The notes below the pieces were generated by a model, which worked only from the letters and a program-made list of their open reading frames with translations, did no database searches and was not told the DNA's origin. From NCBI GenBank assembly GCA_963651445.1, contig CAVJPU010000002.1, forward strand, positions 18,232 to 82,231: a DNA stretch of 64,000 bases, read 5' to 3'. Positions within the stretch are counted from its first letter, which is position 1. Each line of letters opens with the position of its first letter. The stretch comes from a bacterium (GTDB lineage: Bacteria; Bacillota_I; Bacilli_A; RFN20; CAG-826). This document shows, one piece after another, positions 1 through 64,000 of this stretch. The translations under genes and the position numbers were made by a program.

Positions 1-248
1 TTTCGTTCAATGATATCTTTGATTTGGGCAATTACCATTAAGTCATCTAAACTCTCAACATAAGCAGAGATTTCACAAAGGCCGTGTTTAATGTACCGAT
101 TGTTGTTTAGAGCCGGAATAGTCACTCGAATAGAACCGTCATTGAATTTTAGGATATCGACATTTAATGTTTCTGCAGCCAATCCGATAATTTCGAATTG
201 ATTACAAATAGGCATCAGCTCAATACTAAATTTATTTACAATTTTCAT
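1..248 (-). CDS. partial CDS (N-terminus only, continues off the left edge): PRPP-synthetase / phosphoribosyltransferase N-terminal-domain-like protein
   Basis: ATG at 248-246 preceded by GAGG. Translation MKIVNKFSIELMPICNQFEIIGLAAETLNVDILKFNDGSIRVTIP...LDDLMVIAQIKDIIE resembles the F-x-DG-x-x-x-V-x-I and D-x-LM blocks of Prs N-terminal domains. Truncated, so absent from the ORF track. Confidence 0.3.
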   Translation of the reverse strand, partial: MKIVNKFSIELMPICNQFEIIGLAAETLNVDILKFNDGSIRVTIPALNNNRYIKHGLCEISAYVESLDDLMVIAQIKDIIER

Positions 249-255
249 AATAACC

Positions 256-1212
256 TCATTTCATTGACGGATTGTTAAATGGTTTAACGATACCTTGCGA
301 TAATGCAAGTTTAAATTTATCCACATATCCTGAATCATACATTGCAGATATTTGTTCATAGTGGTCCCACGCATATTCTCGGAACCAACCACTAGTGATG
401 GATGTACATACTTTTTCAAGAGCAATATTAAAACTTTTTCGTGGATTAATATTAAACTCATTAGGAATTTGAGAACGCTCTAGTGCCAACACATATGTTT
501 CTTCTAAAACTCCTAGAAGTCTAATTACACGTTCGCAAGCAAAAAACTTTTCTTTAGAGCAGTTGACTTCTGCATCGCCGTCCATATAGAATGTATAAGC
601 CGGTTTATCCAATAATTTTACTGCTTCATGGATAGTATCATGATCGTAAATATAATTGAAGTTTGAGTTAAAGAATTCGGATTTGTTGACGGACAACTTC
701 GGATGTGCATAGTTATATGTCTCTTTAACACGTGCGTTATACCAGTCAACATCGTAATGCGTATCTGATGTCAATTTTCTAAGAATTTTTGCTGCTTTTA
801 ATGTCTTAAGAAAATGCGGTGAATTCTTAAGATATCGATGGCTCATTTTCAAAGAATACAATAATTCAATGGGTGCAACAGAACACTCAACAATGCACGG
901 CATAGATTCTGGAAACAGAACCGATTTATCTAATAGTGTCGCCGTTGTGCAAGTATCAGAAGTTGGATATGTTATCTCAACAATTCCTGTGTTTACTTTA
1001 ACACACTTAGTAACTGTAGAAAATTTTTCAGAGATGACCGTTTTAATTAATGTAGCCTTTCCTTCGCCTTCTTCTAACTTAGTAATAAAGTCATCGCAAT
1101 CACTTGAATCTCGAACGATAATATCTAAATCGTTTGGATTTAAATCGTGACGAATTCCTAATTTATCCAACTGCCATGCCAACGCATAAGATCCAATAAC
1201 TAATGGTTTCAT
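256..1212 (-). CDS. hypothetical protein; N-terminus has a minimal nucleotidyltransferase-like GS...DLD pattern
   Basis: The track ORF 256..1350 overlaps the upstream gene. The internal ATG at 1212 (MKPLVIGSYALAW...) has a GAGGA Shine-Dalgarno and follows the upstream stop at 1223. Confidence 0.5.
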   Translation of the reverse strand: MKPLVIGSYALAWQLDKLGIRHDLNPNDLDIIVRDSSDCDDFITKLEEGEGKATLIKTVISEKFSTVTKCVKVNTGIVEITYPTSDTCTTATLLDKSVLFPESMPCIVECSVAPIELLYSLKMSHRYLKNSPHFLKTLKAAKILRKLTSDTHYDVDWYNARVKETYNYAHPKLSVNKSEFFNSNFNYIYDHDTIHEAVKLLDKPAYTFYMDGDAEVNCSKEKFFACERVIRLLGVLEETYVLALERSQIPNEFNINPRKSFNIALEKVCTSITSGWFREYAWDHYEQISAMYDSGYVDKFKLALSQGIVKPFNNPSMK

Positions 1213-1222
1213 AACTATTTCC

Positions 1223-1999
1223 TCAAATTCCCAATCCGGCTTTAACGATTTCAAACATTGCCTTCTGTTCAGCTTTGGTTGTTGAATCATTATAATACAA
1301 TTCACTGTAATTGTAATCTGTTTTGTTGTAAAAATTACAAACATTTTCAAAACTTTTTACACACTTTGCAGCAGGCATCCAAGCTAACATTTTGAGTTTA
1401 TCATAACCATTTTCTAAAATAGCATTAGAAATAGTTTTAGCAGCCCAATACGCAAATGTTATCTGACGACATTTAACTTCTTTGGAACTTTGCATAGGAT
1501 CTTTGGGTCCGGGAGCGATTTCTTTGTGGAACTCTTGCAAGCATATATGCATAATTGTAGAGAGATACTCTAAAACCAATTTATCCAATTCCAACTGGAA
1601 CTTGTCGGTTGTATCAGAAACAAATAAATGGTAATGAATGTACCATGTCACGAATGACCCATCATTCGCGCAATCTGTGGTGCCATATAGACCACCTTTA
1701 AATTTAACGTTAATAGATTCTTTATACTTATCGCATAGCCAAGTATTGCTTGTTTTGACGATTTTAAATACTTCGCCATTTGTCATTTTTATCGATTTAG
1801 GCTTAAATAACAAATATTTTTGAGTGTTTATTTCGGTTTTTATAAAATTGATAATTTTCGTTCCGAGAATGAGATCATATAACGGTGACTTGTATGATAT
1901 AAACTCGTGTATAGATGACACGTCAACAGAAGCCATGTGTCGCAAGCCAAGTGAAAATAATTCTTTATGATGAGAGTTGTTCAAATAATTGGTGGTCAT
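1223..1999 (-). CDS. hypothetical protein
   Basis: 258-aa ORF with a GAGGAAATAGAT Shine-Dalgarno region and an early-type promoter upstream. Confidence 0.6.
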   Translation of the reverse strand: MTTNYLNNSHHKELFSLGLRHMASVDVSSIHEFISYKSPLYDLILGTKIINFIKTEINTQKYLLFKPKSIKMTNGEVFKIVKTSNTWLCDKYKESINVKFKGGLYGTTDCANDGSFVTWYIHYHLFVSDTTDKFQLELDKLVLEYLSTIMHICLQEFHKEIAPGPKDPMQSSKEVKCRQITFAYWAAKTISNAILENGYDKLKMLAWMPAAKCVKSFENVCNFYNKTDYNYSELYYNDSTTKAEQKAMFEIVKAGLGI

Positions 2000-2029
2000 A
2001 TCTATTTCCTCATTATTACCAATATGGCC

Positions 2030-2059
2030 ATTATAATACTATAATGGCCATATGTAAAC
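2030..2059 (-). promoter_or_regulatory. T4 early-type sigma70 promoter (GTTTAC-N18-TATAAT) overlapped by a palindrome
   Basis: The minus strand reads GTTTAC ATATGGCCATTATAGTAT TATAAT. ATATGGCCATTATA / TATAATGGCCATAT form an inverted repeat across it. Confidence 0.5.
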
Positions 2060-2077
2060 TACTTTAACAAAATTTTG

Positions 2078-2218
2078 TTAACATGTTGATGAGTTCCAAT
2101 CTTCGTCTTCATATGAACATCCAGAATCATTCCAACCATCTTCATACGAACGATCTGTTTCCGGAGCAGATTTGACAGAAAAACACAATACTTCATCATT
2201 TGACATTGAAATGCTCAT
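2078..2218 (-). CDS. small acidic Cys/Trp-containing protein
   Basis: The internal ATG at 2218 (MSISMSNDEV...) has an AGGAAATAACA Shine-Dalgarno region. The longer track start overlaps the upstream gene. Confidence 0.35.
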   Translation of the reverse strand: MSISMSNDEVLCFSVKSAPETDRSYEDGWNDSGCSYEDEDWNSSTC

Positions 2219-2234
2219 TGTTATTTCCTTTAAA

Positions 2235-2675
2235 TTAACAGCTTTCACTAGATGGATTCCATTCACCGGCTTCGCCGTTATATTGACCACCCATACCGTA
2301 CGTTGGATAGATATTGAACGTCAAGTTATGCTTATCGGCAAGGGACTCGGCTTCTGCGAGTTTTGATTCGAACTCATCAACCAATTTACTTAATGTATCT
2401 CGGGCTTCGTCACGAGCGACTAAAATAGCATGTTGTGCTTCAGTCAAGTTAAAGCATTCGGCCAATTGCCCTGGAGTTAGAGTTTCCGGGTCTACTGTAA
2501 TGCCTTCAATGTCAAATGCATTGCCGGCATCAATATATTCTTGGATACGCGCAGCTAATTCAGGAGTGGCTTTATCATCTAGCTCGACAATTTCCGGGAT
2601 CCAAGATTCGGTGCGCCATTTATAGCGATTTGTAGATAATACAGAAATAGGTGGAACAACATATTTGATACTCAT
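2235..2675 (-). CDS. hypothetical protein
   Basis: 146-aa ORF downstream of an early-type promoter. Confidence 0.55.
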   Translation of the reverse strand: MSIKYVVPPISVLSTNRYKWRTESWIPEIVELDDKATPELAARIQEYIDAGNAFDIEGITVDPETLTPGQLAECFNLTEAQHAILVARDEARDTLSKLVDEFESKLAEAESLADKHNLTFNIYPTYGMGGQYNGEAGEWNPSSESC

Positions 2676-2706
2676 AGGAATTCTTCCTTGGTGGTTGATA
2701 TGAGCT

Positions 2707-2736
2707 ATTATAAACCAATAATAGCTCTGTGTAAAC
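2707..2736 (-). promoter_or_regulatory. T4 early-type promoter with an embedded stem-loop (PeSL-like)
   Basis: The minus strand reads GTTTAC ACAGAGCTATTATTGGTT TATAAT. GAGCTATTA (2702-2710) pairs with TAATAGCTC (2719-2727). Confidence 0.5.
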
Positions 2737-2743
2737 TGCTTTA

Positions 2744-4240
2744 TTAAAAATTTATTGAATCTGCAAGTTCATCTAATTCTGACCTTGTTGCAGCAGAAAC
2801 TCGGTGAACCTTTTCCATTTGAGTCATATGCTGAAGTTTGACTGATTCTTCAGTAATAGGAATATCTTTAGCCTGATCAACAAATGAGTTCATGATAACT
2901 TCTTCAGACATCATAGATTCCGGAATAACTGGCGCACTAGGCCCGTCGACTTCATACCATCGTTGATTGCCTTTTTTGACACAAAGATTAAACTTATTAT
3001 TAGCCATTTTATCCCCGTAACGAGATTTAATTTGCTTCATAAGCTGGACACCTTGAAGAGCCAATTCTTCAGTCTCGATAACAGCAAGAATAAAATCGGC
3101 TGTATGACTTAATCCGGCGGATTCAGCAATATCACCCATTGTGATATCGGAATTATCCCATCCACCACGAGTTGTTTGGGCGGCTGTCCAAATAGGAAGT
3201 TGTTCTTCTACAGCAAGCGCACGTAATTCTTCAGCAATAGCTTTTACTAATGTGTACGAATTTTCACTAAACACTTTAATACGAGATGATGCACAAATCC
3301 CTAAATAATCGACAACAATTACATCAGGTTTAAAACCCTTTTTGAGTTTAAGTTCATTTAATAATGCTTTAAAGGTTAAGTTGTGTGCACCACCGATAGG
3401 ATATTGTTTGATGTATAACGATCCTAAAACGTTTGCCTTTCTCCAACGTTCCATTTTGGATTTATATTCGTCATACGTTATACGTTCTTCGTCAATATCA
3501 TCCATGGAAACATCAAGTAAGTTTGCGTCAATACGTTTGGCCACAACTTCTTCTGCCATTTCCATAGAAATGTACAGAACATTTTTACCCATTTGAAGAT
3601 AATCTGCAGCCAAAGAACACAGTCCTAATGATTTACCAACGTTAACGCCAGCCAATAAAATATTAAGTGTACCAATTTCTACGCCACCCTTTGTAATTTT
3701 ATTAAGCATATTAAGTTTAAATGGAACTTTTCGTGCTTTATTTTTATAAGATAACCAACGAGCTTCGTAATCATCCATCCAATTATGACCAATTGATGAA
3801 TCGAAACAAACACTTAATGCATCCTTCATAATATCCGGAATAGCACCAACATCTGGTAACCGTTTATCACGTTGTGAGATTGGCTTTTCTGCATTTGTTT
3901 GAATTTGGACAATTTTAATAGTAGCATTATACATTGCTCTATTTTTGACGTATTGTTCGGTTTCCGGGACAAGCCAATCATTTGATTCTTTGTCTAGTTT
4001 TAGCCGTTCTAAAAGCTCAGAAGTTCCTTTAAAATCAGTTTGGTTTAGATTAGAATTGTTGATTATCATATCCAATGCGACTTTAGATGGCACACCATGA
4101 TACTTGTCTACATGCTTTTTAATAGAATCAAATAAAATTCGGGCAGGGCCACGTTCAAAATATTCGTCTTTCATATAAGGCCATACTTTACCAAAATACT
4201 CTTGATTGGTTATAAGTTGACCTAAAATAATATCAATCAT
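2744..4240 (-). CDS. 41: replicative DNA helicase, DnaB family (T4 gp41-like)
   Basis: 498 aa with Walker A GVNVGKS, DnaB-type C-terminal RecA-like core motifs (VVDYLG, QTTRGG), and T4 synteny. Confidence 0.9.
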   Translation of the reverse strand: MIDIILGQLITNQEYFGKVWPYMKDEYFERGPARILFDSIKKHVDKYHGVPSKVALDMIINNSNLNQTDFKGTSELLERLKLDKESNDWLVPETEQYVKNRAMYNATIKIVQIQTNAEKPISQRDKRLPDVGAIPDIMKDALSVCFDSSIGHNWMDDYEARWLSYKNKARKVPFKLNMLNKITKGGVEIGTLNILLAGVNVGKSLGLCSLAADYLQMGKNVLYISMEMAEEVVAKRIDANLLDVSMDDIDEERITYDEYKSKMERWRKANVLGSLYIKQYPIGGAHNLTFKALLNELKLKKGFKPDVIVVDYLGICASSRIKVFSENSYTLVKAIAEELRALAVEEQLPIWTAAQTTRGGWDNSDITMGDIAESAGLSHTADFILAVIETEELALQGVQLMKQIKSRYGDKMANNKFNLCVKKGNQRWYEVDGPSAPVIPESMMSEEVIMNSFVDQAKDIPITEESVKLQHMTQMEKVHRVSAATRSELDELADSINF

Positions 4241-4273
4241 AATCTACCCTTATTCGTTTAATCATATTATACT

Positions 4274-4296
4274 ACAAAGGGCCTAGATGGCCCTGT
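4274..4296 (-). terminator. stem-loop AGGGCC-N5-GGCCCT followed by TTTGT on the minus strand
   Basis: Read directly from the sequence; lies between the gene-40-position ORF and gene 41. Confidence 0.4.
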
Positions 4297-4299
4297 TGC

Positions 4300-4626
4300 T
4301 TAAAATGAAAACATCTTTCGTTTAAACATCAAGTCGTTCAACTGCATTTGTAGAATCTTTTCTACGTGTACGGTCAACTCAACCTTTCTATCTTCACTAG
4401 GAGTGCTAAACCCGTATGATACACCGTTACCAGAGATTTGGATTTCGGTAATGTATACAATGTGATCAGTACCATCTTCCAATTTAATCAAAATTTCTTG
4501 CTTAACGTCCTTCATAGCATCTTTGATAATACCCAAAGATTTATCGTAAAGAGCTTGCCCTTGTTGTCCTTTTGACTCAGCTTCCAGCTCATCTACATCT
4601 AAGTCTAAATCTAGATCATTAGTCAT
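4300..4626 (-). CDS. hypothetical acidic protein in the position of T4 gene 40
   Basis: ATG at 4626 is preceded by GGAG and overlaps the stop of the upstream gene (ATGACTAA). Assignment is by position only. Confidence 0.45.
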   Translation of the reverse strand: MTNDLDLDLDVDELEAESKGQQGQALYDKSLGIIKDAMKDVKQEILIKLEDGTDHIVYITEIQISGNGVSYGFSTPSEDRKVELTVHVEKILQMQLNDLMFKRKMFSF

Positions 4627-5167
4627 TTTTAGCTCCAATGAATTCTTTGATTTTTAAATCAGCTATTACTTGGTCAAACGGTTTAGCTTCAACTACACCA
4701 TTATACACATCATGCTCAAGAATTTTGTATGGCGTAATCCAAAGAGCTTTATATAATTTTTCGAACTCATCAACAACCTTATTAAACTGATCTTCCGAAA
4801 TTGCAATCAAATCATCTGCAAAATCATCTTCAAGCTTATTACGTGTAAGGCCAACTACAAGAACTTTATTATTGTCAGCAAGACGCTTAAAGTCATCCAT
4901 GTATATTCCGGTTCGTTTTCCTCTAAGAACGCTTTCGTACACAATGTTACTTAAACACCCACGATCAAGAATGTATACGTAATTATCGTCTAGATAATTC
5001 AGCATTGTTTCGAAGATAGCTACTTCGTTACGTGTCAAACAAGTAAAACGCCCTTCACTGGTCTTTTTAGGAAATCTAATTAACTTCATTCCAAGGCTTT
5101 CTAAGCCTTGGATAAAAGTAGTTTTTCCTGCGTTATCTGGTCCTTCAACTAAAATAATTTTTGCCAT
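4619..5167 (-). CDS. thymidylate-kinase-like nucleotide kinase (P-loop)
   Basis: Contains ILVEGPDNAGKTT Walker A and an LDRGCLSNIVYE block like the Tmk DR..S..AY motif. 182 aa. Confidence 0.6.
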   Translation of the reverse strand: MAKIILVEGPDNAGKTTFIQGLESLGMKLIRFPKKTSEGRFTCLTRNEVAIFETMLNYLDDNYVYILDRGCLSNIVYESVLRGKRTGIYMDDFKRLADNNKVLVVGLTRNKLEDDFADDLIAISEDQFNKVVDEFEKLYKALWITPYKILEHDVYNGVVEAKPFDQVIADLKIKEFIGAKND

Positions 5168-6087
5168 GTATCTTCACCTGGATTAATAATAAGATCACAT
5201 ATGTTAGGTAAATTATATTCACAAATTATGTTAGCATTAAAATAAATCAATTCAGCTAGACCAGGATGGAAAACTTTTTCTGGGTTTTCGTGGTATACGA
5301 TCTTGGGTTGCCCTAACAATACTCGATAGAAATCTACTTTTGATAGCTTCATACGGTGGATTATTGCCAGGTCACTATACTTTTCGCGATCAAATGAATC
5401 GTTCGGATCAGTAATGAATACTGCTCCACCGTATTTTTTCATTGACTCATTAACTACAAGATCAAATTTGTAGCACTTGTCCGAAATTCTAAACGGGAAG
5501 AATATTGTATTATGGCCCAAATATAACGGATCTAAGTCTCGAACGTATGATTCCAAAATATATGGGTTGATAACTCGTTGACAAACAATGATTTTGCTTG
5601 GATTCGCGCCATTTGCAATTAATACTTCTTTTTGGCCTCTGTTAAGAACATAAGTGCGAATAGATTTATTGACACTTAGTACATCATGTCCTAAAAATTT
5701 ATCAATGTAATCTCGCGGGTTCTCTGGGTCGGAAGTAATATTAAAATTAAAAATGACTGGTAATTTGCCACTATACCCGGTAATATCCGTTACTAAAACA
5801 TCACAATTATTACTATGGAATAATGAATATACAATTTCTAGATTTAATTCTGACCAAAATTTCTCTCGTGTGGCTAATGCATTAATACCGTATTCCATTG
5901 TAACGAATTTTTTATTTGGAAATAGTTTGACCAATTCCGCTTCATCAACAATATTACGTGGGACTACAATAATATCTTCATCTGACGCGCGATGAAGATG
6001 CAATTGAAAATTGCCATCCTTTAAAACAGTATACCCATTGTCGTCATATGAACGCATAGAAAAAATGGGAACTATTAACTTTTTCAT
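5149..6087 (-). CDS. putative GT-B-type glycosyltransferase in the position of T4 beta-gt
   Basis: ATG at 6087 has an AAGGA Shine-Dalgarno (the track start at 6093 is TTG). The C-terminal E-x-x-F-H-P-G-L-A-E-L-I-Y-F-N-A-N-I-I-C resembles the GT-B E-x-F-G-x-x-x-x-E-A motif. Ends in TAG. Confidence 0.4.
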   Translation of the reverse strand: MKKLIVPIFSMRSYDDNGYTVLKDGNFQLHLHRASDEDIIVVPRNIVDEAELVKLFPNKKFVTMEYGINALATREKFWSELNLEIVYSLFHSNNCDVLVTDITGYSGKLPVIFNFNITSDPENPRDYIDKFLGHDVLSVNKSIRTYVLNRGQKEVLIANGANPSKIIVCQRVINPYILESYVRDLDPLYLGHNTIFFPFRISDKCYKFDLVVNESMKKYGGAVFITDPNDSFDREKYSDLAIIHRMKLSKVDFYRVLLGQPKIVYHENPEKVFHPGLAELIYFNANIICEYNLPNICDLIINPGEDTWQKLF

Positions 6088-6089
6088 AA

Positions 6090-6797
6090 TCAATCCTTTA
6101 TAAATGAATTTACATAGTCAACATCACGCTCAAATACATGAGCCGATACAATAGAATGCGAATAAGTCCCAACTTCGACATTACACTCTTTTGCAATAAG
6201 TTCCATTAATTTATGTTGCAGATAAAAATCAAGTTGCATGACAACCGCACAGTTTTGAGAACGCATATGACAATGGGCAAACAACACACCATTTCTAATA
6301 TAATATGTGATTGAATCTGTGCACGGATATTCTAATGATTCATCCGAATCTAAAAGGACTTGATCTTGTTCTTGAAGAATTTGAATTACTGCCCGACGGG
6401 AATTTTCTTTTGTTTTTAATTCATTAATAATTGCCGGGAGTTGAGCGGTAATTCGCGGTCCGTAAAATGTATTAAAATTGTCCGGCAACACATCCGATTT
6501 CGGTTTAGAAATGAATTTTGCAACATTAGGATATTCTTTAAATGCTTCAGCCGCATCGGTTCCACCGCTAATCATAAACTCCCAGAATTTTTCTGCATAC
6601 GCATAGTCAATTCGATTAATGGATTTATTTTTGAAAACTGCGCCGATTTCTGGGAATTGGACTTCTACCAAAATTGATCCAACCTCTAGACACTTGCCAA
6701 TTCTAGAATCAGTCAAAAATTCATAATTGTTGACAACATATCGATTTAGTTCAATAAATGCATCTTCAAATGAATTTGTATTGATATACTTACTCAT
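6090..6797 (-). CDS. 42: thymidylate-synthase-family deoxypyrimidine hydroxymethylase (T4 gp42-like)
   Basis: Blocks NSRRAVIQI, YPCTDSITYYIRNG, HMRSQN and SAHVFERD align with T4 gp42 DSRRGIMIY, FMCTNTVQYLIRD, NMRSND and SLHVYSRH. Confidence 0.8.
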   Translation of the reverse strand: MSKYINTNSFEDAFIELNRYVVNNYEFLTDSRIGKCLEVGSILVEVQFPEIGAVFKNKSINRIDYAYAEKFWEFMISGGTDAAEAFKEYPNVAKFISKPKSDVLPDNFNTFYGPRITAQLPAIINELKTKENSRRAVIQILQEQDQVLLDSDESLEYPCTDSITYYIRNGVLFAHCHMRSQNCAVVMQLDFYLQHKLMELIAKECNVEVGTYSHSIVSAHVFERDVDYVNSFIKD

Positions 6798-7168
6798 GAT
6801 ATCTCCGGGGTGTATGGTTTCTTTAATAATAACTCATCAGAATTGAAAGCGTCTTTAAATTCTTGAGGATTCATTGCTTTATCGTCTATTATCCAGTCGT
6901 AACTAGGTTTATGAGTTATTAGCTCATGATATTTTAATCCAATTTTTTCTAGATTAATCAGTAATGGCGGCACGATTTCGGCAGAAATCTTGTCTGGGCC
7001 GCAAGAGGTCATCCCTCTTGCAGTAAATAGAACAATTTTATGGCCATCATCATATAACGTATTAATTTTATTTACTATATCCTTATCGGCTACGAAATTT
7101 TCGTAGTCCCGATTAGAATTCCAAATGGTAATAGTTGAATCAATATCAAAACAAAACGTTTTACTCAT
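6794..7168 (-). CDS. HAD-superfamily phosphatase
   Basis: Contains FDIDSTIT (DxDxT), VLFTARG and IIDDK motifs. 124 aa. Confidence 0.6.
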   Translation of the reverse strand: MSKTFCFDIDSTITIWNSNRDYENFVADKDIVNKINTLYDDGHKIVLFTARGMTSCGPDKISAEIVPPLLINLEKIGLKYHELITHKPSYDWIIDDKAMNPQEFKDAFNSDELLLKKPYTPEIS

Positions 7169-7299
7169 GGTAATCCTATGATTGGCCCTAAATACTTATA
7201 CATAATAACACACATTACAATAAGCATTAAAATGACTGTAATTATTAGGGAAAGTATAAAACTCCATAAAACAATATCTACTAAATTATTAAGGTTCAT
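7165..7299 (-). CDS. 44-aa single-pass membrane peptide (below the ORF-track threshold)
   Basis: Translation MNLNNLVDIVLWSFILSLIITVILMLIVMCVIMYKYLGPIIGLP. Its start lies in the last codons of the upstream gene and its TGA overlaps the ATG of the HAD gene (CCATGA). Confidence 0.35.
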   Translation of the reverse strand: MNLNNLVDIVLWSFILSLIITVILMLIVMCVIMYKYLGPIIGLP

Positions 7300-8956
7300 T
7301 TATTAACTCCCAATCTAGAACTTGTACAGGATGAGCATTAGGGCGGTATTTTTGACCTGTTTCTAAATCTGTCAATAACCATTTACCTGGATTTTTTGTC
7401 TTTAGAACCGATACGACAAGATCGGTATCCTGAGAAACTTCACCATTACGAAGACGTCGACCGGCTGTGTTAAGCGTTTTTGTTAACAAATACATCCCAT
7501 AATAATATGCACTTACCGATTTTAATGGATTATTTTTGAAATAACCTGCTAAGGCGATCCAAATAACCCCTACCCAAATACGATGAAATTCATTAAAATT
7601 TGGATTATAAAAACTATCTAGTTCGTTGATTTTGACTGTTGCACTAGGCCCATCAATTGATAGACCACCCCACATAGGATCAGAATTAAATTCATCATAG
7701 CCACTTAATGCATAAAGCACCTTCGCTTCATCATAAATTCTAGGTCCGAATAATTTAGTCTTCCCAAAATATCCTCGTGGATCGATCAATCTAACACCGG
7801 ATTTGTCAAGCATCAAATTACTAAAGTTTGGGTCGCCATGAATAATGTGGTAATTATTGTTTGCAGCTTCATGAATCAAATGAGCATACGCTTGTGTTAA
7901 CATAGGTTTTAAACGCCCAATACGAGTTCCGTTGACAAAGCGAATTTTGCCAAAAGAATCAATAACACTTTGAATTTCCGAACATCGAGCTAAAACTTTA
8001 TCAATAACTTCGTATTTGTAATCGCGTGCTTTGGTTGCAAACATGACTGTGCAGTCAGTTTCCGGGAATTTTAATGTTTCTAGAATTTCTGGCAATAGTT
8101 CTGGTTTATAAACCTCAAACATTGGTTTGCCATAAATTCGTTCCATTTTAAATGAACATAATGCAGGAGTATTTCTACGGCTAATAATATTCGGTAATGC
8201 AGGACTATCAACATGATCATACCATGATAGTTCTTCAACTTGAAGTTCACGTCCTTTTTCGTTAAGCGCAGTTTTATAAACCACATCTCTAGAAAAAGTA
8301 ACAGAATTAAATTCACGATTTAATTCTCTGGTTTTGTGAGCTGTTTGGAGCTTTGGTTTATCTCCCAAATCTATAAGATCTATTAGCTCATCATTGTAAA
8401 CCGAATCAGCTGCATCAAGCAATTCAACAAAATCACGGCCTTTAAAATATTCATTTGCTTCATCTTTGTCGTCAAATGTCTCAATAAAGAAATTGTTATA
8501 TTGATAAATTCCAACTACATTTCCACCGGTGCCGCCGGTTTCTTTTAATTCATTTCCGTCAAAATTATATCGACATTCGGTGCCAAATGTATAGATATTA
8601 TTGTTGTCCCACGAGAACGAATTAAATGTCGGTATAACGTCACACCAATTAAACACAACATTATGGCCATTAATGAGATCCCCGATACGAGAAATCGCGT
8701 ATGCTGATCCATACGCTTCATCAACTGTTTCTACAACAATATCAAGATTAAACAATTTCGAATATGCGCGAACTTGGTTTGCAAATTTGCTATGCACTAC
8801 TACAATGATTTCTTGAGCACCAAGTTTTTTGTACGTCGAATGTAAATGATGAAGAATCGTGTGCTGTTTATAGTTCACCAATACTTTAGGAATATGATGC
8901 GTTATCGGATATAACCGTGTCGCGAGTCCTGCACCAAGAATAACTACTTTTTTCAT
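7289..8956 (-). CDS. bifunctional sugar-1-phosphate nucleotidyltransferase / sugar kinase (protein-kinase-like fold)
   Basis: N-terminal KKVVILGAGLATRLYPIT...PKVLV is the GxGxRL nucleotidyltransferase signature. C-terminal HIIHGDPNFSNLMLD...RLIDPRG matches the choline/aminoglycoside-kinase catalytic loop. The start was moved to ATG 8956 (MKKVVILGAG). Confidence 0.6.
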   Translation of the reverse strand: MKKVVILGAGLATRLYPITHHIPKVLVNYKQHTILHHLHSTYKKLGAQEIIVVVHSKFANQVRAYSKLFNLDIVVETVDEAYGSAYAISRIGDLINGHNVVFNWCDVIPTFNSFSWDNNNIYTFGTECRYNFDGNELKETGGTGGNVVGIYQYNNFFIETFDDKDEANEYFKGRDFVELLDAADSVYNDELIDLIDLGDKPKLQTAHKTRELNREFNSVTFSRDVVYKTALNEKGRELQVEELSWYDHVDSPALPNIISRRNTPALCSFKMERIYGKPMFEVYKPELLPEILETLKFPETDCTVMFATKARDYKYEVIDKVLARCSEIQSVIDSFGKIRFVNGTRIGRLKPMLTQAYAHLIHEAANNNYHIIHGDPNFSNLMLDKSGVRLIDPRGYFGKTKLFGPRIYDEAKVLYALSGYDEFNSDPMWGGLSIDGPSATVKINELDSFYNPNFNEFHRIWVGVIWIALAGYFKNNPLKSVSAYYYGMYLLTKTLNTAGRRLRNGEVSQDTDLVVSVLKTKNPGKWLLTDLETGQKYRPNAHPVQVLDWELINEP

Positions 8957-9025
8957 ATTTTGATAATTCCTAAGAAGCTGTGATATACTGATTATACCAC
9001 AGCCCAACATTAAAGTACATTGCTA

Positions 9026-9667
9026 TTATTTTTCTGCTTTGAGTTGTTCACCCAATGAACCACCAGGATGGTATGCATAAAAATCTTGGCGTTTAAAACC
9101 AATTCGTGAAGATAAATTAATTGCAATAATATCTAGCAAAGCCAATAGCACAGTTGTTGATGTAGTTGGCGCCAATTGGTTCTCATCGCATTCTTTAATG
9201 TGGTCGACACCAAATACAAGATCAAATGGTTTCTGGTGATCATTTGATAATGTAGAATTACAATGTAATAAAACTTGGACAACATTAGGTCGAATAGTTT
9301 TAAGATGGTTAGCCATAAACTGCATTTCTTGGGTCTTACCAGAACGAGAAATATGGACTACAATATCATTAGGCCCAATGAACCCGGCATCACCGTGAGA
9401 ATAGTGACAAGTATTTAGATACATTGAAGGGATACCAAGGCTCGCAAATGATTCTGATGCTTTGGTAGCTAGATTAGAATTTTTACCTACGCCTGTAATA
9501 ATGATCCGACGACTATATGATTCATTAAGCCATGCTGCAGCTGCCAAAGTTTCAATAATTTCTTCAAAATCATCAGCTTTGGCAACAATAGAATTTTTTA
9601 AATGTTCAATACCACGGATCAAATCGTCTGCAGTAGTTAAAGCTGTATTTACATTATTAATTTTCAT
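9026..9667 (-). CDS. SIS-domain sugar-phosphate isomerase, arabinose-5-phosphate-isomerase (KdsD/KpsF core)-like
   Basis: ITGVGKNSNLATKASESFASLGIPSMYLNTCHYSHGDAGFIGPNDIVVHISRSGKTQEM parallels the KdsD block [38 protein letters not shown]...SNSGES.E. There are no CBS domains. Confidence 0.65.
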   Translation of the reverse strand: MKINNVNTALTTADDLIRGIEHLKNSIVAKADDFEEIIETLAAAAWLNESYSRRIIITGVGKNSNLATKASESFASLGIPSMYLNTCHYSHGDAGFIGPNDIVVHISRSGKTQEMQFMANHLKTIRPNVVQVLLHCNSTLSNDHQKPFDLVFGVDHIKECDENQLAPTTSTTVLLALLDIIAINLSSRIGFKRQDFYAYHPGGSLGEQLKAEK

Positions 9668-9728
9668 ATCAAAGTCTCTTAATCAATAGTAAAATTATAC
9701 CATAGTATGTATTACAAGTACAATACTT

Positions 9729-10058
9729 TTAGTAAATGTTTTCGGAAAATAATCTTCCGCCATTAGCCGAATCTCCACCTACACGACATATAATTTGTGA
9801 TGTCGTTATAGCAAGTTTCCATGCTTCTTCTCGTGTCAAGAATCTATATTTGCTGGTTACGAATCCTTGGATTTCAGAGTCCATATCTAAGATTGACTCC
9901 ATTGACTCTATAATGTCCCGCATGCGATTATCATAATGTCGGACACTAGGGATAACCATTCGTTCACCGGTAGAAATATTAATATACGAGTTAGCTGCGC
10001 TAACAATAACTTCTGGGCGCGGCGTGTAAGCGCCATCTGGCAATGAGTCAAGATCCAT
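9729..10058 (-). CDS. hypothetical protein
   Basis: 109-aa ORF, co-oriented with its neighbours. Confidence 0.5.
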   Translation of the reverse strand: MDLDSLPDGAYTPRPEVIVSAANSYINISTGERMVIPSVRHYDNRMRDIIESMESILDMDSEIQGFVTSKYRFLTREEAWKLAITTSQIICRVGGDSANGGRLFSENIY

Positions 10059-10067
10059 GTTAAATCC

Positions 10068-10430
10068 TTAATATGATAAGCCGTTCAATCGTAAACATTC
10101 ACCGTAGATTTTAGAATACGATGACGATTTAATATATCCGTACCGTTTTCTTGTATCTACAATAGCTGTTTGTTGACAAATAGCTCTGGTTAATTCCGCA
10201 ACGTCGATTCCATTGTTTCGTTTAATAGAAGCTTCGCCGGTTTTGTTAATTTCTACAGCTTTATTGATATCTTTTTGCATTTGCACACGATAACTTGTAT
10301 CAACCGGTGTAGAATTGTGTACTTGATACATACATTTCTGCGCTGACCATTCTCTGGGGCAATCATTAAATGTCATCGAATGAGCTGCAGAAGCCAATAC
10401 TAAACATCCTAAAGCTATTAAACTTTTCAT
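10068..10430 (-). CDS. secreted small protein (signal peptide)
   Basis: The internal ATG at 10430 gives MKSLIALGCLVLASAAHS, a signal peptide. It forms an ATGA overlap with the upstream stop. Confidence 0.5.
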   Translation of the reverse strand: MKSLIALGCLVLASAAHSMTFNDCPREWSAQKCMYQVHNSTPVDTSYRVQMQKDINKAVEINKTGEASIKRNNGIDVAELTRAICQQTAIVDTRKRYGYIKSSSYSKIYGECLRLNGLSY

Positions 10431-10720
10431 ACGGCACCTATTGAATTTAACCAAAACGATAATTCGGCAATACCAAATGCTGATCCTAAAACTACCAATG
10501 CACAAAATACCATTGTAGATTTAACCGTGTTATACAGACCTACTGAAATGGCAGCAATTAAAAATGCTATAAACGATAATGCACCAAATGATCCAATTCC
10601 AAGAGCGCATAGAACTAAAGTAGATATAGTAGATAGCGCACCAGTTTTGTAGTGTAGGCACATCATTAATGGCCAAAAGTTTAGAACTAACAATAAAATA
10701 GGGATAAGTATTAAAGACAT
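10427..10720 (-). CDS. polytopic small membrane protein in the position of T4 imm
   Basis: 97 aa, almost entirely hydrophobic helices, located between gene 42 and gene 43 like T4 imm. Assignment is by position only. Confidence 0.4.
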   Translation of the reverse strand: MSLILIPILLLVLNFWPLMMCLHYKTGALSTISTLVLCALGIGSFGALSFIAFLIAAISVGLYNTVKSTMVFCALVVLGSAFGIAELSFWLNSIGAV

Positions 10721-10738
10721 AATAGCCTCTCAAAATGT

Positions 10739-11047
10739 TTATGATTTGATAAATCTCTCATCAAATGCTAATAGTAATTTGTCTGCAATTACAACACTGC
10801 CGGCAATCGATGAGCCCCGTTGACGTTCTGCTAAAAGACCTCTAATCCAAAGATCACAACGTGCATATTCTATCGAAGTATTAAGCTTTTGCGGCAATTG
10901 ACTAATAGGGTCTACAGCCTTCTCGTCTATATACTTTATACGTGCAGACGAATCGATAATAGATACATGACCACAATATTTACAAATAAATGTAGTTGTA
11001 CTAGAACTGACCGAATCTGAATTAACTTCAATGTGCTGGCATGGCAT
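10739..11047 (-). CDS. hypothetical protein with a CxxC pair
   Basis: 102-aa ORF containing ICKYCGH. Confidence 0.5.
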   Translation of the reverse strand: MPCQHIEVNSDSVSSSTTTFICKYCGHVSIIDSSARIKYIDEKAVDPISQLPQKLNTSIEYARCDLWIRGLLAERQRGSSIAGSVVIADKLLLAFDERFIKS

Positions 11048-11086
11048 ATTTATTTCCTCATCATAATTTAATGATTATATTATATA

Positions 11087-11116
11087 ACAAAAATAGGGAA
11101 GTGTACACTTCCCTAT
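11087..11116 (-). terminator. intrinsic terminator after 43B
   Basis: An 11-bp stem, ATAGGGAAGTG/CACTTCCCTAT, is followed by ATTTTTGT on the minus strand. Confidence 0.6.
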
Positions 11117-11120
11117 AAAA

Positions 11121-12293
11121 TTAAATTCCAAAAAGATCTGCTAATGATGCCCGTTTTTCAAATTGCAGACCATTTGCATCACACATACCTGACAGTGGCT
11201 TCTTAAATGCCTTTTCAAACATTAAAGGAATATCGACATGTTGTAAAACACTAGCTCGAATTTCTTTTGGTAATTCCGTGCCAGATTGCCAAGCAATCAT
11301 TTTATCACCAAAGATATTGCCGGCTTTTAATGGAAGAACCATAACTTTGTCACCTTCAGATATATCCGGCATATTTTCGAATGATTTGACCGCTCGACGA
11401 TATGTTAAAACACCTCGGACATGTGATGGGCATTTTAATCCAGGGAATCCGTTATCGTCGTATTTTGCAATATTATTTGCAGTTTTAACGCCTGCAATAA
11501 CTTTGTAATCAAGCTCTCTGAATTCTTGCTCAAACTTCTTATAATATTTTTGAAGTGGAGCTTCACCTTCTTGTAACATGATACGAATAGATTCATACAA
11601 TGCATCTTGGACTGCTTTAGGTGTAGAAGAAGACTGTGTTTCGATACCCATGATTTTTAGATGCGGTTCGGCATAACGTGTGCCTTCCATATCGTACACA
11701 TTAAGTGCATATCGTTTCTTAGCTTTCCAGAATCCGCCAATACCATTAGAACCTAGAGGTGGACAAGCAATTGCTTCTCTATCCATGAACATTAATTGTT
11801 CATAACTGTTTAGATATTCGGCTAATTCTTTAAAACCCTCCATAATTACCGGTTCGATCTTCTTAGAACCCACGGCATCCAAGAAGTCTACGAGTTTTTC
11901 TGTACTGTTAAAGCGATCAATGCCAACTTTGTCAATAAGCGGAGATAATTCAATATATAACGAATCCGTATCGCCATAAATGACGTATGGATGATCGGAC
12001 GTTCCACACATATTATCTAGATATGCATTGATTTTACGTTCGGTCCATTGCAGTACCAATTGGCCGAACATTGTAATCGCTTCAGCATTTCTAAGATCGT
12101 AAAAACGAAAATAAATTGTACCTAGACATCCATATAATGAGTTAATAAGAAGTTTTCGGTTAATCTGATTCGTGTCGCCTAATACGATACAATCGTCCGA
12201 TTGAGCTAAAAGCAAAGTCAATTCATCTTTACTTAGTGTCTTTAGATATTCAATATCATCTTCACTAAGGTCTTCAAAAAAATTCAACTGCAT
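11121..12293 (-). CDS. 43: DNA polymerase (PolB family) C-terminal subunit: fingers tip, palm motif C and thumb (gp43B)
   Basis: Motif B KLLINSLYGCLG, motif C YGDTDS and a T4-like C-terminus. It starts with its own ATG 2.8 kb downstream of 43A. Confidence 0.9.
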   Translation of the reverse strand: MQLNFFEDLSEDDIEYLKTLSKDELTLLLAQSDDCIVLGDTNQINRKLLINSLYGCLGTIYFRFYDLRNAEAITMFGQLVLQWTERKINAYLDNMCGTSDHPYVIYGDTDSLYIELSPLIDKVGIDRFNSTEKLVDFLDAVGSKKIEPVIMEGFKELAEYLNSYEQLMFMDREAIACPPLGSNGIGGFWKAKKRYALNVYDMEGTRYAEPHLKIMGIETQSSSTPKAVQDALYESIRIMLQEGEAPLQKYYKKFEQEFRELDYKVIAGVKTANNIAKYDDNGFPGLKCPSHVRGVLTYRRAVKSFENMPDISEGDKVMVLPLKAGNIFGDKMIAWQSGTELPKEIRASVLQHVDIPLMFEKAFKKPLSGMCDANGLQFEKRASLADLFGI

Positions 12294-12314
12294 AATTTCT
12301 CCAAGTATTAATTA

Positions 12315-12346
12315 GATACCTTTAATTATAATATATTAAAGGTATC
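12315..12346 (-). promoter_or_regulatory. 12-bp perfect hairpin about 20 nt upstream of the 43B start
   Basis: GATACCTTTAAT - TATAATAT - ATTAAAGGTATC. It lies between the stop of ORF 12356..12748 and the GGAGAA Shine-Dalgarno of 43B. Confidence 0.45.
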
Positions 12347-12355
12347 GCAATAGAA

Positions 12356-12748
12356 TTATTTTGTTAAATCTACTTTAACGTTAAGATATCCGTATCGGAT
12401 ATGTTCAATTTGATCCATGGCACCCATGTCTTTGACGATTTCTAACAAAAGTGCTAAACGAAGGCGAGTTTCATAAATTTCATCTTCATAATCTGCTCGG
12501 CTGAATCGCTGGCAATATTCGTTATACGTCAAATCAAATACTTCTTTATCTAACTTAGTGTTTAACACATCTATATATTTTTTATCCAACATAAGTTTAT
12601 CTCTAACTACTTCTATGCCACTAGTATATTTGTCAACCGGTGATTGACAAACTTTGGGTTGTGTTTGGGCCATTGTAAATTCTAACGGCTCTTTTGGAGA
12701 ATAAATTCCTTCTAGCCATTGTTCGGCTAACGATTTAGATTTGCTCAT
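12356..12748 (-). CDS. hypothetical protein (polymerase-split cargo)
   Basis: ATG at 12748 (MSKSKSLAEQW) forms an ATGA overlap with the upstream stop. Confidence 0.55.
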   Translation of the reverse strand: MSKSKSLAEQWLEGIYSPKEPLEFTMAQTQPKVCQSPVDKYTSGIEVVRDKLMLDKKYIDVLNTKLDKEVFDLTYNEYCQRFSRADYEDEIYETRLRLALLLEIVKDMGAMDQIEHIRYGYLNVKVDLTK

Positions 12749-13233
12749 TTGAACCACCATGGTTGATTCCTATTTTTCCATTCTGCTAAATTACGTTTTT
12801 CGTTTATATAAAGATTCCTATACGAGCTAATAACACCCAAATCGGATTTAGACTTATCGACAGGTTGACCAGGAAGAACAGCTACAAAAGTAGTCCTAGT
12901 GCCAGTGCCTACAGGAATTTTGTCCAATAAGTCTATAAATAATGGGATTAATCGAGCTCCAGCATGAACTTTACCGTAACGATATGTGTATTCTGAGAGT
13001 AATGCAATGTTTAAGTTTAATAAGAATTCGAAGTTTTCACGTGATTCCCGGACCCAAACTGCACTAGGATGATGTACATGGGTCTTTTTGTAAAGACCTG
13101 TAGTATCCAAACCGAACACATGGCAAGCTGTAGAAAGTAACTGATTGTATTCAGTTATCATTTTGACTACGTGCTTGTTACCATGATATCTAGCGCATGT
13201 ATCGATATCAGAATCAAGTAAAAATATATTCAT
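12745..13233 (-). CDS. conserved-looking hypothetical protein (polymerase-split cargo)
   Basis: 162-aa ORF, MNIFLLDSDIDTCARYHGNKHVVKMITEYNQLL..., with its own early-type promoter. Confidence 0.6.
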   Translation of the reverse strand: MNIFLLDSDIDTCARYHGNKHVVKMITEYNQLLSTACHVFGLDTTGLYKKTHVHHPSAVWVRESRENFEFLLNLNIALLSEYTYRYGKVHAGARLIPLFIDLLDKIPVGTGTRTTFVAVLPGQPVDKSKSDLGVISSYRNLYINEKRNLAEWKNRNQPWWFK

Positions 13234-13262
13234 AATAATTCCATCATCATTTTGTAGTTTCT

Positions 13263-13292
13263 ATTATACCATACGTAGAAAATAAAGTAAAC
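13263..13292 (-). promoter_or_regulatory. T4 early-type promoter
   Basis: The minus strand reads GTTTAC TTTATTTTCTACGTATGG TATAAT. Confidence 0.5.
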
Positions 13293-13302
13293 ATCCAAAG
13301 GA

Positions 13303-13536
13303 CTACTTTATTCGTCCATTATAAACATTTTTACCAGCTATAGGAGGATAACTTTCAAATCTTTCGCGTGATTTTGTTCCACACTCTAGACATGTGGTAT
13401 ATCTAATGGAACATTTATATGCATTGCTTTGTGTCACACTGCCATTAACACTTTCTGACCAACGATCCCAATAATGGATAAGTTCTTCGCGCCGGCTGGC
13501 GTGTTTACAAGTAAATAGCCTGAATAATTTAAACAT
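13303..13536 (-). CDS. hypothetical protein with Cys pairs (possible zinc ribbon)
   Basis: 77-aa ORF containing CKH...CLECG. It overlaps the upstream gene end. Confidence 0.5.
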   Translation of the reverse strand: MFKLFRLFTCKHASRREELIHYWDRWSESVNGSVTQSNAYKCSIRYTTCLECGTKSRERFESYPPIAGKNVYNGRIK

Positions 13537-13819
13537 TATTACACCCGGATGCGATGATATCTAGAACATGTTTGAAACATTTATCGTGTATATCTAAATC
13601 ATGACGAAGTCGTTCGATAATAGGAAACGCAATGTTTTGATCAGAAATGCTGACCGGTTCAGGGTCCCAAAACCCACCGAGTGTACATTTAGAAGAAGGT
13701 CCAAACACCTCATTAAACTGACGTTCAATTGCATCAAATAAAATAGTATCCATCGTATTCGCATTAGAGTTAATAGGAGTTGAATCCTGAATGGCTCGTG
13801 TTAAAGAATTTTGTTTCAT
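13529..13819 (-). CDS. hypothetical protein
   Basis: 96-aa ORF with an early-type promoter upstream. Confidence 0.5.
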   Translation of the reverse strand: MKQNSLTRAIQDSTPINSNANTMDTILFDAIERQFNEVFGPSSKCTLGGFWDPEPVSISDQNIAFPIIERLRHDLDIHDKCFKHVLDIIASGCNNV

Positions 13820-13847
13820 AATTTAATACTCATTAGTTGATAAATCT

Positions 13848-13877
13848 ATAATATCAAATAATCAAAAGAAAGTAAAC
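13848..13877 (-). promoter_or_regulatory. T4 early-type promoter
   Basis: The minus strand reads GTTTAC TTTCTTTTGATTATTTGA TATTAT. Confidence 0.45.
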
Positions 13878-13881
13878 AGTT

Positions 13882-13910
13882 AAAAGCACAAATGGAGCCT
13901 AATGGCTCCA
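13882..13910 (-). terminator. intrinsic terminator
   Basis: Stem TGGAGCC/GGCTCCA is followed by TTTGTGCTTTT on the minus strand. Confidence 0.5.
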
Positions 13911-13925
13911 ATGTTAACATTTAGT

Positions 13926-14123
13926 TTAAAACATTCCATCAACAGTTGCAGTGCCTGCTTCAATAGGATTTTTAAACATTACACATCCGCAGATAAAGCC
14001 GCAGATGAATAGTAGTGGAACACATACACCAAGACCTATGATAATACGATATATCAATTCAACACGTTTAGCTAATGTTTCGTGTTCTTCCCAAGCGTGT
14101 TCAATTTGTTTAAAAATGTTCAT
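13926..14123 (-). CDS. small membrane protein
   Basis: 65 aa with one hydrophobic helix (IIGLGVCVPLLFICGFICGCV). Confidence 0.5.
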   Translation of the reverse strand: MNIFKQIEHAWEEHETLAKRVELIYRIIIGLGVCVPLLFICGFICGCVMFKNPIEAGTATVDGMF

Positions 14124-14206
14124 TTTGGTTTACCTTTTGATGAAAAATATTTTTTGAGCAATTCTAACTGCTCATTGGTAAATGGCGAACTAGGATTAAA
14201 ACTCAT
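14120..14206 (-). CDS. 28-aa ORF translationally coupled on both sides
   Basis: Translation MSFNPSSPFTNEQLELLKKYFSSKGKPK, with ATGA overlaps at both ends. Below the track threshold. Confidence 0.25.
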   Translation of the reverse strand: MSFNPSSPFTNEQLELLKKYFSSKGKPK

Positions 14207-14505
14207 AGTCCAATTTCCTGCGCGGCCTGTCTAAATATGGCATTAATATTTAGATCAGCTTGTACCGAAGTTCGCACAGAAGTCATTATTTTTTCCACGT
14301 TATCCAACGTGGAGTGCTTCGCACGAATCGTCTTTTGTACATTATCTTTTACCATAGTAAAAGCACTAAAAAATCCAATATAACGAGGAGCTTTAAATGC
14401 TTCTGCTACATGATCCATCCATTCTACAACGAATTCTGATTCAATTTCGGATATTTTAAAAATACCGTCGTTAATATTATTAACTTGATTACCGTTGTAC
14501 TTCAT
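14203..14505 (-). CDS. hypothetical protein
   Basis: The track start is a GTG inside the repeat hairpins. ATG at 14505 (MKYNGNQ...) with a GGAG Shine-Dalgarno is preferred. Confidence 0.5.
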   Translation of the reverse strand: MKYNGNQVNNINDGIFKISEIESEFVVEWMDHVAEAFKAPRYIGFFSAFTMVKDNVQKTIRAKHSTLDNVEKIMTSVRTSVQADLNINAIFRQAAQEIGL

Positions 14506-14527
14506 ACCAATCTCCGTTAAATTATCA

Positions 14528-14693
14528 AATACAATTAATATCGGGACTGCGTCCCGCACGTCTTCGACGTGACATTTAGAACTTCTACTGTTATAATATC
14601 TAATACATCTAGAACAAACTGTCTAGCCCGTAGATAGATATCTGAAGGGACTAAGGGGTGAACCCATTATATGTATATTACACTAACTTTTTT
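14528..14693 (-). repeat. structured ~165-bp cassette, copy A (putative small RNA or regulatory cassette)
   Basis: Its reverse complement is roughly 80 percent identical by eye to 47824..47986. It has TATAAT at the 5' end and twin GC hairpins CACGTCGAAGACGTG and CGGGACGCAGTCCCG at the 3' end. Confidence 0.7.
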
Positions 14694-14719
14694 GAAAGCA
14701 ATAGAATGCTTTCAAAAAA
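14688..14719. other. 13-bp A/T-flanked hairpin
   Basis: TTTTTTGAAAGCA - ATAGAA - TGCTTTCAAAAAA. Confidence 0.5.
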
Positions 14720-14752
14720 TTGATCAAAAAATAGACGTTCAAATGCAGCAAT

Positions 14753-14768
14753 GGGCCCAAAAGGGCCC
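14753..14768. other. GGGCCC-AAAA-GGGCCC hairpin after ORF 14781..15059
   Basis: Read directly. The same GGGCCC hairpin type serves as the terminator at 58441. Confidence 0.45.
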
Positions 14769-14780
14769 AAATTAAAGCAA

Positions 14781-15059
14781 TTAGAACATCCGTACTGCCG
14801 ATGTTAACGGTAAAATCTCATTTGATATTTTAGTTAATGTCATCGAATTAATTGGCTCGAATACGTACTTGTGAATGATATTTTCGATTCCAATAAAGAT
14901 AACACGATTTGACTCTCGGCCATAAGTACTAATATCAGCATCAATTTTAACAGTACCGGATTTAAATGTAATGGTTACAGCACCGTGAACAATGCGTGCA
15001 TCTGCAGAACGAGTGGCCCGTGAATCGATAATAGGTGAAAATATATTTAAGTTTGACAT
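14781..15059 (-). CDS. hypothetical protein (first gene of the polymerase-split cargo)
   Basis: 92-aa ORF with an early-type promoter immediately upstream. Confidence 0.5.
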   Translation of the reverse strand: MSNLNIFSPIIDSRATRSADARIVHGAVTITFKSGTVKIDADISTYGRESNRVIFIGIENIIHKYVFEPINSMTLTKISNEILPLTSAVRMF

Positions 15060-15086
15060 ATGTATCTTCCATTAGATTATGAGGTT

Positions 15087-15116
15087 ATTATATCAATAAC
15101 CTCTTATAAAGTAAAC
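15087..15116 (-). promoter_or_regulatory. T4 early-type promoter directly after the 43A stop
   Basis: The minus strand reads GTTTAC TTTATAAGAGGTTATTGA TATAAT. Confidence 0.5.
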
Positions 15117-15119
15117 AAA

Positions 15120-16634
15120 TTATTTAGATTCTAGAATCTTTTTAATAACTTCCGAATTACGTTTAGCTGCCATCATCTTGGCCTTCCATTCTTTACGTTG
15201 GAAGAATACTTTTGCAATTTCTTTAGGAATAATTCCTTGCTTGTCTTTAGAATACATCATTCCACTAGGAGAACAACTAAATTCATCAGAAATCTTTGGA
15301 GCTGTTTTCGTAATATAATCCATCAATGGTGCCGGCACAGATTGTCCTGCAATAGTTTCTGGGCTAATATTAACCTGTCGAATGATCGATGGGTATAGAG
15401 ATGTTACGTCGAATGATAAAACATATTTGTATGCACCAGGTTTAGGTACTTTGACATACGCACCAACGTACGGGGTTTTAACGTGAGATTTAACTTCAGG
15501 CATAACAAGATTATCAGCCTTTAATGAGTTAAAAATAATGGCATCCCAAGTTTTTACAGGACTCATAACCGATTGAATATTCATCTTAGCGTAATACGCC
15601 ATAGAAATAGATAGATTAATAAATCCACGTTTCTTATCAATCATTTGCACACAGTGTACATCGATAATGTTATACGAAATATACCGTTGATGATTCAACC
15701 CACGAAGTTTATTAATTGGGCCATCATATTCCAATTTGTTCATCTTAACTTCGTATTCCGCGATATAATCTAACTTATATGTTGGTTGCGTTGTAAATGA
15801 GAACTTTTTATATAAGTCCAAATAATCTAAAATTTGGATTCCAGAAATGGTAAAGATTTCTTTATCACCATAAATGTTTTGAATAACTTTAGATGTGATT
15901 CGATTAAAAGGGCTTATTTGATTAGCAAATGATGGACCTAACGTATTTTTGATTCGATTAATAATGTACGGAATATCGAATCCTTCTACGTTCCATCCGG
16001 TGAAAATAACCGGCGGATGCTCTTTCCAGAATCTAACGTATTCCACTAACATTTCTTTTTCAGTTTCGAATGAAAAATACACGACTTTGTCTAAAATTTC
16101 TTGATCTACTTCATCGCCACCCTGTTCTTTTGGAAGTGCAGCTAATTTCTTGTCCCATTTCGTTACACGCCCATAAGCAGAATTCAACAAATCAAAAACA
16201 AAATACTTATCTTCGATAGAATCGTAATGCGTGATTGCATCGATTTCATACTTAGCAAATTGTGGATCTGGGAATTCGGCAGCTGTCACCTCAATGTCAC
16301 AGTTTGCAACACGGATTGCATCACGAGAATATGTGATTTCTTTTTCTTTATACGTGTCGGCAATGTACGCTAATCTAAAGTCATCTTGCCCAAGAACTTC
16401 TGTAATACCAGAAGATTTTTGGATCCATTCATTTGCTTCTTTAATTGTACGGAAACGCTTTGGCATACATGGCTTGCCGTAAATGTCAGAATATTTTGTA
16501 TCAAAACCAGGTTGAACATGTGTAAACATTGTCGGTTGATACACAACTTCACGCTGTTTTTCTACGCCATCTTCAATATAACGTTCTTTAATCAAGTCAC
16601 CGTATTTTTCTACAACCAGATAAAACTTACTCAT
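15120..16634 (-). CDS. 43: DNA polymerase (PolB family) N-terminal subunit: N-domain, 3'-5' exonuclease, palm motif A and start of fingers (gp43A)
   Basis: Contains Exo I CDIEV, Exo II TGWNVEGFDIPY and motif A SFDVTSLYPS. It ends ...FFQRKEWKAKMMAAKRNSEVIKKILESK, just before the position of motif B. Confidence 0.9.
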   Translation of the reverse strand: MSKFYLVVEKYGDLIKERYIEDGVEKQREVVYQPTMFTHVQPGFDTKYSDIYGKPCMPKRFRTIKEANEWIQKSSGITEVLGQDDFRLAYIADTYKEKEITYSRDAIRVANCDIEVTAAEFPDPQFAKYEIDAITHYDSIEDKYFVFDLLNSAYGRVTKWDKKLAALPKEQGGDEVDQEILDKVVYFSFETEKEMLVEYVRFWKEHPPVIFTGWNVEGFDIPYIINRIKNTLGPSFANQISPFNRITSKVIQNIYGDKEIFTISGIQILDYLDLYKKFSFTTQPTYKLDYIAEYEVKMNKLEYDGPINKLRGLNHQRYISYNIIDVHCVQMIDKKRGFINLSISMAYYAKMNIQSVMSPVKTWDAIIFNSLKADNLVMPEVKSHVKTPYVGAYVKVPKPGAYKYVLSFDVTSLYPSIIRQVNISPETIAGQSVPAPLMDYITKTAPKISDEFSCSPSGMMYSKDKQGIIPKEIAKVFFQRKEWKAKMMAAKRNSEVIKKILESK

Positions 16635-16683
16635 AAAATTTCCTCATTAATTTCAATTAATTATATTACAAAGATTTAAATAG

Positions 16684-16709
16684 CACAAAAGACCCATAAA
16701 GGGTCTTTT
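16684..16709 (-). terminator. intrinsic terminator after regA and the small ORF
   Basis: AAAGACCC-TTTA-TGGGTCTTT is followed by TGTGC on the minus strand. Confidence 0.55.
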
Positions 16710-16713
16710 GAAG

Positions 16714-16806
16714 TTATAACATTTTTAATACGCATGCAACCATTCCTGCAATGATCACAACCATACATATCTTTACAATGGCATCTACAAAAATTATACG
16801 GTTCAT
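16714..16806 (-). CDS. 30-aa hydrophobic peptide coupled to regA (below the track threshold)
   Basis: Translation MNRIIFVDAIVKICMVVIIAGMVACVLKML. Its ATG overlaps the regA TGA (GCATGA), and the terminator follows immediately. Confidence 0.3.
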   Translation of the reverse strand: MNRIIFVDAIVKICMVVIIAGMVACVLKML

Positions 16807-17189
16807 GCGCCGCCAACAATATATTTTGATTTTAGTACCCAATCTTGTTTCTGTGCAGCTTTAATAACTCGGAAGTTATTTGTTACAGGATATTCTTCAC
16901 TAGAATATTCCACTTCACACATTCCCCAAGCTTCTAGCGTCTTTGCAATAGAGACTGTACGTTGGATATCTTCAGGACTAATATCGACAACTTTTCCATC
17001 TAGCTTCATCATGTCTTTAAAGTGGACAATATAATATTGTGGATAACCACTTAATGGATCTTGTTTCTTTAAGATGTGACAAGACTGATATAATATTTTA
17101 TCACGTTGGTTTGCAATACCCATTCGTGTTAAAGTTTCTTTGATTTTTAGAAAATCTTCTGATGTAGTAAGTTTAATAGGGATCATCAT
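16803..17189 (-). CDS. regA: translational repressor RegA
   Basis: EDFLKIKETLTRMGIANQRDKILYQSCHILKK...YYIVHFKDM closely parallels T4 RegA. Confidence 0.9.
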   Translation of the reverse strand: MMIPIKLTTSEDFLKIKETLTRMGIANQRDKILYQSCHILKKQDPLSGYPQYYIVHFKDMMKLDGKVVDISPEDIQRTVSIAKTLEAWGMCEVEYSSEEYPVTNNFRVIKAAQKQDWVLKSKYIVGGA

Positions 17190-17761
17190 AATAATTTCAA
17201 CTCTTTAATTTCTTTAGGATTTTTGGTAATAGACTTTAAAAAGTCGTCAGTTGCCAATGCTTTTGCATCTTTAAGAAATTTATTTAAATTTCCTTTATGC
17301 TCCAATAATTTTCGGTAATCATACGCGGTATTTGAATTGACTTTATAAAAGGCCATAATCAACTTAATGATGTACTGATCTTTAAAATTTTCATCTAACT
17401 TTAAAGATTTTGAAAATCGACGACCATACGGCACGCTCAAACACAAATAATTAAAATGAGCTTGATCGGGTAATCCTTGAAGAACCGTATTTGCGGTATA
17501 CACAGCCGGAATGCAATCGATATGTCTACTCAACATTGAATCAATCATAAACTTTGAGTAATCGGAAAATTGAGCAACACTCATTTCTGTTTTAGACACA
17601 TTAATGTTATTAAGGATTTTGAATAGATCTGCTTCCGGCTTTTCTTTAAATGAGTCCGCAATTAATTTAACTGCATCCCAATTTTGAGATTTCCATGCAA
17701 TGTCATTTTCTGATAAAACTTCTTCATCATCGCCAAATAAACAAATCATACGTTTACCCAT
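17186..17761 (-). CDS. 62: clamp-loader small subunit (gp62-like)
   Basis: 191 aa, positioned between 44 and regA, and coupled to regA. Confidence 0.7.
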   Translation of the reverse strand: MGKRMICLFGDDEEVLSENDIAWKSQNWDAVKLIADSFKEKPEADLFKILNNINVSKTEMSVAQFSDYSKFMIDSMLSRHIDCIPAVYTANTVLQGLPDQAHFNYLCLSVPYGRRFSKSLKLDENFKDQYIIKLIMAFYKVNSNTAYDYRKLLEHKGNLNKFLKDAKALATDDFLKSITKNPKEIKELKLL

Positions 17762-18012
17762 TCCAATTTGATTGCCGTTAGTTTAGGTAGTTGGTTTAAA
17801 ATAGTAACTACAAATCCACGAGATTCGAACGTCTGTTTTATTGAACTCACAATACCAGAATTAGCTTCTATTAATACAGTACACGACATCATACCATTCG
17901 TTGATGCCGATTTTATTTTGGCATCAATATCAAATATCAATGAATACGACCGTTGTTTTGCTAAATGGTTAGCACTATATGCTGTCATAAAATCGCTCAT
18001 TGTGCACTCCAT
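17746..18012 (-). CDS. hypothetical protein
   Basis: 88-aa ORF inserted between 44 and 62. Confidence 0.45.
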   Translation of the reverse strand: MECTMSDFMTAYSANHLAKQRSYSLIFDIDAKIKSASTNGMMSCTVLIEANSGIVSSIKQTFESRGFVVTILNQLPKLTAIKLEWVNV

Positions 18013-18305
18013 GAAATAAAAACTACCGATGTCAACTCACCCAAATTTGAATGGCTAGTCGTACCGAAAACGACTTTATAACCTAATTGTTGAAAATATG
18101 TATTAATATCGGAACGAACAGGTTTTGTTAAATGTTCGATAAAATCTATTTTTGCCGTATAAAGTCCTTCTTCAATGGCTTCGCTTATATGACTAAAAAT
18201 TATTTCGCGAATTCGAATTATTCGAACTTTTAGCTGGTTATCAATAGCCGTTTTTGTCAACTCTTTAGCCAGCTCAGCAGTAATCGGCACATTTAATGTT
18301 TTCAT
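17997..18305 (-). CDS. hypothetical protein
   Basis: 102-aa ORF inserted between 44 and 62. Confidence 0.45.
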   Translation of the reverse strand: MKTLNVPITAELAKELTKTAIDNQLKVRIIRIREIIFSHISEAIEEGLYTAKIDFIEHLTKPVRSDINTYFQQLGYKVVFGTTSHSNLGELTSVVFISWSAQ

Positions 18306-18379
18306 ATTAATTTCCTCATAAAGTTTAAATATCGATTTGATAAAGCTATTATATCAAATAGCTTTATCAATGTATATAA

Positions 18380-19351
18380 TTAATTCCACTTCATTTCTTT
18401 AAGAAGTTGGATAAACATCAACATCATGTGGATTTCGACGTTAGCCGCTAAACCGTGCATTTGATTATTTTCACCTACGATTTCGTACATTCGCAGAATC
18501 GATATTTTATTAACTCGAGTATATAACTCGGATAACAATTTCTCGATAAAGAACGGATAGTCAGGTGCATATTTTGTTGCAAGTTTTCTAAGTTCTGCAA
18601 AATCTGGATTTTGGCCATTTCCGCCTAAAGCATTGATAACGTCTTCAATAGATCCACGGTCTTCCATCACCATAGATAAGATGCCGTCATCAATAACACC
18701 TTGAGCTGAATAATGGTCCAACATGTTGACCGATTTTCGTAAGTCAGGGAAGTTTTTATTGACCAATGCCGCAATAACTTGTAGGTTATCAATTCGAATA
18801 TTTTCGTTTTCGCAAATTTTGATGCAGCGACGAATCATATCGCGTTTCATACTAATTGCATCATCGGCAGTTGCTGTTCCAAATTTGATCACATTTGCGC
18901 GAGAACGAAGTGGTTTAAGAATGCCATCTAGATTATTTGCAGTAATAATAATTGAGCAATTTTTACCATACGTATCCATAAATGAACGAAGATACCGCTG
19001 TGCTTCTGCTAATTGTGGACGGTCAAACTCGTCTAACACGATAACTTTTGGTTTACCATCAATTGATTTTGAAGATGCAAATCGAACTAATTCATTTTTG
19101 ATAAAATCAATACCACACCCAGATCCATTTACAAAGATATATTCTGCATTGATGTCATTACATAATGCCGTTGCAACAGTAGTTTTACCTGTACCAGGAG
19201 AATTAGATTGAAGAATCAAGTTAGGAATTTTGCCTTTTTTGACAAGAGCTAGAAAAATATCTTTATCCGCTTTGGGAAGAATACATTCTTCAACTGTTGT
19301 TGGACGGTATTTCAATTCGAAAATAGATGCACGAGGGTCAATAGATAACAT
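18380..19351 (-). CDS. 44: clamp-loader large subunit, AAA+ (gp44-like)
   Basis: Walker A SPGTGKTT, Walker B VIVLDEFD and an SRAN sensor block. Confidence 0.85.
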   Translation of the reverse strand: MLSIDPRASIFELKYRPTTVEECILPKADKDIFLALVKKGKIPNLILQSNSPGTGKTTVATALCNDINAEYIFVNGSGCGIDFIKNELVRFASSKSIDGKPKVIVLDEFDRPQLAEAQRYLRSFMDTYGKNCSIIITANNLDGILKPLRSRANVIKFGTATADDAISMKRDMIRRCIKICENENIRIDNLQVIAALVNKNFPDLRKSVNMLDHYSAQGVIDDGILSMVMEDRGSIEDVINALGGNGQNPDFAELRKLATKYAPDYPFFIEKLLSELYTRVNKISILRMYEIVGENNQMHGLAANVEIHMMLMFIQLLKEMKWN

Positions 19352-19380
19352 AATTATTTCTCCAAAATCATTAAAGGTTG

Positions 19381-19396
19381 TAGGGCCGAAGCCCTA
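19381..19396 (-). other. UUCG-tetraloop hairpin between genes 45 and 44
   Basis: The minus strand reads TAGGGC TTCG GCCCTA. Confidence 0.45.
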
Positions 19397-19399
19397 TTA

Positions 19400-20086
19400 T
19401 TAAAAGTTGTGTTCGGAACCATCTTCTACACTAATAACATACGCGGAATAATCATTTTCAAATCGTACCGCAAACATATCCCCATTGGCCCAAAGCTTAA
19501 CACGATAATTATCTGGACGTAACTTCAAATTCACTAAATGGATAATAAAATTAAAGTCTTTAGTATCAGAATATTCCGAAACTTCAAAAGATGATAATGG
19601 TTTTTTGAGATTTGTATCAACAGATTGTTTGTATGCGTTAACAACTACATGGCTATTTGTATTAGTAAATGTAATTACATCAGCACCAAGACCACGAGAG
19701 ATTTTGATAATTTGGTTATAATCATCACCAGAAATATTAAATTCAACTTGGGGTTCCGGGAACTTAATTCGATTTTTTGGATGAACTACCGCAGACGGAT
19801 CACATGACGGCCAATTAATTTCTGTTCGATCACCCTTAATGATAATATCATTATCTACTGTAACTTCACTATCTTCGCCAGATGCAGCTAAAATACTTAA
19901 GAATGAGTTCAAATCATAAATTGCAACGTCGAATGGAATTTCTTCACCATCTGGCAATTCAACTTCGGCATAAGTACCACCAGATGCAGATCGAGTTGTA
20001 ATAATTTTACCTGGTTTAAGATAAATGCCGGTATTAATTGTAGAAAAGTTTTTTAATGTCGAGATAAGTGTTTTAGAAAATTTCAT
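19400..20086 (-). CDS. 45: sliding clamp (gp45-like)
   Basis: 228 aa. LKNFSTINTGIYLKPG...AIYDLNSFLSIL...FNFIIHLVNLKL align along T4 gp45. Confidence 0.9.
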   Translation of the reverse strand: MKFSKTLISTLKNFSTINTGIYLKPGKIITTRSASGGTYAEVELPDGEEIPFDVAIYDLNSFLSILAASGEDSEVTVDNDIIIKGDRTEINWPSCDPSAVVHPKNRIKFPEPQVEFNISGDDYNQIIKISRGLGADVITFTNTNSHVVVNAYKQSVDTNLKKPLSSFEVSEYSDTKDFNFIIHLVNLKLRPDNYRVKLWANGDMFAVRFENDYSAYVISVEDGSEHNF

Positions 20087-20097
20087 ATTGGCTCCAA

Positions 20098-20466
20098 TTA
20101 TGCGTTGTTAGCTTCGCGATTTGCAAAACGTTCAATAAAAACTTGTGCAGCTTCGATTAAGATTAAATCAGTATCTTTACAGAAACTTTCTTCAAGACGG
20201 CTAAATCCATTAACTCGTACTGTTTTTGCACCATTATCTTTTGCGTGTTTGTTTAATTTAACTAACATGCTTGTCCAAATATCATGGACTTCCGTATCAA
20301 ACGATTTATATAATTGGGCTTTAACTGATTGAGGGAATCCACTAAATTTCGCTTTAACTTCATCAGGCATTTGAAGAGCCCAGGCTTTACGAACTCGATT
20401 ATCAGCAGATTCTCCACGTGAATGTTTAGGTTGCAAGTCATTAACAGTGATGTCTTTAAAAATCAT
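20098..20466 (-). CDS. rpbA: RNA-polymerase-binding protein RpbA-like (positional)
   Basis: 122 aa immediately after gene 45, as in T4. Confidence 0.4.
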   Translation of the reverse strand: MIFKDITVNDLQPKHSRGESADNRVRKAWALQMPDEVKAKFSGFPQSVKAQLYKSFDTEVHDIWTSMLVKLNKHAKDNGAKTVRVNGFSRLEESFCKDTDLILIEAAQVFIERFANREANNA

Positions 20467-20532
20467 AATATTTACCTTGATAACATTTGGTATGTGAATA
20501 TAATACTAAACTTAATTTAAAGCATTTGGTTA

Positions 20533-20715
20533 TTAATTATTTTCTATTAATAACCATGCGGCGTTTCTACCGGCTTTGATCTTATTAATCTCTTCTTCAG
20601 AGAAGGCCTTTAGTAACATTGCATCTGTTACTAAATTTTCTTCATTTGAGTAAAGATTGATTAATGTCCATGTCTTTAATTCAGGATAAGTCTCTAAATC
20701 ATTGAATACGTCCAT
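20533..20715 (-). CDS. hypothetical protein
   Basis: 60-aa ORF. Confidence 0.4.
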   Translation of the reverse strand: MDVFNDLETYPELKTWTLINLYSNEENLVTDAMLLKAFSEEEINKIKAGRNAAWLLIENN

Positions 20716-20726
20716 TATATACCTCT

Positions 20727-20927
20727 TTAATTAATGCATACAACTTTTTTACCGTCAGAATCAAACATACGTTCAGATTTTGACCAGCATTGTACTGTTG
20801 GTGTGAATCGAATTACGTCTACGAAATTACCTTCATCATCTGCAGAGTACACCACGTCATAATTAAGTGTTTCTGGGTGGTTTTCGGATAATTTCGTTAG
20901 ATGTTTAATTAATGTTTTTAGCTTCAT
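20727..20927 (-). CDS. hypothetical protein
   Basis: ATG at 20927 (MKLKTLIKHL) forms an ATGA overlap with the gene 46 stop. Confidence 0.45.
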   Translation of the reverse strand: MKLKTLIKHLTKLSENHPETLNYDVVYSADDEGNFVDVIRFTPTVQCWSKSERMFDSDGKKVVCIN

Positions 20928-22612
20928 TTGTTTGCCTCCATTGTTGTAAATCGACCAACTTTTCGCATACGTAACCATTGTCCGTAATCTTCTGGATTAT
21001 GATCTCTATGGCTAATAATGAATATATTAGCTTCTGGCATCGTATTGAGCACCGATGAAATATTCTTTGCACCTTGTGCATCCATCGCCGAGTCATAAAT
21101 CTCGTCTAAGAATAGACAGGATATTTTAACACCAGAAAGTTTTTCGGCAATGTCTCGCCAAGTAAACATTAGCGCCAAATCAATTCGACCTTTTTCTCCT
21201 TGAGAAAACGATGTGTATGAAAAATCTTCTTTACCACGAGATTTTATAGTTTCATTAAACTCTTCGTTTAATTCGAATGAATAGTCTGCTTCTAAAAGAT
21301 TTAGATAATGATTGATTTGTTTATTAAAAATGGGAAGGTACCGTTTAATAATAGAACCCTTTATCCCGCTATCCTTTAGCATTTCATTTATTAAAGATCG
21401 ACGATGCTTTTCCATAACCAACTCTGACTTTTTGGAAATACTATCGTTTAATGTATCTTTTAACATTGAGATTTCTTCAGAATTGTCAACAAATTCTTTG
21501 GATGCCTCGGCCAATGCCGAATTGATTGTACCTATTCGGTCAACTTGCTGTACTGCTAATTGGCGATTTGTAGCAATTTGATTTTCGTATTTTCTAATTT
21601 CTTCTTTTGCGTTTAGATGTGCTACTTTCCGAGAATGTATATCCGCGTGCAAGTCCTTTAATCTAGAATGCTCTGCTTCTAGTCTTGCTCTGGATTCTTC
21701 GATTTTATTAACCAAAGACTCATCTGAAAGTTGTTGCAAGCATGTTGGACATGAGCCACCTTTTTGGTATAACGTCAACACTCTAACAGTTTGGTTTAAT
21801 TCGCCTTCTGATTGTACTACTAATCTATGAGAATTATGAGATTCTTCAGAAACGTCTTCGCCAACATCAACCGATAATATTTTATCATTTAACACTTTAT
21901 TGTTGGCTTTTATTTTAGCAATTTCATCCAAAGCAACTTGTTTCATTGCTTCTAATCGGCCTATGTTATCACCAGACAATTTTCGTTGACGTTCGGCGTA
22001 ATTCAGGTGGGTCTCGATCTGTGTTTGGGTATGATTAATAGATTGATCAATTAGAGATACCGATGTATTGATATCTTTGACTGCCGCTTTGTTAAGTTTG
22101 TCCATATCAGCCAAAACAGTAACGTCCAGCAAATCTTCAACTAATTTTCGTCTATTTGCAGCTGTTAAACCCATAAATGGTGTATATCCTGCTGTCCCTA
22201 GAACAACGACTTGCTTATATGAATTATAATTCATACCGATCATTTGCTCAAATTCTGTTTGGAAATCTTTAGACGATGCGGCCACATCCAAAGGCTCGTC
22301 GTCCTTTAAGACTTCAAACACATTTGGTTTTATACCACGTTTGATATAGTATGTACTATTATTATAGTCTAACCATAGTTCTACCAAAAGATTTTTCTTC
22401 GTATCCGTATTAAGAAGTTGCCCTTTCTTAATATCACGAAATGACTTACCGAATAGTGCAAATGTTATTGCTTCAAGCATAGTTGATTTACCAGCACCAT
22501 TAGTACCGGTAATTAGTGTTTTATGGACAGCCGACAGCTCAATGTCAATTGGTGAATCACCTACCGACATAATATTTTTGTACTTTACGCGATTGAGTTT
22601 AAATGTTTTCAT
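20924..22612 (-). CDS. 46: recombination nuclease subunit, Rad50/SbcC-like ATPase (gp46-like)
   Basis: Walker A GTNGAGKST, a long coiled coil with a CPTC zinc hook, and a C-terminal FLDEIYD Walker B. Confidence 0.85.
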   Translation of the reverse strand: MKTFKLNRVKYKNIMSVGDSPIDIELSAVHKTLITGTNGAGKSTMLEAITFALFGKSFRDIKKGQLLNTDTKKNLLVELWLDYNNSTYYIKRGIKPNVFEVLKDDEPLDVAASSKDFQTEFEQMIGMNYNSYKQVVVLGTAGYTPFMGLTAANRRKLVEDLLDVTVLADMDKLNKAAVKDINTSVSLIDQSINHTQTQIETHLNYAERQRKLSGDNIGRLEAMKQVALDEIAKIKANNKVLNDKILSVDVGEDVSEESHNSHRLVVQSEGELNQTVRVLTLYQKGGSCPTCLQQLSDESLVNKIEESRARLEAEHSRLKDLHADIHSRKVAHLNAKEEIRKYENQIATNRQLAVQQVDRIGTINSALAEASKEFVDNSEEISMLKDTLNDSISKKSELVMEKHRRSLINEMLKDSGIKGSIIKRYLPIFNKQINHYLNLLEADYSFELNEEFNETIKSRGKEDFSYTSFSQGEKGRIDLALMFTWRDIAEKLSGVKISCLFLDEIYDSAMDAQGAKNISSVLNTMPEANIFIISHRDHNPEDYGQWLRMRKVGRFTTMEANK

Positions 22613-23109
22613 TTTGATTCCAATTGTCTACGATTCATTATCTCTCTAATTTCGAAAAGCGAGATTGGCTTATAGTCAATATTTTCTAATGACGCGTTAA
22701 AATATCTTGGGTCATTAATAGACTGATAATGCACATGGCCATGGATATTCACTTTACCTCTAAGTTCGTCAGGATGCATTGGTGCATGTGATAGCCAAAA
22801 TTCTTTATATTTTAGTAATGCATACACCTCATCAAATACATCACACAACTGCTTCATGTCAAGAGAATCCGTATCATGATTACCGCAAATAAGAACTTTT
22901 TGGCCAGGCCAGTCTTTGATTTCTTTTGCTCTATCTAGACTAAAAACGGCATCGCCCATAAAGAAGCATTTGTCACGCTTCGTCACACGTTTAAAATATT
23001 CATTTTTAACATATTGGAAATGCTCATCTTCTGATTTAAATTGCGTTCTATATTTTGCAATAGATTTATGGCCTGCATGGAGATCGCCCAAAAATAATAC
23101 GTTACTCAT
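22609..23109 (-). CDS. small metallophosphoesterase (calcineurin-like)
   Basis: Contains GDLHAGH, GDAVF, GNHD and HGHVH motifs. 166 aa. Confidence 0.6.
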   Translation of the reverse strand: MSNVLFLGDLHAGHKSIAKYRTQFKSEDEHFQYVKNEYFKRVTKRDKCFFMGDAVFSLDRAKEIKDWPGQKVLICGNHDTDSLDMKQLCDVFDEVYALLKYKEFWLSHAPMHPDELRGKVNIHGHVHYQSINDPRYFNASLENIDYKPISLFEIREIMNRRQLESK

Positions 23110-23534
23110 AATAAACCTCGTGATCTCAGGTATTCGCTTACTTCGGAAAGTTCTTCAGGCGTGCCAAATTTTAAAAGGCCCTTTGAACGCCTGACCAATG
23201 AAGAAATATGTAAATACTCTTCATTATTTTTATCTGACAAAATGTCAACGGTCTTGTACCTATTAGTTATAACTTCATATGAGTTGCCGCCAACGCCTCT
23301 ACAATGGAGAATTTGTACAATTGACACTGGCTCATATATTGCTCTAATAGCCTTTCTTGCATATTTTGCCAATTCGCCCAATGTAAATTTATATGGGCTT
23401 TCTTTTCCTGACAAAGTTATACGATCATTATTAGGAATTTCTGATTGAACTGCGATAACTTCGCCGGTTTCTGTTTTAAAAATAACAAGATCGAACGGCC
23501 TAGAGGTCCGAGTGGTATAACCTACAATATTCAT
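23106..23534 (-). CDS. hypothetical protein
   Basis: 142-aa ORF coupled to its neighbours. Confidence 0.5.
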   Translation of the reverse strand: MNIVGYTTRTSRPFDLVIFKTETGEVIAVQSEIPNNDRITLSGKESPYKFTLGELAKYARKAIRAIYEPVSIVQILHCRGVGGNSYEVITNRYKTVDILSDKNNEEYLHISSLVRRSKGLLKFGTPEELSEVSEYLRSRGLL

Positions 23535-24544
23535 TTCGACGCCTCTAAATATAACATTTTAGAAAGTGATTGGGTCAATTCAACTTCTTCACTTGTTAAA
23601 TCGGGCAAAGCAGAAATGTATTCGTCGATTAATTCCGGTAGCGATTTTAACTCATCATTCTCTTCTTCGACTTCTTCAACAGTTTTATCGACTTTGTTGA
23701 TAACTTTAAGCTCATGGACAACCGATTCTAATGCAGTTTCGACTTTTGCCAAGTCCGCATTGACTTTTGTTACCACCAACCGAACTGAAAGATTTCTATA
23801 CAACTCAGGATTAATAGATGACGGGAATATGATTCGTCTATGCCACATGGTCTCATTAGAAATGAATGTTGATTCGTGGGTTTTTGTATCGAAGACCCAA
23901 AATCCACGCTCGTCGTTTTCATCGCCAGCAGTTAATGTCCAAGGTGTTCCAATAAATTTAATATGACGATTTTCGGAAATTGTATGGAAATGGCCGGACC
24001 AAACTTGTTTATACTTTACTAAGAACGCCGGATCGGAACCATGAGATTTCATACCTTTATAGAAATAAAACCCATCTAACTCAAAGTGACCAAGACAATA
24101 AGGTGATTTTGATGATTTAATAAATGAATGGATAAGGTCAGAATTGTCATCACAAATCCATGGTATCATATCAATATCTACACCGTCAAATGTAAGTGTT
24201 GTCGGAGAATCTATTACAACAAAATTTTTAAATTGTGTCAAAAGCTCCGAACAGGCATTAGGACTTAATTTGTTTTTAAATGTAGCATCGTGATTACCAA
24301 CAATAACGTAAACGGTAATCCCGGCTTCTGCAATTTCTGTACAAATTAGCCGATTGAATTCCATAGTTTTATGCGTAATCGCCTTACGAACATCGAACCA
24401 ATCACCTGCTTGCAGCCAACTAGTTATCCCTAATTCCTTTGACAATTTTATTGCTTGGCGAATTCCGTCTAATTGGATATTTTGTACCCATGGATCATCT
24501 TGCTTTACACCTATATGCAAGTCACCTAATTTTAAAAGCTTCAT
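23531..24544 (-). CDS. 47: recombination nuclease subunit, Mre11/SbcD-like (gp47-like)
   Basis: Contains GDLHIG, GDWFD, VGNHD and SGHFH motifs. 337 aa. Confidence 0.85.
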   Translation of the reverse strand: MKLLKLGDLHIGVKQDDPWVQNIQLDGIRQAIKLSKELGITSWLQAGDWFDVRKAITHKTMEFNRLICTEIAEAGITVYVIVGNHDATFKNKLSPNACSELLTQFKNFVVIDSPTTLTFDGVDIDMIPWICDDNSDLIHSFIKSSKSPYCLGHFELDGFYFYKGMKSHGSDPAFLVKYKQVWSGHFHTISENRHIKFIGTPWTLTAGDENDERGFWVFDTKTHESTFISNETMWHRRIIFPSSINPELYRNLSVRLVVTKVNADLAKVETALESVVHELKVINKVDKTVEEVEEENDELKSLPELIDEYISALPDLTSEEVELTQSLSKMLYLEASK

Positions 24545-24594
24545 TTCAATATCTCTAATACGATTTAATACATTTTAATCCATATTTTAAAAAG

Positions 24595-24620
24595 CAAAAA
24601 AGGGACTCAATTGAGTCCCA
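24595..24620 (-). terminator. intrinsic terminator
   Basis: GGGACTCA/TGAGTCCC is followed by TTTTTTGC on the minus strand. Confidence 0.65.
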
Positions 24621-24625
24621 TAAAA

Positions 24626-25018
24626 TTATTTTTTGTTAGCATTTAACTCGGCTGAAATTGATTTACAAATATCAAACAATGCTCCTCGTGAAGAATTCCA
24701 CATGGATTTAATCAAATCGTCATTGTATGGTTGACGATAGAATTTACGTAATTTTTTAATGGCGTATGAATAGCCTTCAAAATTATTTTCTTCTAAGCAT
24801 TTCCCGGCATGGGTCTTTAGTCGATCAAGTTCTCGTTTATTGGCTTTGATAAGTTTATCAGCTTGTTTACGAGCATCTAATTCGATTTTTCGTTGATATT
24901 CTTCAGCATCAAATTCATCAGCTAGACCGCCATTTGATTCATCTTCTAAATATTCTTCAACTTCATGTTCCCATTGAGATTCAGCTTCAATGAATTTTTG
25001 TTCGATATTGGTTTCCAT
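24626..25018 (-). CDS. hypothetical charged coiled-coil protein
   Basis: 130-aa ORF sitting where T4 has alpha-gt and the 47.1 region. Confidence 0.5.
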   Translation of the reverse strand: METNIEQKFIEAESQWEHEVEEYLEDESNGGLADEFDAEEYQRKIELDARKQADKLIKANKRELDRLKTHAGKCLEENNFEGYSYAIKKLRKFYRQPYNDDLIKSMWNSSRGALFDICKSISAELNANKK

Positions 25019-25163
25019 AATTTATTCCTGCTTAATTACTAGAGATAGCCCAGAATCATCTAAATTGAACGAATAATCCCAAGCCGTATCAGATGTATAA
25101 AAAATTATGTTTACATCATCATTTATTGTGTTGTGACAATCTTCATTTAATAGGTGAGTAAGA

Positions 25164-25697
25164 TCAAGTTGTCTCTCCATACATAAATTCCAATAAATTT
25201 ACTTCACCAGACTTATCATCTTTTTGTTTTGCCTTAGTAGAAGTTTCGTATTGTGTCATTTTATCGTAGATATCCTGGATAAAGTTTTCATCTGCAATTG
25301 ATGCCATTTCCGGGTCACGCGAGTCATACACATTATGGATAAAAAAGCTATATTTTACTGCTGTTTGTTTACGTTCCTTTTTGATCCGTTGAACGAAAGC
25401 ATTAAAACAAATCATAGTAATATATGCATGTGGATTATTAAAACGAGTCTCGTCGAAGTTGATTAATCCTTTAATTGCAGCCTCAACGCCGTCACCAATC
25501 ATTTCTTCTTTCCAGGCAGGTGTATATCCAGAAAATTTAAAATATTTAGAAAGTCCACTTGATATTAGCATAATTGCTCGACCAATATCATCGTTTTGTT
25601 TAACTACAGTGCCGGCGAGTCTACACTCGTCTTTCCAGGTTTTGATAGCTTCATAAAGCTTTTTGTTATCAACATAATCATTTCGGGTTTCTGACAT
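25164..25697 (-). CDS. 55: late-transcription sigma factor gp55
   Basis: [26 protein letters not shown]...[21 protein letters not shown]...[13 protein letters not shown] closely parallels T4 gp55. Confidence 0.9.
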
Positions 25698-25756
25698 AAT
25701 ATTCTCCTTATGATAATTATAAACTTAAGACCATGAAGCATATAAAATATTTATAT

Positions 25757-26062
25757 CTATTCAACATATTCTAATCTATCGCACTTAAATAGAAGTTCAG
25801 CAATAATTCGTTTAGGTGTTTCTTTTGGGAACAAGTATAAATCTGGAATACTAGTAGGCCCAGAAATAGTGGCATGGGTTACAGTTTCTTCTGCATTATT
25901 GACTAAAACTAGACCCTTATGGTCATTGACTAGCTCTACTACAATAATAGCACCAATTGGATATTCTTTAGCCACGGTTTTTCGAATAAAAATACCTTTG
26001 CTAATTAGTTTAGTCCCAAGAATGTTGTACGTTCCTGGTTTCAAATCGTATAAATCAATCAT
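25757..26062 (-). CDS. hypothetical protein
   Basis: 101-aa ORF. Confidence 0.5.
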   Translation of the reverse strand: MIDLYDLKPGTYNILGTKLISKGIFIRKTVAKEYPIGAIIVVELVNDHKGLVLVNNAEETVTHATISGPTSIPDLYLFPKETPKRIIAELLFKCDRLEYVE

Positions 26063-26113
26063 AATATTTCTCGTCGTAAAAATACAATTATACTGCTATT
26101 TTAGTAATGCGTA

Positions 26114-26140
26114 AACAAAAAAAATGGGGCTCTGCCCCAT
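26114..26140 (-). terminator. intrinsic terminator
   Basis: ATGGGGC/GCCCCAT is followed by a T-run of about 8 on the minus strand. Confidence 0.65.
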
Positions 26141-26418
26141 TAAATTCCAAATTTAGATTCCATCATGGCTTTAAAGTCCGAAAATCGTATTTGCTGACCA
26201 TTGATAAAAATATATGGTAAGACCATTCTTGATACAGGAATTTTACGATTTAATTCCTTGAAGAGGACTTCATCGCGTTCCGGAAAACCTTTTTCGTTTA
26301 GTTTAACTATTCGTTTGAATGTGAACCCTAGACCCGCTTCGTTTAGCATACGCTTGACCATATCACAGCCCGGACATTTGTATGTTTCTTCTTCTATACC
26401 ATAAATCTCAATGTTCAT
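26140..26418 (-). CDS. glutaredoxin/thioredoxin-fold protein (NrdC-like)
   Basis: 92 aa with a CPGC active-site motif after the first beta strand (IEIYG...YKCPGCDMVKRML). Confidence 0.6.
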   Translation of the reverse strand: MNIEIYGIEEETYKCPGCDMVKRMLNEAGLGFTFKRIVKLNEKGFPERDEVLFKELNRKIPVSRMVLPYIFINGQQIRFSDFKAMMESKFGI

Positions 26419-26425
26419 AATTTTC

Positions 26426-26899
26426 TCACTTTAGCATTTTTCTTAATAATTTAGAATATAGCTTAACCATATCCTGTTTCTTCATTCCAGAAGTATATAC
26501 ACCGCCAACTTTAGTGTACTCGATAATCATATCATCTTTAGAAAGATTTGTAAACTGCTTAGTTTTATCTCTAATGAACACAGGATGGATTTTATTTTCA
26601 GATGTATCTTTAGAATAATATTCTGTTAAAGAAATTAGCCAGTCTTGGATTGCTATATCTCTAGATTTAAGGCCAGAAGAATTGAACTTGTGGAGTATTT
26701 GGCCTTCTAAAGCATTACAAAATGGGCATAATAAACCACGAATTCGTCCTGCTTTAGGGCCATTCAATTCGTGGTCATGATCTAAATGATTAGAGCCTAC
26801 TTCTGGATTTAGATCACGTTTGCATAGTAAACATTTTCCATTTTGGAGCTCGTATAACCTATATTTTTCTTCTTCGAATTGTTTACCGACTAATAGCAT
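26426..26899 (-). CDS. 49: recombination endonuclease VII (gp49)
   Basis: NGKCLLCKRDLNPEVGSNHLDHDHELNGPKAGRIRGLLCPFCNALEGQ is near-identical in pattern to T4 gp49. Confidence 0.9.
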   Translation of the reverse strand: MLLVGKQFEEEKYRLYELQNGKCLLCKRDLNPEVGSNHLDHDHELNGPKAGRIRGLLCPFCNALEGQILHKFNSSGLKSRDIAIQDWLISLTEYYSKDTSENKIHPVFIRDKTKQFTNLSKDDMIIEYTKVGGVYTSGMKKQDMVKLYSKLLRKMLK

Positions 26900-26929
26900 A
26901 ATAATATTACCAAATGATGATAATATTAT

Positions 26930-27214
26930 TTAATCCGTCGGAATGACTCGGTATGAGTCATTTGCATCCAAAAGACACCAAAACCCGGATAATTCCGGAA
27001 CGGTAGAAATATCGATTATTTCTCCGGTCTCAGCATCTTTTAATTTATCGATGCCCCACACTGTAGAATCGCCTTCTAAGAATGCCAAGCTTTCAATAAA
27101 ATATGGCGTTGCCGGTTTAAGAGATTCAAAATATTGAGAGAATAATATATTGTGATCGAAATATACAGCGTTAATAAGTATAGTATCGCCTACACTAGGC
27201 ATGATTCTAATCAT
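26930..27214 (-). CDS. small protein, member 1 of a three-gene tandem paralogue family
   Basis: ATG at 27214 is preceded by GAGG. It shares the VGD-I ... Y-I-E ... W-x-(F/L) pattern with the next two ORFs. Confidence 0.45.
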   Translation of the reverse strand: MIRIMPSVGDTILINAVYFDHNILFSQYFESLKPATPYFIESLAFLEGDSTVWGIDKLKDAETGEIIDISTVPELSGFWCLLDANDSYRVIPTD

Positions 27215-27482
27215 TGATGACCTCAAATTCCGATGGATCACTTTCAAGTACAAAACACCAATATGCGTCGGCGTTTTCGGCTTGTTCATAAATGTCAAAT
27301 ACTTCTTGTGTTTGTACACATCTGATAAAGGTTGCACCTGTATCACCTGATGATTCTGTTTTTACTGCTAGAATTTCATACGAATTTCCCGGAGAAAGCT
27401 CCGGGAAAAAATCTAGCAATTTAGTATTAACACCAGGTGAGAAAAATGCATCAGTAAATGTGATGATATTTCCTACCTTCAT
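27207..27482 (-). CDS. small protein, paralogue family member 2
   Basis: 91 aa with a GAGG Shine-Dalgarno; ends in TAG. Confidence 0.5.
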   Translation of the reverse strand: MKVGNIITFTDAFFSPGVNTKLLDFFPELSPGNSYEILAVKTESSGDTGATFIRCVQTQEVFDIYEQAENADAYWCFVLESDPSEFEVIND

Positions 27483-27491
27483 AATTACCTC

Positions 27492-27800
27492 TTATTGTTT
27501 ATTAAAAAAGTGTGGCGTATGTTCTGTGAAGAATGCCCAGAATGGATCATCTTCTTCCAATTCAACAACTTGGCCTGTTTTAGTACATTTGAGTTTTGTT
27601 GCACCAATTGTATGTTCTAATAGTTCTGTATGCTCATCTTCTGCGTATGCAGTTTTAACAGATTCAATCTCAAATGTTGTGTCGGTTAAAAGAATAGGAT
27701 ACCGTTTAGCTAACAGATTAATATTACGACGTCCAAGGCTAGTAAATGAAATAACATCGTTAACCGCAAGTTCTACTGGATTTAAATAAGTTGTTGACAT
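27492..27800 (-). CDS. small protein, paralogue family member 3
   Basis: 102 aa with an early-type promoter upstream. Confidence 0.5.
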   Translation of the reverse strand: MSTTYLNPVELAVNDVISFTSLGRRNINLLAKRYPILLTDTTFEIESVKTAYAEDEHTELLEHTIGATKLKCTKTGQVVELEEDDPFWAFFTEHTPHFFNKQ

Positions 27801-27851
27801 AAATTGTATCCTTGATTAAATGTATTTATCAAATATCGATTTGATATGACT

Positions 27852-27881
27852 ATTATACACAAAAAAATATTAAAAGTAAAC
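27852..27881 (-). promoter_or_regulatory. T4 early-type promoter
   Basis: The minus strand reads GTTTAC TTTTAATATTTTTTTGTG TATAAT. Confidence 0.5.
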
Positions 27882-28774
27882 TATTCTCCTAAAATATTTT
27901 TAGCAGAATTTAAAATTTCTAGGCGATCATTTAATCGAGTTTCCGATGCCAGTAACTTAACACGTTTGCCCTCTAGTTCAACAAGTTTAGACCTAACATC
28001 GGATAATGATTTGGTGATAGATTCTATTTTATCTAATAAAGGATTATCAAAAAATAATGGTGACTTAGCCAATTTAGGTGTATGTTTATCGTTATCATTA
28101 AATCCAATAATGATTTCGTAATCAGATTTTCGTTCTATGTCTATATAATCAGATAGACGTAGCAATTCGAAAACCGCATTACATTTTCTGTACATAACCG
28201 GATGAGTAATAAACGAAAGAATAACTTTATCGGTTGCAGAAGATTGGACAACGGTTACCGCTTTATTTGCCACATAATGGTGACTTAACGATCGGTCGCC
28301 TTTATTAAACCTGAGCCATCTTCCTGGAGCTTGTGTATCATAATCATGTCGCTCTGCCATAATGTATAAATCCAAAAGTTCACTAGTAATAAACTCTAAA
28401 AGTGCATCATCCTTTGCTTTTGATGCATCTTTGATGCCTTGGATAGTATATGTCATCCCAGATGACTTAACAATTTTGCCGAATTCTGCCATTTTTGTAT
28501 GGATTAATACCATCTGTGCCCAACGACTTTTTAGAAGTCGAGTGATCAGGACGGACGCGTTAGGAATAACTTTTTGGTGAGATTCCACCTGCTTGGACAA
28601 TTCATTTATCAACAAATGTTCAATTGAACTATTGTCGTAAATGTCTCGTTGCAATACCGTACTAATTTGTGCGATCCATTTGAATTTATTTGATGAATCA
28701 AAATTGCCATTATACTTCATATACACGTTTTTAATCGATTTCGTTAATCGGTCTTTAAATTCATTACGATTCAT
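27881..28774 (-). CDS. hypothetical protein
   Basis: 297-aa ORF; ends in TAG. Confidence 0.6.
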   Translation of the reverse strand: MNRNEFKDRLTKSIKNVYMKYNGNFDSSNKFKWIAQISTVLQRDIYDNSSIEHLLINELSKQVESHQKVIPNASVLITRLLKSRWAQMVLIHTKMAEFGKIVKSSGMTYTIQGIKDASKAKDDALLEFITSELLDLYIMAERHDYDTQAPGRWLRFNKGDRSLSHHYVANKAVTVVQSSATDKVILSFITHPVMYRKCNAVFELLRLSDYIDIERKSDYEIIIGFNDNDKHTPKLAKSPLFFDNPLLDKIESITKSLSDVRSKLVELEGKRVKLLASETRLNDRLEILNSAKNILGE

Positions 28775-28780
28775 GTATTT

Positions 28781-29131
28781 TTACTCACTGATTGCCGGGT
28801 TAGAAAACGTTAATACAATATACGGCGCGTCTAATGTTCTAGGATCCGGATATACTATTTCGATATCAAGCGGCGTTAAATATTTAAATTCCATCATTTT
28901 TGCATAAACGAGTGCCATTTCTGTTTCTTGGCCTCGTTTAAATGCAACTCGATACTTCCAACGAGTAGAAAACGGAGAAGCTTTAACGTATTCAAAAATT
29001 GCTGAATACGCATGTTCAAATATAGAAATAATACGGTCTCCGGAAACTTGTTGTTCTTGAGATGTTTTAATAAATTCCATCAAATCATTTGTTTTAGTAT
29101 CAATGTCCATTTTTAGGCTCCTCAAATTCAA
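28781..29131 (-). CDS. small protein, member of a ~100-aa paralogue family (divergent copy)
   Basis: IISIFEHAYSAIFEYVKASPFSTRWKYRV aligns with the two other family members. Confidence 0.5.
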   Translation of the reverse strand: MNLRSLKMDIDTKTNDLMEFIKTSQEQQVSGDRIISIFEHAYSAIFEYVKASPFSTRWKYRVAFKRGQETEMALVYAKMMEFKYLTPLDIEIVYPDPRTLDAPYIVLTFSNPAISE

Positions 29132-29414
29132 AGATTATTGCTGCTGGGCTATAAACGGTAGGAGCAAGTTCTCGTCCGGGTGTATAAGTAAATGATAGCA
29201 TTGTCAATGCCTTATGCGCAAAAATAGAATCATATAGCTTTTTTAAAGTCTGTGCATTGTTGGTTCGATAATTATAACTCCATGATTTAGCAAATGGATC
29301 TGCTTTAATCATTTCAGCAATTTTTGATTCAGCGTATGTAAATATTTGTTTTGCCTTTTCAATATGCTCATCTGCTGCGCGACAATCTAGGACAAGTTTA
29401 TTAAAATCCATCAT
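29100..29414 (-). CDS. small protein, ~100-aa paralogue family
   Basis: MMDFNKLV...KQIFTYAESKIAEMIKADPFAKSWSYNYR...LTMLSFTYT...AIIFEF. Confidence 0.55.
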   Translation of the reverse strand: MMDFNKLVLDCRAADEHIEKAKQIFTYAESKIAEMIKADPFAKSWSYNYRTNNAQTLKKLYDSIFAHKALTMLSFTYTPGRELAPTVYSPAAIIFEFEEPKNGH

Positions 29415-29980
29415 TTCGATTTTCCTTTTGACATTGCATAACTTATTCTCGGCAAGGCCAGTCCAGTCCCATAAAATACAGTAGTATTGCCTATTTCTCT
29501 AGAACCATATGAGCCGATTTCTATACCATTGCATTCGATATCGGTTTGTGATGTATATTTTACAATTGATATATCTAATCCTTGAGATCTAAAGAAATAT
29601 TTAGCGTCATCGACAATTGACTCTTCCGCCTCAAATGATATTAGCTCAAGTTTTAAGAAAATCTCGAGATGTGAGTCATCCGGATGTTCATCTCGTTGGC
29701 ACGGCGTAAGCATCATGAACTTACCAGTTGGGGCCATAGATGCTCCAACCGATGAATAATTCTTGATCAACTGATAGAAACTCTGTTCTGCGCTGCCTAC
29801 GTAATATGTACCGTCAATGTGCGGTTTTGCTTCTCGGCCTTCAGGCAAAGTTAAATCAATAACATCTTTGTCAACGCATTGGCTGGCAGTAATTGGTCGA
29901 TATCCTAACTTTGTATAGTAATCAATTGCCTTAATAAGCATTGGAAGATTTATTTCAAATCTTGGATCCACTAGCATCAT
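29411..29980 (-). CDS. minimal class II aminoacyl-tRNA-synthetase-like catalytic core (189 aa)
   Basis: Motif-1-like YYTKLGYRPITAS. Motif-2-like LTPCQRDEHPDDSHLEIFLKLEL, compared with FRNE...H.PEFT.LE. Motif-3-like YGTGLALPRI, compared with G.G.G.xR. Confidence 0.45.
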   Translation of the reverse strand: MMLVDPRFEINLPMLIKAIDYYTKLGYRPITASQCVDKDVIDLTLPEGREAKPHIDGTYYVGSAEQSFYQLIKNYSSVGASMAPTGKFMMLTPCQRDEHPDDSHLEIFLKLELISFEAEESIVDDAKYFFRSQGLDISIVKYTSQTDIECNGIEIGSYGSREIGNTTVFYGTGLALPRISYAMSKGKSK

Positions 29981-30030
29981 TTCATATTTACCTATTGTTT
30001 AATACTTTACTATTATACCACACATTTGGC

Positions 30031-30339
30031 TTATTGTATACTCTCAAATACATCTTTTGCTCTAATTTCAAAAATAATGCAAGCTGTTCTTTCCCAGGCA
30101 CCTGTATAACTAAATGCCATTTGGGTCAAATGCGTATAATTTAACATGTTTTCGTACAAACCACGTAGTTCATCTGAATTGCCAGAACCTTTATATGTGT
30201 AGTCCCATGAATCTTGGAATGGGCGATCTTCGATTTTATTTGCGATTTCTCGTTCAGCTTCTTCAAAAATCTCTTTAATTTTTGATTCTGATGCCTTTTT
30301 GGTTTGACTATCTTTAATTAATTTCGCAAAGTCTAACAT
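30031..30339 (-). CDS. small protein, ~100-aa paralogue family
   Basis: MLDFAKLI...KEIFEEAEREIANKIEDRPFQDSWDYTYK...LTQMAFSYT...CIIFEI. Confidence 0.55.
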   Translation of the reverse strand: MLDFAKLIKDSQTKKASESKIKEIFEEAEREIANKIEDRPFQDSWDYTYKGSGNSDELRGLYENMLNYTHLTQMAFSYTGAWERTACIIFEIRAKDVFESIQ

Positions 30340-30340
30340 T

Positions 30341-30976
30341 TTAATCTACCTTTAATGTTTCTTTAAGATTTGACACAAGTGTGTTGAATTCATTTTGATG
30401 AATTTTTGACAAAGTACCTAGTCCGGCAATCATTGTAGAAGATATTCTAATAATTGTTCCTTTAGGACATGAAACGATTTGATTTCTGTGATGTCTTAGT
30501 TGACCAGGTTCAATAATATTACCACCGGAAGTAATAGATCCAATTAATGGTTCAATAATATACGTACGATTAGCCGGCAATGCACCTGTGTTAACAGCCG
30601 GTGCATAAGAATCTGCAGTGTACACAATATAAAAATCACCGAGTACGCTAAATGATGTCCAAGCACGATGTGTAGTATAATCCGATGCGGTTGTTACAAT
30701 CCAACGCAGCCAATCTTCTGCACTACCAAAGGATTGACGGGTATTATCACTAAATGCATTTGTAGTAGTATTGGACATAATGGCAATATCCTCGATAGTC
30801 GCATCAAGCTGATTTGCCATTAACTTAACCATTCCATACAAATCGGATAATTCCACTAGTGCCATAATCTTATTACCGGATGCTAATGCATCCACGAATT
30901 CAATTGTCTCTTCAACTAGCTTATATGGGCTAAGAATTCCAGATTTTTTGATTTGTGTAACGTGATAACCACTCAT
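30341..30976 (-). CDS. protein with an N-terminal MazG/HisE-like all-alpha NTP pyrophosphohydrolase domain
   Basis: KLVEETIEFVDALASGNKIMALVELSDLYGMVKLMANQLDATIEDIA fits the EE..E...A......E.xD pattern. The C-terminal half is unknown. Confidence 0.4.
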   Translation of the reverse strand: MSGYHVTQIKKSGILSPYKLVEETIEFVDALASGNKIMALVELSDLYGMVKLMANQLDATIEDIAIMSNTTTNAFSDNTRQSFGSAEDWLRWIVTTASDYTTHRAWTSFSVLGDFYIVYTADSYAPAVNTGALPANRTYIIEPLIGSITSGGNIIEPGQLRHHRNQIVSCPKGTIIRISSTMIAGLGTLSKIHQNEFNTLVSNLKETLKVD

Positions 30977-31002
30977 ATTAGTTCTCCGTATTCGATAAGC
31001 TT

Positions 31003-31032
31003 ATTATACACAAAAGGCAGTTTATAGTAAAC
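31003..31032 (-). promoter_or_regulatory. T4 early-type promoter whose -35 lies inside a 13-bp hairpin (PeSL-like)
   Basis: The minus strand reads GTTTAC TATAAACTGCCTTTTGTG TATAAT. The hairpin is AAAAGGCAGTTTA-TAG-TAAACTGCCTTTT at 31012..31040. Confidence 0.5.
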
Positions 31033-31047
31033 TGCCTTTTTAAATTA

Positions 31048-31515
31048 TTATAACAATACTACGCGTTGATTTGCTGGGCAATATGATATGCTAGAAATAG
31101 TATGGATACCATACTCGCCAACTGGAAGATATTCTTGTACATACTCTCGGATAGATTCAAATGCAAGTTTGTAAAATTCTTGCTCATCTGAATCTTCATC
31201 TTTATCAAGAGATGTAATATCAATATTGTATATCTCTTTAGCAAGCATACCAATGGTTTCTCTGACCGCGTCATCGTTGTGATCATATTCAAATCGAGTC
31301 CAATTATGTCTTGTTTTACGAGTCATTTTTAAAACTTTGGCCAAGGCCTGAATGAATTCTAGTTCTGTATAACGCTGCATGGTCGTATATTTTACACCGG
31401 CGCTATCTACAAATATCGGTAATTCTAATGTATCGTCATCATTGATTACATTTGATGCAGTGATATAATCAGCATCGTTTGTATCGCCTTTTATGGTTAA
31501 GACGAAATTAGTCAT
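31048..31515 (-). CDS. hypothetical acidic protein
   Basis: 155 aa. The N-terminus FVLTIKGDTNDADY resembles that of the next ORF. Confidence 0.5.
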   Translation of the reverse strand: MTNFVLTIKGDTNDADYITASNVINDDDTLELPIFVDSAGVKYTTMQRYTELEFIQALAKVLKMTRKTRHNWTRFEYDHNDDAVRETIGMLAKEIYNIDITSLDKDEDSDEQEFYKLAFESIREYVQEYLPVGEYGIHTISSISYCPANQRVVLL

Positions 31516-32128
31516 AATGCTCTCCTAGGTATTTCTGTGACTCGGATTTTAGCCAAACCTGGCCACTGATTGGATCGAATTTTCGTAAACGCTTGTTATG
31601 GTTCCACCACCAAATATCCGGATTCTGCAAATCGCTAATAGTATAGCCAGCGGCAGCGCGATATATGGCGCAATGTTTGTATTTTGGATTTGCTTTAATT
31701 TTCTTGACAATATCGCTTGAAGTTGCATAAGGCTTAGCCATTGATGCAATAATTCGTTCAATGTTATTCATCTCGACTACGAACCCATGCCAATGTGCAA
31801 ATTTTTTGCGATCCGGTTCTCGTTTATTACGGCCGCCATTTTTAGTATCATATGATTTCCAACCTTTCGCATCTTCAATGAATCCACGAACCTTTGACCA
31901 TGGGACATTTTGACTCAATTGAATATCAAACAGTTGATCTTCACGCATTTCACGATACCAATCATCTTCATCTTGAAGCATTTGAGGTGTGAGTTCAGGC
32001 CAATCGTCATCATCCCATGAATTCGCATAGTAATCTTCTTCAGGCCACCAATCGGCATCTATGGTTGGGTCCGACCAGAAATAGTCTTCATCGGTATTGC
32101 CTTTAATAGTCAAGATGTGCTCGGCCAT
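31508..32128 (-). CDS. hypothetical Trp/Asp-rich protein
   Basis: 206 aa. The N-terminus HILTIKGNTDEDYF is paralogous to the N-terminus of 31048..31515. Confidence 0.5.
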   Translation of the reverse strand: MAEHILTIKGNTDEDYFWSDPTIDADWWPEEDYYANSWDDDDWPELTPQMLQDEDDWYREMREDQLFDIQLSQNVPWSKVRGFIEDAKGWKSYDTKNGGRNKREPDRKKFAHWHGFVVEMNNIERIIASMAKPYATSSDIVKKIKANPKYKHCAIYRAAAGYTISDLQNPDIWWWNHNKRLRKFDPISGQVWLKSESQKYLGEHYD

Positions 32129-32140
32129 AATAATTCCTTA

Positions 32141-32368
32141 TTAATTCATTAACTTAGAAATTATTTTAAATTCTAAGTCTTCATACACAATATCTATAGA
32201 TGCGATAATATCATTGCCTAGTACCCATGTCGTTTTATTTGCTTGTTCGAAAATTTCGATACCGTGTGGATATCCATACGTGTTCAAAATATGGCGACAA
32301 ATAGTTTCTTTTGACTTCGATACTCTATCGAAGAATTTTTCTATTTCTTCATCATAAGGACTAATCAT
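32141..32368 (-). CDS. hypothetical protein
   Basis: 75-aa ORF. Confidence 0.45.
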   Translation of the reverse strand: MISPYDEEIEKFFDRVSKSKETICRHILNTYGYPHGIEIFEQANKTTWVLGNDIIASIDIVYEDLEFKIISKLMN

Positions 32369-32634
32369 TATAACACCGTATAATTCTTCTTAATTATCGT
32401 TGTGCCTTTGACAATTTTCTCTGGGCGATTTGTCCATTTATAGACATCAGGGATATTCCCGAATGTACCGTTTACAATATCTCGAACTATGATTGGTTTA
32501 ACCGCCAAGTTTTCGACTTCCACTTCATGTTTAGATTTTCCATTTTCTACAAAACTCCAATCTTCAGTGAAACTTTTTAGATCCGACGAATACGTTTCTT
32601 TTCGAATAACTGCTAATTTCATGAGGTTCTCCAT
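32368..32634 (-). CDS. hypothetical protein
   Basis: 88-aa ORF. Confidence 0.45.
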   Translation of the reverse strand: MENLMKLAVIRKETYSSDLKSFTEDWSFVENGKSKHEVEVENLAVKPIIVRDIVNGTFGNIPDVYKWTNRPEKIVKGTTIIKKNYTVL

Positions 32635-32675
32635 TTAAATAAAGGTCCTAATCAAATCGATTAGGACCTTGAGAA

Positions 32676-33671
32676 TTAACGAAGTTGAGTAACTTCAGCG
32701 ATTTCTTTCCAATTTGCTTCATCAGTTTTTACAAAACTAGCTAGATATAACGCTGTACGTAATGATACATTACGTAGACGTGTAACATTATCTTTCATCC
32801 AATCTAATACTGCGGCAGTTTGGTAAATCGATAACCCAGCTTTAGCCATCATATCAGTATTTTTTATAACATCTTCAACACGAACCATAATTTCTTCATT
32901 TGTGTGAACACCTAAATCAAGATACACAGAACGAGATAATAGTGCATCAAGATGCGGAGCTAATTTAGATCCACGTTCAATTTCTCGGTCCATATCGGTA
33001 TTTGTAATAAAAACGATAGTTCCTTCGAATTCGAATTCTTGTGGAATTTCTTTTTCTTCAAGATATGATGAAGCTGTTGACCAACATACTTTTCGAACTT
33101 CTGATGTATCTAAAGCAGCTTTTAACAAATTAAGTGCATCTTCAGAAGAAAATACGTCAACATCATCTAAAACCAATACACTTCCTTTAGAACTGCATTC
33201 ATATAATTTGCAGTACATTCCGATAGGTGACATTTTACCGTTAATCAATGAATACTCGATTTGTCCGTCATCATGTGCTTCTTGAAGGTCTCTATTAAGT
33301 GTATAAGTTTTACCAATACCAGGAGCTCCAGAAATTATCAATGAACGAATATTACCATTAATTAGTCCTGAAGTCATAAAATCCATCACACCAAATCTTT
33401 TAGAAATTCTAGCTTGGATTTCTTCAATTGTTTCGGTTGGTTTAGATTCTACAGGAAGTTGGAAGCTAGGAGTATAACCTTCAATTGTGTAATCACCGTG
33501 GAAAACCCAAATTCCTTTAGGTTTTCCATTTAACTCAACGATTACTTTACCGTTACCAAGATGAGATTCAGAAGGAGAAACTTCTGTAGGGAACCAAGTA
33601 TTCAAAAGATTAAAAGTTCCAGAGATTTCGTTGTTTCTGAATTTACCTTTAGTGATTGTAACTGTAGCCAT
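32676..33671 (-). CDS. AAA-family ATPase (position of T4 nrdC.10)
   Basis: Walker A SGAPGIGKTY and Walker B VLVLDDVD. 331 aa. Confidence 0.65.
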   Translation of the reverse strand: MATVTITKGKFRNNEISGTFNLLNTWFPTEVSPSESHLGNGKVIVELNGKPKGIWVFHGDYTIEGYTPSFQLPVESKPTETIEEIQARISKRFGVMDFMTSGLINGNIRSLIISGAPGIGKTYTLNRDLQEAHDDGQIEYSLINGKMSPIGMYCKLYECSSKGSVLVLDDVDVFSSEDALNLLKAALDTSEVRKVCWSTASSYLEEKEIPQEFEFEGTIVFITNTDMDREIERGSKLAPHLDALLSRSVYLDLGVHTNEEIMVRVEDVIKNTDMMAKAGLSIYQTAAVLDWMKDNVTRLRNVSLRTALYLASFVKTDEANWKEIAEVTQLR

Positions 33672-33754
33672 AATAATTTACTCAATATATCAGTTTGATT
33701 TGATAGAGCCATTATACTACAGTTACTTTTGTATGTATACTATTATTTTAGGTA

Positions 33755-34033
33755 TTACGAAAAATAATTTAGCACCAATACAATTAATACTAATAATGCG
33801 AATATATTTACTAATGTTTCTGCTTTAACGACTAAGGATGTTGTTGGAATACCTAGTTTTAAATTAAACGTGTTTGAGCCCTTTATGGTATGCATAGGAA
33901 ATTCTTGTCCATCACATTTGACCCACAACGTCAACAAATTACCTTTTTCTCTAACCGAAACTATTTTAGCGAATCGCATTTTTGCTAAAATAAAAACATA
34001 TCCTTTAGGTTTAAACTCGGCCATGCTTACCAT
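33755..34033 (-). CDS. small protein with a C-terminal transmembrane tail
   Basis: 92-aa ORF overlapping the end of the upstream gene. Start uncertain (34033 or 34024). Confidence 0.35.
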   Translation of the reverse strand: MVSMAEFKPKGYVFILAKMRFAKIVSVREKGNLLTLWVKCDGQEFPMHTIKGSNTFNLKLGIPTTSLVVKAETLVNIFALLVLIVLVLNYFS

Positions 34034-35057
34034 TTATAAGATCCTTATATTCGTGAATTACAAAAGCGTTCCAAAAGTCTCTATCTACTTCTTTGCGCAT
34101 ACCGTTTTTGCCAGCAGTTTCAGCAGCTTTATCAACGTCGGAAATAAGATCTTCAATTAATTCCGAAACAGCTTTATATTGGAGTTTACCTTGCTTAATA
34201 TCCAACAAGACATTTCTATGAGCCAACGGATATTTCAAATCACCAGTAGAGTAGATTTCTAATAATTGCATACTGCCACGCACAACATGGTGCAAAGCTT
34301 TCCAGTCAATTCCTTCATTCCGTTCGGCTAATCTAGCTCGTTCACCTGATTTCTCCCATGCCGCTTTGATTTTATGCTTAAATTCCGTTAACGAAATGGA
34401 CAATTGGTATTTAGAACCATTTACCGAATAAAATTTAAATCCGGTCTTTTTGCACTCGGTGAAGAAACAATGATCTGTCACCGGAAGCTTACTCGTTACA
34501 TCCGAAAGTTTAACGGATTTAGTCAATGAAACATGTTTTGGTGCAGTAAATAAGTCCTCAGTTTTCATTAATTCTTCTAATGACATCGTATAACTTTCTT
34601 GTAGGTCTTTGACGGCATTCCATACTAGTTTCAATGATGCAACTTTGCTACCTTTAATTCCATAGCGAGCAGCCTGGGTTTTGACATACTGCAAATATGC
34701 TTTCATATCGGTTGTATACAAACGACTACGATTTTTATAAATGAAATCCCATGGGTCAATATAGTCGTAATCAACAATTAGTTCACTAGGCGTATGGATC
34801 ATATCAATGGTAAAGGTCTCGCCTTTCATTGCCATTTCCATAAAATATTTTAGTGAATACATCGTAATGTCGACGTCATTTGATGTATTCTTTACGTGTT
34901 GACTCGCAGTATTTTCAGAATAATGATCCTTTGCTGTCCCCAAAAGAATAGACTTAGAATCCGGCAAATAAATGCCTTTATAGTCCATATCACTTTCTGG
35001 TGTATCCGTTCCATACAATGTAGAACCAAATACGCTTTTCATAACAAGTACGCTCAT
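34011..35057 (-). CDS. predicted nucleotidyltransferase, RlaP / pol-beta-like family (position of T4 nrdC.11)
   Basis: The N-terminus VFGSTLYGTDTPESDMDYKGIYLP matches the GS.xYG....SDxD..G signature. Confidence 0.55.
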   Translation of the reverse strand: MSVLVMKSVFGSTLYGTDTPESDMDYKGIYLPDSKSILLGTAKDHYSENTASQHVKNTSNDVDITMYSLKYFMEMAMKGETFTIDMIHTPSELIVDYDYIDPWDFIYKNRSRLYTTDMKAYLQYVKTQAARYGIKGSKVASLKLVWNAVKDLQESYTMSLEELMKTEDLFTAPKHVSLTKSVKLSDVTSKLPVTDHCFFTECKKTGFKFYSVNGSKYQLSISLTEFKHKIKAAWEKSGERARLAERNEGIDWKALHHVVRGSMQLLEIYSTGDLKYPLAHRNVLLDIKQGKLQYKAVSELIEDLISDVDKAAETAGKNGMRKEVDRDFWNAFVIHEYKDLINGKHGRV

Positions 35058-35086
35058 AATATTACTCTCAACTGTTTATAGAACCT

Positions 35087-35116
35087 ATAATATACCATTA
35101 ATATCTATATGTAAAC
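35087..35116 (-). promoter_or_regulatory. T4 early-type promoter
   Basis: The minus strand reads GTTTAC ATATAGATATTAATGGTA TATTAT. Confidence 0.45.
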
Positions 35117-35126
35117 TATTAAATGC

Positions 35127-35153
35127 AAAAAAGGAGCCAAAAGGCTCCTTTTT
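35127..35153. terminator. bidirectional intrinsic terminator
   Basis: AAAAAAGGAGCC-AAAA-GGCTCCTTTTT. Confidence 0.6.
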
Positions 35154-35154
35154 A

Positions 35155-35409
35155 TTAAATCGACTCTCTTAGATCGGCTTTCCAAATCCCGTTAAAATAT
35201 TCAACAGAAAACGAAAGCGGCTCAGAATAATCTAGTGTGGTTTTAAAAGGTATCGTTGATACCGTGGCTACATGCCCATCCGGAAAGATAAATTTTGCAA
35301 CAGCGATTTTGAATAACGAACTCGTTCCGGTTTCCGCTTTGAATTGAACTCTATCACTTCCTACCCAATAATATTTGGTGTGTTTTAATGTTTGCATACC
35401 AATAGCCAT
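35155..35409 (-). CDS. hypothetical protein
   Basis: 84-aa ORF, the last gene of the exported-protein operon. Confidence 0.5.
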   Translation of the reverse strand: MAIGMQTLKHTKYYWVGSDRVQFKAETGTSSLFKIAVAKFIFPDGHVATVSTIPFKTTLDYSEPLSFSVEYFNGIWKADLRESI

Positions 35410-35419
35410 GCGTATTTCC

Positions 35420-35914
35420 TTACTTAAATGTTAATTTAGTACAAATGTTTTTATGTTTTGTACTAATATATTTAAGCAGCACGTTATCAGATGATTCTAC
35501 CTTTTCAGATACGTATTTTGATACCATAATATTTTTTGATCGTGTGAATCCCAAAATACGTTCTATTAGAACAAAGCTACCGGCTACAGCACCTAAAGTA
35601 ATACCAAAAACGATAGCTAAAGTTAGAATACCAGCCAATAATGGAAGTAGAACAAAGCCAATTTTGTCGGCGTTAGAAGCCAATAAAAGTGTATTTGAGC
35701 CTAAAGCATTAGCTAGCCCAATGGCGCCAATACCGGTTCCCCAAGCGGCATACCCAAGAACAAAAACCGTAAATGTCATAGCGAATGCAGCTGCGCCAAG
35801 GCGTGGAATCAGTTGTCTAACATAAGAACATAAATTATCGGGAATTGATGATTCAAACTGTCTAAAGAATGATTTTTGGATTGTGTAATGCCATGATGTT
35901 TTGTCGATTTGCAT
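35420..35914 (-). CDS. polytopic inner-membrane protein
   Basis: 164 aa with Gly/Ala-rich hydrophobic helices in the centre. Confidence 0.55.
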   Translation of the reverse strand: MQIDKTSWHYTIQKSFFRQFESSIPDNLCSYVRQLIPRLGAAAFAMTFTVFVLGYAAWGTGIGAIGLANALGSNTLLLASNADKIGFVLLPLLAGILTLAIVFGITLGAVAGSFVLIERILGFTRSKNIMVSKYVSEKVESSDNVLLKYISTKHKNICTKLTFK

Positions 35915-35969
35915 AAAATATTCCTTTTAAAGGTCTTACATTAACTGTAGAAAATTGAATTATACTATA

Positions 35970-36263
35970 CTATTTGGGCGATTGTACATCTTGCTTTGAC
36001 TTAATTTCAATATTTTGTTCTTTGGCATATTGTTGGCCTATAGCATATCCAGCTTTAGAGCAAGCCTTTGAGCAATCGGTATTATTCCATTTAGTCTTTA
36101 GAAACGAGTAGAACTTTTCCGATTCTTCTTTGCTAGGGCGTTTAAACTGAGAATACACCTCTAGTGCACCTTCAACATAATTGTTAAACCCTGATTTATC
36201 CGATTCAGCCATTGACGCCTGTGATATAATCAAAGTAGAAAATACAAGTAAAAAATACTTCAT
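35970..36263 (-). CDS. secreted small protein
   Basis: Signal peptide MKYFLLVFSTLIISQASMA. Start overlaps the upstream stop. Confidence 0.55.
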   Translation of the reverse strand: MKYFLLVFSTLIISQASMAESDKSGFNNYVEGALEVYSQFKRPSKEESEKFYSFLKTKWNNTDCSKACSKAGYAIGQQYAKEQNIEIKSKQDVQSPK

Positions 36264-36562
36264 TTATAGTCTCCTCTATGAGGATTTAACTCAAGGCAAG
36301 CGCTCATAAAATATGAATCAAAATTATTGTTTATCCAAGCAATTTTAGTAACATTGCTTTTAGAAACAGTGCTTTCATATTCATCTCTAATATTTTTTAA
36401 TATAGTTCTATTTGGGCATACACTAGAGCTATAAACTCTATAGGAGAATGCTAATGCGTCAACTTCTCTTTCGTAACTTTTTGTTTTAATTAAAGGGATA
36501 TTGTATATCCCAATCCCGGTCACAATCAATAATGCAACCAGGAGAATGCTTGTTATTTTCAT
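36260..36562 (-). CDS. N-terminally anchored small protein
   Basis: Translation begins MKITSILLVALLIVTGIGIY. Its start abuts the upstream stop. Confidence 0.55.
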   Translation of the reverse strand: MKITSILLVALLIVTGIGIYNIPLIKTKSYEREVDALAFSYRVYSSSVCPNRTILKNIRDEYESTVSKSNVTKIAWINNNFDSYFMSACLELNPHRGDYK

Positions 36563-36993
36563 TATTTTTGCTCTGGTAGGGGACCTGCATTTTCAAATTT
36601 ATAAGTGACATGATCATTAGACGTGTCCCAAATTCGTAAGAATATAGGTCGTTTGCAATCCTGGAATAATTTGTATAGCTGATCCCTTGATGGAATATCT
36701 ACCATAAGAGTGCCTGAAATAGCACCTTTGGTGTCAATGCCGCATGTACGCATGTTAAAAATGCCATAGCGTAACATATTCCTTTGGCCTTTATTGTTTA
36801 TAAATGAGATTCCGAATGAATCCGAATCTTCATCATACACGATTTCGGCAAAAGGCTGTAATGGGTACTTTGGTGAAGATGCGGCGATTTTAGTCCCATA
36901 TATTGCAAAAAGTGACGGTGACAACTTATCCCAGCTAAGTGCTAACGGGCTTACTAATAATAGTAGAGAAAGGATCATCGCCTTGAATTTCAT
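36562..36993 (-). CDS. secreted protein
   Basis: Signal peptide MKFKAMILSLLLLVSPLALS. Confidence 0.55.
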   Translation of the reverse strand: MKFKAMILSLLLLVSPLALSWDKLSPSLFAIYGTKIAASSPKYPLQPFAEIVYDEDSDSFGISFINNKGQRNMLRYGIFNMRTCGIDTKGAISGTLMVDIPSRDQLYKLFQDCKRPIFLRIWDTSNDHVTYKFENAGPLPEQK

Positions 36994-37319
36994 CTATCTA
37001 AAAGTCCTGTTATGTATTGAATCATTAATTGATTTTTGTAGCTTTCGCAGACTTTTTTATCAGAAGCTTTGTCACAAAAATTATGTAATTCTTTTGATTT
37101 TCTATTAATATACGTGCCTATTGTGACACTATTAGGTTCGTTTAAACCCGAGTAGTACATTCCTGTTAATTGAATGGATACCAAATCTGCACACTCTGCA
37201 TTGTTTAGACATACATTAGATGCAGTTTTGTTGGTGCGTGTTTCGGTTGTAGATGCAGCTATTGAAAGCATAGGTGCTATTAAAGCACCCATCACAACAA
37301 TGAGTTTTATAAACTTCAT
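36990..37319 (-). CDS. secreted Cys-containing small protein
   Basis: Signal peptide MKFIKLIVVMGALIAPMLSIAA. Confidence 0.55.
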   Translation of the reverse strand: MKFIKLIVVMGALIAPMLSIAASTTETRTNKTASNVCLNNAECADLVSIQLTGMYYSGLNEPNSVTIGTYINRKSKELHNFCDKASDKKVCESYKNQLMIQYITGLLDR

Positions 37320-37840
37320 TATTCGACCTTTAAAATGTTATTTGATTTAAGGTAGTTTGCTTTTAGCAAGACACTTCTAGAATATCCCGCTCCTTTAGAA
37401 TATGCCCACCCAGCGTTATATGATGCCAAAGCTTTGCTTAAGTTACCATTATGAACTTGTAACCAATTTTGCATTTCGACTCTCGCCCAATATGCGGATA
37501 CATTAGGGTTTTTTAACTCCTTTGCCACTTGATCTCTAGATTTCGTTACTCCGTCTTGTTTCATACGTGATTGAACAGTTGTTATTAGATTTTGGTAATG
37601 GCCTTTAGCATGGCGGTTAGAATTACAATTAATACCGGCAGATGTTTCTTGCCAAATTATTGCAGCCATTACATATCCAAAGTCTAATCGTGACCCACTA
37701 AATTTCAATGGTTTTGATGAACCATATTTGTATGCACTTTGCATATTTTTTATTTGCGTATCGCTAAACTCTTGTTTAGCATACGTCATGGGCGATATAG
37801 TTAAAATAATTGCCAGTATTAGCAATTTTAGGTGTTTCAT
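37319..37840 (-). CDS. secreted lytic-transglycosylase-like (SLT domain) protein
   Basis: Signal peptide MKHLKLLILAIILTISPMTYA. IIWQETSAG (the catalytic E-S/T position), KGHYQN (compare GLMQ) and ASYNAG (compare AYNAG). Confidence 0.55.
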   Translation of the reverse strand: MKHLKLLILAIILTISPMTYAKQEFSDTQIKNMQSAYKYGSSKPLKFSGSRLDFGYVMAAIIWQETSAGINCNSNRHAKGHYQNLITTVQSRMKQDGVTKSRDQVAKELKNPNVSAYWARVEMQNWLQVHNGNLSKALASYNAGWAYSKGAGYSRSVLLKANYLKSNNILKVE

Positions 37841-38004
37841 AAGATTTCTCCTGCTATTTCTAGCTCTCTTTCATTTACGCTATGCGCATCCTTCTAATGA
37901 TAAGTTAATATAAGTATTTATAACATCTATGCGTTACTGTTCATAAAAAGTCCTATTAGTTAACGTATGGACATTATATACCATAATAGCAAAAAAGGGA
38001 ACAA

Positions 38005-38436
38005 TTAATTGTTCCCTTTTTTATTTTTTCTTCCATCCATCATTCTACTATGCCAAAACTTGTAGAATTCCGGGTCCTTTAGTTTTTCTTGGAATATTTT
38101 GGATGCCTTACGATTACGTTCTAAGATGAACTCTTCTGTATTCGTTAAGTTGACAAAGTCAAAGCCGCCTTCACCACCAAGTTTAAGATTATATGATGTT
38201 TTGTCATTAACCACGGTATCGGTCACGATTTCCTTTTCGTATGCATACATTTCGTCTTGAGACTCATGGAATTTTAATATTTCCTTTTTAAAATTTGATC
38301 TACCGTACTTTTTGACTGCCCTTTTTAAAACTGTACCGGAGCCCAGATACCCATCATTTAGATTAGATGTCTTGTGGACCCCTATATAAAAATGGCCGTT
38401 AACAGAGTTAACGGTCTTGTAAGTGTAATAAAACAT
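38005..38436 (-). CDS. free-standing GIY-YIG homing-endonuclease-like protein (short, Seg-type)
   Basis: FYYTYKTVNSVNGHFYIGVHKT...YLGSGTVLKRAVKKYGRSNFKKEIL...EMYAYEKEIV gives the GIY-(10-11)-YIG, R and E blocks. Only 143 aa. Confidence 0.65.
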   Translation of the reverse strand: MFYYTYKTVNSVNGHFYIGVHKTSNLNDGYLGSGTVLKRAVKKYGRSNFKKEILKFHESQDEMYAYEKEIVTDTVVNDKTSYNLKLGGEGGFDFVNLTNTEEFILERNRKASKIFQEKLKDPEFYKFWHSRMMDGRKNKKGNN

Positions 38437-38494
38437 CGTTCCACTTTACATAATACCTTAGATAAAAATATTTATAAGTGGAACGCAGCTTGGT

Positions 38495-38815
38495 TTATTT
38501 TATTCTACGAAGATAGCGCCGGTAAGCCATTTGATATACTGTAGAGGCAAGTTTAGTTAAATCTCTGCCAGTAAAGCCGTCTACTAATTTTCCGTCTTGG
38601 ACTTTTAAACCCCAAAAATAAAACAATGAGATTTTAGTGAACCGTTCATTTACCAAATTTACTCGTAGCTCACCGGTCAATGGAATCTCTTCTTTGATCT
38701 CATATTCCAAAAAGTGTTTTGCAAATCGGATTGATGAGTAAGTCTGCGACAACTCTGTCCATGCAAGTAAGCCCCAGCATAAAAGCGTTAGAATTAAAAT
38801 AATAATTAGTAGCAT
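38495..38815 (-). CDS. N-terminally anchored small protein
   Basis: Translation begins MLLIIILILTLLCWGLLAW. Confidence 0.45.
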   Translation of the reverse strand: MLLIIILILTLLCWGLLAWTELSQTYSSIRFAKHFLEYEIKEEIPLTGELRVNLVNERFTKISLFYFWGLKVQDGKLVDGFTGRDLTKLASTVYQMAYRRYLRRIK

Positions 38816-38826
38816 GGCGTGTCCTT

Positions 38827-39060
38827 TTAGTGGGTATCTTCGTAAACTTTGTTGATAAGCAATTCCAATTTGTCTCGGTATTCAGATTCATCTATATTAG
38901 AACCGTGTTCTAACTCAATATCTCGATCACAAACATATGCTAACTCATCGCCTAAACGATCATATAGCTGAGATAAAATATCTTCAATTGTATCGTTATG
39001 TTCTATTAAAAATGTGTATCTATCCGAAGATTCTGTCATTAATGATATTGCTGCAAACAT
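38827..39060 (-). CDS. hypothetical acidic protein
   Basis: 77-aa ORF. Confidence 0.45.
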   Translation of the reverse strand: MFAAISLMTESSDRYTFLIEHNDTIEDILSQLYDRLGDELAYVCDRDIELEHGSNIDESEYRDKLELLINKVYEDTH

Positions 39061-39069
39061 AGCGGTTCC

Positions 39070-39381
39070 TTATGGCTTAAATGGCTTAGAGAATTTTTCT
39101 GTAAACTTTTTAGGGTTTAAAGATGTGTAGTATGATAATGTGTTTCGCGCCTTGGCTGTCAAAAACACCGAGACCTTATTGTTTATCATGTTATAATCTG
39201 AGGTTACTCTCATGTAGACCGAGTAATAATATCCTTTATCTGCCAATTTCGATAACGTTGTCCATTCGATAGTTGGCTTACCAATAGATTTGAAATACAT
39301 ATTGATAGCATTTTTATAATCGTCTATAAACATATTTAAATCTTTTGCCTTGTGCAGTTTGTATCGTGATGGTTTATTCAT
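39070..39381 (-). CDS. hypothetical basic protein
   Basis: 103-aa ORF. Confidence 0.45.
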   Translation of the reverse strand: MNKPSRYKLHKAKDLNMFIDDYKNAINMYFKSIGKPTIEWTTLSKLADKGYYYSVYMRVTSDYNMINNKVSVFLTAKARNTLSYYTSLNPKKFTEKFSKPFKP

Positions 39382-39382
39382 T

Positions 39383-39919
39383 TCACATACTCTTGCTAAT
39401 ACAAAATTCTACGGCTTCTTTGCGATTTGTTTCATCCGGAATAACAGAGTTGTTTTCTGTACAAGTTTCTAACAGTTCTTTATAACGAGGGTCATTTTTG
39501 TCATACGGCGCTACGGGCATGTCGGAAATATCGTCAGATTCAATTTCATTATGCTTTATTTTAACTCGTTCATTTTCTGGGATGACCGGGTATACCGATA
39601 ATGTTTCTTCTGTACATTTATTAACCTTTGCAACCATTTCGTCTTGAACTGTTGCGCCGTATTCTGTAGAGGTGTCAATACCATCCAATTCATGTAGATA
39701 CTTTGAATAACATGCGCCAATTGCTTTATACGCAACTGAGCCGTATTTTTCTACCATATCATAATCATGATCAAATTGTAAGTCAAAATTCGTATTGACT
39801 GTCGGGTAATTATTTAAGTCTACGCCATATTGCATTGTAGGCTCTTTAGGAGTAATATGTTGTTCCGATGCACATCCAGTAAAACATATTGCTATTAATG
39901 CGATGATTAAAGGTTTCAT
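39383..39919 (-). CDS. lipoprotein
   Basis: MKPLIIALIAICFTGCASEQ contains a lipobox FTGC. Confidence 0.6.
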   Translation of the reverse strand: MKPLIIALIAICFTGCASEQHITPKEPTMQYGVDLNNYPTVNTNFDLQFDHDYDMVEKYGSVAYKAIGACYSKYLHELDGIDTSTEYGATVQDEMVAKVNKCTEETLSVYPVIPENERVKIKHNEIESDDISDMPVAPYDKNDPRYKELLETCTENNSVIPDETNRKEAVEFCISKSM

Positions 39920-39947
39920 AAGTATATTCCTTATTTTGTATATAGCG

Positions 39948-39977
39948 ATTATAATATAGCAAAAATTGAAAGTAAAC
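39948..39977 (-). promoter_or_regulatory. T4 early-type promoter
   Basis: The minus strand reads GTTTAC TTTCAATTTTTGCTATAT TATAAT. Confidence 0.5.
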
Positions 39978-40019
39978 TGTTTTTACGCAAAAATGGGACA
40001 TTAAATAATGTCCCATATA

Positions 40020-40109
40020 TGGCGGAAAGAGGTGTAGTCGAAACACAACCGTTAATACCGGTCCTCTTGCTTAGCAGGCAGAGCCGAACGCCTGTTCAGT
40101 TCACTTTCC
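40020..40109 (-). tRNA. tRNA-Ser (anticodon GCU), type II with long variable arm
   Basis: Hand-folded. Acceptor GGAAAGT/TCTTTCC (one mismatch), anticodon loop CTGCTAA, variable arm ACCG-GTATTAA-CGGT, encoded CCA. The T stem is only 4 bp. The 5' end overlaps the stop of ORF 40101..40568. Confidence 0.55.
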
Positions 40110-40568
40110 GTGTTTGGTTAAAGTAACTAGTCCTTTGTTTAATGCCATTAGGCCATTTTCTGATTCGTAAACCACTGTAGATCTATTTAACTCTCGTGAC
40201 TTTTCATTGTACAAAATAACCGCTGGGATTGTTTCTGTAGGTTTTAACACCTTTTCGGCAATCAATGCTTCAGCGCATTCTGCTAAAGATTCCAACGAAG
40301 GATCGGCAAGTTTTTGTTTATCTTCGGCTTTAACTGATTTGTAGATATCAGAATATGATTCCCAAAGATATGATGATTTGCTATAAGATTTAGATTCGCT
40401 AATAAATCGATAGCCTAAAACTCGCATAGGTGTAACTTCTTTAGTTTCAACATTTTCTACAAGAACTTTGTCGCCATTAGTAAAACCTAAATAGCTCAAG
40501 TCTTTTTCAGACAATGTGTCAACAATATTAGCCGGATAGCCATAAACAGATTCAAAAATTGTAGTCAT
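40101..40568 (-). CDS. hypothetical protein
   Basis: 155-aa ORF. Confidence 0.55.
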   Translation of the reverse strand: MTTIFESVYGYPANIVDTLSEKDLSYLGFTNGDKVLVENVETKEVTPMRVLGYRFISESKSYSKSSYLWESYSDIYKSVKAEDKQKLADPSLESLAECAEALIAEKVLKPTETIPAVILYNEKSRELNRSTVVYESENGLMALNKGLVTLTKHGK

Positions 40569-40680
40569 AATAATTTACCTTTAAAGATTAATATTATTTA
40601 TTCTTTAGCAATTTATATTAATTATATGAGTTATGATGTTATGCGCTTTATGGATAAAGTTCTTTTAGCTAAAGAAATAA

Positions 40681-40754
40681 TGGCAGGCCCTGAGTGAATC
40701 GAACACTCGTTGACGGGGTTGGAGCCCGTAGTAATACCTCTATACGAAAGACCT
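40681..40754 (-). tRNA. tRNA-Trp (anticodon CCA)
   Basis: Hand-folded. Anticodon arm ACGGG-CTCCAAC-CCCGT, T arm GAGTG-TTCGATT-CACTC, encoded CCA. Confidence 0.8.
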
Positions 40755-40760
40755 ATAATT

Positions 40761-40834
40761 TGGTAGCGAAATCCAGACTCGAACTGGAACCTTTGGGTTA
40801 TGAGCCCTATGTGCAGCCTTTACACCATATCGCG
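40761..40834 (-). tRNA. tRNA-Met or tRNA-Ile2 (anticodon CAU), with a 1:72 mismatch
   Basis: Hand-folded. Loop CTCATAA, T arm TCCAG-TTCGAGT-CTGGA, encoded CCA. The acceptor stem has C1-U72 and U6-U67 mismatches. Confidence 0.6.
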
Positions 40835-40841
40835 ATAAAAT

Positions 40842-40916
40842 TGGAAGTCACAAAAGGAATCGAACCTTTACCATCAGAGTCAAATTCTGATGTGCTAACC
40901 GTTACACCATGCGACA
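40842..40916 (-). tRNA. tRNA-Gln (anticodon UUG)
   Basis: Hand-folded. Anticodon arm TCAGA-ATTTGAC-TCTGA, T arm AAAGG-TTCGATT-CCTTT, encoded CCA, U1-U72 mismatch. Confidence 0.75.
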
Positions 40917-41020
40917 ATTGTTAGTTTTTGATCTGTTGAACTATAACAACAGCTTGGCGGTAAGTTCACCAAGTCTTAAGAAGTGTATTTCTACACTTAG
41001 ACCTTTTTATTGTTTTAAAA

Positions 41021-41097
41021 TGGTCTCCCATCCTGGATTTGAACCAGGGACATCTTCTTTCCAAAAGAAGTAGGCTACCAGACTGCCCTAATGAGAG
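41021..41097 (-). tRNA. tRNA-Pro (anticodon UGG)
   Basis: Hand-folded. Anticodon arm CTTCT-TTTGGAA-AGAAG, T arm CCTGG-TTCAAAT-CCAGG, encoded CCA. Confidence 0.85.
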
Positions 41098-41105
41098 ATA
41101 AAAGA

Positions 41106-41181
41106 TGGTACAACTAGATGGATTTGAACCATCGACACATGGATTATCGGTCCATTGCTCTACCAGCTGAGCTATAGTTGT
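41106..41181 (-). tRNA. tRNA-Ile (anticodon GAU)
   Basis: Hand-folded. Anticodon arm ATGGA-CCGATAA-TCCAT (C rather than U at position 33), T arm GATGG-TTCAAAT-CCATC, encoded CCA. Confidence 0.75.
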
Positions 41182-41182
41182 A

Positions 41183-41255
41183 TGGAGGGTTGACTCGATA
41201 TATTTAACACGAGACATAGGACTCATATAATGTCTAGAACATTAATGCTCAACCC
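41183..41255 (-). ncRNA. tRNA-sized RNA with a perfect 7-bp acceptor stem and encoded CCA but non-canonical inner arms
   Basis: Minus strand: GGGTTGA ... TCAACCC T CCA, 73 nt, filling the gap between tRNA-Ser(UGA) and tRNA-Ile. Inner hairpin AGACAT-N12-ATGTCT. No TTCRANY T-loop. Confidence 0.4.
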
Positions 41256-41260
41256 GTAGA

Positions 41261-41351
41261 TGGCGGAAAGTGAGAGGATCGAACTCTCAAGGCTTTTACA
41301 CTCGACTGATTTCAAGTCAGTTGCCGTCGCCTGCCGTCGGCTTGACTTTCC
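41261..41351 (-). tRNA. tRNA-Ser (anticodon UGA), type II
   Basis: Hand-folded. Acceptor GGAAAGT/ACTTTCC, anticodon arm ACTGA-CTTGAAA-TCAGT, T arm GAGAG-TTCGATC-CTCTC, encoded CCA. Confidence 0.8.
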
Positions 41352-41389
41352 AAAATATTTCGTTCACCTTTTAGGTAGTGAGACACCTT

Positions 41390-41866
41390 TTAAACAATTA
41401 TATAAACAACATCTTCATTTGTAAAAGCTTCAAACTGTTTAATTTTATTTTTAATGAGTTTAAGAATTTCTGGTTTTTCTAAACAGAAAGGCCCGCCAAC
41501 GTCAATAAAAACACGTTTTGTATCTTTTAATATACCACGGAGATGATTCACATTATCTGCTTTAAGTAATGAATATCTAAAATCAAGACTTTTGTTAAAC
41601 ACAAACAATCTGTCTTTGAAACTATCAACAGTGTGATAATTATACCCAACATAAATGTCTGTTTTGTGATCAAACATTGCTGCAAGACTAGTTGTTTTAC
41701 CTTGTTGTCTAGGAGTTAAGCACCATATTTGTCTAAACTCGTAAAGCGATTGTTCTCTACTAAAATGTTTAGGTATGGGTTTAATCTGGGATTCAACAAA
41801 GGTCTCTAGTCTATTTTTATATGTTTGAATATCACCGTTTAAATCTTTAATTTTATATTTATTCAT
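41390..41866 (-). CDS. small P-loop protein embedded in the tRNA island
   Basis: 158 aa. TPRQQGKTTSLAAMF resembles a terminase-type (SRQLGKTT) Walker A. Confidence 0.45.
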   Translation of the reverse strand: MNKYKIKDLNGDIQTYKNRLETFVESQIKPIPKHFSREQSLYEFRQIWCLTPRQQGKTTSLAAMFDHKTDIYVGYNYHTVDSFKDRLFVFNKSLDFRYSLLKADNVNHLRGILKDTKRVFIDVGGPFCLEKPEILKLIKNKIKQFEAFTNEDVVYIIV

Positions 41867-41968
41867 AACTATACCTATAAGCGATTATGTTTTAGAATAG
41901 ATGTTAGGATAGCTCCAAAACGTATTAAAGTTTCGTAAGGCACCCGAATTGAATCAATTGCTAACATT

Positions 41969-42044
41969 TGGCTCCTCAGACATGGCTCGAACATGTGACA
42001 AACGGATTAACAGTCCGCTACTCTACCAACTGAGTTACTGAGGA
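41969..42044 (-). tRNA. tRNA-Asn (anticodon GUU)
   Basis: Hand-folded. Acceptor TCCTCAG/CTGAGGA, loop CTGTTAA, T arm ACATG-TTCGAGC-CATGT, encoded CCA. Confidence 0.85.
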
Positions 42045-42186
42045 ATAAAATCGGATGAACATACCAGCAAATGGCTTAGCACTATGACGGGTCGCCTAAT
42101 ATGTTCTTAAACCTGTTGTCAACGCAGGAAAGCTTAGTGGCATACACGATATAAATTGACAAATGTATGCAAGATGTTCTTTTTAT

Positions 42187-42262
42187 TGGTTGGACCACAC
42201 AGACTTGAACTGAGACTAACGACATCACAAATCGCGGTGCTAACCATTACACTATGGTCCAC
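42187..42262 (-). tRNA. tRNA-His (anticodon GUG), with an encoded extra 5' G (G-1)
   Basis: Hand-folded. Acceptor TGGACCA/TGGTCCA, loop TTGTGAT, encoded CCA, one T-stem mismatch. Confidence 0.75.
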
Positions 42263-42269
42263 ATTAAAT

Positions 42270-42345
42270 TGGTACTCTTAGAGAGGATCGAACTCTCGTT
42301 TTCAACGTGAAAGGCTGACGTCCTGTCCATCTAGACGATAAGAGC
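42270..42345 (-). tRNA. tRNA-Glu (anticodon UUC)
   Basis: Hand-folded. Anticodon arm TCAGC-CTTTCAC-GTTGA, 4-nt variable region, T arm GAGAG-TTCGATC-CTCTC, encoded CCA. Confidence 0.8.
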
Positions 42346-42405
42346 ATTGTTACTTTAAATATTTGTCGATATAATCAACATTTGCTGGATTACGTCTAAT
42401 CCATT

Positions 42406-42582
42406 TCATCTGTACTTTCCTGGTTGTTCACATAATTCGTTGCGAACGATATCTTTTTTGATACGACGCTCAACACGGTGTGTCATATTTTTAATGATTG
42501 GACCAACTCCAAGCTTAGAACAAGGACGTTTAGACCAAAACTCTTGACCAGTTTGTTTAGAACCTTTAATTGTACGACTCAT
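42406..42582 (-). CDS. 58-aa basic protein embedded in the tRNA island
   Basis: ATG at 42582 (MSRTIKGSKQTGQEFW...) with a GAGGA Shine-Dalgarno. The track's longer start runs toward the tRNA-Tyr gene. Confidence 0.45.
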   Translation of the reverse strand: MSRTIKGSKQTGQEFWSKRPCSKLGVGPIIKNMTHRVERRIKKDIVRNELCEQPGKYR

Positions 42583-42681
42583 AATAATATCCTCAAAATT
42601 TGGTGTACAAAGGGAGCGCTTGCATCTCCAAATCAACGACTTTTCCGCTGCTTTACTATTTAAGCTATCAATGCACATATG

Positions 42682-42767
42682 TGGTGGAGTTGCTAGGATT
42701 CGAACCTAGATAGCCGAAGCGTCGGATTTACAGTCCGATGGGTTTGACCAACAACCCAACCAACTCC
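42682..42767 (-). tRNA. tRNA-Tyr (anticodon GUA), type II
   Basis: Hand-folded. Acceptor GGAGTTG/CAACTCC, anticodon arm TCGGA-CTGTAAA-TCCGA, long variable arm, encoded CCA. Confidence 0.85.
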
Positions 42768-42797
42768 TTAATTTGTTTAATTCTTATTATTTATAAT

Positions 42798-42873
42798 TGG
42801 TCCGGCGACCCAGACTCGAACTGGGAATAAAAGCTTAGAAGGCTAAGGTTATGTCCAGTTTAACTATCGCCAG
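42798..42873 (-). tRNA. tRNA-Arg (anticodon UCU)
   Basis: Hand-folded. Loop CTTCTAA, T arm CCCAG-TTCGAGT-CTGGG, encoded CCA. The anticodon stem has only 3 secure pairs. Confidence 0.6.
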
Positions 42874-42878
42874 AAATA

Positions 42879-42954
<76 letters not shown>

Positions 42955-43038
42955 TTAAATCACTACCGTTAACACTTGTCAGGAACATAACGAGTTAAAA
43001 CCTTTTGTGACAAGATTTAAAAAATCTAAACTATAAAA

Positions 43039-43094
43039 CTTAATCTTTGCTAAATAAAAACTTTGATCTTTGACCTATTAGCTTTAATCTTTAG
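43039..43094. repeat. three spaced copies of CTT(T/-)RATCTTTR (minus strand AAAGATYAAAG)
   Basis: Copies at 43039-43049, 43061-43072 and 43082-43094, with centre-to-centre spacing of about 21-23 bp. They lie in the gap upstream of the tRNA-Thr sub-cluster. Confidence 0.5.
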
Positions 43095-43211
43095 CCAGTC
43101 GCCGTGCCACTGCACAGCAATAAGTTCTATATAAAGAGTGGTATTTCAGGTAATACCGGACCCTCTGTAGTTTTTGATAACGGTAATTCTAATTTTATTT
43201 ATAACATGAAA

Positions 43212-43778
43212 TTATCCAATCGTGATGATTGGATTGTTTTCTGTTAGGATGGCATCAAATTCTAAATCGAAAAAGTCAATTTTCTCTTTTAACACATCAA
43301 TTTGTTGTTGAATATCAAAAATTGATGGGCGTTCCCGTTTTTCGAGCAAAGTCTTAAGCTCATCATCAGAAGAAGCTTTAGAGAATTTGGCGTCAAATTC
43401 ACGTTCTAATGTACTAAATGACGAACGAGATGCGCTCAGGTCCTTAACGAGGCGTTGATGTAAGGCACGAAGATTCGGTAGAATATGCGTACGATATGTC
43501 AATGCATCGTTAATAGACATTTCTTGATCACCAATTTTAATTTTTGTCTCAAAATTGGCACGATTAATTTGACAACGGAGTTTAAATTCGGTGTCCAAAC
43601 GATCATTAATCGATTGTAATGCGGTATGTGATTTCTCGGAGAATTCTTTGGTTTTTAAACCAGTGCTGATTTCAACACCATTTCGAATAACACCGCTAAA
43701 CACAGAATCACGAAGTGCTTCAATGAATAGATTTTTAGAACGTTTGATTGTTACTAGTGCTCGTGCGATAGTAGTCAT
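43212..43778 (-). CDS. coiled-coil protein embedded in the tRNA island (DIP1984-family-like pattern, tentative)
   Basis: 188 aa with N-terminal ARALVTIKRSK and a central INRANFETKI...INDALTYR pattern. Recognition by eye only. Confidence 0.35.
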   Translation of the reverse strand: MTTIARALVTIKRSKNLFIEALRDSVFSGVIRNGVEISTGLKTKEFSEKSHTALQSINDRLDTEFKLRCQINRANFETKIKIGDQEMSINDALTYRTHILPNLRALHQRLVKDLSASRSSFSTLEREFDAKFSKASSDDELKTLLEKRERPSIFDIQQQIDVLKEKIDFFDLEFDAILTENNPIITIG

Positions 43779-43810
43779 ATATTTTTCCTATTTTGAACTT
43801 TGCAATGTCT

Positions 43811-43887
43811 TGGTGGGCCTCCAGGAATTCGAATCCCGTATCTTCCCGTTATGAGCGGGGTGCTTATACCACTTAAGCTTGAGGCCC
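43811..43887 (-). tRNA. tRNA-Met (anticodon CAU), second copy
   Basis: Hand-folded. Acceptor GGGCCTC/GAGGCCC, loop CTCATAA, T arm CGGGA-TTCGAAT-TCCTG, encoded CCA. Confidence 0.75.
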
Positions 43888-43896
43888 AGTTGATGG

Positions 43897-44352
43897 TTAT
43901 TTAGAATTAATAAGCTCTATTAATTTTGCCACGATAATATGCGGTTTAGCATTAACAGTTTTTATCAATTTTCCGATCAATGGATTGATAACCTTTTGTA
44001 AATTTGACAACTTGTATTGTTCTATTTCTTTAGGATGTTGTTCTATAATATTATTTATACACTCAATCTCGGCATCCGAAAACATGTATGAATTGAATTC
44101 CGATTTGAGGTTATCCTCTTTTGCTTGCTTGACAGCAGCATCATTACATTTTAATATTTCATTTTTATGATTGGCCCAATCATTTCTACATTCTAGAAAT
44201 TTTTTGTACACTTCAGTTTTGTTCAACTCATCAAGAGCCGTCCATCTTAACATAGTTTTAATTGAACCATTATCATATTCCGCTTCATAAATTGTTCCGG
44301 TTCCTAATTCACCTTTACAATCATTATCGACAACTTTAAATATTAAACTCAT
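43897..44352 (-). CDS. protein with a C-terminal GatB/YqeY-like domain, embedded in the tRNA island
   Basis: The C-terminus IECINNIIEQHPKEIEQYKLSNLQKVINPLIGKLIKTVNAKPHIIVAKLIELINSK follows the GatB_YqeY pattern ...V..VI..NP..VE.YK.GK.KAL..LVGQVMK...GKA.P..V..LL...L. Confidence 0.45.
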   Translation of the reverse strand: MSLIFKVVDNDCKGELGTGTIYEAEYDNGSIKTMLRWTALDELNKTEVYKKFLECRNDWANHKNEILKCNDAAVKQAKEDNLKSEFNSYMFSDAEIECINNIIEQHPKEIEQYKLSNLQKVINPLIGKLIKTVNAKPHIIVAKLIELINSK

Positions 44353-44359
44353 AATTTTC

Positions 44360-44602
44360 TCATTTCAATTTAATTTTAGCTTCGAAAACAAATCTATAAT
44401 TATCATCACACAAAACTTTAGCTTGCTCATATGTCGTCGCCATTCTCAAAACAGCTCCGGTGTATGAAACTATAGCGAAAACACAACCTGCAGATGATTC
44501 ACTGGCGTGGTCTTCGACTTTAAACCTTAATTTTTTGTATGTGTATGATTCGTCATAAGTACACAAAAATTTAGCTAATGATTTAGAAAATGTAAATCGC
44601 AT
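44360..44602 (-). CDS. hypothetical protein
   Basis: 80-aa ORF. Confidence 0.45.
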   Translation of the reverse strand: MRFTFSKSLAKFLCTYDESYTYKKLRFKVEDHASESSAGCVFAIVSYTGAVLRMATTYEQAKVLCDDNYRFVFEAKIKLK

Positions 44603-44703
44603 TACTTTTCCTTCACCATTAAAAATTCCATAAATGCTTCTATTTGAAGTTTTATCTATGCACTTTTTGCAGATCTAATGTTTCATTTTAAGTTCCTTGG
44701 CTA

Positions 44704-44821
44704 TTAAAAATATTAGAGGAATCGAACCTCTTAGTTCCGTGCGGAATTACGTGAACCATTCTTTCAATGGAATCGAACCATATACTACCCAGAGCAGAAC
44801 CGTCTCACCAGAGTCAAAAAT
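44704..44821 (-). ncRNA. two tandem degenerate tRNA-like fragments, each with a canonical T arm
   Basis: The minus strand contains ATGG-TTCGATT-CCAT and AGAGG-TTCGATT-CCTCT, but I could not build acceptor or anticodon arms, and no CCA is encoded. Confidence 0.3.
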
Positions 44822-44896
44822 TGGTGTGCATAATCGGATTCGAACCGATACAAAAAGATTTTAGAGGTCTCTGCTCTACCGTTGAGCTATATGCAC
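44822..44896 (-). tRNA. tRNA with anticodon CUA (amber-reading, suppressor-type); amino-acid identity undetermined
   Basis: Hand-folded, 75 nt. Acceptor GTGCATA/TATGCAC, D arm GCTC-AACGGTA-GAGC, anticodon stem GAGAC/ATCTT (a C-A mismatch at 31:39), loop CTCTAAA, T arm ATCGG-TTCGAAT-CCGAT, encoded CCA. Confidence 0.55.
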
Positions 44897-44910
44897 TTAA
44901 GATGACTTAA

Positions 44911-45093
44911 TTATTCAAACTTGGATTTCAAGAGCTCGTATAATGCTCGAGATTCTTTAGTGTCAAATGATGTTTCTTCTGGCTCATATTGCTCATCGTC
45001 ATACACTGTCTTGACTACAAGAATATCTCCATCAAATTCAACATCGAAACTACAATTTCCAGATACAGATAAATCTCGTTCTAGGATAGCCAT
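44911..45093 (-). CDS. 60-aa acidic protein
   Basis: Strong AAGGAG Shine-Dalgarno, immediately downstream of the inverted-repeat-flanked tRNA-like element. Confidence 0.5.
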   Translation of the reverse strand: MAILERDLSVSGNCSFDVEFDGDILVVKTVYDDEQYEPEETSFDTKESRALYELLKSKFE

Positions 45094-45109
45094 TATCCAA
45101 CTCCTTTAA

Positions 45110-45238
45110 GTAACTTTTTAATAAGAACGAAGAGACTGGATTCGAACCAATATCAACCGGGTTTACAGGCCAGTTATGCTCCAGTATCAGGCGCAAGCTT
45201 AACCATTTAGCTACACTCCGAACTTATTAAAAAGTTAC
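45110..45238 (-). ncRNA. tRNA-like core (97 nt) clamped by a perfect 16-bp inverted repeat
   Basis: GTAACTTTTTAATAAG (45110-45125) is the exact reverse complement of CTTATTAAAAAGTTAC (45223-45238). The core has D-arm-like AGCT-AAATGGTTA-AGCT, T arm ATTGG-TTCGAAT-CCAGT and a CTGTAAA loop, but no standard cloverleaf and no CCA. Confidence 0.45.
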
Positions 45239-45265
45239 CTCATTAAAGAGGTAACCTAGAGGTAA

Positions 45266-45520
45266 TTATTCTAAATCAACTAAGCCAAGCTTAACAGAGT
45301 TTTCGTAATCCGAAAGTTCGATAGCATCAGTAATTGTGTCATAAGATTCGTCTACAATTGTTGAAACAACTTGACCATTTCGAGCAATGAATGATACCGA
45401 TACTAAACCATTAGTATATTCTGCAAGACCAATAATTTTTCCTGCATCTAGAACAAAACGGCTAACAGATGTGTTTTGATTAACTTTTTTGCTTACTGTA
45501 AGAGATAAACGAGTAGCCAT
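45266..45520 (-). CDS. hypothetical protein
   Basis: 84-aa ORF. Confidence 0.5.
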   Translation of the reverse strand: MATRLSLTVSKKVNQNTSVSRFVLDAGKIIGLAEYTNGLVSVSFIARNGQVVSTIVDESYDTITDAIELSDYENSVKLGLVDLE

Positions 45521-45531
45521 GATGTTTTCCT

Positions 45532-45750
45532 TTAATTTAAACTTGAATTAAGACCATTACTTGCATAGTAATGGAGTACTGCTAAAATCGCTGAGCTAGC
45601 AAAAATTTTAATACTTAAAAATGCTAAGTATTTAATTTCTGGGTTTGTTAACATGAACCCTAACAATGTCGTCATAGCTATAATTAACAACGATAATACT
45701 AAAGTTGAATTTCTAAGAACCAATAAAGATTTAATTGTTAAAGGTTTCAT
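45532..45750 (-). CDS. small two-helix membrane protein
   Basis: 72-aa hydrophobic ORF. Confidence 0.5.
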   Translation of the reverse strand: MKPLTIKSLLVLRNSTLVLSLLIIAMTTLLGFMLTNPEIKYLAFLSIKIFASSAILAVLHYYASNGLNSSLN

Positions 45751-45823
45751 GATAATTTGCTCATTTGTTTGTTGATAAAGCTATATTAACACACAAATAT
45801 AATGGTGTACACTGCTTTTTAAA

Positions 45824-46285
45824 TTATTTTTTAGGTGACCAATCTAAGTCTAGATCTTCGACATATTCTGATGCCATTTCTAATACTTTAGATTTGTCTA
45901 AAGCCGTATCTAAAATTTTAAGAGCACCGATATCATATGATAATGTAATATGCGGTTTATACTCTGGAAAATCGTAAGTAGCACCTAAAATCATTGCATA
46001 TTCATGACGCATGTTCAAATAACTTGAATCTAAAATTAGAACCAATGCACGTTTGTTATTGTGTTCAAAAACACCTAATGCAGCCGGTGTTCCAATAGGC
46101 ATTTTTTCAGTTATAGGCATATAATTGATTTTGACGCGAGAAAAGCATATTGTAGAATGCAATTTATCACGTGGAACAGGATCGAAGAGTTGCAATTTGT
46201 TTTGCAACTCCTCTAAAAAATCTAATGTGGTATCACTAAATTTTACTGCTGCGTACGTGCCTTTACCTACTTCATTAAACTTCAT
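45824..46285 (-). CDS. 57B: 2H-phosphoesterase-superfamily protein (T4 57B position)
   Basis: Two H-x-T/S motifs (LHSTICFS and PHITLSY). 153 aa, adjacent to 57A. Confidence 0.6.
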   Translation of the reverse strand: MKFNEVGKGTYAAVKFSDTTLDFLEELQNKLQLFDPVPRDKLHSTICFSRVKINYMPITEKMPIGTPAALGVFEHNNKRALVLILDSSYLNMRHEYAMILGATYDFPEYKPHITLSYDIGALKILDTALDKSKVLEMASEYVEDLDLDWSPKK

Positions 46286-46514
46286 CAGTTTCTACTGGTT
46301 GAGTTGCTAATGATTCAACTGCGCTTACAACTTCATCTAAAGTTACTTTACCATCTGTACCGGTTAATCCTAAAACTTCAACGATTTTTTGAAGAGCACC
46401 GGATAGCTCATTAACTTGTGAAGCAAGATTTGAGTTTGCTTCGATTGCATCGAACAATTTAGCTTTGGTTTCGATTACTAATTGTTCAGGAGTTTTTTGT
46501 TCTTGCGTAGACAT
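46275..46514 (-). CDS. 57A: tail-fibre assembly chaperone gp57A
   Basis: 79 aa with coiled-coil character and a T4 gp57A-like size and sequence pattern (...LAEIVEVLGLTGD...VEEVV.AV..L). Confidence 0.7.
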   Translation of the reverse strand: MSTQEQKTPEQLVIETKAKLFDAIEANSNLASQVNELSGALQKIVEVLGLTGTDGKVTLDEVVSAVESLATQPVETDEV

Positions 46515-46515
46515 G

Positions 46516-47181
46516 TTATATTACCTCTAATAATTTGCGTTTTAGATCTTCAATAGATCCATCGTTTTTGATTAAAATTTCTGATTCAAGACGTTCTAAA
46601 CCGTGTTCAGTAATGTGTTGATCAATTATGTTTTTATTTATATCATCACGTTCGATAAAAATAATTTTTGCACCCAAATCTCGTGCAGTGTCGATTTCAT
46701 GTTGTTGGCGAATATCCGTGATAACAAAATTATCAGTTGTATCTTTAGCATTAAAATATTCTACCATCATCATCTTGTTCCAGTAGTGCTTGTCTACTTT
46801 ATTGACAACAAAATCGGTTCCTAATGCTTGCATTAATTTTCTGATTGACCATTCGCCATCGTAGTCTTTAATTATATCTACTGCCGAATATGCATTAATG
46901 CGGACCGGTGAAAAATAATTTAACCAGCTAATAGCCAAATCTAAAACTTGAATTGCTTGTTCGTTAGTGATGTTCAATGAAGCTTCACGATCAAATTCTG
47001 TTTTTCCATCAATATCTGCATAAGTGATATCTGTGCCTATGGTTTTTATCCCGCAAGCTAATGCTGACTTTAAAGGGGCTGCTAATGCATATAGACATGT
47101 TTTGGGGCATTCGGATTTGATAATTTCGGCCGCGGTAGTTTTTCCGGACCGTTTCTTACCTACTATTGCAATTAATTTCAT
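46516..47181 (-). CDS. 1: deoxynucleoside monophosphate kinase (gp1)
   Basis: MKLIAIVGKKRSGKTTAAEII parallels the T4 gp1 N-terminus. 221 aa, in T4 synteny. Confidence 0.8.
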   Translation of the reverse strand: MKLIAIVGKKRSGKTTAAEIIKSECPKTCLYALAAPLKSALACGIKTIGTDITYADIDGKTEFDREASLNITNEQAIQVLDLAISWLNYFSPVRINAYSAVDIIKDYDGEWSIRKLMQALGTDFVVNKVDKHYWNKMMMVEYFNAKDTTDNFVITDIRQQHEIDTARDLGAKIIFIERDDINKNIIDQHITEHGLERLESEILIKNDGSIEDLKRKLLEVI

Positions 47182-47191
47182 AGTCTACCTT

Positions 47192-47758
47192 TTAAACGGT
47201 GTGAGTTTTTCCTCTATCAATTGTCTCGTTAATAGAAGGACGTGATATAATTATACTACCATTTTTCTCAACAGCAAAATATCTGTATTGGAAAGTTACT
47301 GTCACAAATGGTGCAGGATCGCTTTCTTCAGTAAAATTATATTCTAAATCAGATATTTGGCTTGGCCAAGCTCCATAATAATGAAATGATTGAAGGATTT
47401 TTGACTTATCATTACTCAATACATGAAGTGTAATAAATTCCGGCAATGTGCCTTCAGCCCAACCATTATTTTCGTGAGTTATATAATTGTTTAGAGATAG
47501 CATCCACTGATATACTTGAGTCCAAGCATCCAAATTTTCGTCGATTAATACCCTAACGACTAATGGGTCAAATTCAAATGTAGAACCCGGAATATTAGCG
47601 CGCCCAAGGCCTTTAGTGCCTAAAGGTGAATTTGTGACTGGGATTGATATTCCAGGTATAAGTGCTGATTGAACGTTTAGCTTAAACGCAGATGTTATAT
47701 CTGCATCGGGAATGTCCAGCACAAAGTTTGTAATATTTGTTTGGTTAAATAATGCCAT
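47192..47758 (-). CDS. 3: tail completion / sheath stabiliser (gp3)
   Basis: FNQTNITNFVLDIP...IPGISIPVT...GLGRANIPGSTFEFDPLVVR parallels T4 gp3. Confidence 0.75.
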   Translation of the reverse strand: MALFNQTNITNFVLDIPDADITSAFKLNVQSALIPGISIPVTNSPLGTKGLGRANIPGSTFEFDPLVVRVLIDENLDAWTQVYQWMLSLNNYITHENNGWAEGTLPEFITLHVLSNDKSKILQSFHYYGAWPSQISDLEYNFTEESDPAPFVTVTFQYRYFAVEKNGSIIISRPSINETIDRGKTHTV

Positions 47759-47823
47759 TTGGCTGTCCTTGGTTAAAAAATGATCGATTGGAACATAAAA
47801 TTAATAGCAATCTAGTGCTGTTT

Positions 47824-47986
47824 AAAAAAGTAGTGTAATATACATATAATGGGTTCACCCCTTAGTTCCATTCAATACCTAAGCTAAGGGATAGAAGAGG
47901 TTTTAGATGTATTAGATAATATAATATTAAAAGTTCTAAATTCACGTCGAAGACGTGCGGGACGGAGTCCCGATATTAATTGTATT
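47824..47986 (+). repeat. structured ~165-bp cassette, copy B (inverted relative to copy A)
   Basis: It shares AGTGTAATATACATATAATGGGTTCACCCCTTAGT, TAGATGTATTAGATA, AGTTCTAAAT, hairpins CACGTCGAAGACGTG and CGGGACGGAGTCCCG, and GATATTAATTGTATT with the reverse complement of 14528..14693. Confidence 0.7.
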
Positions 47987-48004
47987 AGAAGTATAAAATA
48001 AGAT

Positions 48005-48844
48005 TTATCGTTTCCACACTTTATTAGCACCAAATCTTTTACCTTTGCTTTGGAATTGTTGAAGTGGCATCATAACAACATTAGCCCAATCACTTGGTTT
48101 AATTTCAACAAATTTACCTTTAACGTGAGCTGGCAAATATGCTTTAATCATTTGGTCCGCACCACTAAATCCTTTAACTTTTGACCAATCAATTTTTAAT
48201 TTAGTGCTATTTGAAATTTCTGTAGTACTAGAATATTTTTTTAATAATTCTTCTAAAAATTGTTGACGTGCTTTAGGTGGAATATAATGAAGATTTAATC
48301 CATGGAATAGTGTCGTTTTTGACACTTTTGACTGTACAACATCTAAAAATATAATTAGTGGATATTTATCCCAAAACGGTAAAGTATCTTTATGTTTTGC
48401 GTCATATATAAAAGCATAAATTCTGCCTGGACTAGGTCTAACAACTGTGTGTCCTCGGACACCTTTAGCCAATGTATCTTTAAACCATTTTTCGGATTTA
48501 TTGTTTACTGCCGCACCTTCATTTCTGATTTTTTCTCTCATTGACTGTCTAAAGCTATTAATAATAACAGCTTCTTTTTCTCGTCTAGATAGTTTTTCTG
48601 CTCCACCTTTAGATTTTGCAATTTTAGCATCATACGCCAATTGAATTTTTGATTTATAACGAGAAATACTTTTAGTAAATGTCCCGTAATTTATATTTTT
48701 GTCTAAAGCAAACTGTTTAGCTGTACTGCCATTTGCTTTAGCTTCTAACCATTCAATGCCAATTGATACCCATGTAGCTTCTTGTCTAGATATAGGTGCT
48801 TTAGAAGCCAAATCGGCCGCTTCATCTATTTGAAAAATACTCAT
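48005..48844 (-). CDS. 2: DNA end-protector protein (gp2)
   Basis: 279 aa between genes 4 and 3, as in T4. Basic. Confidence 0.7.
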
Positions 48845-48847
48845 CTA

Positions 48848-49297
48848 TTAAATCCTCATCCCAAGAGCTCTTAAACCATCTTCGGTCAAAACTCTAAAAA
48901 TAATATTTCGCTTGTCGGCAAGCTCTTTAGCAGCTTTCCATTTATCTAAATTAACTTGATATGTGTATGCTTCAGATATATATCGTTTCCTAGCAGAAGC
49001 CGTTAATTTGGCAGGAGGAACAGGTGCCATCGTTTCTTTTTTAGGTTTAACTTCTACAAAAAATTCTTGACCACTTTGGTCTTTGAACCAAAAGTCCATA
49101 AAATATCTTCGTTTCTTGCCGTCTGCATTGGAAAAATACGAAATGACAGCTTCTTCGGATGCCCAATATTTTATCCGTTCGTCTTTGTCTAAAAATTCCA
49201 TATAAAACTTTTCCCATGTAGACCTATACGTTATTTTGTCTACATGACCTTTGTATTTATTTTTATTTTTTGGTATGAATTTACCGCTATAGGCCAT
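48848..49297 (-). CDS. 4: head completion protein (gp4)
   Basis: MAYSGKFIPKN..KYKG...ITYRS.WEK...KRRYFMDFW.KD.SGQEFF.E.KPKKET closely parallels T4 gp4. Confidence 0.85.
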   Translation of the reverse strand: MAYSGKFIPKNKNKYKGHVDKITYRSTWEKFYMEFLDKDERIKYWASEEAVISYFSNADGKKRRYFMDFWFKDQSGQEFFVEVKPKKETMAPVPPAKLTASARKRYISEAYTYQVNLDKWKAAKELADKRNIIFRVLTEDGLRALGMRI

Positions 49298-49308
49298 AGT
49301 ACATCCTA

Positions 49309-49316
49309 TATAAATA
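49309..49316 (+). promoter_or_regulatory. T4 late promoter TATAAATA (for genes 53, 5 and onward)
   Basis: Exact TATAAATA 34 nt upstream of the gene 53 ATG. Confidence 0.6.
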
Positions 49317-49329
49317 TTAATATTAAAAG

Positions 49330-49337
49330 TATTTATA
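49330..49337 (-). promoter_or_regulatory. T4 late promoter TATAAATA (for genes 4, 2, 3)
   Basis: Exact TATAAATA on the minus strand 33 nt upstream of the gene 4 ATG. Confidence 0.6.
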
Positions 49338-49349
49338 AATGAGGATAGA

Positions 49350-49940
49350 ATGCTTAATTCTTATTACGACCCAATTTATTATACAGCGAAAACAATAAAT
49401 GTGAATGCCAGTGAAGTTCTTTTGACTAACATCTTCAAGGATTACACGTCATATTTTAAAAAGGTTGCTGCTGGATATAATTTAATCACATATTACATTC
49501 AAGGAGCTCCAAGGCCTGAAGTATTATCATATGAGTTATATAATAATACTCAGCTTTATTGGGCACTAACAATGGCAAATGACGTTTACGATCCGTATCA
49601 CGATTGGATAAAAACACAAGAAGCCTGTTATGAGTCTGTTGCCCAAATATACGAAAATCCTGAAGAAGTAGTAGTTTACCATGTCGATATCAAAGGTGAA
49701 CGGTACTACAATTTAACTTGGTATCAAGACGAGCCTGGAATTTGGTATGATAAAAATGATAAAAATCGTTTATATCCACAATACAATGGTGCTCTAGCCG
49801 CAGTTACTGCGTATGAAGATGCACTCAATGAAAACGAAAAGAAACGTGAAATAAAAATTATTTCTCCATCAGATATGGATAATTTTATTTCTGATCTTAT
49901 CAAAGAAATGGAACGTAATGTAAATGAGACTACAGAGTGA
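49350..49940 (+). CDS. 53: baseplate wedge protein gp53
   Basis: 196 aa (matching my recollection of T4 gp53). First plus-strand gene after the divergent late promoters. Confidence 0.7.
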   Translation: MLNSYYDPIYYTAKTINVNASEVLLTNIFKDYTSYFKKVAAGYNLITYYIQGAPRPEVLSYELYNNTQLYWALTMANDVYDPYHDWIKTQEACYESVAQIYENPEEVVVYHVDIKGERYYNLTWYQDEPGIWYDKNDKNRLYPQYNGALAAVTAYEDALNENEKKREIKIISPSDMDNFISDLIKEMERNVNETTE

Positions 49941-51648
49941 TGATGTAAAATGGTTTGTTGGCGTTGTGGAAGATCGATTAGATCCTCTACAACAAGGGCG
50001 CGTACGGGTTAGAGCAGTTGGTGTCCATCCATTTTCTAGGATTCAAGGTGAGTTTTCTGGTATTCCGGTTGAAGATTTACCGTGGATGTCCGTGTTGCTT
50101 CCTGTCACAACTCCTGCTGTAGCGGGCGTATCTGGCGCAGTAACGGGACTTTTGCCTGGTTCCGGCGTTTTTGGTATTTGGTTAGACAAATATAAAACCA
50201 ATGGGCTTGTTTTAGGTTCTTATTCTGGCAACCAAGTTGTTATTCCTAATAGCGAAGAAGGCTTCTCGGATCCGTCAGGACAATATCCTGATTATGCAGG
50301 ACCTGACGGATCCGCTCTTAATGCAGGCGGAGCTTATGGTGATTCTGCTAGCTCAAATGGTTCTCAAAATGCTAATGGTGTTACTGGACTTTGGCCTGGT
50401 GGTGCTGATATTTCTGGGCCTGATGATGCACCTAACTTTACTATAGAAAAAATGCTTCGTGGTGATGAAGGAGTAAGAAACTATGTGTATTGGGATAGCT
50501 TAGGATATCCAACTGTAGGTATTGGTCATTTAGTAATCTACAGAAAAACTCGAGACATGAATTTAATTCTTAGACAGCTTTCTGCTGTCCTTGGGCATTC
50601 GGTCGGTTCTACTATTTCCCAAGCAGATATTTCTAAGTTATTCACATCAGATTTGGGTCGAACCCAGGCAGAAATTAGAAAAAACAGAACTATCGGGCCG
50701 GTTTATGTAAAAATGAATCGTTCTCGACAAATGGCTTTAGAAAATATGGCATTCCAAATGGGAACAGGTGGTCTAGCCAAATTTAAAACAGCATTAGGGC
50801 TCATGGGTGCTGGTAGTTTTGATGCTGCCGCTGCCGCACTAAAAACTTCCAAATGGGCAAGACAAACACCAGGCCGAGCTAATCGTATTTGTTTAGTTAT
50901 CAAAAATGGCAACATGGGTGCATACGGTATTATTCCTAGAAAACCAGTAGGAAAAATGCTTAAAGCCGCAGTAGCAATATCCGATACGGATTCTAGCTTT
51001 AATCCTTATGATCCAAATGATGACGAAATTTATCCGGACTATAATATTGACTTGGTTTCTGATGGTATTTCTGAAGATCTCAGTGAACCATTTGTCCAAG
51101 AAGATACATTGACATTATTTGAAGAACCTAATAGCTCATATATGGGCACATATCCTTATGTACAAGCATTGGTTACCGAAGGTGGTCATACACAAGAATT
51201 TGACAACACACCAGGACAGGAACGATATAGGCAATGGCATCCAACAGGTTCATATGTCGAAGTTGCACCAGATGGAAGAAAAACCGATAAATGTACAGGA
51301 GATTTGTACACATTAGCCGGTGGGGATAGAAATTCGCTCACAAGCGGTCAATATAAAGTCAATGTTGGTGGTAAAGAAACTTATATTAACTTTGCTGATG
51401 TTGTTAGACAAATTGAAGGAAATAACACATTAACCGTTAGCGGAAATGAAGTTAAAGAAATTACAGGTGATGGAACTATTAAAGTTTCGGGTGCTTTAAA
51501 AATTATTGTTGCCGGCGATGCAAATATTGAAGTTAGCGGAAATGCTACAACTAAAGTTTCTGGTAATTATAATATGACCGTCGGTGGAACGTATAATGTT
51601 ACTTCAGGTACTGTCAATTGGACAACACCAAGGTTCAACGTGATCTAA
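49924..51648 (+). CDS. 5: baseplate central spike with lysozyme domain (gp5)
   Basis: N-terminal WFVGVVEDRLDPLQQGRVRVR OB domain; T4-lysozyme-like MLRGDEGVRNYVYWDSLGYPTVGIGH; C-terminal VxGxxxxxV beta-helix repeats. Confidence 0.9.
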   Translation: MRLQSDDVKWFVGVVEDRLDPLQQGRVRVRAVGVHPFSRIQGEFSGIPVEDLPWMSVLLPVTTPAVAGVSGAVTGLLPGSGVFGIWLDKYKTNGLVLGSYSGNQVVIPNSEEGFSDPSGQYPDYAGPDGSALNAGGAYGDSASSNGSQNANGVTGLWPGGADISGPDDAPNFTIEKMLRGDEGVRNYVYWDSLGYPTVGIGHLVIYRKTRDMNLILRQLSAVLGHSVGSTISQADISKLFTSDLGRTQAEIRKNRTIGPVYVKMNRSRQMALENMAFQMGTGGLAKFKTALGLMGAGSFDAAAAALKTSKWARQTPGRANRICLVIKNGNMGAYGIIPRKPVGKMLKAAVAISDTDSSFNPYDPNDDEIYPDYNIDLVSDGISEDLSEPFVQEDTLTLFEEPNSSYMGTYPYVQALVTEGGHTQEFDNTPGQERYRQWHPTGSYVEVAPDGRKTDKCTGDLYTLAGGDRNSLTSGQYKVNVGGKETYINFADVVRQIEGNNTLTVSGNEVKEITGDGTIKVSGALKIIVAGDANIEVSGNATTKVSGNYNMTVGGTYNVTSGTVNWTTPRFNVI

Positions 51649-52100
51649 TGGCTTCAATATTACCAGAAAATTCCACACTGACAACTATAGTAGAGGGCTC
51701 ATCGAGCTCTTTTACTTTCACAAGTAACTTAGATGCAACAGAAACTCTTGTTAGTCTAGAAATTATTTCTACTGATTTTCCATCTTCCATAATAGTTAGT
51801 GGTCCAACTTTTAGCGGTACATTTTCTAATCTTTTTAAATTAGACCCAGGCTCATTAAAATATAGAAAAGGCATAGAATATGGCACAGCGGATTCATTTG
51901 CTAGCTTGCCATCTAAAGGCACAGCAGATCTATACTCGTTTACTGCACCACAAGTTATGCTTAAAAATTTCAATGTAAAAGTTAAGTTAACATATACTGA
52001 TGCCACAATGGCTTCAATAAATATAACTAAAGACTATGTTCAACCTGTGCAAGGAAATTGGGATACCTTCAAACAACAATTCTTAAATTATGTAAGGTGA
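51648..52100 (+). CDS. gp5.1-position protein
   Basis: ATG overlaps the gp5 stop (TAATG). Assignment is by position only. Confidence 0.4.
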   Translation: MASILPENSTLTTIVEGSSSSFTFTSNLDATETLVSLEIISTDFPSSIIVSGPTFSGTFSNLFKLDPGSLKYRKGIEYGTADSFASLPSKGTADLYSFTAPQVMLKNFNVKVKLTYTDATMASINITKDYVQPVQGNWDTFKQQFLNYVR

Positions 52101-52104
52101 TAAA

Positions 52105-52380
52105 ATGACATCGGTTTCATATAACCAAGCTTTAACAACAGGCCATGGGCCGTATAAACCAACCAATATAAATTCGTCTCAGACCAAATTTTTCGTTGGT
52201 GGCGTAGCTGTTTTAGTTAATGGTGATTTAGCCAACAATCATGGACATACACCAGTAGGTCAATGTATTGCAACAAGCACTAAATTTTTTGTTGGTGGCA
52301 AAGCCGTTGTTAGAGTAGGTGATTCATTAACCGATGGCGATGCCGTTGCACAAGGTAGTCCAAAATTATTTTCAAATTAA
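52105..52380 (+). CDS. 5.4: PAAR-repeat spike tip protein (gp5.4)
   Basis: 91 aa with repeated FFVGG.AV.V.GD blocks. Confidence 0.7.
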   Translation: MTSVSYNQALTTGHGPYKPTNINSSQTKFFVGGVAVLVNGDLANNHGHTPVGQCIATSTKFFVGGKAVVRVGDSLTDGDAVAQGSPKLFSN

Positions 52381-52389
52381 GAGGCATTT

Positions 52390-54348
52390 ATGGCAACAAC
52401 TACAACAGCCCAATATGTTAATGGTCAACTACAACGAACCGTTAATGCAATCCCAGATGTTTTCGTTGGTGCAACATTCCAAGAAATCAAAACTGCTTTA
52501 ACAAATTGGTTATCTGGGCAAAAAGAGTTTATTGACTATGACTTTTCTGGAGCACGTATAAATGTACTTTTAGATTTATTGGCATATAACACTCTATACA
52601 TCCAACAATTCTCAAACACTGCGATTTACGAATCATTTTTGAGAACAGCTAATTTAAGGTCATCTATTGTCCAAGCGGCCCAGGATAATTCATACTTGCC
52701 ATCAAGTATGTCAGCTGCCGGAACGTCTATCCAATTACGAGTATCTAACTCGGTAAACCCCACTAATGTAAAAATTCCACGTGGTACTAAATTTCTAGCG
52801 TATGCACGAGAAACTTCGGCAGATCCATATCCATTTGTTGTTACTGAAGATGTTGTTGCTGTTAGAGATTTGGAAAATGAATATTGGCCAATTGTTAGTT
52901 TAGCCCAAGGACGTATTGTTCGAAGCGAATTTATCTTCGATCAAACAGACCCTATTATAATCAGGGATGACAATATTGATAGAAATCACATTAGAGTATT
53001 CGTCGATGGTGCAGAATGGACAAATTGGACCCACAATTCAATGGTTAAAGCCGGTTCTACATCAACGATTTATTACATCCGAGAAACTGTTGATGGATTC
53101 ACTCAAATTTATTTTGGTGAAGGCGAACAGTCTATCTCTACAACTACTGGTGCCTTATATGCTAATTATATTGGTGGCCTAAAGCCTGTACAAAATTCAT
53201 CAATTGCGGTAGAATATATTCGTACCGATGGAGAAAAAGCAAATGGCGCTACCGACTTCACATATGCTGATACGTTACAATACATTACTGTAAATCAAAT
53301 TATTGAAAATTATAACGATGACCCAGATTATGTCGGTGCGGATGGCGGCGGTAATAGAGAAGATAAAGAACGTATTCGTGAAATGGCAGCAGTTAAACGT
53401 GAAGCACAAATGCGTTGTGTTACCGCTAGCGATTATGATTCATTTGTTTCTGAGAGATTTGGCTCTATTGTTCAAGCAATCCAAACATATACGGATTCTG
53501 ATAAGCCTGGTTATGCATTCATTGCAATTAAGCCAAAAAGTGGTTTATATTTGACCGCTGTGCAACGTGAAGATATCCAAACGTATTTGAAAGAATACAA
53601 TTTAGCACCGATTACCCCATCAGTTATTTCTCCAAATTATTTGTTTATTAAGCATGATATTAAAGTCACTTATGCTATTAATAAGCTGCAAGAATCAGAG
53701 CAATGGCTCCAATCAAAAATAATTGATCAAATCGATCGGTATTATATCGAAGATGTTGAGCTGTTCAATAAATCATTTGCAAAATCAAAAATGTTGACAT
53801 TTATTGATAATGCTGACCACTCAATTATTGGTTCATCAGCTACTATTCAATTAGTCAGAGAAATCCAAAACTTCTTTGTTACTGCTGAATCCGGTGTTAA
53901 ATTTAACAATGCTATAACTTCTGCATCTATTGAATCAAACGAGTTCCCATTTATCCCGGCAGATGCTACAGCCGACTCATATATGGTTAAACTAGTATCA
54001 ACATTTAAAGATAGTAACAATAAAGGCAAGATGCTTATTGGTCCATTTGTTCCTGGCGATATTTCTTCACATATAGCGCCATATACCGGTTCTGATTTTG
54101 TTCGTGAGCCAACTGGTGCACAGCGCATTTACTATGCTGTAGGTGATGTGGATTATATTTCCGATTATATCTATTGGAATTTAGCTGCTCTTGATGTTAC
54201 ATCTGACAGATTTGAAGTACAACAGATTGAGTTAAGTGCGACGCCATCAACTGATAATATCTTTACACGCGATGGTTCTTTGATTGTGTTTGAAAATGAT
54301 CTTAGACCGCAATATACAACTATTACATTAGAGGCAGTTACACAATGA
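52390..54348 (+). CDS. 6: baseplate wedge protein gp6
   Basis: 652 aa, by synteny and size. Confidence 0.8.
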   Translation: MATTTTAQYVNGQLQRTVNAIPDVFVGATFQEIKTALTNWLSGQKEFIDYDFSGARINVLLDLLAYNTLYIQQFSNTAIYESFLRTANLRSSIVQAAQDNSYLPSSMSAAGTSIQLRVSNSVNPTNVKIPRGTKFLAYARETSADPYPFVVTEDVVAVRDLENEYWPIVSLAQGRIVRSEFIFDQTDPIIIRDDNIDRNHIRVFVDGAEWTNWTHNSMVKAGSTSTIYYIRETVDGFTQIYFGEGEQSISTTTGALYANYIGGLKPVQNSSIAVEYIRTDGEKANGATDFTYADTLQYITVNQIIENYNDDPDYVGADGGGNREDKERIREMAAVKREAQMRCVTASDYDSFVSERFGSIVQAIQTYTDSDKPGYAFIAIKPKSGLYLTAVQREDIQTYLKEYNLAPITPSVISPNYLFIKHDIKVTYAINKLQESEQWLQSKIIDQIDRYYIEDVELFNKSFAKSKMLTFIDNADHSIIGSSATIQLVREIQNFFVTAESGVKFNNAITSASIESNEFPFIPADATADSYMVKLVSTFKDSNNKGKMLIGPFVPGDISSHIAPYTGSDFVREPTGAQRIYYAVGDVDYISDYIYWNLAALDVTSDRFEVQQIELSATPSTDNIFTRDGSLIVFENDLRPQYTTITLEAVTQ

Positions 54349-57300
54349 GTATAAAGGCACCACCAATCACAAGTCTTGCTATTAGTAAATTATCTGCTAA
54401 TAGCATGCAATTAACTTGGGATGATATCGGTGACAACTTTTATTATTTGGTAGAAATGGCCAAAACACGAGATTCAGGTCCTATAGCCTGGATCTCTCTA
54501 GGCTACACTGCTAATAATTCTTGGTTTTCGTCTGACTTGTCACCATCTACATATTACAAATTTCGTATAGCCGTTGCCGCAGAAGATTTTGACCAGTCTG
54601 ATTGGGAAGAGACAGAAGAATTTGAAACATTCGAACAAAATGCTTACACATTTGAAGTAATGAACGAATTGACTCTTAATAAAAATTTTATTAACGAAAA
54701 ATTTATTAAAGGCAATAATAACTATGTTAATTTCAATACCGATGTTATCAAAGCCGCTTTAACTAATGAATCTTATACGTATTCGGATGCGTATACTCAT
54801 ATTAGCCAAATGAGCAATTATATCATCAAAGAAAACGAATACCACGAAATCCAAGGCGATATTACTACAATTTGTCGAGATTTGGATCGTATGTATCTTA
54901 TGGAAGATGATGGCGTATTGTACTTATTTGAACGTTGGCAAAATCTTGTAAAGGTATCAAATGATAAAGGTCAAACTTGGCGTGCAGTTAAATTAATGAA
55001 TGACCGAGTTGGTTGGCCATTATCAAAAACTGTGTTCTATCAATCAGATACAACAAATTATGTTCTTGGCTGGGATAGAATATTTTACGGTCGTAAATCA
55101 ACGGATGTTCGTTGGTCATCGGATGAAGTCAGATTCTCATCTGATGATGTTACATTTGCCAAAATAGGCGATACACTCCAATTAGGTTTTGACGTAAATA
55201 TTTTTGGTACCTATGCACGTTTGCCTGCAGAAATTTCTCAAATTGCAGAAGCAATCACCTGTAATGATGACTATGTTTATGTTGTTGCACGAGATGTGGT
55301 TAGATATGCGAAAACTCGTAATGCTCCAATTGACACAGATCCATCTTCATCTACATTTGGTGAAAAATTATTTGAGCCAGGTGTACAAAGAATAACCAAT
55401 AATCCTAAAGCAGTAGTTTGGAAAATGGACTCGGTTGAAGGACGAATATTTGCATTGGTCATTGGTGAAGTTAAACAAGAAAAAATGTCACCGCACAATA
55501 ACGCAAATATTGTTGATTCACTTGATAAAGGTGTTTATATTTTAGAGGACCATGATACAGGAAAATGGACTCGTGTATTCGGTAACACTGAAGAGGAACG
55601 TCGTCGTATTGAACTCGGCTATACCAACATGTCATGCGATGATAAAGAAATTTTTATATCATCAAGCAACTATAAAGTGTTAAGTGAAAATATTATTGAA
55701 GATACAGAATTACCGACCAAATATCCTGAATTCGTTACAAATGCTGTTCGTGAAGAATATGTCCAACAATGGATCCATGATAAACACTATTTGATGATGT
55801 CGTTTAGAGCCAATAGTTTTAATGGCTGGGATAACTGGGCACCTGGTCGTATGCGGTATTATGCAGAACCATTTTTCTCTAAATGTACAAATTCTGGTAC
55901 ACGTTGCTGGGTTAATACATCAAACAAAGTTGTAATGGTATATTCTGATATCACGCATGAATATTCTATTGATCCATATCCGGTAACTTCTCCTAATAGA
56001 TTTATGAAAGAAGTTTGGAAATTAGGCGATTGCACTGTGTATTTCCCTAATATTGCGTTTGATAATTTCACCCAATACGCTAGTGGTATAATTTTTTATA
56101 AATCATCTGGTGAACTTGTCGGATACTACGAATTCAATTATCGAGTAAAAGATAGTGTTCGAATAGTATGGAAGCCAACAAATGTCTTTTTGAAAGCATA
56201 CATGCAAGACCAAGTCAGAGAAGAAAACTGGACTCCGGATGATGGTTATGGATACAACAATCCCGATTTGCGTCCATTCTTGACCAAAATGATTCCTGAT
56301 AGCTACCTTTTAGAGGATTCAAATTTTGAAAAATTTTGTCAATATTATCTTCAATATATTTCTGATGGGTATGGGACTTCTTATAACAACTTGGTTAATT
56401 TAATTAGAGACAAATTTCCCAAAGAGGAACACTCATGGGAGTATATGTGGTCTGAGGTATATAAACGCAACATTTATTTAAACAAAACAAAACGCGATTT
56501 GGTTTCTAGATTCTTTGAAGCACGTAAAAATGATTTCTACTCTACTAAAGGTATTGAAGATTCATATAAGTTTTTGTTTAAGGTATTGTATAACGAAGAT
56601 GTCGAAATCGACATTGAATCTGGTAATGGCCTTGAGTATGACATTATTGTGGAATCCGATAATATCACCGATGACTTAGCTGGTCGAACTGTCTATACCG
56701 CCACCGGTAGATCCAATGTGACATATATCGAACGTCACTATAACAAAGGCAAATTGCAATGGAAATTAACAATTCATAATTTGCTAGGACGATTTATTGC
56801 TGGACAAGAAATTAGATCTGAAAAAACCAATTTTGATGGTATTATTGTTCAAGGTGTTCGTGGTAAAGATATGTCATCTAATACAATTGAGTACATCAAT
56901 CGTGGTAGAGCATATTATGTTATGAAAATTAAATCAGCATTGCCTTCTGCTAGGTATCGTGATGACGTGTTAAGATTTGTCCATCCTGTAGGTTTTGGCT
57001 TTGTAGGTATAACATTGATCACAATGTTTATTAATGCCGGTTTAAGCATGAAGCATGTAGAAACTATCATAAATAAATTAAAGACATATCGTTGGGATGC
57101 AGGGCTTCCATCTGTATACCCTGACCGAGTTGCTAAATTTGGTCCTGATGGTCAGATTGATCACGATGTTACTACAGGTGAACCCATTTACTTAGAAGCA
57201 CCTAATGCCAATGAGCCATTTCCTCTACGTCCTGATTATATGGCAGACAATCCTGGGTTATATTATGGATTAAATGCTGATCAACGCCGTCGTCCAATGA

Positions 57301-57431
57301 GCCCATTATTTGATCAATCTGCTGTTACATTCTCCAAATATAGAGATTTGGTAGATCAACGTCTTAAAGATAATATAGGACTTCCTAGAGATCCGGTAGA
57401 CCCAACGCAAGTTAAAATTGGAGAAAACTAA
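54345..57431 (+). CDS. 7: baseplate wedge protein gp7
   Basis: 1028 aa, by synteny and size. Confidence 0.8.
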   Translation: MSIKAPPITSLAISKLSANSMQLTWDDIGDNFYYLVEMAKTRDSGPIAWISLGYTANNSWFSSDLSPSTYYKFRIAVAAEDFDQSDWEETEEFETFEQNAYTFEVMNELTLNKNFINEKFIKGNNNYVNFNTDVIKAALTNESYTYSDAYTHISQMSNYIIKENEYHEIQGDITTICRDLDRMYLMEDDGVLYLFERWQNLVKVSNDKGQTWRAVKLMNDRVGWPLSKTVFYQSDTTNYVLGWDRIFYGRKSTDVRWSSDEVRFSSDDVTFAKIGDTLQLGFDVNIFGTYARLPAEISQIAEAITCNDDYVYVVARDVVRYAKTRNAPIDTDPSSSTFGEKLFEPGVQRITNNPKAVVWKMDSVEGRIFALVIGEVKQEKMSPHNNANIVDSLDKGVYILEDHDTGKWTRVFGNTEEERRRIELGYTNMSCDDKEIFISSSNYKVLSENIIEDTELPTKYPEFVTNAVREEYVQQWIHDKHYLMMSFRANSFNGWDNWAPGRMRYYAEPFFSKCTNSGTRCWVNTSNKVVMVYSDITHEYSIDPYPVTSPNRFMKEVWKLGDCTVYFPNIAFDNFTQYASGIIFYKSSGELVGYYEFNYRVKDSVRIVWKPTNVFLKAYMQDQVREENWTPDDGYGYNNPDLRPFLTKMIPDSYLLEDSNFEKFCQYYLQYISDGYGTSYNNLVNLIRDKFPKEEHSWEYMWSEVYKRNIYLNKTKRDLVSRFFEARKNDFYSTKGIEDSYKFLFKVLYNEDVEIDIESGNGLEYDIIVESDNITDDLAGRTVYTATGRSNVTYIERHYNKGKLQWKLTIHNLLGRFIAGQEIRSEKTNFDGIIVQGVRGKDMSSNTIEYINRGRAYYVMKIKSALPSARYRDDVLRFVHPVGFGFVGITLITMFINAGLSMKHVETIINKLKTYRWDAGLPSVYPDRVAKFGPDGQIDHDVTTGEPIYLEAPNANEPFPLRPDYMADNPGLYYGLNADQRRRPMSPLFDQSAVTFSKYRDLVDQRLKDNIGLPRDPVDPTQVKIGEN

Positions 57432-58438
57432 TGGCTGATTCAAGCCCAGAAGTGTATCGTGCTAGGATTACGTCCAAGTTCAGAACAGAAAAATTAATGA
57501 ATTACTATAATTTGGTCGGCGATTCTGCCGACCAAAATACCATTTATTTGACATTTGGTCGAGACACACCTTGGTCAACGTTAGAAAATGATCCGGGCTT
57601 TGCTCCGCCATATCCGTCGGAAACGCCACAAGGCATTGAAGATATTTGGACAAATATGCTTGGCGCTGTTAAAATTCAAAGAACATATTTAGATGCAGTC
57701 GTTCCACGTAAAGACTGGGGCGACACTCGTTATCCAGATTCTAGAACATTTCGAGTTGGCGATTTAGTTGTAACAAATACTATGCCTACTAATAGAGCAC
57801 CTGGCGCAGAAGGTTGGTTAGTGTATCGTGTTGTTGATGTTCCGGATACAGGTATGTGTTCTATTACATCAATTACAACTAAAGTTGAATGTAATATGCT
57901 AGGCGGTAAATGGACGCCTTCTGTTGAAAGTTATATTGCACCTAGTGGTCGTGGTGATACTGAAGGAATGGTAGACACAGGTGATGGATACTTATGGGAA
58001 TACTTATATGAGATTCCACCGGATGTATCAATTAACCGCTGTACGAATGAATATATTGTTGTGCCGTGGCCGGATGAAATCGAAGCCGATCCTGCTCGAT
58101 GGGGTTACTCAAACAATTTAACATGGCAGCAAAATGACTACAATTTGATCTTTAGAATTAAAGCGGTAACAATGCGGTTTAAAGCGTATTTGGACTCTGT
58201 ATATTTTCCCGAAGCATCAGTTCTTGGTAATAAAGGTTTTAGACAAATTTCTATTATCATGAACCCATTAGAAGCTAAGGTTAATCCTACAGATCCAAAT
58301 GTCAAAGCCATCAAAGACAATTATTCTAAAACTGGTTTAGATAGACATTCTGGAGAAATGATTTATATTGAAAATAGACCTCCTATTATTCGATCAATGG
58401 ATCAGACCGAAGAAGTCACGATCTACTTCGAGTTCTAA
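57431..58438 (+). CDS. 8: baseplate wedge protein gp8
   Basis: 335 aa, by synteny and size. Confidence 0.8.
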   Translation: MADSSPEVYRARITSKFRTEKLMNYYNLVGDSADQNTIYLTFGRDTPWSTLENDPGFAPPYPSETPQGIEDIWTNMLGAVKIQRTYLDAVVPRKDWGDTRYPDSRTFRVGDLVVTNTMPTNRAPGAEGWLVYRVVDVPDTGMCSITSITTKVECNMLGGKWTPSVESYIAPSGRGDTEGMVDTGDGYLWEYLYEIPPDVSINRCTNEYIVVPWPDEIEADPARWGYSNNLTWQQNDYNLIFRIKAVTMRFKAYLDSVYFPEASVLGNKGFRQISIIMNPLEAKVNPTDPNVKAIKDNYSKTGLDRHSGEMIYIENRPPIIRSMDQTEEVTIYFEF

Positions 58439-58440
58439 CT

Positions 58441-58464
58441 AAAGGGCCCAATTGGGCCCTTTTT
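58441..58464 (+). terminator. intrinsic terminator after gene 8
   Basis: AAAGGGCCC-AATT-GGGCCCTTTTT. Confidence 0.7.
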
Positions 58465-58467
58465 GCA

Positions 58468-58475
58468 TATAAATA
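58468..58475 (+). promoter_or_regulatory. T4 late promoter TATAAATA (for gene 9 and onward)
   Basis: Exact TATAAATA 26 nt upstream of the gene 9 ATG. Confidence 0.6.
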
Positions 58476-58500
58476 TATAAAAACTATAAGAGGATTTGGA

Positions 58501-59364
58501 ATGTTCAATCAAGAACCAAAAACACAAATTGATGTTGGTGAAATTGGTAATGCTTCAACGGGTGATATCTTATTTGATGGTGGTAATAAAATCAACTCAA
58601 ACATGGATGCCATTTATAACTCATTCGGTGACCAACGCTATTACGAAACAAACACAGCAGTAGGTAATCAAACTATTCACGGGACCGGTTATTATCAAAA
58701 AGTTACTGCATATGATTTTAGAACTCCATTACCTATGGGGTCAATGTGGGATATCGACACTACAAATGGTGCAGCAAATCCTATTTTGTCGGCTGGAAAA
58801 CCAGGTGAAGCAGTATTTTTTATAAACAGTAACGGTACATGTTCTACATCACGTCCTATAGTTATTCAAGCATCTGGCGGCTCATTTGCCGGTATACAAG
58901 GCGGCCTAACAATTACGCAACCGTATTGTCGTGTTGAGTGCTGGTGTATTTCCAACGAAAGCAATGTTCCTGTTTGGAATTATTCTATTAGCTCAATGTT
59001 TGGATCAAAAGAAACACCAGTAGAGACCACAAAACTTACTCCTATCACCGGAGAAACTAGAATTCCTCTAGCTCATATGTCCGAATATAATTCTATAAAG
59101 CTGTTGATTACTGCAATGACTGCGGACTCGACCATTCAAAGACAATCCGAAACTAATATTCTTATAGATAAGCGTTTAAAAAATGTTATTGATACCGAAT
59201 TTGCAGTTATGAAAATTGGCAATGCAAATGAAGATGACGAAATCGTAACTATTAAATATGAAATAGGTACTGGTGATATGGTTAACTTAGTTGCCACCAC
59301 CAAATATGCAAACATGCGATTATCTGTTAAGAGTATTGCAACACAACGAGTTGGATCAGCATAA
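58501..59364 (+). CDS. 9: baseplate wedge / long-tail-fibre socket protein gp9
   Basis: MFNQEPKTQIDVGEIGNASTGDILFDGGNKINSNMDAIYNSFGDQR parallels the T4 gp9 N-terminus. Confidence 0.85.
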   Translation: MFNQEPKTQIDVGEIGNASTGDILFDGGNKINSNMDAIYNSFGDQRYYETNTAVGNQTIHGTGYYQKVTAYDFRTPLPMGSMWDIDTTNGAANPILSAGKPGEAVFFINSNGTCSTSRPIVIQASGGSFAGIQGGLTITQPYCRVECWCISNESNVPVWNYSISSMFGSKETPVETTKLTPITGETRIPLAHMSEYNSIKLLITAMTADSTIQRQSETNILIDKRLKNVIDTEFAVMKIGNANEDDEIVTIKYEIGTGDMVNLVATTKYANMRLSVKSIATQRVGSA

Positions 59365-61178
59365 TGAAAGAAAATTTAAATGTAGGTAATGTTGTAGATG
59401 ATGGCACAGGTGATTATTTGCGTGAAGGCGGCCTAAAAATCAATAACAACTTTACTGAATTATATGATGAACTAGGGGATGGCACTGTGCCATATCCTGC
59501 CGGAGCATGGGAGACTATTTCTTCTAGTACTAGTAATGTACTAAATGCAGCATTCGGTAAATCATACGCAATCAACACATCAAGTGCTCGCCTTCAAGTA
59601 AATCTTCCTAAAGGAAGCGTTGCCGATTATAATAAGGTTATTCGTATTAGAGACACCTTTAGTACATGGCAAACTAACCCTGTAACAGTTAAACCTGCTA
59701 ATGGCGACACGCTTAAGGGTAGTAGTGCTTCTAAATTATTCAATACGAATTTGACCGATTTAGAGTTAGTTTATTGTGCACCTGGACGCTGGGAATTTTT
59801 AGCAAATAAATTATTGAATAAAATCTCTAATGGCGACATTGCAACTGTTCTTAAGAAAGAATTTTTATGCGATGATGGCCAAACGGATTTCCTTAATATT
59901 TTCGGTGACAACGGCTACAATTTAGTAAATACACATGTTTACCATCGCGGTAACTTATTATATTACGGCACAGACTTTACTGATAACTCTGATTACGGAT
60001 CTCCTGGTACAGGAGCATCAATCGTTAAATTAGACGGCAATAGTATCCGCCTTCGTGATCCGGCAGTAAAAGGTGATACCGTAATGGTAGTCACATATCT
60101 TGATGGTATTGCACAATGGCGCTCAACGTACAACCGTCTAGATTGTATGGTCTTAGACAAAACTAAAACGAATGACACATCTGTTGCCGGATCAGTCCTT
60201 GTTTCCGATTTATCGACACTACATTCGATAACAGTAGAACAGCTTGGATATACTCCTAATTCAAATACCGGATTAATTAATCCGGACACATTTGAAGTTT
60301 ATGTCAATGGTGTCATTTTAAATGAAGCTGGTAAAGCTGGGCTTCCAATGTTCCGTTGTGAAGGCGCATCCGCCAAAGATCAAACCGATTGTACAGCTTT
60401 AGGTGGTCGATGGATTGCATCTAATACCGATTACGTGTTTACTACTAATCCGGATACTGGTGCAATTATTAGCGTAGAATTTGATAAACTATTCGAACAT
60501 GGCGATGTAATCACGGTCAAATGGTACAACAATGACATTGGTACAACAATGGAAATTGATGATATTTTGGAAGAAACTGATAAAGTGTATATCCAAAAAG
60601 GTTCTACCGTTTATCTTTCTGGTGCCATTCGTTATACCGATTACAATAAACCTAGATGGCCAAATGTTGAACCATTAGGATTAACCCAAGTAGATGTCAA
60701 AACTCCTTATGATATTTTCGATCTCCTTATGCCGGTAGGAACGATTTATGAAAATGGAGACAACCCTAACAACCCATCAACATATATGGGTTTTGGTGTT
60801 TGGGTACTATTTGCAGAGAAACAATTTCTCGCCGGATGGACAAGCGATACTAAAGATACTTTATTTGGATTAAATAATAATGATATCGATAGTAATGGCA
60901 ATCCAACTGCAACCGCTGGTGGTACAGGTGGTAATCGAATTATTACATTGACCAATGATAATTTACCGGCTATGCATACAGATGAAAAAGTTCTTGTTGC
61001 AGATTCTGATGGTCCTATCATCATCGGTGGTTGTCAATTTGATCCTAGCGATATCGGACCTGCATATTATAAGTATCGAGAAGAGCAAGCGAAAACAAAT
61101 GCTTCGCACACACCTCCTACAAGCATGTCAATTGTGCCGCCATATGTAACTGTATATCGTTGGAAAAGGATAGCATAA
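59364..61178 (+). CDS. 10: baseplate wedge protein gp10
   Basis: 604 aa, by synteny and size. Confidence 0.8.
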   Translation: MKENLNVGNVVDDGTGDYLREGGLKINNNFTELYDELGDGTVPYPAGAWETISSSTSNVLNAAFGKSYAINTSSARLQVNLPKGSVADYNKVIRIRDTFSTWQTNPVTVKPANGDTLKGSSASKLFNTNLTDLELVYCAPGRWEFLANKLLNKISNGDIATVLKKEFLCDDGQTDFLNIFGDNGYNLVNTHVYHRGNLLYYGTDFTDNSDYGSPGTGASIVKLDGNSIRLRDPAVKGDTVMVVTYLDGIAQWRSTYNRLDCMVLDKTKTNDTSVAGSVLVSDLSTLHSITVEQLGYTPNSNTGLINPDTFEVYVNGVILNEAGKAGLPMFRCEGASAKDQTDCTALGGRWIASNTDYVFTTNPDTGAIISVEFDKLFEHGDVITVKWYNNDIGTTMEIDDILEETDKVYIQKGSTVYLSGAIRYTDYNKPRWPNVEPLGLTQVDVKTPYDIFDLLMPVGTIYENGDNPNNPSTYMGFGVWVLFAEKQFLAGWTSDTKDTLFGLNNNDIDSNGNPTATAGGTGGNRIITLTNDNLPAMHTDEKVLVADSDGPIIIGGCQFDPSDIGPAYYKYREEQAKTNASHTPPTSMSIVPPYVTVYRWKRIA

Positions 61179-61834
61179 TGAGTAAAAATCTTACACTCTC
61201 ACAAAATTATTCTCGTGATGCAAGTCATCACGAGTTCGCTCTAAAACCAGGCAGCATTTTAGTAGGCAATAACCAACCGTATGGTTCACTTACAATTAAT
61301 CAAACCGCAGTAGGCGTAAATTACCCTAATGTCCAAGCGGCAATTGATGATATGCCTGCATTGTACACGTTGCCTTTAAATACCATAATTTCTAATGTTG
61401 ACGGTATTTCGCCGGCCGGCACTAGTCAAATTGACGAATTTAAATTCACCGGTCAAATCAAAGATCCTTCTAAATTGACCGGTGACCCTATTCAATTTAA
61501 TTTTTATGGGTTCCCTACAACTGTTCTTGTTGGTGACACCGGCGAAGAAGTTGCAGGTAAAGTAAAGCTACAACTTGAATTAGCTAAGTCTGCCGGTAAA
61601 GTCATTAATAACGTAATATTTGGCGCAACATTAGATATTTTACAAATAAAATATAACGATTTCCAAACACATGTATTAGACCAAACAGTGCAGTATAGCG
61701 TTAAAGTTGTACAAACTACTATTTCTCCTGCCAAATCTGGTTATGGGGTATGGAGCCGTGTTGGTACACAAACTATTACATTAGATGGCGCATCAGCACC
61801 TACATTATTTTATTACTTTAAACGCGAGGCATAA
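61178..61834 (+). CDS. 11: baseplate wedge protein gp11
   Basis: ATG at 61178 overlaps the gp10 stop (TAATG). 218 aa. Confidence 0.75.
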   Translation: MSKNLTLSQNYSRDASHHEFALKPGSILVGNNQPYGSLTINQTAVGVNYPNVQAAIDDMPALYTLPLNTIISNVDGISPAGTSQIDEFKFTGQIKDPSKLTGDPIQFNFYGFPTTVLVGDTGEEVAGKVKLQLELAKSAGKVINNVIFGATLDILQIKYNDFQTHVLDQTVQYSVKVVQTTISPAKSGYGVWSRVGTQTITLDGASAPTLFYYFKREA

Positions 61835-61839
61835 TACTA

Positions 61840-63297
61840 ATGGCTGTCACACCTTTAAATAATACGTACAAACATATATCCGATCAGTCTAAGTATAACG
61901 TCTTTAATCCATCAGGCACAAATTATCCTTCTACTGTAACCAATGTGCAAGATGCATTAGCGATGACCTCTCCTACGTCATACGCTACTACAACTGCACC
62001 TGGCGTTATTCTAATTGCGTCTCAAGCAGAAGTTTTAGCCGGTGTTGACACAACAAAGGCAGTTACACCAGCTACATTAACAGCTAGATTGGCATATCCC
62101 GATGCTACCACAACAGTTAAAGGTATCTTATTTTTAGCTACAAATGCAGAAGCACAAGCCGGTACTAATACGGCAAAAGGAATTGTGCCTTCATCATTAA
62201 AGTACACATTAGACTGGTATTGGGCTAATCGTCTTGCTTCGGAAACTGCAACAGGTGTTCTTAAGTTATCAACCGCCGCTGCTGCAGCTGCTGGTACAGA
62301 CGACACTACAGCAATGACTCCATTAAAAGTTAAACAAGCAATTGCTGCTGCAACATCGCAAATTCCTTCATACACGGGCGCTACAGAAAGCGCATCAGGA
62401 ACTGTTCAATTGGCAACAATTGGCCAAGTTACACAAGGTACATTACGTGATGGGTTTGCTGTTTCACCATACACATTGGCAAATTTGACCGGAAATACAT
62501 CACGTCGAGGAATTGTCCAAGCGGCTACATTAGCTCAAGCTAATTTAGGAACAGACGATAGCTTGTATATTTCCGCTAAAGGCTTCAAAACATTTATAGC
62601 AACAACAACCGATTTTGGTACAACAAAATTGACAAAAGTTGTTGGTAGTGGTGCTGCCGGTAGTGTGTTATCATATGATGCAAATGTGTTGGCAACAACT
62701 GGCGGAACAATGACCGGCGCACTTACAGTAAATTCAAATATCACTGCAACCGGAACAATTACTCAAGCTGGCAATGTTGTAGTAGATGCATCATCTATTA
62801 ACAAATATACACCTATTGGGACAATTGTTCAATGGCCTTCTAGTACATTACCTTCTTCTGGTATTTGGGCATTGTGTGATGGCGGCACAGAATCTACAAC
62901 AAATAGAGCTGCGTTGTTTGCTGTTATAGGATACAACTTTGGCGGTAATGGGACTATTTTTAATAGACCAACTATTGCTGGTGCTGGTTCAACTTATGTT
63001 ATTTGTTCACAAACACAATATATTTCTTCATCAGATAGAAATACGGTCCAAATTCCATTAAATGTACCAAGTGATGTTGATCTTACAAATACGAGTTCAT
63101 ATGGAATTCAAATAACACTAGAAGCAACACATGAAGCATTTGGGTTTGGGAGAACGGCAAAGGGAATTAACATCAATGCATGGAGCCGTTCAGGTACAAA
63201 TCGTATTGGCTACAACGGAAATATCACTGTAACAGTGGTTAAAAATAATTCTTCTGCATCAGAAAATCAAGTAAAATATATCATAAGGGTCGCGTAA
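61840..63297 (+). CDS. 12: short tail fibre gp12
   Basis: 485 aa with repeated A.x.EA.AG.....AVTP-type collar repeats in the N-terminal half. Confidence 0.8.
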   Translation: MAVTPLNNTYKHISDQSKYNVFNPSGTNYPSTVTNVQDALAMTSPTSYATTTAPGVILIASQAEVLAGVDTTKAVTPATLTARLAYPDATTTVKGILFLATNAEAQAGTNTAKGIVPSSLKYTLDWYWANRLASETATGVLKLSTAAAAAAGTDDTTAMTPLKVKQAIAAATSQIPSYTGATESASGTVQLATIGQVTQGTLRDGFAVSPYTLANLTGNTSRRGIVQAATLAQANLGTDDSLYISAKGFKTFIATTTDFGTTKLTKVVGSGAAGSVLSYDANVLATTGGTMTGALTVNSNITATGTITQAGNVVVDASSINKYTPIGTIVQWPSSTLPSSGIWALCDGGTESTTNRAALFAVIGYNFGGNGTIFNRPTIAGAGSTYVICSQTQYISSSDRNTVQIPLNVPSDVDLTNTSSYGIQITLEATHEAFGFGRTAKGININAWSRSGTNRIGYNGNITVTVVKNNSSASENQVKYIIRVA

Positions 63298-64000
63298 TGA
63301 CAGGAAATACTTTATCACAACTTCCATATATTGACGGATTACCGGAAGTGGAAGGTCAACAACGTTTATCATGGATAAAAAATGGTGAACTTCTTGAAGG
63401 TGCAGAATCTAGATTTGGGCATGACGGCAACCTCAATAAAGTTGGTGTTCAACTTCAAGAAAATATAAAATACTTAGCCGAACATTTTGATTTTATCAAT
63501 GCTGACTTTGAGGTAAATAATGCAAAGTTAGCAGAACTTATTGAAATGTTAGGTGACGCTGCAACATCCGAGTTAATCGATTTGGTGAATAAGCATTCTG
63601 ACGATATAAATTCCATTAATGATTTGATCGTTGTACTGACTCACCGTATTGACAATTTAGATACAACTGTTGGTAATTTAACTTCATTGGTAGGTGCACA
63701 TAAACCAGAAAGTGGACCAAATAATATTTTCGATGATTTATTATTCATTAAAACAGAAATTGGTAATAAACAAGATTTTGATATTAACGGCCAGAGTCTT
63801 CCTGGGAACCAAAGTACTGGGTTAATTTACCAAGTTGATACAATTGGACGCCAAACATCTGCAAATGAAGATGCCATCACATTAATTATAGATGAATTAA
63901 CTGATGGCAATTTTACTCAAATCCATAAAGATCTATCTCAAATTCGTACGGAATTGGGTCCTACTCCTGCAGGTGCAACCATTACTCCTGTGTATACTCG
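63297..64000 (+). CDS. wac: fibritin (wac), N-terminal part; continues past the right edge
   Basis: ATG overlaps the gp12 stop. MTGNTLSQLPYIDGLPEVEGQQRLSWIKNGE parallels T4 Wac ...LNDLPFVDGPPAEGQSRISWIKNGE. The frame is open to the end of the window. Confidence 0.8.
   Translation, partial: MTGNTLSQLPYIDGLPEVEGQQRLSWIKNGELLEGAESRFGHDGNLNKVGVQLQENIKYLAEHFDFINADFEVNNAKLAELIEMLGDAATSELIDLVNKHSDDINSINDLIVVLTHRIDNLDTTVGNLTSLVGAHKPESGPNNIFDDLLFIKTEIGNKQDFDINGQSLPGNQSTGLIYQVDTIGRQTSANEDAITLIIDELTDGNFTQIHKDLSQIRTELGPTPAGATITPVYT

Follow-up and report, generated by a model that had tools for sequence, protein, structure and literature searches.

Location and structure of the two copies

The stretch of DNA analysed here, 64,000 nt in length and referred to as the window, belongs to a phage that is a new T4 relative of the Acinetobacter type. 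It contains two copies of one repeated element, in opposite orientations. Copy A, on the minus strand, lies inside the split polymerase gene (the pol split), exactly at the border between a conserved ORF on one side and non-homologous ORFans on the other. The conserved ORF, of 92 residues, has 36–39% identity to its positional counterparts in AM101, Acj9 and Acj61; the ORFan at 14203–14505 has no Pfam match and no homology to the same-position ORFs of relatives. The features of this region, in the direction of copy A, are as follows.

14781–15059, minus strand: conserved 92-aa ORF that follows gene 43A and lies upstream of copy A
14694–14713, minus strand: upstream stem-loop GAAAGCA-TTCTAT-TGCTTTC (sequence; blastn self-complementarity)
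14700–14694, minus strand: MotA-like box TGCTTTC, the 3′ arm of the upstream stem-loop
14666–14680, minus strand: −10 region with two candidate hexamers, then GGG (sequence; alignment)
14680–14675, minus strand: TAATAT, candidate −10, 13 nt past the box
14671–14666, minus strand: TATAAT, second candidate −10
14616–14665, minus strand: putative initial transcribed leader (alignment with copy B and other phages)
14572–14615, minus strand: A+T-rich block with TAGAT repeats (TCTAGATGTATTAGAT...), among the 1.6% least stable 45-mers in the window
14542–14571, minus strand: twin GC mini-hairpins (sequence)
14571–14557, minus strand: hairpin 1, CACGTC-GAA-GACGTG
14556–14542, minus strand: hairpin 2, CGGGAC-GCA-GTCCCG
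14506–14541, minus strand: tail AUAUUAAUUGUAUU, then GGAG Shine-Dalgarno (SD) sequence and ATG
14515–14512, minus strand: GGAG of ORF 14203–14505, whose ATG is at 14505–14503
14203–14505, minus strand: ORFan immediately 3′ of copy A (ORF list), the first gene that copy A would feed

Copy B, on the plus strand, fills the spacer between genes 3 and 2, its direction being opposed to that of both of these late genes. The gene 3 product shares 66–73% amino acid identity with gp3 of Acinetobacter T4-like phages, and copy B ends 18 nt short of the gene 2 stop codon (48005–48007, minus strand). A late promoter TATAAATA for gene 3 is absent from the spacer on both strands.

47192–47758, minus strand: gene 3 (tail completion; gp3 identity), flanking and antisense to copy B
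47803–47822, plus strand: upstream stem-loop AATAGCA-ATCTAG-TGCTGTT (sequence; alignment)
47816–47822, plus strand: MotA-like box TGCTGTT, the 3′ arm of the stem-loop
47836–47850, plus strand: −10 region with two candidate hexamers, then GGG (sequence; alignment)
47836–47841, plus strand: TAATAT, candidate −10, 13 nt past the box
47845–47850, plus strand: TATAAT, second candidate −10
47851–47899, plus strand: putative leader (fold z = −3.7 against shuffles)
47859–47865 and 47884–47890, plus strand: leader hairpin CCCTTAG / CTAAGGG (sequence; fold)
47866–47877, plus strand: loop motif TTCCATTCAATA, with GATAGAAGAGG after the hairpin (comparison)
47900–47942, plus strand: A+T-rich block, 16% G+C, with TAGAT repeats, among the 0.1% least stable 45-mers in the window
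47907–47915, plus strand: AUG UAU UAG within the A+T block, 6 nt past AAGAGG
47943–47986, plus strand: twin GC mini-hairpins and tail (sequence)
47943–47957 and 47958–47972, plus strand: hairpins 1 and 2
48005–48844, minus strand: gene 2 (DNA end protector; synteny with Acj9, KARL-1, ZZ1 and T4), flanking and antisense to copy B

A first-pass annotation had matched the reverse complement of 14528–14693 with 47824–47986. This alignment is borne out by blastn (88.1% identity over 160 columns, E = 2e-29), as are the identical block of 35–36 nt, the AT-rich block, the two perfect GC hairpins and the tail that were described with it. The similarity extends ∼27 nt further upstream than the boundaries then proposed, to ∼14720 in copy A and ∼47797 in copy B. 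In both copies the added sequence contains a 7-bp stem-loop whose 3′ arm is the MotA-like box; its arms are GAAAGCA..TGCTTTC in copy A, where the stem is perfect, and AATAGCA..TGCTGTT in copy B, where one of the 7 bp is a U·G pair, and one pair has changed in a compensatory way between the copies. Only these two copies are found in the window, whether by blastn-short or with an HMM of the family, and neither of two identical blocks of 21–22 nt had a match in 100 shuffles.

Mismatches between the copies are bunched, 15/32 lying inside 32 columns (P ∼5e-4). The central stem CCCTTAG/CTAAGGG, which had been thought to survive in both copies, is perfect in copy B but has an internal U·C mismatch in copy A, where the minimum-energy fold does not use it. 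The statement that the element holds no long ORF needs a qualification, in that a mechanical 49-codon ORF with a TTG start (47884–48033, minus strand), probably not a gene, runs into copy B. A protein-coding spacer was considered and rejected, since frame conservation is lacking and none of the three frames is open in the window.

A blastn search of 50,697 phage records with queries of 401 and 171 nt returned only a 37-nt match, in Acj9, and exact-pattern scans of IMG/VR gave no match. A metagenome scan anchored on gp3 found no close relative, and recovered L054/L055, in which there are two tandem units. In Logan a single 2.2-kb contig is the sole match to the source phage; the break of this contig had been considered as proof of the repeat, an argument that was dropped because the break is not exactly where a k-mer argument predicts it.

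Promoter-like architecture

Comparison with other phages supports the earlier suggestion that the 5′ end of the element is a promoter, bringing out a conserved MotA-type box and −10 element. The MotA box consensus used was (a/t)(a/t)(a/t)TGCTT(t/c)A, centred near −30, with a −10 sequence TAnnnT 12 ± 1 bp further on. The boxes attGCTTTCa of copy A and agTGCTGTTt of copy B retain TGCT and a T-rich run and depart from TGCTTtA; the orthologous sites in KARL-1 and T4 carry the consensus TGCTTTA. The window's own P43-like and P1-like promoters have the boxes TGCTATT and TGCTGTT respectively, the latter (promoter at 47250–47276) being shared with copy B. The spacing is that of a σ70-type −10 element, with TAATAT 13 nt after the box in both copies and TATAAT 9 nt further on, and three loci of Acj9 have the same double −10. 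Transcription is expected to start near 14668 or 14659 in copy A and near 47848 or 47857 in copy B, as predicted from these hexamers. A reverse-strand σ70 promoter in copy A was rejected, being conserved neither in copy B nor in the Lazarus-type copies.

In the gene 3/2 spacer the antisense promoter has the form TGCTnnn, ∼12–14 nt, TATAATGG, and is present in T4, in JS98-type and CC31-type phages, in Acj9, Acj61, Ac42, KARL-1, ZZ1, AbTZA1 and AB1I1M-1, and in metagenomic phages; it was found in every Acinetobacter T4-like phage examined. TATAATGG is invariant across an eight-sequence alignment (A3), and the T4 site (taaTGCTTTA, 13 nt, TGG, TATAAT) is an exact match to the published consensus. 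Genes for MotA and AsiA occur in Acinetobacter T4-like phages (PMC5795418); both are present in the annotation of AM101, and by T4 gene order the corresponding genes of the source phage should lie outside the 64-kb window. We infer that the cassettes probably act as promoters and depend on MotA.

Downstream of the −10 region the leader of copy A matches that of copy B over its first ∼17 nt and then diverges in its centre, which resembles the pol-split copies of other phages (..GGGCTAGACAG vs GGACTAGAATAG in Maestro). The centre of copy B resembles the T4-type gene 3/2 sites, its loop motif TTCCATTCAATA being common to the gene 3/2 sites of T4 and JS98-type phages; T4 oriG has TTCCTGATTCAACTAA. 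At the pol-split position there is a copy in AM101, Maestro and AB1I1M-1 and a related promoter in Acj9 and Acj61. The same arrangement in the first three, where hairpins are likewise followed by an SD sequence and ATG, supports the earlier idea that copy A could be a 5′ leader for ORF 14203–14505, in front of which it is placed as promoter and leader.

The twin hairpins

In the 64 kb, pairs of perfect GC hairpins side by side are confined to the two copies; shuffles have 0.23 such pairs on average. The second hairpin of copy B has the triplet GGA (CGGGAC-GGA-GTCCCG). Twin hairpins of unrelated sequence stand at the same place in KARL-1, AbTZA1, AB1I1M-1, Acj61, Acj9 and L054, the first hairpin of L054 having a clean U5 tail (TTTTT). 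In AM101 the antisense copies have hairpins, whereas the two sense copies (uvsY.-2 and rnh) do not. A simple terminator scan flags the second hairpin in both window copies (tail AUAUUAAUUG); the tails past the hairpins are only moderately U-rich in the window, and poor in the pol-split copies of AM101 and Maestro. In the pol split the hairpins stand between the promoter and the ribosome-binding site of the next gene, an arrangement at odds with a simple terminator. We infer that the hairpins may terminate transcription, and for copy B the expected product is a short transcript bounded by them.

A dispersed family with concerted evolution

The element had been likened to a self-contained promoter–small RNA–terminator unit with an inverted twin, and had not been recognised as any T4 RNA. 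That it is a new, free-standing structured sRNA is not supported and is improbable, nor is the element foreign to T4. In relatives it belongs to a dispersed family with 5–6 copies per genome, and T4 has the same type of promoter and leader at four sites, namely the gene 3/2 spacer, PuvsY (oriF), the srd/modA spacer and PnrdC.7. A 60-nt block comprising the AM101 promoter and leader has 5–6 matches per genome in 58 records, Lazarus- and Hadassah-type genomes having 5–6 copies each. The five AM101 copies, numbered here in this order, are found next to srd (antisense), within the pol split, between genes 3 and 2 (antisense), between gp25 and uvsY.-2, which is the position of T4 PuvsY (oriF), and in the spacer between rnh and gene 34. 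All five carry the motif TTAGATG(T/A)AT..GAT, and in copies 1 and 2, as in Maestro, AAAGCAC..GTGCTTT lies over the Mot box in the same arrangement as in the window. The units in the oriF-equivalent spacer of Acj9 are nearly identical to its gene 3/2 unit and have the double −10 of the window; tandem duplications of units are seen in Acj9, phage 133 and L054.

The family evolves in concert within genomes. Between copies A and B identity is 82–83%, whereas neither exceeds 61% with the copies of other phages; in AM101 the pol-split copy and the gene 3/2 copy have an identical stretch of 59 nt, and leader variants follow the genome, not the locus. In T4 and in CC31-type phages PuvsY and the gene 3/2 site show the same within-genome likeness. 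Because copies in one genome are more alike than copies at the same site in different phages, comparison indicates that they have been homogenised by gene conversion. Both loci are old. The two copies are very probably promoter cassettes of this dispersed T4-like family. The alternative once offered, a mobile regulatory cassette, comes close to the best classification, which is with the PeSLs and PmSLs, composite promoter and stem-loop motifs of T4-like phages (Arbiol et al. 2010, PMC2839356; Comeau et al. 2014, PMC4122927).

Kinship with T4 origins

Minimal oriF and oriG consist of a MotA promoter with an A+T-rich DUE within ∼100 bp; R-loop formation at oriF requires no specific sequence, and oriF and oriG share little homology (PMC3016281). 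In the window copies the A+T block begins ∼45–50 nt past the expected start, and at the level of the family there are members at the PuvsY position in AM101 and Acj9; the gene 3/2 and pol-split loci of the window are not themselves known origin sites. When the T4 gene 3/2 leader is compared with 58 mapped T4 middle promoters the best match is P34i (oriG), with a score of 27 that was reached by 0/2000 shuffles and by 0.3% of random 65-mers; PuvsY (oriF) is second, its score of 20 being marginally above those of other promoters. A signature TGGTATAATG..TCTAAG.CC (TATAATG[GA]nTC[CT]nAG) marks four T4 sites: oriF, PnrdC.7 and two unlisted antisense sites, with −10 elements at 11,885 in the srd/modA spacer and at 75,988 in the gene 3/gene 2 spacer. 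Both of the latter are missing from the 2010 list of 58 mapped promoters, and the literature searched yielded neither an antisense middle promoter between T4 genes 3 and 2 nor an anti-late RNA.

The explanation that we prefer, and hold with evenly divided confidence, is that both copies are an old repeated middle-promoter cassette, PmSL-like, laid out like oriF and oriG. Its parts are a stem-loop with a Mot-like box (TGCTnTn) as its 3′ arm, a −10 element (TAATAT and/or TATAAT, then GG), a conserved leader of ∼45 nt, an A+T block with TAGAT repeats and, in some copies, two GC mini-hairpins. Copy B would be the resident of the gene 3/2 spacer, firing against the late genes, and copy A that of the cluster of variable ORFs within the polymerase split, firing with its neighbours. 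Host RNA polymerase modified by MotA and AsiA would start near 47857 in copy B and near 14659 in copy A, or ∼9 nt upstream if TAATAT is the −10 element used, cross the leader and A+T block, and be stopped or slowed at the twin hairpins after ∼115–130 nt. Copies that are co-oriented with their surroundings, including copy A, would additionally be ordinary promoters and leaders for the next ORF.

For copies aimed at no gene, including copy B, the layout shared with oriF and oriG, in which an A+T-rich block of the unwinding type follows the MotA promoter within ∼100–165 bp, and the presence of a family member at the oriF position lead us to propose an origin-type job, in which transcription would open the A+T block and leave an R-loop or primer. 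We regard such a function as plausible but somewhat short of an even chance. More tentatively, the cassettes could be R-loop-type replication origins of this phage group, forming a conserved origin-promoter family across T4-like phages that is concerted within genomes; it is then conceivable, at the same tentative level, that the T4 members are oriF, oriG and the two unlisted antisense sites. Several observations weigh against an origin role: the T4 gene 3/2 site is 3.3 kb away from oriE, AM101 copy 5 adjoins gene 34 whereas T4 oriG is 2.2 kb inside it, PnrdC.7 has the signature and is not known as an origin, and the A+T block of copy A is the less extreme one (top 1.6%). Moreover, since oriF R-loops need no specific sequence, an origin role does not explain conserved leader motifs such as TTCCATTCAATA.

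Alternative explanations

A less likely competitor is that the cassettes are regulatory and recombination elements of the PmSL/PeSL kind with no further function. Their stem-loops would act as terminators or insulators, their likeness and their position at borders of variable clusters would come from T4-type recombination using the copies as portable homology, and the antisense copies would be tolerated by-products whose transcripts are blocked by the twin hairpins. The order of a stem-loop over a Mot box and then a −10 element is indeed that of the PmSLs of phage nt-1 and of the PeSLs of RB49, phi1, PST and T4, and the ORFan border at copy A, the tandem duplications and the concerted evolution all suit this account. 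Yet the antisense gene 3/2 promoter keeps its place, orientation and intact consensus over two subfamilies, which argues for selection, not tolerance, and the antisense site beside srd is likewise kept in T4 and AM101. The gene 3/2 spacer, moreover, belongs to the conserved late-gene core and not to a hyperplastic region, and published PeSLs reach an SD sequence and ATG within ∼100 bp, whereas the cassettes add 110–130 nt of conserved sequence. We consider it somewhat less likely again that the cassettes are small RNA genes, each giving a discrete RNA of ∼125 nt that ends at the twin hairpins and has a regulatory loop or centre, conserved and acting either in trans or, in a cis-antisense RNA, on the late mRNA of genes 4-2-3. 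No ORF lies ahead of copy B, of AM101 copies 1 and 3 or of the T4 sites at 11,885 and 75,988, and their product would be non-coding; the fold of copy B is better than that of shuffles (z = −3.7), conservation of the loop motif TTCCATTCAATA extends from T4 to the source phage, and the hairpins have a terminator-like tail. For copy A, however, the fold does not surpass that of shuffles (z = −1.7), the loop motif is gone and the stem is partly lost. Sense copies in AM101, Acj9, Acj61 and T4 enter a gene directly without hairpins, and the window shows no enrichment of sites complementary to the loop (17 vs 17.5 expected). Nor did the expectation of a structured RNA hold: an Rfam scan gave nothing at the gathering score, and only tRNAs and noise at E values up to 10, while no consensus structure emerged across relatives, single-sequence folds differing between lineages and RNAalifold finding no structure in the leaders because they are not alignable. 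The sole recurring feature is the twin hairpins.

Two further possibilities carry very little weight. A minigene or leader-peptide unit, in which the transcript serves a tiny ORF (AUG UAU UAG in the window), has its comparison in the two-codon bar minigenes of phage lambda. The ATG is invariant in alignment A3, that of copy B lies 6 nt past AAGAGG, and ZZ1, AB1I1M-1 and Acj9 unit 2 would encode peptides beginning MYL(I/L); against this, ORF length varies between 2 and 30 codons and no frame is conserved, and the idea is rejected as a general explanation because copy A lacks an SD sequence and there is no such ATG in Ac42, L025, the Maestro pol-split copy or the T-even gene 3/2 sites. Least credible of all is a recent transposition or chance duplication that would make copy A a young, functionless copy of B brought by a mobile element. 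In its favour are the 88% identity and inverted arrangement of the copies and the homing endonuclease found in the pol split of some relatives, but the same position is occupied by copies in AM101, Maestro and AB1I1M-1 and by a related promoter in Acj9 and Acj61. The centre of A, moreover, is like other phages' pol-split copies and that of B like T4-type gene 3/2 sites, and neither target-site duplications nor terminal repeats are seen at the copies.

Implications

If the preferred reading of origin-like middle-promoter cassettes is true, the origin-type middle promoters of T4-like phages would be recognisable by one signature, made up of a Mot box, TG(G)TATAATG, a leader specific to the lineage, and an A+T block that contains TAGAT repeats. 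Origins could then be predicted from sequence in the many phages of this kind, including Acinetobacter phages used in therapy. The number and nature of T4 origins have been debated for decades, seven having been proposed and five seen on arrays, and the two unlisted T4 sites could account for disputed or minor ones. That short promoter cassettes >30 kb apart and in opposite orientation appear to be homogenised by gene conversion over the long term bears on the shuffling of T4-type modules, and for annotation the reading would be a warning that such pairs are not novel sRNA genes or transposons.

Comparison with known systems

Like the MotA/AsiA middle promoters of T4, the cassettes have a box at about −30 followed after 12–13 nt by a σ70-type −10 element. 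They differ from them in the box variants TGCTTTC and TGCTGTT, in having two overlapping candidate −10 elements, and in a leader that is long, conserved and non-coding.

With the PeSLs and PmSLs the cassettes share a stem-loop upstream of or over the promoter, to which the upstream stem-loop of copy A is equivalent, the combination of Mot box and −10 being the PmSL type. They also share the presence of several near-identical copies per genome that appear to exchange sequence, with clear gene-conversion-like patterns among them, and copy A resembles these motifs in standing at the edge of an ORFan cluster, followed by an SD sequence and ATG. PeSLs and PmSLs are, however, ∼100 bp long and end at the next ATG, whereas in the cassettes a leader, an A+T block and twin hairpins add to the length; in copy A the SD and ATG come only after ∼150 nt, hairpins included, and no gene follows copy B. 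Like other members, copy B is situated in a conserved region, and some copies oppose their neighbours inside the conserved late-gene core.

The T4 RNAs rnaC and rnaD are, by annotation, phage non-coding RNAs of 120–140 nt in two related copies, as the cassettes are, but they have no sequence similarity to the cassette, which has its own promoter; they lie in the tRNA cluster and are cut from a tRNA precursor.

In oriF and oriG, as in the cassettes, a promoter with a MotA box is followed by an A+T-rich block within ∼100 bp, and oriG, like copy B, fires against a late gene. The window copies differ in adding a stem-loop over the Mot box and twin GC hairpins past the A+T block. PuvsY and the T4 gene 3/2 site have TGGTATAATG..TCTAAGTCC in common, and the oriG transcript shares TTCC..ATTCAA..AACAACAGAA with the same gene 3/2 site.

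The repeat pair and its setting

Two copies of a cassette (stem-loop with MotA-like box, -10 region, leader, A+T-rich block and twin GC mini-hairpins) were compared, one of them lying inside the split polymerase gene.

14528–14693, minus strand: copy A, running with its neighbours between a conserved 92-aa ORF after gene 43A and an ORFan
47824–47986, plus strand: copy B, in the 246-nt gene 3/gene 2 spacer
11121–16634, minus strand: split DNA polymerase, with 43A at 15120–16634 and 43B at 11121–12293

Copy B points against genes 3 and 2, because both are on the minus strand. The reverse complement of copy A matches copy B with 88% identity over 160 columns (blastn, E 2e-29). The identical run (36 nt), A+T-rich block, two perfect GC hairpins and tail described in the first-pass annotation are all present in both copies; the central stem that it held to be kept in both is imperfect in copy A. 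The 21–22-nt identical blocks exceed what chance predicts, the adjacent twin GC hairpins occur only in copies A and B in the whole 64 kb, and no third copy was found within the window. The likeness reaches ~27 nt farther upstream, taking in a 7-bp stem-loop, and the differences cluster, with 15 of 32 inside 32 columns (P ~5e-4). Identity between A and B is 82–83%, compared with at most 61% between either copy and any other phage. Both Mot boxes are non-consensus, the -10 is ambiguous in copy B as in copy A, and the post-hairpin tails are U-poor, all of which weighs against the reading favoured below. Among window 45-mers the A+T block ranks in the top 0.1% least stable in copy B and the top 1.6% in copy A.

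Judged by sequence, the window belongs to a new, Acinetobacter-type member of the T4-like phages, with gp43A 76% and gp3 66–73% identical to Twarogvirinae proteins; no nucleotide-level relative was found in the phage collection searched. Acinetobacter T4-like phages encode MotA and AsiA; the P43-like and P1-like promoters of the window carry the boxes TGCTATT and TGCTGTT. About seven small ORFs separate 43A and 43B, of which the 92-aa ORF beside 43A is the sole one conserved in relatives, the rest varying from phage to phage.

The window also holds a cluster of 14 tRNA genes (40681–45220, minus strand), including an ARAGORN tRNA-Pyl call with anticodon CUA (amber-suppressor type; 44822–44896) and a 94-nt tRNA-Tyr(AUA) call barely above the Rfam threshold (45127–45220). 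A gene 57B homologue (45824–46285, minus strand) strongly matches the anti-CBASS nuclease Acb1 (Pfam PF23474, E 9e-48). The phage's only other public trace, Logan contig SRR13434628_168017 (2,251 bp), stops at the edge of copy B, at ~47818; the sample behind it could yield the complete genome.

Conserved positions of the two copies

A pol-split copy, directed as the genes are, occupies the equivalent position in AM101, Maestro and AB1I1M-1; in each, a stem-loop overlaps the Mot box, and twin hairpins stand before the SD/ATG of a non-homologous ORF. At this position Acj9 and Acj61 carry a related promoter whose leader is short. These comparisons indicate that copy A is a resident element, not a recent insertion. 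A near-consensus sigma-70 promoter (14569–14597, plus strand; GTGACA-17 nt-TGTTATAAT, 11/12 matches plus TG) lies inside copy A on the strand opposite the cassette, facing the Mot promoter; its copy B counterpart is weak (GTGAAT..TATATT), and Lazarus-type copies do not keep the site.

The gene 3/2 spacers of Acj9, KARL-1, ZZ1, AbTZA1, AB1I1M-1, Acj61, Ac42, phage 133 and metagenomic phages hold a TGCTnnn box, 12–14 nt, then TATAATGG (in phage 133 a TATAATA variant), antisense as in copy B. Downstream follow a C-rich/G-rich hairpin region, a GATAGA-type motif and an A+T-rich stretch with (T)AGATGTAT; there are usually also two adjacent GC mini-hairpins, their sequences unrelated among phages. 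The promoter part recurs in T4, JS98-type, CC31-type and other T-even relatives. The T4 site (taaTGCTTTA, 13 nt, TGG, TATAAT) agrees with the published MotA-box consensus, and the loop motif TTCCATTCAATA is common to copy B and the T4 and JS98-type sites and lost from copy A. Copy B, too, is a resident element, and synteny of both loci contradicts recent transposition.

Three separate lineages have tandem promoter-leader units in their gene 3/2 spacer (coordinates within comparison sequences, L-numbered): Acj9 (L001 2436–2787), phage 133 (L012) and metagenome (L054/L055); Acj9 has them in its gp25|uvsY.-2 spacer too (L092 3877–4122). In JS98-type gene 3/2 sites an inverted repeat brackets the -10 (CCCAGCCAGT..ACTGGCTGGG), and compensatory changes are seen from phage to phage. 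Early-type promoters (GTTTAC..TATAAT) of AM101, Acj61 and ZZ1 often have an inverted repeat around the -10, for example GATAGGAC-TATGTTATAATG-GTCCTATC (bracketed promoters at L065 9117–9183, L066 11267–11324 and L071 6730–6790).

A dispersed family

With the AM101 promoter-plus-leader block (60 nt) as query, 5–6 matches per genome were found in 58 records.

Copies of the cassette in AM101
Copy 1: 16.2 kb, plus strand, beside srd, antisense to neighbours
Copy 2: 47.1 kb, minus strand, pol split, sense
Copy 3: 80.9 kb, plus strand, gene 3/2 spacer, antisense
Copy 4: 119.3 kb, minus strand, gp25|uvsY.-2 spacer, sense
Copy 5: 150.2 kb, minus strand, rnh|gene 34 spacer, sense

The leader is present in all five, as is an A+T module containing TTAGATG..GAT repeats, and copies 1–3 alone have twin hairpins; the pol-split and gene 3/2 copies have an identical 59-nt stretch in common. 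The leader variant goes with the genome (CTCTAATTATATCT Lazarus-type, CTCTAAATTTA Hadassah-type) and the 3' modules with the locus. The centre of copy A resembles other phages' pol-split copies, and that of copy B T4-type gene 3/2 sites. Taken together, copies track their genome and not their locus, as expected of two old loci kept alike by gene conversion. Copies A and B very probably belong to a promoter-centred cassette family with conserved positions and concerted evolution.

Relationship to T4 origins

The position of PuvsY, the T4 oriF promoter, is occupied by AM101 copy 4 and, in Acj9, by two tandem units that carry the window's double -10. The signature TATAATG[GA]nTC[CT]nAG occurs four times in T4: at PuvsY, PnrdC.7, the srd/modA spacer (-10 at 11,885) and gene 3/2 (75,988). 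The last two are consensus-type, MotA-box promoter-like sites on the plus strand of NC_000866 (~11,853–11,900, L076; ~75,957–76,001, L050 2957–3001) that have TGGTATAATG..TCTAAGTCC in common with PuvsY. Both oppose their flanking genes, and the 2010 table, which has 58 mapped middle promoters, lists neither; by position, the srd/modA site corresponds to AM101 copy 1. When the T4 gene 3/2 leader is aligned to all 58, its best partner is the transcript of P34i, the oriG promoter (score 27, matched by 0/2000 shuffles and 0.3% of random 65-mers). PuvsY, level with PnrdB, comes second with a marginal score; PuvsY and the gene 3/2 site have a common lineage-specific leader start (GGTTTTGAGTTC in CC31-type, TCTAAGTCC in T4). 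We conclude that the cassettes belong to an old family of probable middle promoters in which T4 oriF is included and to which oriG is related.

Possible functions

The first-pass interpretation was partly right: the repeat stands, and the two copies are members of this older family and no new sRNA pair. A stand-alone sRNA from the antisense copies is less likely; there is no consensus fold, Rfam match or enrichment of target sites, and the conserved loop is lost from copy A. Copy B has a minigene layout (47895–47915, plus strand; AAGAGG, 6 nt, AUG UAU UAG) whose ATG does not vary across eight related spacers; copy A is without a Shine-Dalgarno sequence, and the minigene reading breaks down there and in several lineages. 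A purely regulatory and recombinational role, as for PmSL/PeSL (composite promoter and stem-loop motifs), would account for copy number, borders and homogenisation, but seems unlikely as a full explanation, because it does not say why the late-gene core has kept its antisense copies over the long term.

In the promoter-cassette reading, the promoter would be active in middle mode, giving a transcript of ~115–130 nt that ends at the twin hairpins; copy A would additionally feed ORF 14203–14505. The hairpins would limit transcription, in line with their being present in antisense copies and absent from the sense copies at uvsY.-2 and rnh, although sense-oriented pol-split copies keep them, which counts against it. 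Copies aimed at no gene may have an origin-type role, a reading we rate as slightly less likely than not. PnrdC.7, which has the signature and is not a known origin, counts against it, as do the conserved leader motifs, because an R-loop is sequence-independent and leaves them unexplained. The practical value of the cassette reading is that it opens origin prediction, as well as the two unlisted T4 sites, to direct test.

Minimal oriF and oriG comprise ~100 bp, a MotA promoter with an A+T-rich unwinding element, and DNA synthesis is primed there by an R-loop that the transcript forms; T4 arrays revealed only five origins, with no middle promoter near oriE, and both points speak against the origin role (Kreuzer and Brister review, PMC3016281). 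Under the nomenclature of Comeau et al. (PMC4122927) the cassettes are PmSL-like. The promoter of oriG is directed against a late gene, as copy B is.

Follow-up and report, generated by a model that had tools for sequence, protein, structure and literature searches.

A virus-restricted enzyme pair in a T4-like phage locus: a minimal class II aminoacyl-tRNA synthetase core of predicted SerRS type and a MazG/HisE-like domain

What does a class II aminoacyl-tRNA synthetase (aaRS)-like protein of only 189 residues do in a T4-like phage locus, where it lies among three proteins of about 100 residues and a protein that starts with a MazG/HisE-like domain? The window that contains this locus is a 64,000-nt stretch of a bacterium-assigned contig. 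We re-read the five open reading frames (ORFs) from the sequence and found all of them where the original prediction had placed them, on the minus strand. The outermost one, given as 28781..29131, is present and would encode 116 aa from a TTG codon, but the ATG at 29110 is the likelier start, in agreement with a public gene call of 109 aa. The features of the locus are as follows.

31003..31036, minus strand: likely terminator/promoter boundary; hairpin at 31016-31036, followed by a U-run and a TATAAT box
30731..30976, minus strand: putative MazG/HisE-like (Atd1-family) domain; N-terminal ~82 aa of a 211-aa protein (ORF 30341-30976)
30341..30730, minus strand: remaining ~130 aa of the 211-aa protein, a C-terminal domain confined to T4-like (Straboviridae-type) versions
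30031..30339, minus strand: small paralogue 1, 102 aa; between the MazG-like and aaRS-like genes
30012..30040, minus strand: promoter-like site, extended -10 TGgTATAAT; in the 50-nt gap before the aaRS-like gene
29411..29980, minus strand: aaRS-like core, 189 aa; predicted minimal catalytic core of class II aaRS type, active site SerRS-like
29100..29414, minus strand: small paralogue 2, 104 aa; start codon and aaRS-like stop overlap in ATGA
28781..29110, minus strand: small paralogue 3, 109 aa if started at the 29110 ATG; 11-nt overlap with the end of paralogue 2

The hairpin at 31016-31036, just upstream of the 211-aa gene, has an RNA folding energy of -15.7 kcal/mol (z=-5.2), and a promoter-like match, TTTACT-17-TATAAT, is likewise found upstream of this gene; this region likely forms the boundary of a transcription unit, with a count of promoter-like matches around 31003..31036 that is not above that of shuffled sequence. 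The site at 30012..30040 is a match to the consensus only, which by itself is no sign of function.

The aaRS-like family is already known to databases, but uncharacterised. The 189-aa protein matches PHROG 4806 (E=4e-44), and the gene occurs in 276 phage records whose carriers span very different phage families; its labels are inconsistent, with PHROG and RefSeq calling it 'histidyl tRNA synthetase' and several GenBank records 'putative seryl-tRNA synthetase'. The labelling is repeated in papers, and we found no functional study of the family in the literature. The family is virus-restricted: about 185,000 species genomes yielded no more than 18 loci, most of them in MAGs.

The AF2 model of the 189-aa protein (pLDDT 92, pTM 0.87) gave 465 PDB matches at E<=1e-3 in Foldseek, of which the best 50 were all SerRS or PylRS; SerRS 6x94 was matched with E=4.8e-11 and TMq 0.72, and PylRS, the equal-best fold match, with TMq 0.71-0.73 and TMt of about 0.55. 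Searched against the PDB, the family profile found PylRS (5e-5), SerRS (2e-3) and PheRS (4e-3), with AspRS below these three at only E=0.24-0.56, and hhalign aligned the family to residues 158-415 of E. coli SerRS (EcSerRS), the whole catalytic domain, with E=7e-6. As modelled, the protein has the antiparallel beta-sheet class II fold and is a genuine catalytic core of a class II aaRS, minimal and stand-alone; the stand-alone core of the original prediction is thus borne out by AF2/Foldseek and the SerRS alignment alike, and an unrelated fold was not found. The similarity to class IIb enzymes, EpmA or AsnA that had also been proposed gives way to a best match with SerRS/PylRS in both profile and fold. 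PF00587 matched 1 of 43 family members; PF00152 matched 24 of the 43, weakly (best 9e-8), and the window protein not at all.

The three sequence blocks first read as class II motifs coincide in the profile alignment with motif 1, motif 2 and motif 3 of EcSerRS, and contain residues that are invariant across 43 homologues, which are 36-56% identical to the window protein. The motif-1 region of the window protein aligns with EcSerRS motif 1; at least 90% of the family carry the conserved proline of motif 1, in place of which this protein has Ser33 and the Lazarusvirus proteins have Ala. The invariant motif 2, motif 3 and Mg2+ residues (R96/E98, G171-T172-G173...R178 and E154/S157) align to EcSerRS R268/E270, G390-S391-G392...R397 and E355/S358, while the serine-binding TxE motif is present as the invariant S63-A64-E65, aligned to EcSerRS T237-A238-E239. 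The invariant set S63/E65/R96/F108/E112/E154/T172/R178 thereby corresponds to EcSerRS T237/E239/R268/F287/E291/E355/S391/R397. In the SerRS-SerSA structure, T237, E239, R268, E291 and S391 contact the seryl moiety, F287 stacks on the adenine, R397 is the motif-3 Arg and the Glu equivalent to E355 binds Mg2+ (10.1101/586255). Since the EcSerRS contacts to seryl-adenylate, adenine and Mg2+ are all made by residues with an invariant equivalent in the family, the core probably activates serine or a similar small amino acid; its adenylate-forming site is, to judge from these residues, intact.

This conservation also bears on a non-catalytic role. HisZ and HisE belong to the same pathway, and a class II core paired with a HisE-like domain recalls them. 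HisZ itself is a HisRS paralogue that regulates HisG and has no adenylation activity (PMC9437257). That the aaRS-like protein is such a regulatory subunit, modulating the MazG/HisE-like enzyme, nevertheless seems most improbable, as the invariance of ATP-, Mg2+- and amino-acid-contacting residues among sequences of 36-56% identity points to catalysis.

Could the protein then simply be a functional histidyl- or seryl-tRNA synthetase that supplements host translation, as its PHROG, RefSeq and GenBank labels and its SerRS-like active site would suggest? We give this reading very little credence. At 189 aa, the protein starts at the catalytic domain and has no counterpart of EcSerRS residues 1 to about 157, the coiled-coil tRNA-binding arm; nor does it have the anticodon-binding domain of HisRS, as nothing resembling such a domain was found, just as had been predicted. 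No HisRS or HisZ chains are among the 37 PDB profile matches listed (E<=10) or the best 50 fold matches, and the MazG-like partner described below has no role in canonical aminoacylation. Moreover, whereas the motif-2 loop of EcSerRS has 18 aa and a charge of +1, that of the family comprises 11 aa with a median charge of -5; the acidity extends to the protein as a whole (median net charge -9). The short, strongly acidic loop argues against tRNA charging.

The three ~100-aa proteins are paralogous, as first noted (BLASTP E=2e-19, 4e-10 and 2e-6), but their suggested role as acceptors or specificity factors of the core, in the manner of amino acid:carrier-protein ligases, is not supported. The tight packing of the genes in the window, with overlapping stop and start codons, would suit such a role, as would Acj61 and contig L009, where one small-protein homologue comes immediately after the aaRS-like gene and overlaps it. 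Yet among known phages Acj61 is the only one with such a homologue, compared to 276 phage records with the enzyme; none of the 98 aaRS-like loci other than Acj61 has one, and in the Lazarusvirus phages the enzyme is present with no small protein detected nearby. Conversely, small proteins occur without the enzyme: an exhaustive HMMER search of 1.8 billion proteins returned five distant relatives, contigs of these with readable context mostly have no aaRS-like gene nearby, and relatives without the enzyme lie on contigs L008, L011 and L012-L014. In the BFVD, small paralogue 1 matched only proteins of Acj61, AbTZA1 and Henu6. In the small-protein family, invariance is confined to M, P, W and T; Ser, Lys and Cys are not among the invariant residues. 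Four of the five AF2 models lay near pLDDT 42, and just one was confident; the modelled fold is alpha+beta, finds no PDB match better than E=0.26 and is neither carrier-like nor ubiquitin-like, and the proteins have no Pfam match. We conclude that the small paralogues are a tiny family of accessory genes, limited to Acinetobacter-type T4-like phages, which happen to share a hypervariable region with the enzyme pair and are local extras rather than partners. As a general mechanism, the paralogue-based model is largely refuted, and we consider it highly unlikely.

Co-occurrence across phage genomes, which had been proposed as a check on the whole cluster, was rare for the small paralogues, but pronounced for the core and the MazG-like domain. 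On the same strand and within 713 nt, a MazG-like domain accompanies the aaRS-like core in 76/80 loci from IMG/VR and in 16/18 from genomes or MAGs, nine of these loci being fusions; with two apparent absences recovered by tblastn, the two are adjacent, nearby or fused in 94/98 loci. By cluster, the partner is present in 76/80 at 70% identity and in 56/56 at 50% identity, and fusions also occur in MaMV-DC and P0133. This pairing identifies the core and the MazG-like domain as a conserved viral enzyme pair, and their adjacency, translational coupling or fusion in almost every genome suggests that they probably act in one complex or pathway. We found no other conserved neighbour of the core, be it a kinase, a transferase or another pathway gene. 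Several lineages have a further domain, marked by an invariant H-x-H...H pattern, that is either joined to the MazG-like domain in one protein or encoded by a separate gene between the partners. In Acj61, the aaRS-like gene was kept although an in-frame deletion destroyed the MazG-like gene, and the partner is missing in three further loci, so the core may also work alone. The conserved unit is a virus-restricted two-enzyme module and not a five-gene cluster; it is located in hypervariable accessory regions from which it is lost piecemeal, and its function is probably host-manipulating. The CcrColossus version carries an RNA polymerase alpha-CTD-like HhH domain, and in Justusliebigvirus (JLBYU50) a GatB/YqeY-domain gene comes after the aaRS-like gene; both hint at a nucleic-acid acceptor and are counted against the explanation that we favour below.

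The second member of the module, the N-terminal domain of the 211-aa protein, matches PHROG 6408 (E=1.5e-19) and is 38-46% identical to stand-alone proteins of 83-87 aa beside the aaRS-like genes of JLBYU50, PcCB7V and CcrColossus. The HisE signature K..EE..E-15-E.SD appears as K19..E22-E23..E26-15-E42.S44-D45, with a spacing identical to that in E. coli HisIE 149-175, and is found in 33 of 34 family members and in none of 20000 shuffles (0/20000). Pfam PRA-PH matched 21/34 members (best 1e-3); for the window domain itself, all matches are below the curated cut-offs (MazG E=0.06, PRA-PH E=0.12, TIGR03188 E=0.063), the HisE chains of the PDB scored E=0.18-0.5 in the profile search, and hhalign did not succeed in matching the domain to the single EcHisIE sequence. 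The assignment of the ~83-aa domain as MazG/HisE-like, which draws on these sub-threshold matches and the signature motif, is therefore putative. The family has its own invariant residues, Y4, H5, K19, T71, F75 and R80. That this ORF starts MazG/HisE-like had been recognised at the outset and agrees with the N-terminal signature, but the gene had been given the weight of a mere neighbour. Its C-terminal ~130-aa domain recurs in Apostate orf116, with 40% identity along 190 aa, and in a handful of metagenomic proteins; it has no Pfam match, and hhalign to the His-motif domain of other lineages gave a probability under 1%.

A functional lead comes from Atd1 of Pectobacterium phage PcCB7V, which was reported to hydrolyse ppGpp but not rNTPs, and to protect from TIR-STING and retron-TIR, blunting TIR-effector toxicity (Ho et al., preprint 10.1101/2022.06.09.495361). 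The window domain is 41% identical (E=4.6e-15) to an 86-aa PcCB7V protein, whose ORF lies two genes upstream of the aaRS-like gene and two downstream of a nucleotidyltransferase gene, and is the only MazG-like gene in that nucleotidyltransferase neighbourhood (L004). From this position, which fits the description in the preprint, we infer that the 86-aa ORF is Atd1, the preprint giving no accession. The Atd1 phenotypes were obtained without the aaRS-like protein (10.1101/2022.06.09.495361), so the MazG-like part does not strictly need its neighbour.

The explanation that we favour, if tentatively, is that the two enzymes act on a host alarmone or immune nucleotide in a counter-defence or host-takeover role. 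The core would bind ATP-Mg2+ and most likely serine (or a similar small amino acid), and would form an aminoacyl-adenylate with release of PPi, a step suggested by the invariant residues. As acceptor we propose a small nucleotide with a phosphate or ribose rather than tRNA or a specialised protein, given the lack of a conserved macromolecular partner and of a tRNA-binding appendage as well as the short acidic motif-2 loop. Aminoacyl-AMP chemistry would thus be used on a nucleotide, as canonical class II enzymes do in Ap4A-type synthesis; SerRS handled Ap4A/PPi chemistry in a published assay (10.1101/586255). The HisE/MazG-type all-alpha ~83-aa domain would then cleave a nucleoside-polyphosphate bond of the substrate or product, and the net effect would be that a host alarmone or immune nucleotide, for example (p)ppGpp, is removed or rewired during infection. 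Both the amino-acid specificity and the nucleotide acceptor of the core are, in this account, predictions. A more specific conjecture, which we rate as rather unlikely, is that the core charges no tRNA and instead adenylylates or aminoacylates, via seryl-AMP, a host alarmone or defence messenger, be it (p)ppGpp or some other signal with a ribose or phosphate, for cleavage by the fused or adjacent MazG-like enzyme. If true, this would represent an undescribed two-step route for erasing nucleotide signals in viruses of bacteria, and possibly in giant viruses. In a close variant, the pair would repair tRNA CCA ends pyrophosphorylated by toxSAS enzymes.

The main competing view is that the core docks the CCA end of a host, phage or damaged tRNA and aminoacylates or protects it, while the MazG-like partner removes pyrophosphate. 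Examples would be the reversal of 3'-pyrophosphorylation of tRNA by a RelA/SpoT-homologue toxin (CapRel), or a lowering of the stringent response by tRNA charging combined with ppGpp degradation. After all, A76 of tRNA is the default acceptor of every class II aaRS core, and the catalytic domain of PylRS, among the top fold matches, can charge tRNA with no need to read the anticodon. Since toxSAS enzymes place a 3'-pyrophosphate on tRNA, cleavage of ppGpp but not of rNTPs by Atd1 would fit an action on a ribose 3'-pyrophosphate. The genomic context offers the YqeY-domain gene of JLBYU50, an RlaP 'RNA repair' nucleotidyltransferase within 5 kb in 9/98 loci including the window, and a CUA-anticodon tRNA that is carried by the window and the Lazarusvirus phages. 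However, the core lacks both a tRNA-binding arm and an anticodon-binding domain, and its motif-2 loop, 7 residues shorter than that of SerRS, is strongly acidic, as is the whole protein. YqeY is absent from 80/80 IMG/VR loci; the 15-gene annotated cluster of JLBYU50, which carries the module, includes no CUA tRNA, and none was matched in Acj61; and the short variable arm of the CUA tRNA implies that it is not tRNA-Ser-like. Indiscriminate serylation of tRNA would, we reason, also cause mistranslation. A tRNA-directed function is thus doubtful, although not negligible.

Somewhat further back, in our estimation, stands a biosynthetic or modification pathway in which the core serves as an amino-acid ligase, comparable to AsnA, EpmA or MshC. 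An amine or hydroxyl on a metabolite, a host protein or a (deoxy)nucleotide would attack the adenylate, and the MazG-like enzyme would supply the NMP/dNMP substrate. A precedent for such a supply is MazZ, which is MazG-like and provides the substrate for PurZ in Z-genome phages. The H-x-H...H domain, fused to or located between the partners, does look like part of a multi-enzyme small-molecule pathway, the weak matches of 24/43 members are to PF00152, the class IIb family of AsnA/EpmA relatives, and stand-alone aaRS cores that act as ligases are well known (reviewed in PMC9437257). On the other hand, no pathway gene is conserved nearby, the hypervariable location and piecemeal loss are unlike genome-wide DNA modification, the carriers span very different phage families, and PDB profile and fold favour SerRS/PylRS over AsnA or EpmA. 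We therefore regard this reading as improbable.

Among known systems, bacterial SerRS (E. coli SerRS, PDB 6R1O; 6X94) is closest in its active site, sharing the class II fold, a TxE-type motif, the motif-2 Arg/Glu, the adenine-stacking Phe, the serine-contacting Glu and Ser/Thr, the Mg2+ Glu and the motif-3 Arg. The phage core differs in that it has no N-terminal coiled-coil arm, is about 70 residues shorter within the core itself (186 vs 258 aligned positions), possesses an acidic motif-2 loop of 11 aa instead of a basic one of 18 aa and, in the window, has its motif-1 Pro replaced; furthermore, its family is found only in viruses, with a MazG-like partner in 94/98 loci. The PylRS catalytic domain (PylSc) shares with it the short motif-2 loop length, the HLE.F pattern, a matching D.E.NG.E..S block and a compact build without an anticodon-binding domain. 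The pocket in which PylRS accommodates pyrrolysine is large and hydrophobic, and the enzyme is without the TxE motif of SerRS, whereas the phage core keeps the serine-type polar residues and is about 80 residues smaller than PylSc.

EpmA/PoxA and AsnA are about 140 residues longer than the 189-aa protein, and the diagnostic residues of the phage core match SerRS instead; EpmA and AsnA are absent among the 37 PDB profile matches listed and the best 50 fold matches. Like the mechanism proposed here, these stand-alone class II cores use an acyl- or aminoacyl-adenylate on a non-tRNA acceptor (PMC9437257). The amino acid:carrier-protein ligases (Mocibob et al. 2010), which descend from the zinc-dependent SerRS of methanogen type and acylate a carrier protein on its phosphopantetheine arm (PMC9437257), resemble the window in having a small gene adjoining the aaRS-like one. 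The phage core, however, matches the pocket of bacterial-type SerRS, and its small neighbours have neither an invariant Ser nor a carrier fold and are absent from almost all aaRS-like carriers. What sets the window domain apart from HisE/MazG is its link to an aaRS-like enzyme instead of histidine biosynthesis. Atd1, finally, displays the same EE..E...E.SD signature as the window domain; but while it is treated as a lone gene in the preprint, where the word 'synthetase' is absent, the window domain is fused to a ~130-aa C-terminal domain and paired with the synthetase-like core.

Five ORFs are closely packed on the minus strand at positions 28781-30976 of the window. We are highly confident of the identity of two of their products, an aminoacyl-tRNA synthetase (aaRS)-like core and a protein with an N-terminal MazG/HisE-like domain, and of these two being a functional pair.

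Features of the cluster and its surroundings
26426-26899: endonuclease VII (gp49)
27207-27482, minus strand: PinA-type peptidase inhibitor (PF10465, 29.6 bits)
ending at 28781, minus strand: small paralogue sp3, fifth in transcription order
29414-29100, minus strand: small paralogue sp2, 104 aa, fourth in transcription order
29980-29411, minus strand: aaRS-like ORF, 189 aa, third in transcription order
50-nt gap before the 189-aa gene: extended -10-like site, consensus match
30339-30031, minus strand: small paralogue sp1, 102 aa, second in transcription order
30976-30341, minus strand: 211-aa protein, first in transcription order
31016-31036, just upstream of the 211-aa gene: strong hairpin (-15.7 kcal/mol, z=-5.2), followed by a U-run and TATAAT
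32676-33671: nrdC.10-type AAA protein
34011-35057: nrdC.11/RlaP nucleotidyltransferase

A 1-nt spacer separates the 211-aa gene from sp1, the 189-aa gene and sp2 share an ATGA overlap, and sp2 and sp3 overlap by 11 nt, given a start of sp3 at ATG 29110, which agrees with a 109-aa public gene call and replaces the TTG at 29131 originally proposed. Since promoter-like matches are no commoner across the region than in shuffled sequence, the promoter-like sites are only suggestive. The window is that of a T4-like phage, with the gene order of Twarogvirinae Acinetobacter phages such as Apostate and Acj61; distant blastn hits showed synteny with Acinetobacter T4-like phages only, and no near-identical DNA was found among phage records. 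Between gp49 and the cluster lies a run of small minus-strand ORFs (26930-27346, 27207-27482 and 27492-27800), and the syntenic Acinetobacter phages carry two or three PinA-type inhibitor paralogues at the same position.

The product of the 189-aa ORF is a class II synthetase core in minimal form. As a single-sequence query it matched nothing in Pfam or the PDB, and profiles were needed to place it. It matches PHROG 4806, 'histidyl tRNA synthetase', over its full length (E=4e-44), and a metagenome-scale protein collection holds 237 homologues of ~170-200 aa, some with precomputed PF00152 or PF01409 matches. An alignment of 43 sequences, 36-56% identical to the window protein, contains the invariant blocks VGSAEQS, PC.R, F.K.EL, D...E..S and GTG.A.PR; PF00152 is matched by 24 of these members, PF01409 by 18 and PF00587 by one. 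Compared with the PDB, the family profile retrieved solely class II aaRS catalytic domains (PylRS, E=5e-5; SerRS, 2e-3; PheRS, 4e-3; AspRS, at least 0.24), and the top Foldseek matches of the AlphaFold2 model (pLDDT 92, pTM 0.87) were SerRS 6x94 (E=4.8e-11, TMq 0.72) and PylRS catalytic domains (TMq 0.71-0.73, TMt ~0.55). On these profile and structure matches, the three class II motifs noted in the original prediction are real; its comparison to class IIb enzymes, EpmA and AsnA does not name the closest relatives, SerRS and PylRS ranking first instead.

In public records the ~190-aa gene is labelled 'histidyl tRNA synthetase' (PHROG/RefSeq), 'putative seryl-tRNA synthetase', 'putative tRNA synthetase' or 'hypothetical protein', and genome papers, including phage-therapy ones, repeat the first label as evidence of translational autonomy. 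The name 'histidyl' finds no support, since no HisRS or HisZ chain is among the PDB profile and fold matches listed. A HisZ-like regulator is highly improbable.

Which chemistry such a core might perform is suggested by its alignment with SerRS, in which the family profile spans residues 158-415 of the E. coli enzyme, the whole catalytic domain (hhalign, E=7e-6). In E. coli SerRS, the seryl moiety touches T237 and E239 (the 'serine-binding TxE motif'), R268, E291 and S391, F287 is stacked on the adenine, Mg2+ is coordinated by a Glu (E349 in S. aureus), and R397 ends the conserved motif-3 stretch (10.1101/586255). The aligned counterparts of these residues in the window protein, S63, E65, R96, E112, T172, F108, E154 and R178, are all invariant in the 43-sequence alignment, from which we infer that the core would form an aminoacyl-adenylate from bound ATP-Mg2+ and serine, or a small polar amino acid resembling it. 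At least 90% of the family have a proline in motif 1, where the window protein has Ser33. The family is acidic overall (median pI 4.9, median net charge -9), and its motif-2 loop comprises 11 residues with a median net charge of -5 (range -6 to -1), compared to 18 residues with a charge of +1 in E. coli SerRS. That this is a true tRNA synthetase, as several of its database names have it, deserves very little credence beside such a loop.

The true partner of the core is the MazG/HisE-like domain, not the small paralogues. Over its first ~82 residues, the 211-aa protein matches PHROG 6408 and is 38-46% identical to stand-alone 83-87-aa proteins of phages JLBYU50, CcrColossus and PcCB7V. The original assignment to the MazG/HisE group is supported by profiles, signature spacing and public annotations of the domain as MazG-like or HisE-like: the profile matches are consistent, if sub-threshold (PRA-PH in 21 of 34 members; TIGR03188, E=0.063; HisE in the PDB, E=0.18-0.5), and the signature K..EE..E-15-E.SD, spaced as in E. 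coli HisIE 149-175, occurs in 33 of the 34 members and in none of 20000 shuffles.

An 83-87-aa gene lies immediately upstream of the aaRS-like gene in JLBYU50 (an E. coli phage, Justusliebigvirus) and CcrColossus (a Caulobacter phage); in PcCB7V, which infects Pectobacterium, it is the second gene upstream. [quoted passage not shown] Among 80 diverse IMG/VR loci, 76 have the partner on the same strand within 713 nt, three of them as fusions. About 185,000 species genomes yielded 18 more loci, nearly all from MAGs, and 16 of these have it adjoining or fused, including six fusions. With two further loci recovered by tblastn (E=4e-48 and 1e-32), the partner is present in 94 of 98 loci. After clustering, 76/80 clusters at 70% identity and 56/56 at 50% identity have it. 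No other conserved neighbour was seen among the loci examined, and ORFs in the gaps between the partners are heterogeneous, with no family in common. The RlaP/nrdC.11 nucleotidyltransferase, considered as a third component, lies within 5 kb in just 9 of the 98 loci and was dismissed. The family is confined to viruses, comprising many phage families, jumbo phages and probably a giant virus: P0133 (locus L002, 6001-6801), an aaRS-like/MazG-like fusion, is encoded on a 272-kb contig of GCA_048222815.1 next to proteins with RING finger, RGS, dsRBD, PMM and TnpB-like domains, and this contig seems to stem from a giant virus of eukaryotes or from the host of one. If so, the range of the module would reach beyond phages.

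The small paralogues, proposed as candidate acceptors or specificity factors, are indeed true paralogues, forming a tiny family. Word-seeded searching recovered nothing but sp1, sp2 and sp3 themselves from 5.8 billion clusters; exhaustive HMMER on 1.84 billion representatives added five relatives, all of 102-107 aa, and tblastn against 50,697 phage records found a homologue in Acj61 only. Pfam, PHROG, NCBIfam and PADLOC gave no match, and M, P, W and T are the sole invariant residues. Of five AlphaFold2 models, one reached a confident pLDDT of 81 and the rest stayed near 42. The confident model shows a long helix and a small sheet; it matched no PDB fold (best E=0.26), and in BFVD it matched Acj61 p122 and two uncharacterised Acinetobacter-phage proteins. 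The latter, A0A3T0IH27 (AbTZA1) and A0A410T599 (Henu6), have 106 aa (E about 1e-5, 19-25% identity). Acj61 and contig L009 carry a single copy straight after the aaRS-like gene; in four further loci (L008, L012-L014) a small protein lies in the nrdC.10-to-gp49 region with neither enzyme gene, and in L011 it adjoins gp31-like and gp41-like genes. In Lazarusvirus and all other lineages the enzyme pair has no detectable small protein nearby; in Lazarusvirus loci, none is HMM-detectable within 5 kb of the module. With a tiny family in differing contexts, the acceptor model finds no support as a general mechanism and is scarcely believable; as an orphan family without database or PDB fold match, the paralogues were also rejected as carriers. 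They are not a functional unit with the enzyme they surround, although sp1-sp3 may have a local role in the window.

Several lineages extend the pair by further domains. [quoted passage not shown]

Loci with the His-motif domain
L036, L065, L076, L085, L094, L102, L114 and L017: fused to the MazG-like domain
L058, 4421-4984: separate gene between both partners
P0132: protein listed with this group

The domain matched no Pfam or PDB sequence. Its motif would suit a thiol-dioxygenase-like cupin, for which these searches gave no support; possibly the domain is a cupin-like enzyme that binds metal and adds an optional third component to the pathway. The 130-aa C-terminal domain of the window's 211-aa protein is not a degenerate version of it (hhalign probability <1%). 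The aaRS-like core of CcrColossus (gp133; L006, 3755-4609) and those of L055 and L079 carry an ~82-aa N-terminal helix-hairpin-helix domain resembling the RNA polymerase alpha-CTD (PF03118, 30.8 bits, above cut-off), which hints at association with DNA, RNA or RNA polymerase in this lineage. JLBYU50 also encodes a PRPP-synthetase-like/nicotinate-phosphoribosyltransferase-like pair (L116, 39994-42692), possibly for NAD reconstitution, and a second, 240-aa 'phosphoribosyl-ATP pyrophosphohydrolase-like' gene (L116, 32432-33154).

What the partner may do alone is suggested by a preprint on PcCB7V. There Atd1, a MazG-like catalytic-domain protein picked because it lies near a viral nucleotidyltransferase, is reported to hydrolyse ppGpp (Km about 50 uM) and not rNTPs, to reduce cellular (p)ppGpp, and to shield from TIR-STING and retron-TIR toxicity (10.1101/2022.06.09.495361). 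The 86-aa PcCB7V homologue fits this description, and we infer that it is Atd1. The preprint never mentions a synthetase (10.1101/2022.06.09.495361). Seen as one member of a pair, Atd1 as published may be only half of a system. The converse situation is found in Acj61 (L095, NC_014661), where p124 (5560-5655) is a 31-aa in-frame deletion remnant of a 212-aa MazG-like gene, retaining N-terminal MSGYHITAIKKSG...KLVEE and C-terminal KTRFGV; with its aaRS-like gene and one small-protein gene kept, this phage is a natural 'MazG-minus' variant. That Atd1 was active alone and that Acj61 keeps the core without an intact partner gene count against obligate cooperation.

Our overall reading, that core and partner work on alarmones or immune nucleotides, is tentative, and we give it slightly less than even odds. 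The core would activate a serine-type amino acid and act jointly with the MazG-like enzyme. Its acceptor would be a small nucleotide-type molecule: the motif-2 loop is acidic, no domain for binding tRNA is present, the partner is a nucleotide hydrolase, and fusions to the enzyme-like His-motif domain occur. By extension from Atd1, the module may remove or rewire host alarmones or immune nucleotides. Class II synthetases can pass the AMP of their aminoacyl-adenylate on to a nucleotide polyphosphate, yielding Ap4A-type products. A SerRS assay has been run on Ap4A and PPi (10.1101/586255). In the literature searched, ApppGpp came up in reference lists only.

The main rival, which we consider unlikely, is a function at the tRNA 3'-end, be it charging, protection or reversal of toxSAS pyrophosphorylation. 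The ancestry of the core speaks for it, as do the RlaP neighbour in a few loci and, in one lineage, a GatB/YqeY-domain gene directly after the aaRS-like gene (JLBYU50, L005, 4586-5020; PF09424, 29.8 bits); against it stand the charge and motif-2 loop data, and a suppressor tRNA that is no general correlate of the module. YqeY, found only in Justusliebigvirus, was rejected as a general tRNA-binding partner. The window and the Lazarusvirus phages carry tRNA(CUA). As a substrate it was discarded, being absent from the annotated tRNA cluster of JLBYU50, without a match in Acj61 and not tRNA-Ser-like. The window's amber-reading tRNA lies at 44822-44896 on the minus strand (75 nt, encoded CCA, Rfam 64.8 bits), and roughly 40 records of Acinetobacter Lazarusvirus phages, as well as Pectobacterium jumbo phage CBB, share conserved related genes annotated 'tRNA-Pyl' or 'tRNA-TERM'; TAG is rare among the stop codons of 61 long ORFs (TAG 2, TAA 39, TGA 20). 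A further minus-strand tRNA at 43814-43887 (Rfam 50.7 bits) was missed by ARAGORN, which called an odd 94-nt 'tRNA-Tyr(ATA)' at 45127-45220 (minus strand; Rfam just 33.8 bits, no CCA end) that may be intron-bearing or degenerate.

In the full-text literature we found no functional work on the aaRS-like family and no description of its pairing with an Atd1-type domain, and a review of aaRS paralogues includes no such viral enzyme (PMC9437257). Recognizing the pair as a unit corrects the misleading 'histidyl tRNA synthetase' name and, with one studied homologue of the hydrolase reported to counter TIR-based immunity, offers a two-protein target, compact, widespread and open to direct testing, in which to look for new counter-defence or nucleotide-signalling chemistry. 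New chemistry has more than once been discovered in aaRS cores that stand alone, as in EF-P lysylation, carrier-protein acylation and asparagine synthesis. A biosynthetic ligase, in line with such precedents, is a quite improbable reading of the core. The gene family itself is already in databases; as an enzyme that derives from an aaRS and stands alone, it is new in its obligate partner and its viral distribution. Compared to SerRS, it lacks the N-terminal coiled-coil arm and ~70 residues of the core, which places it with the smallest of the class II cores whose active site is complete.
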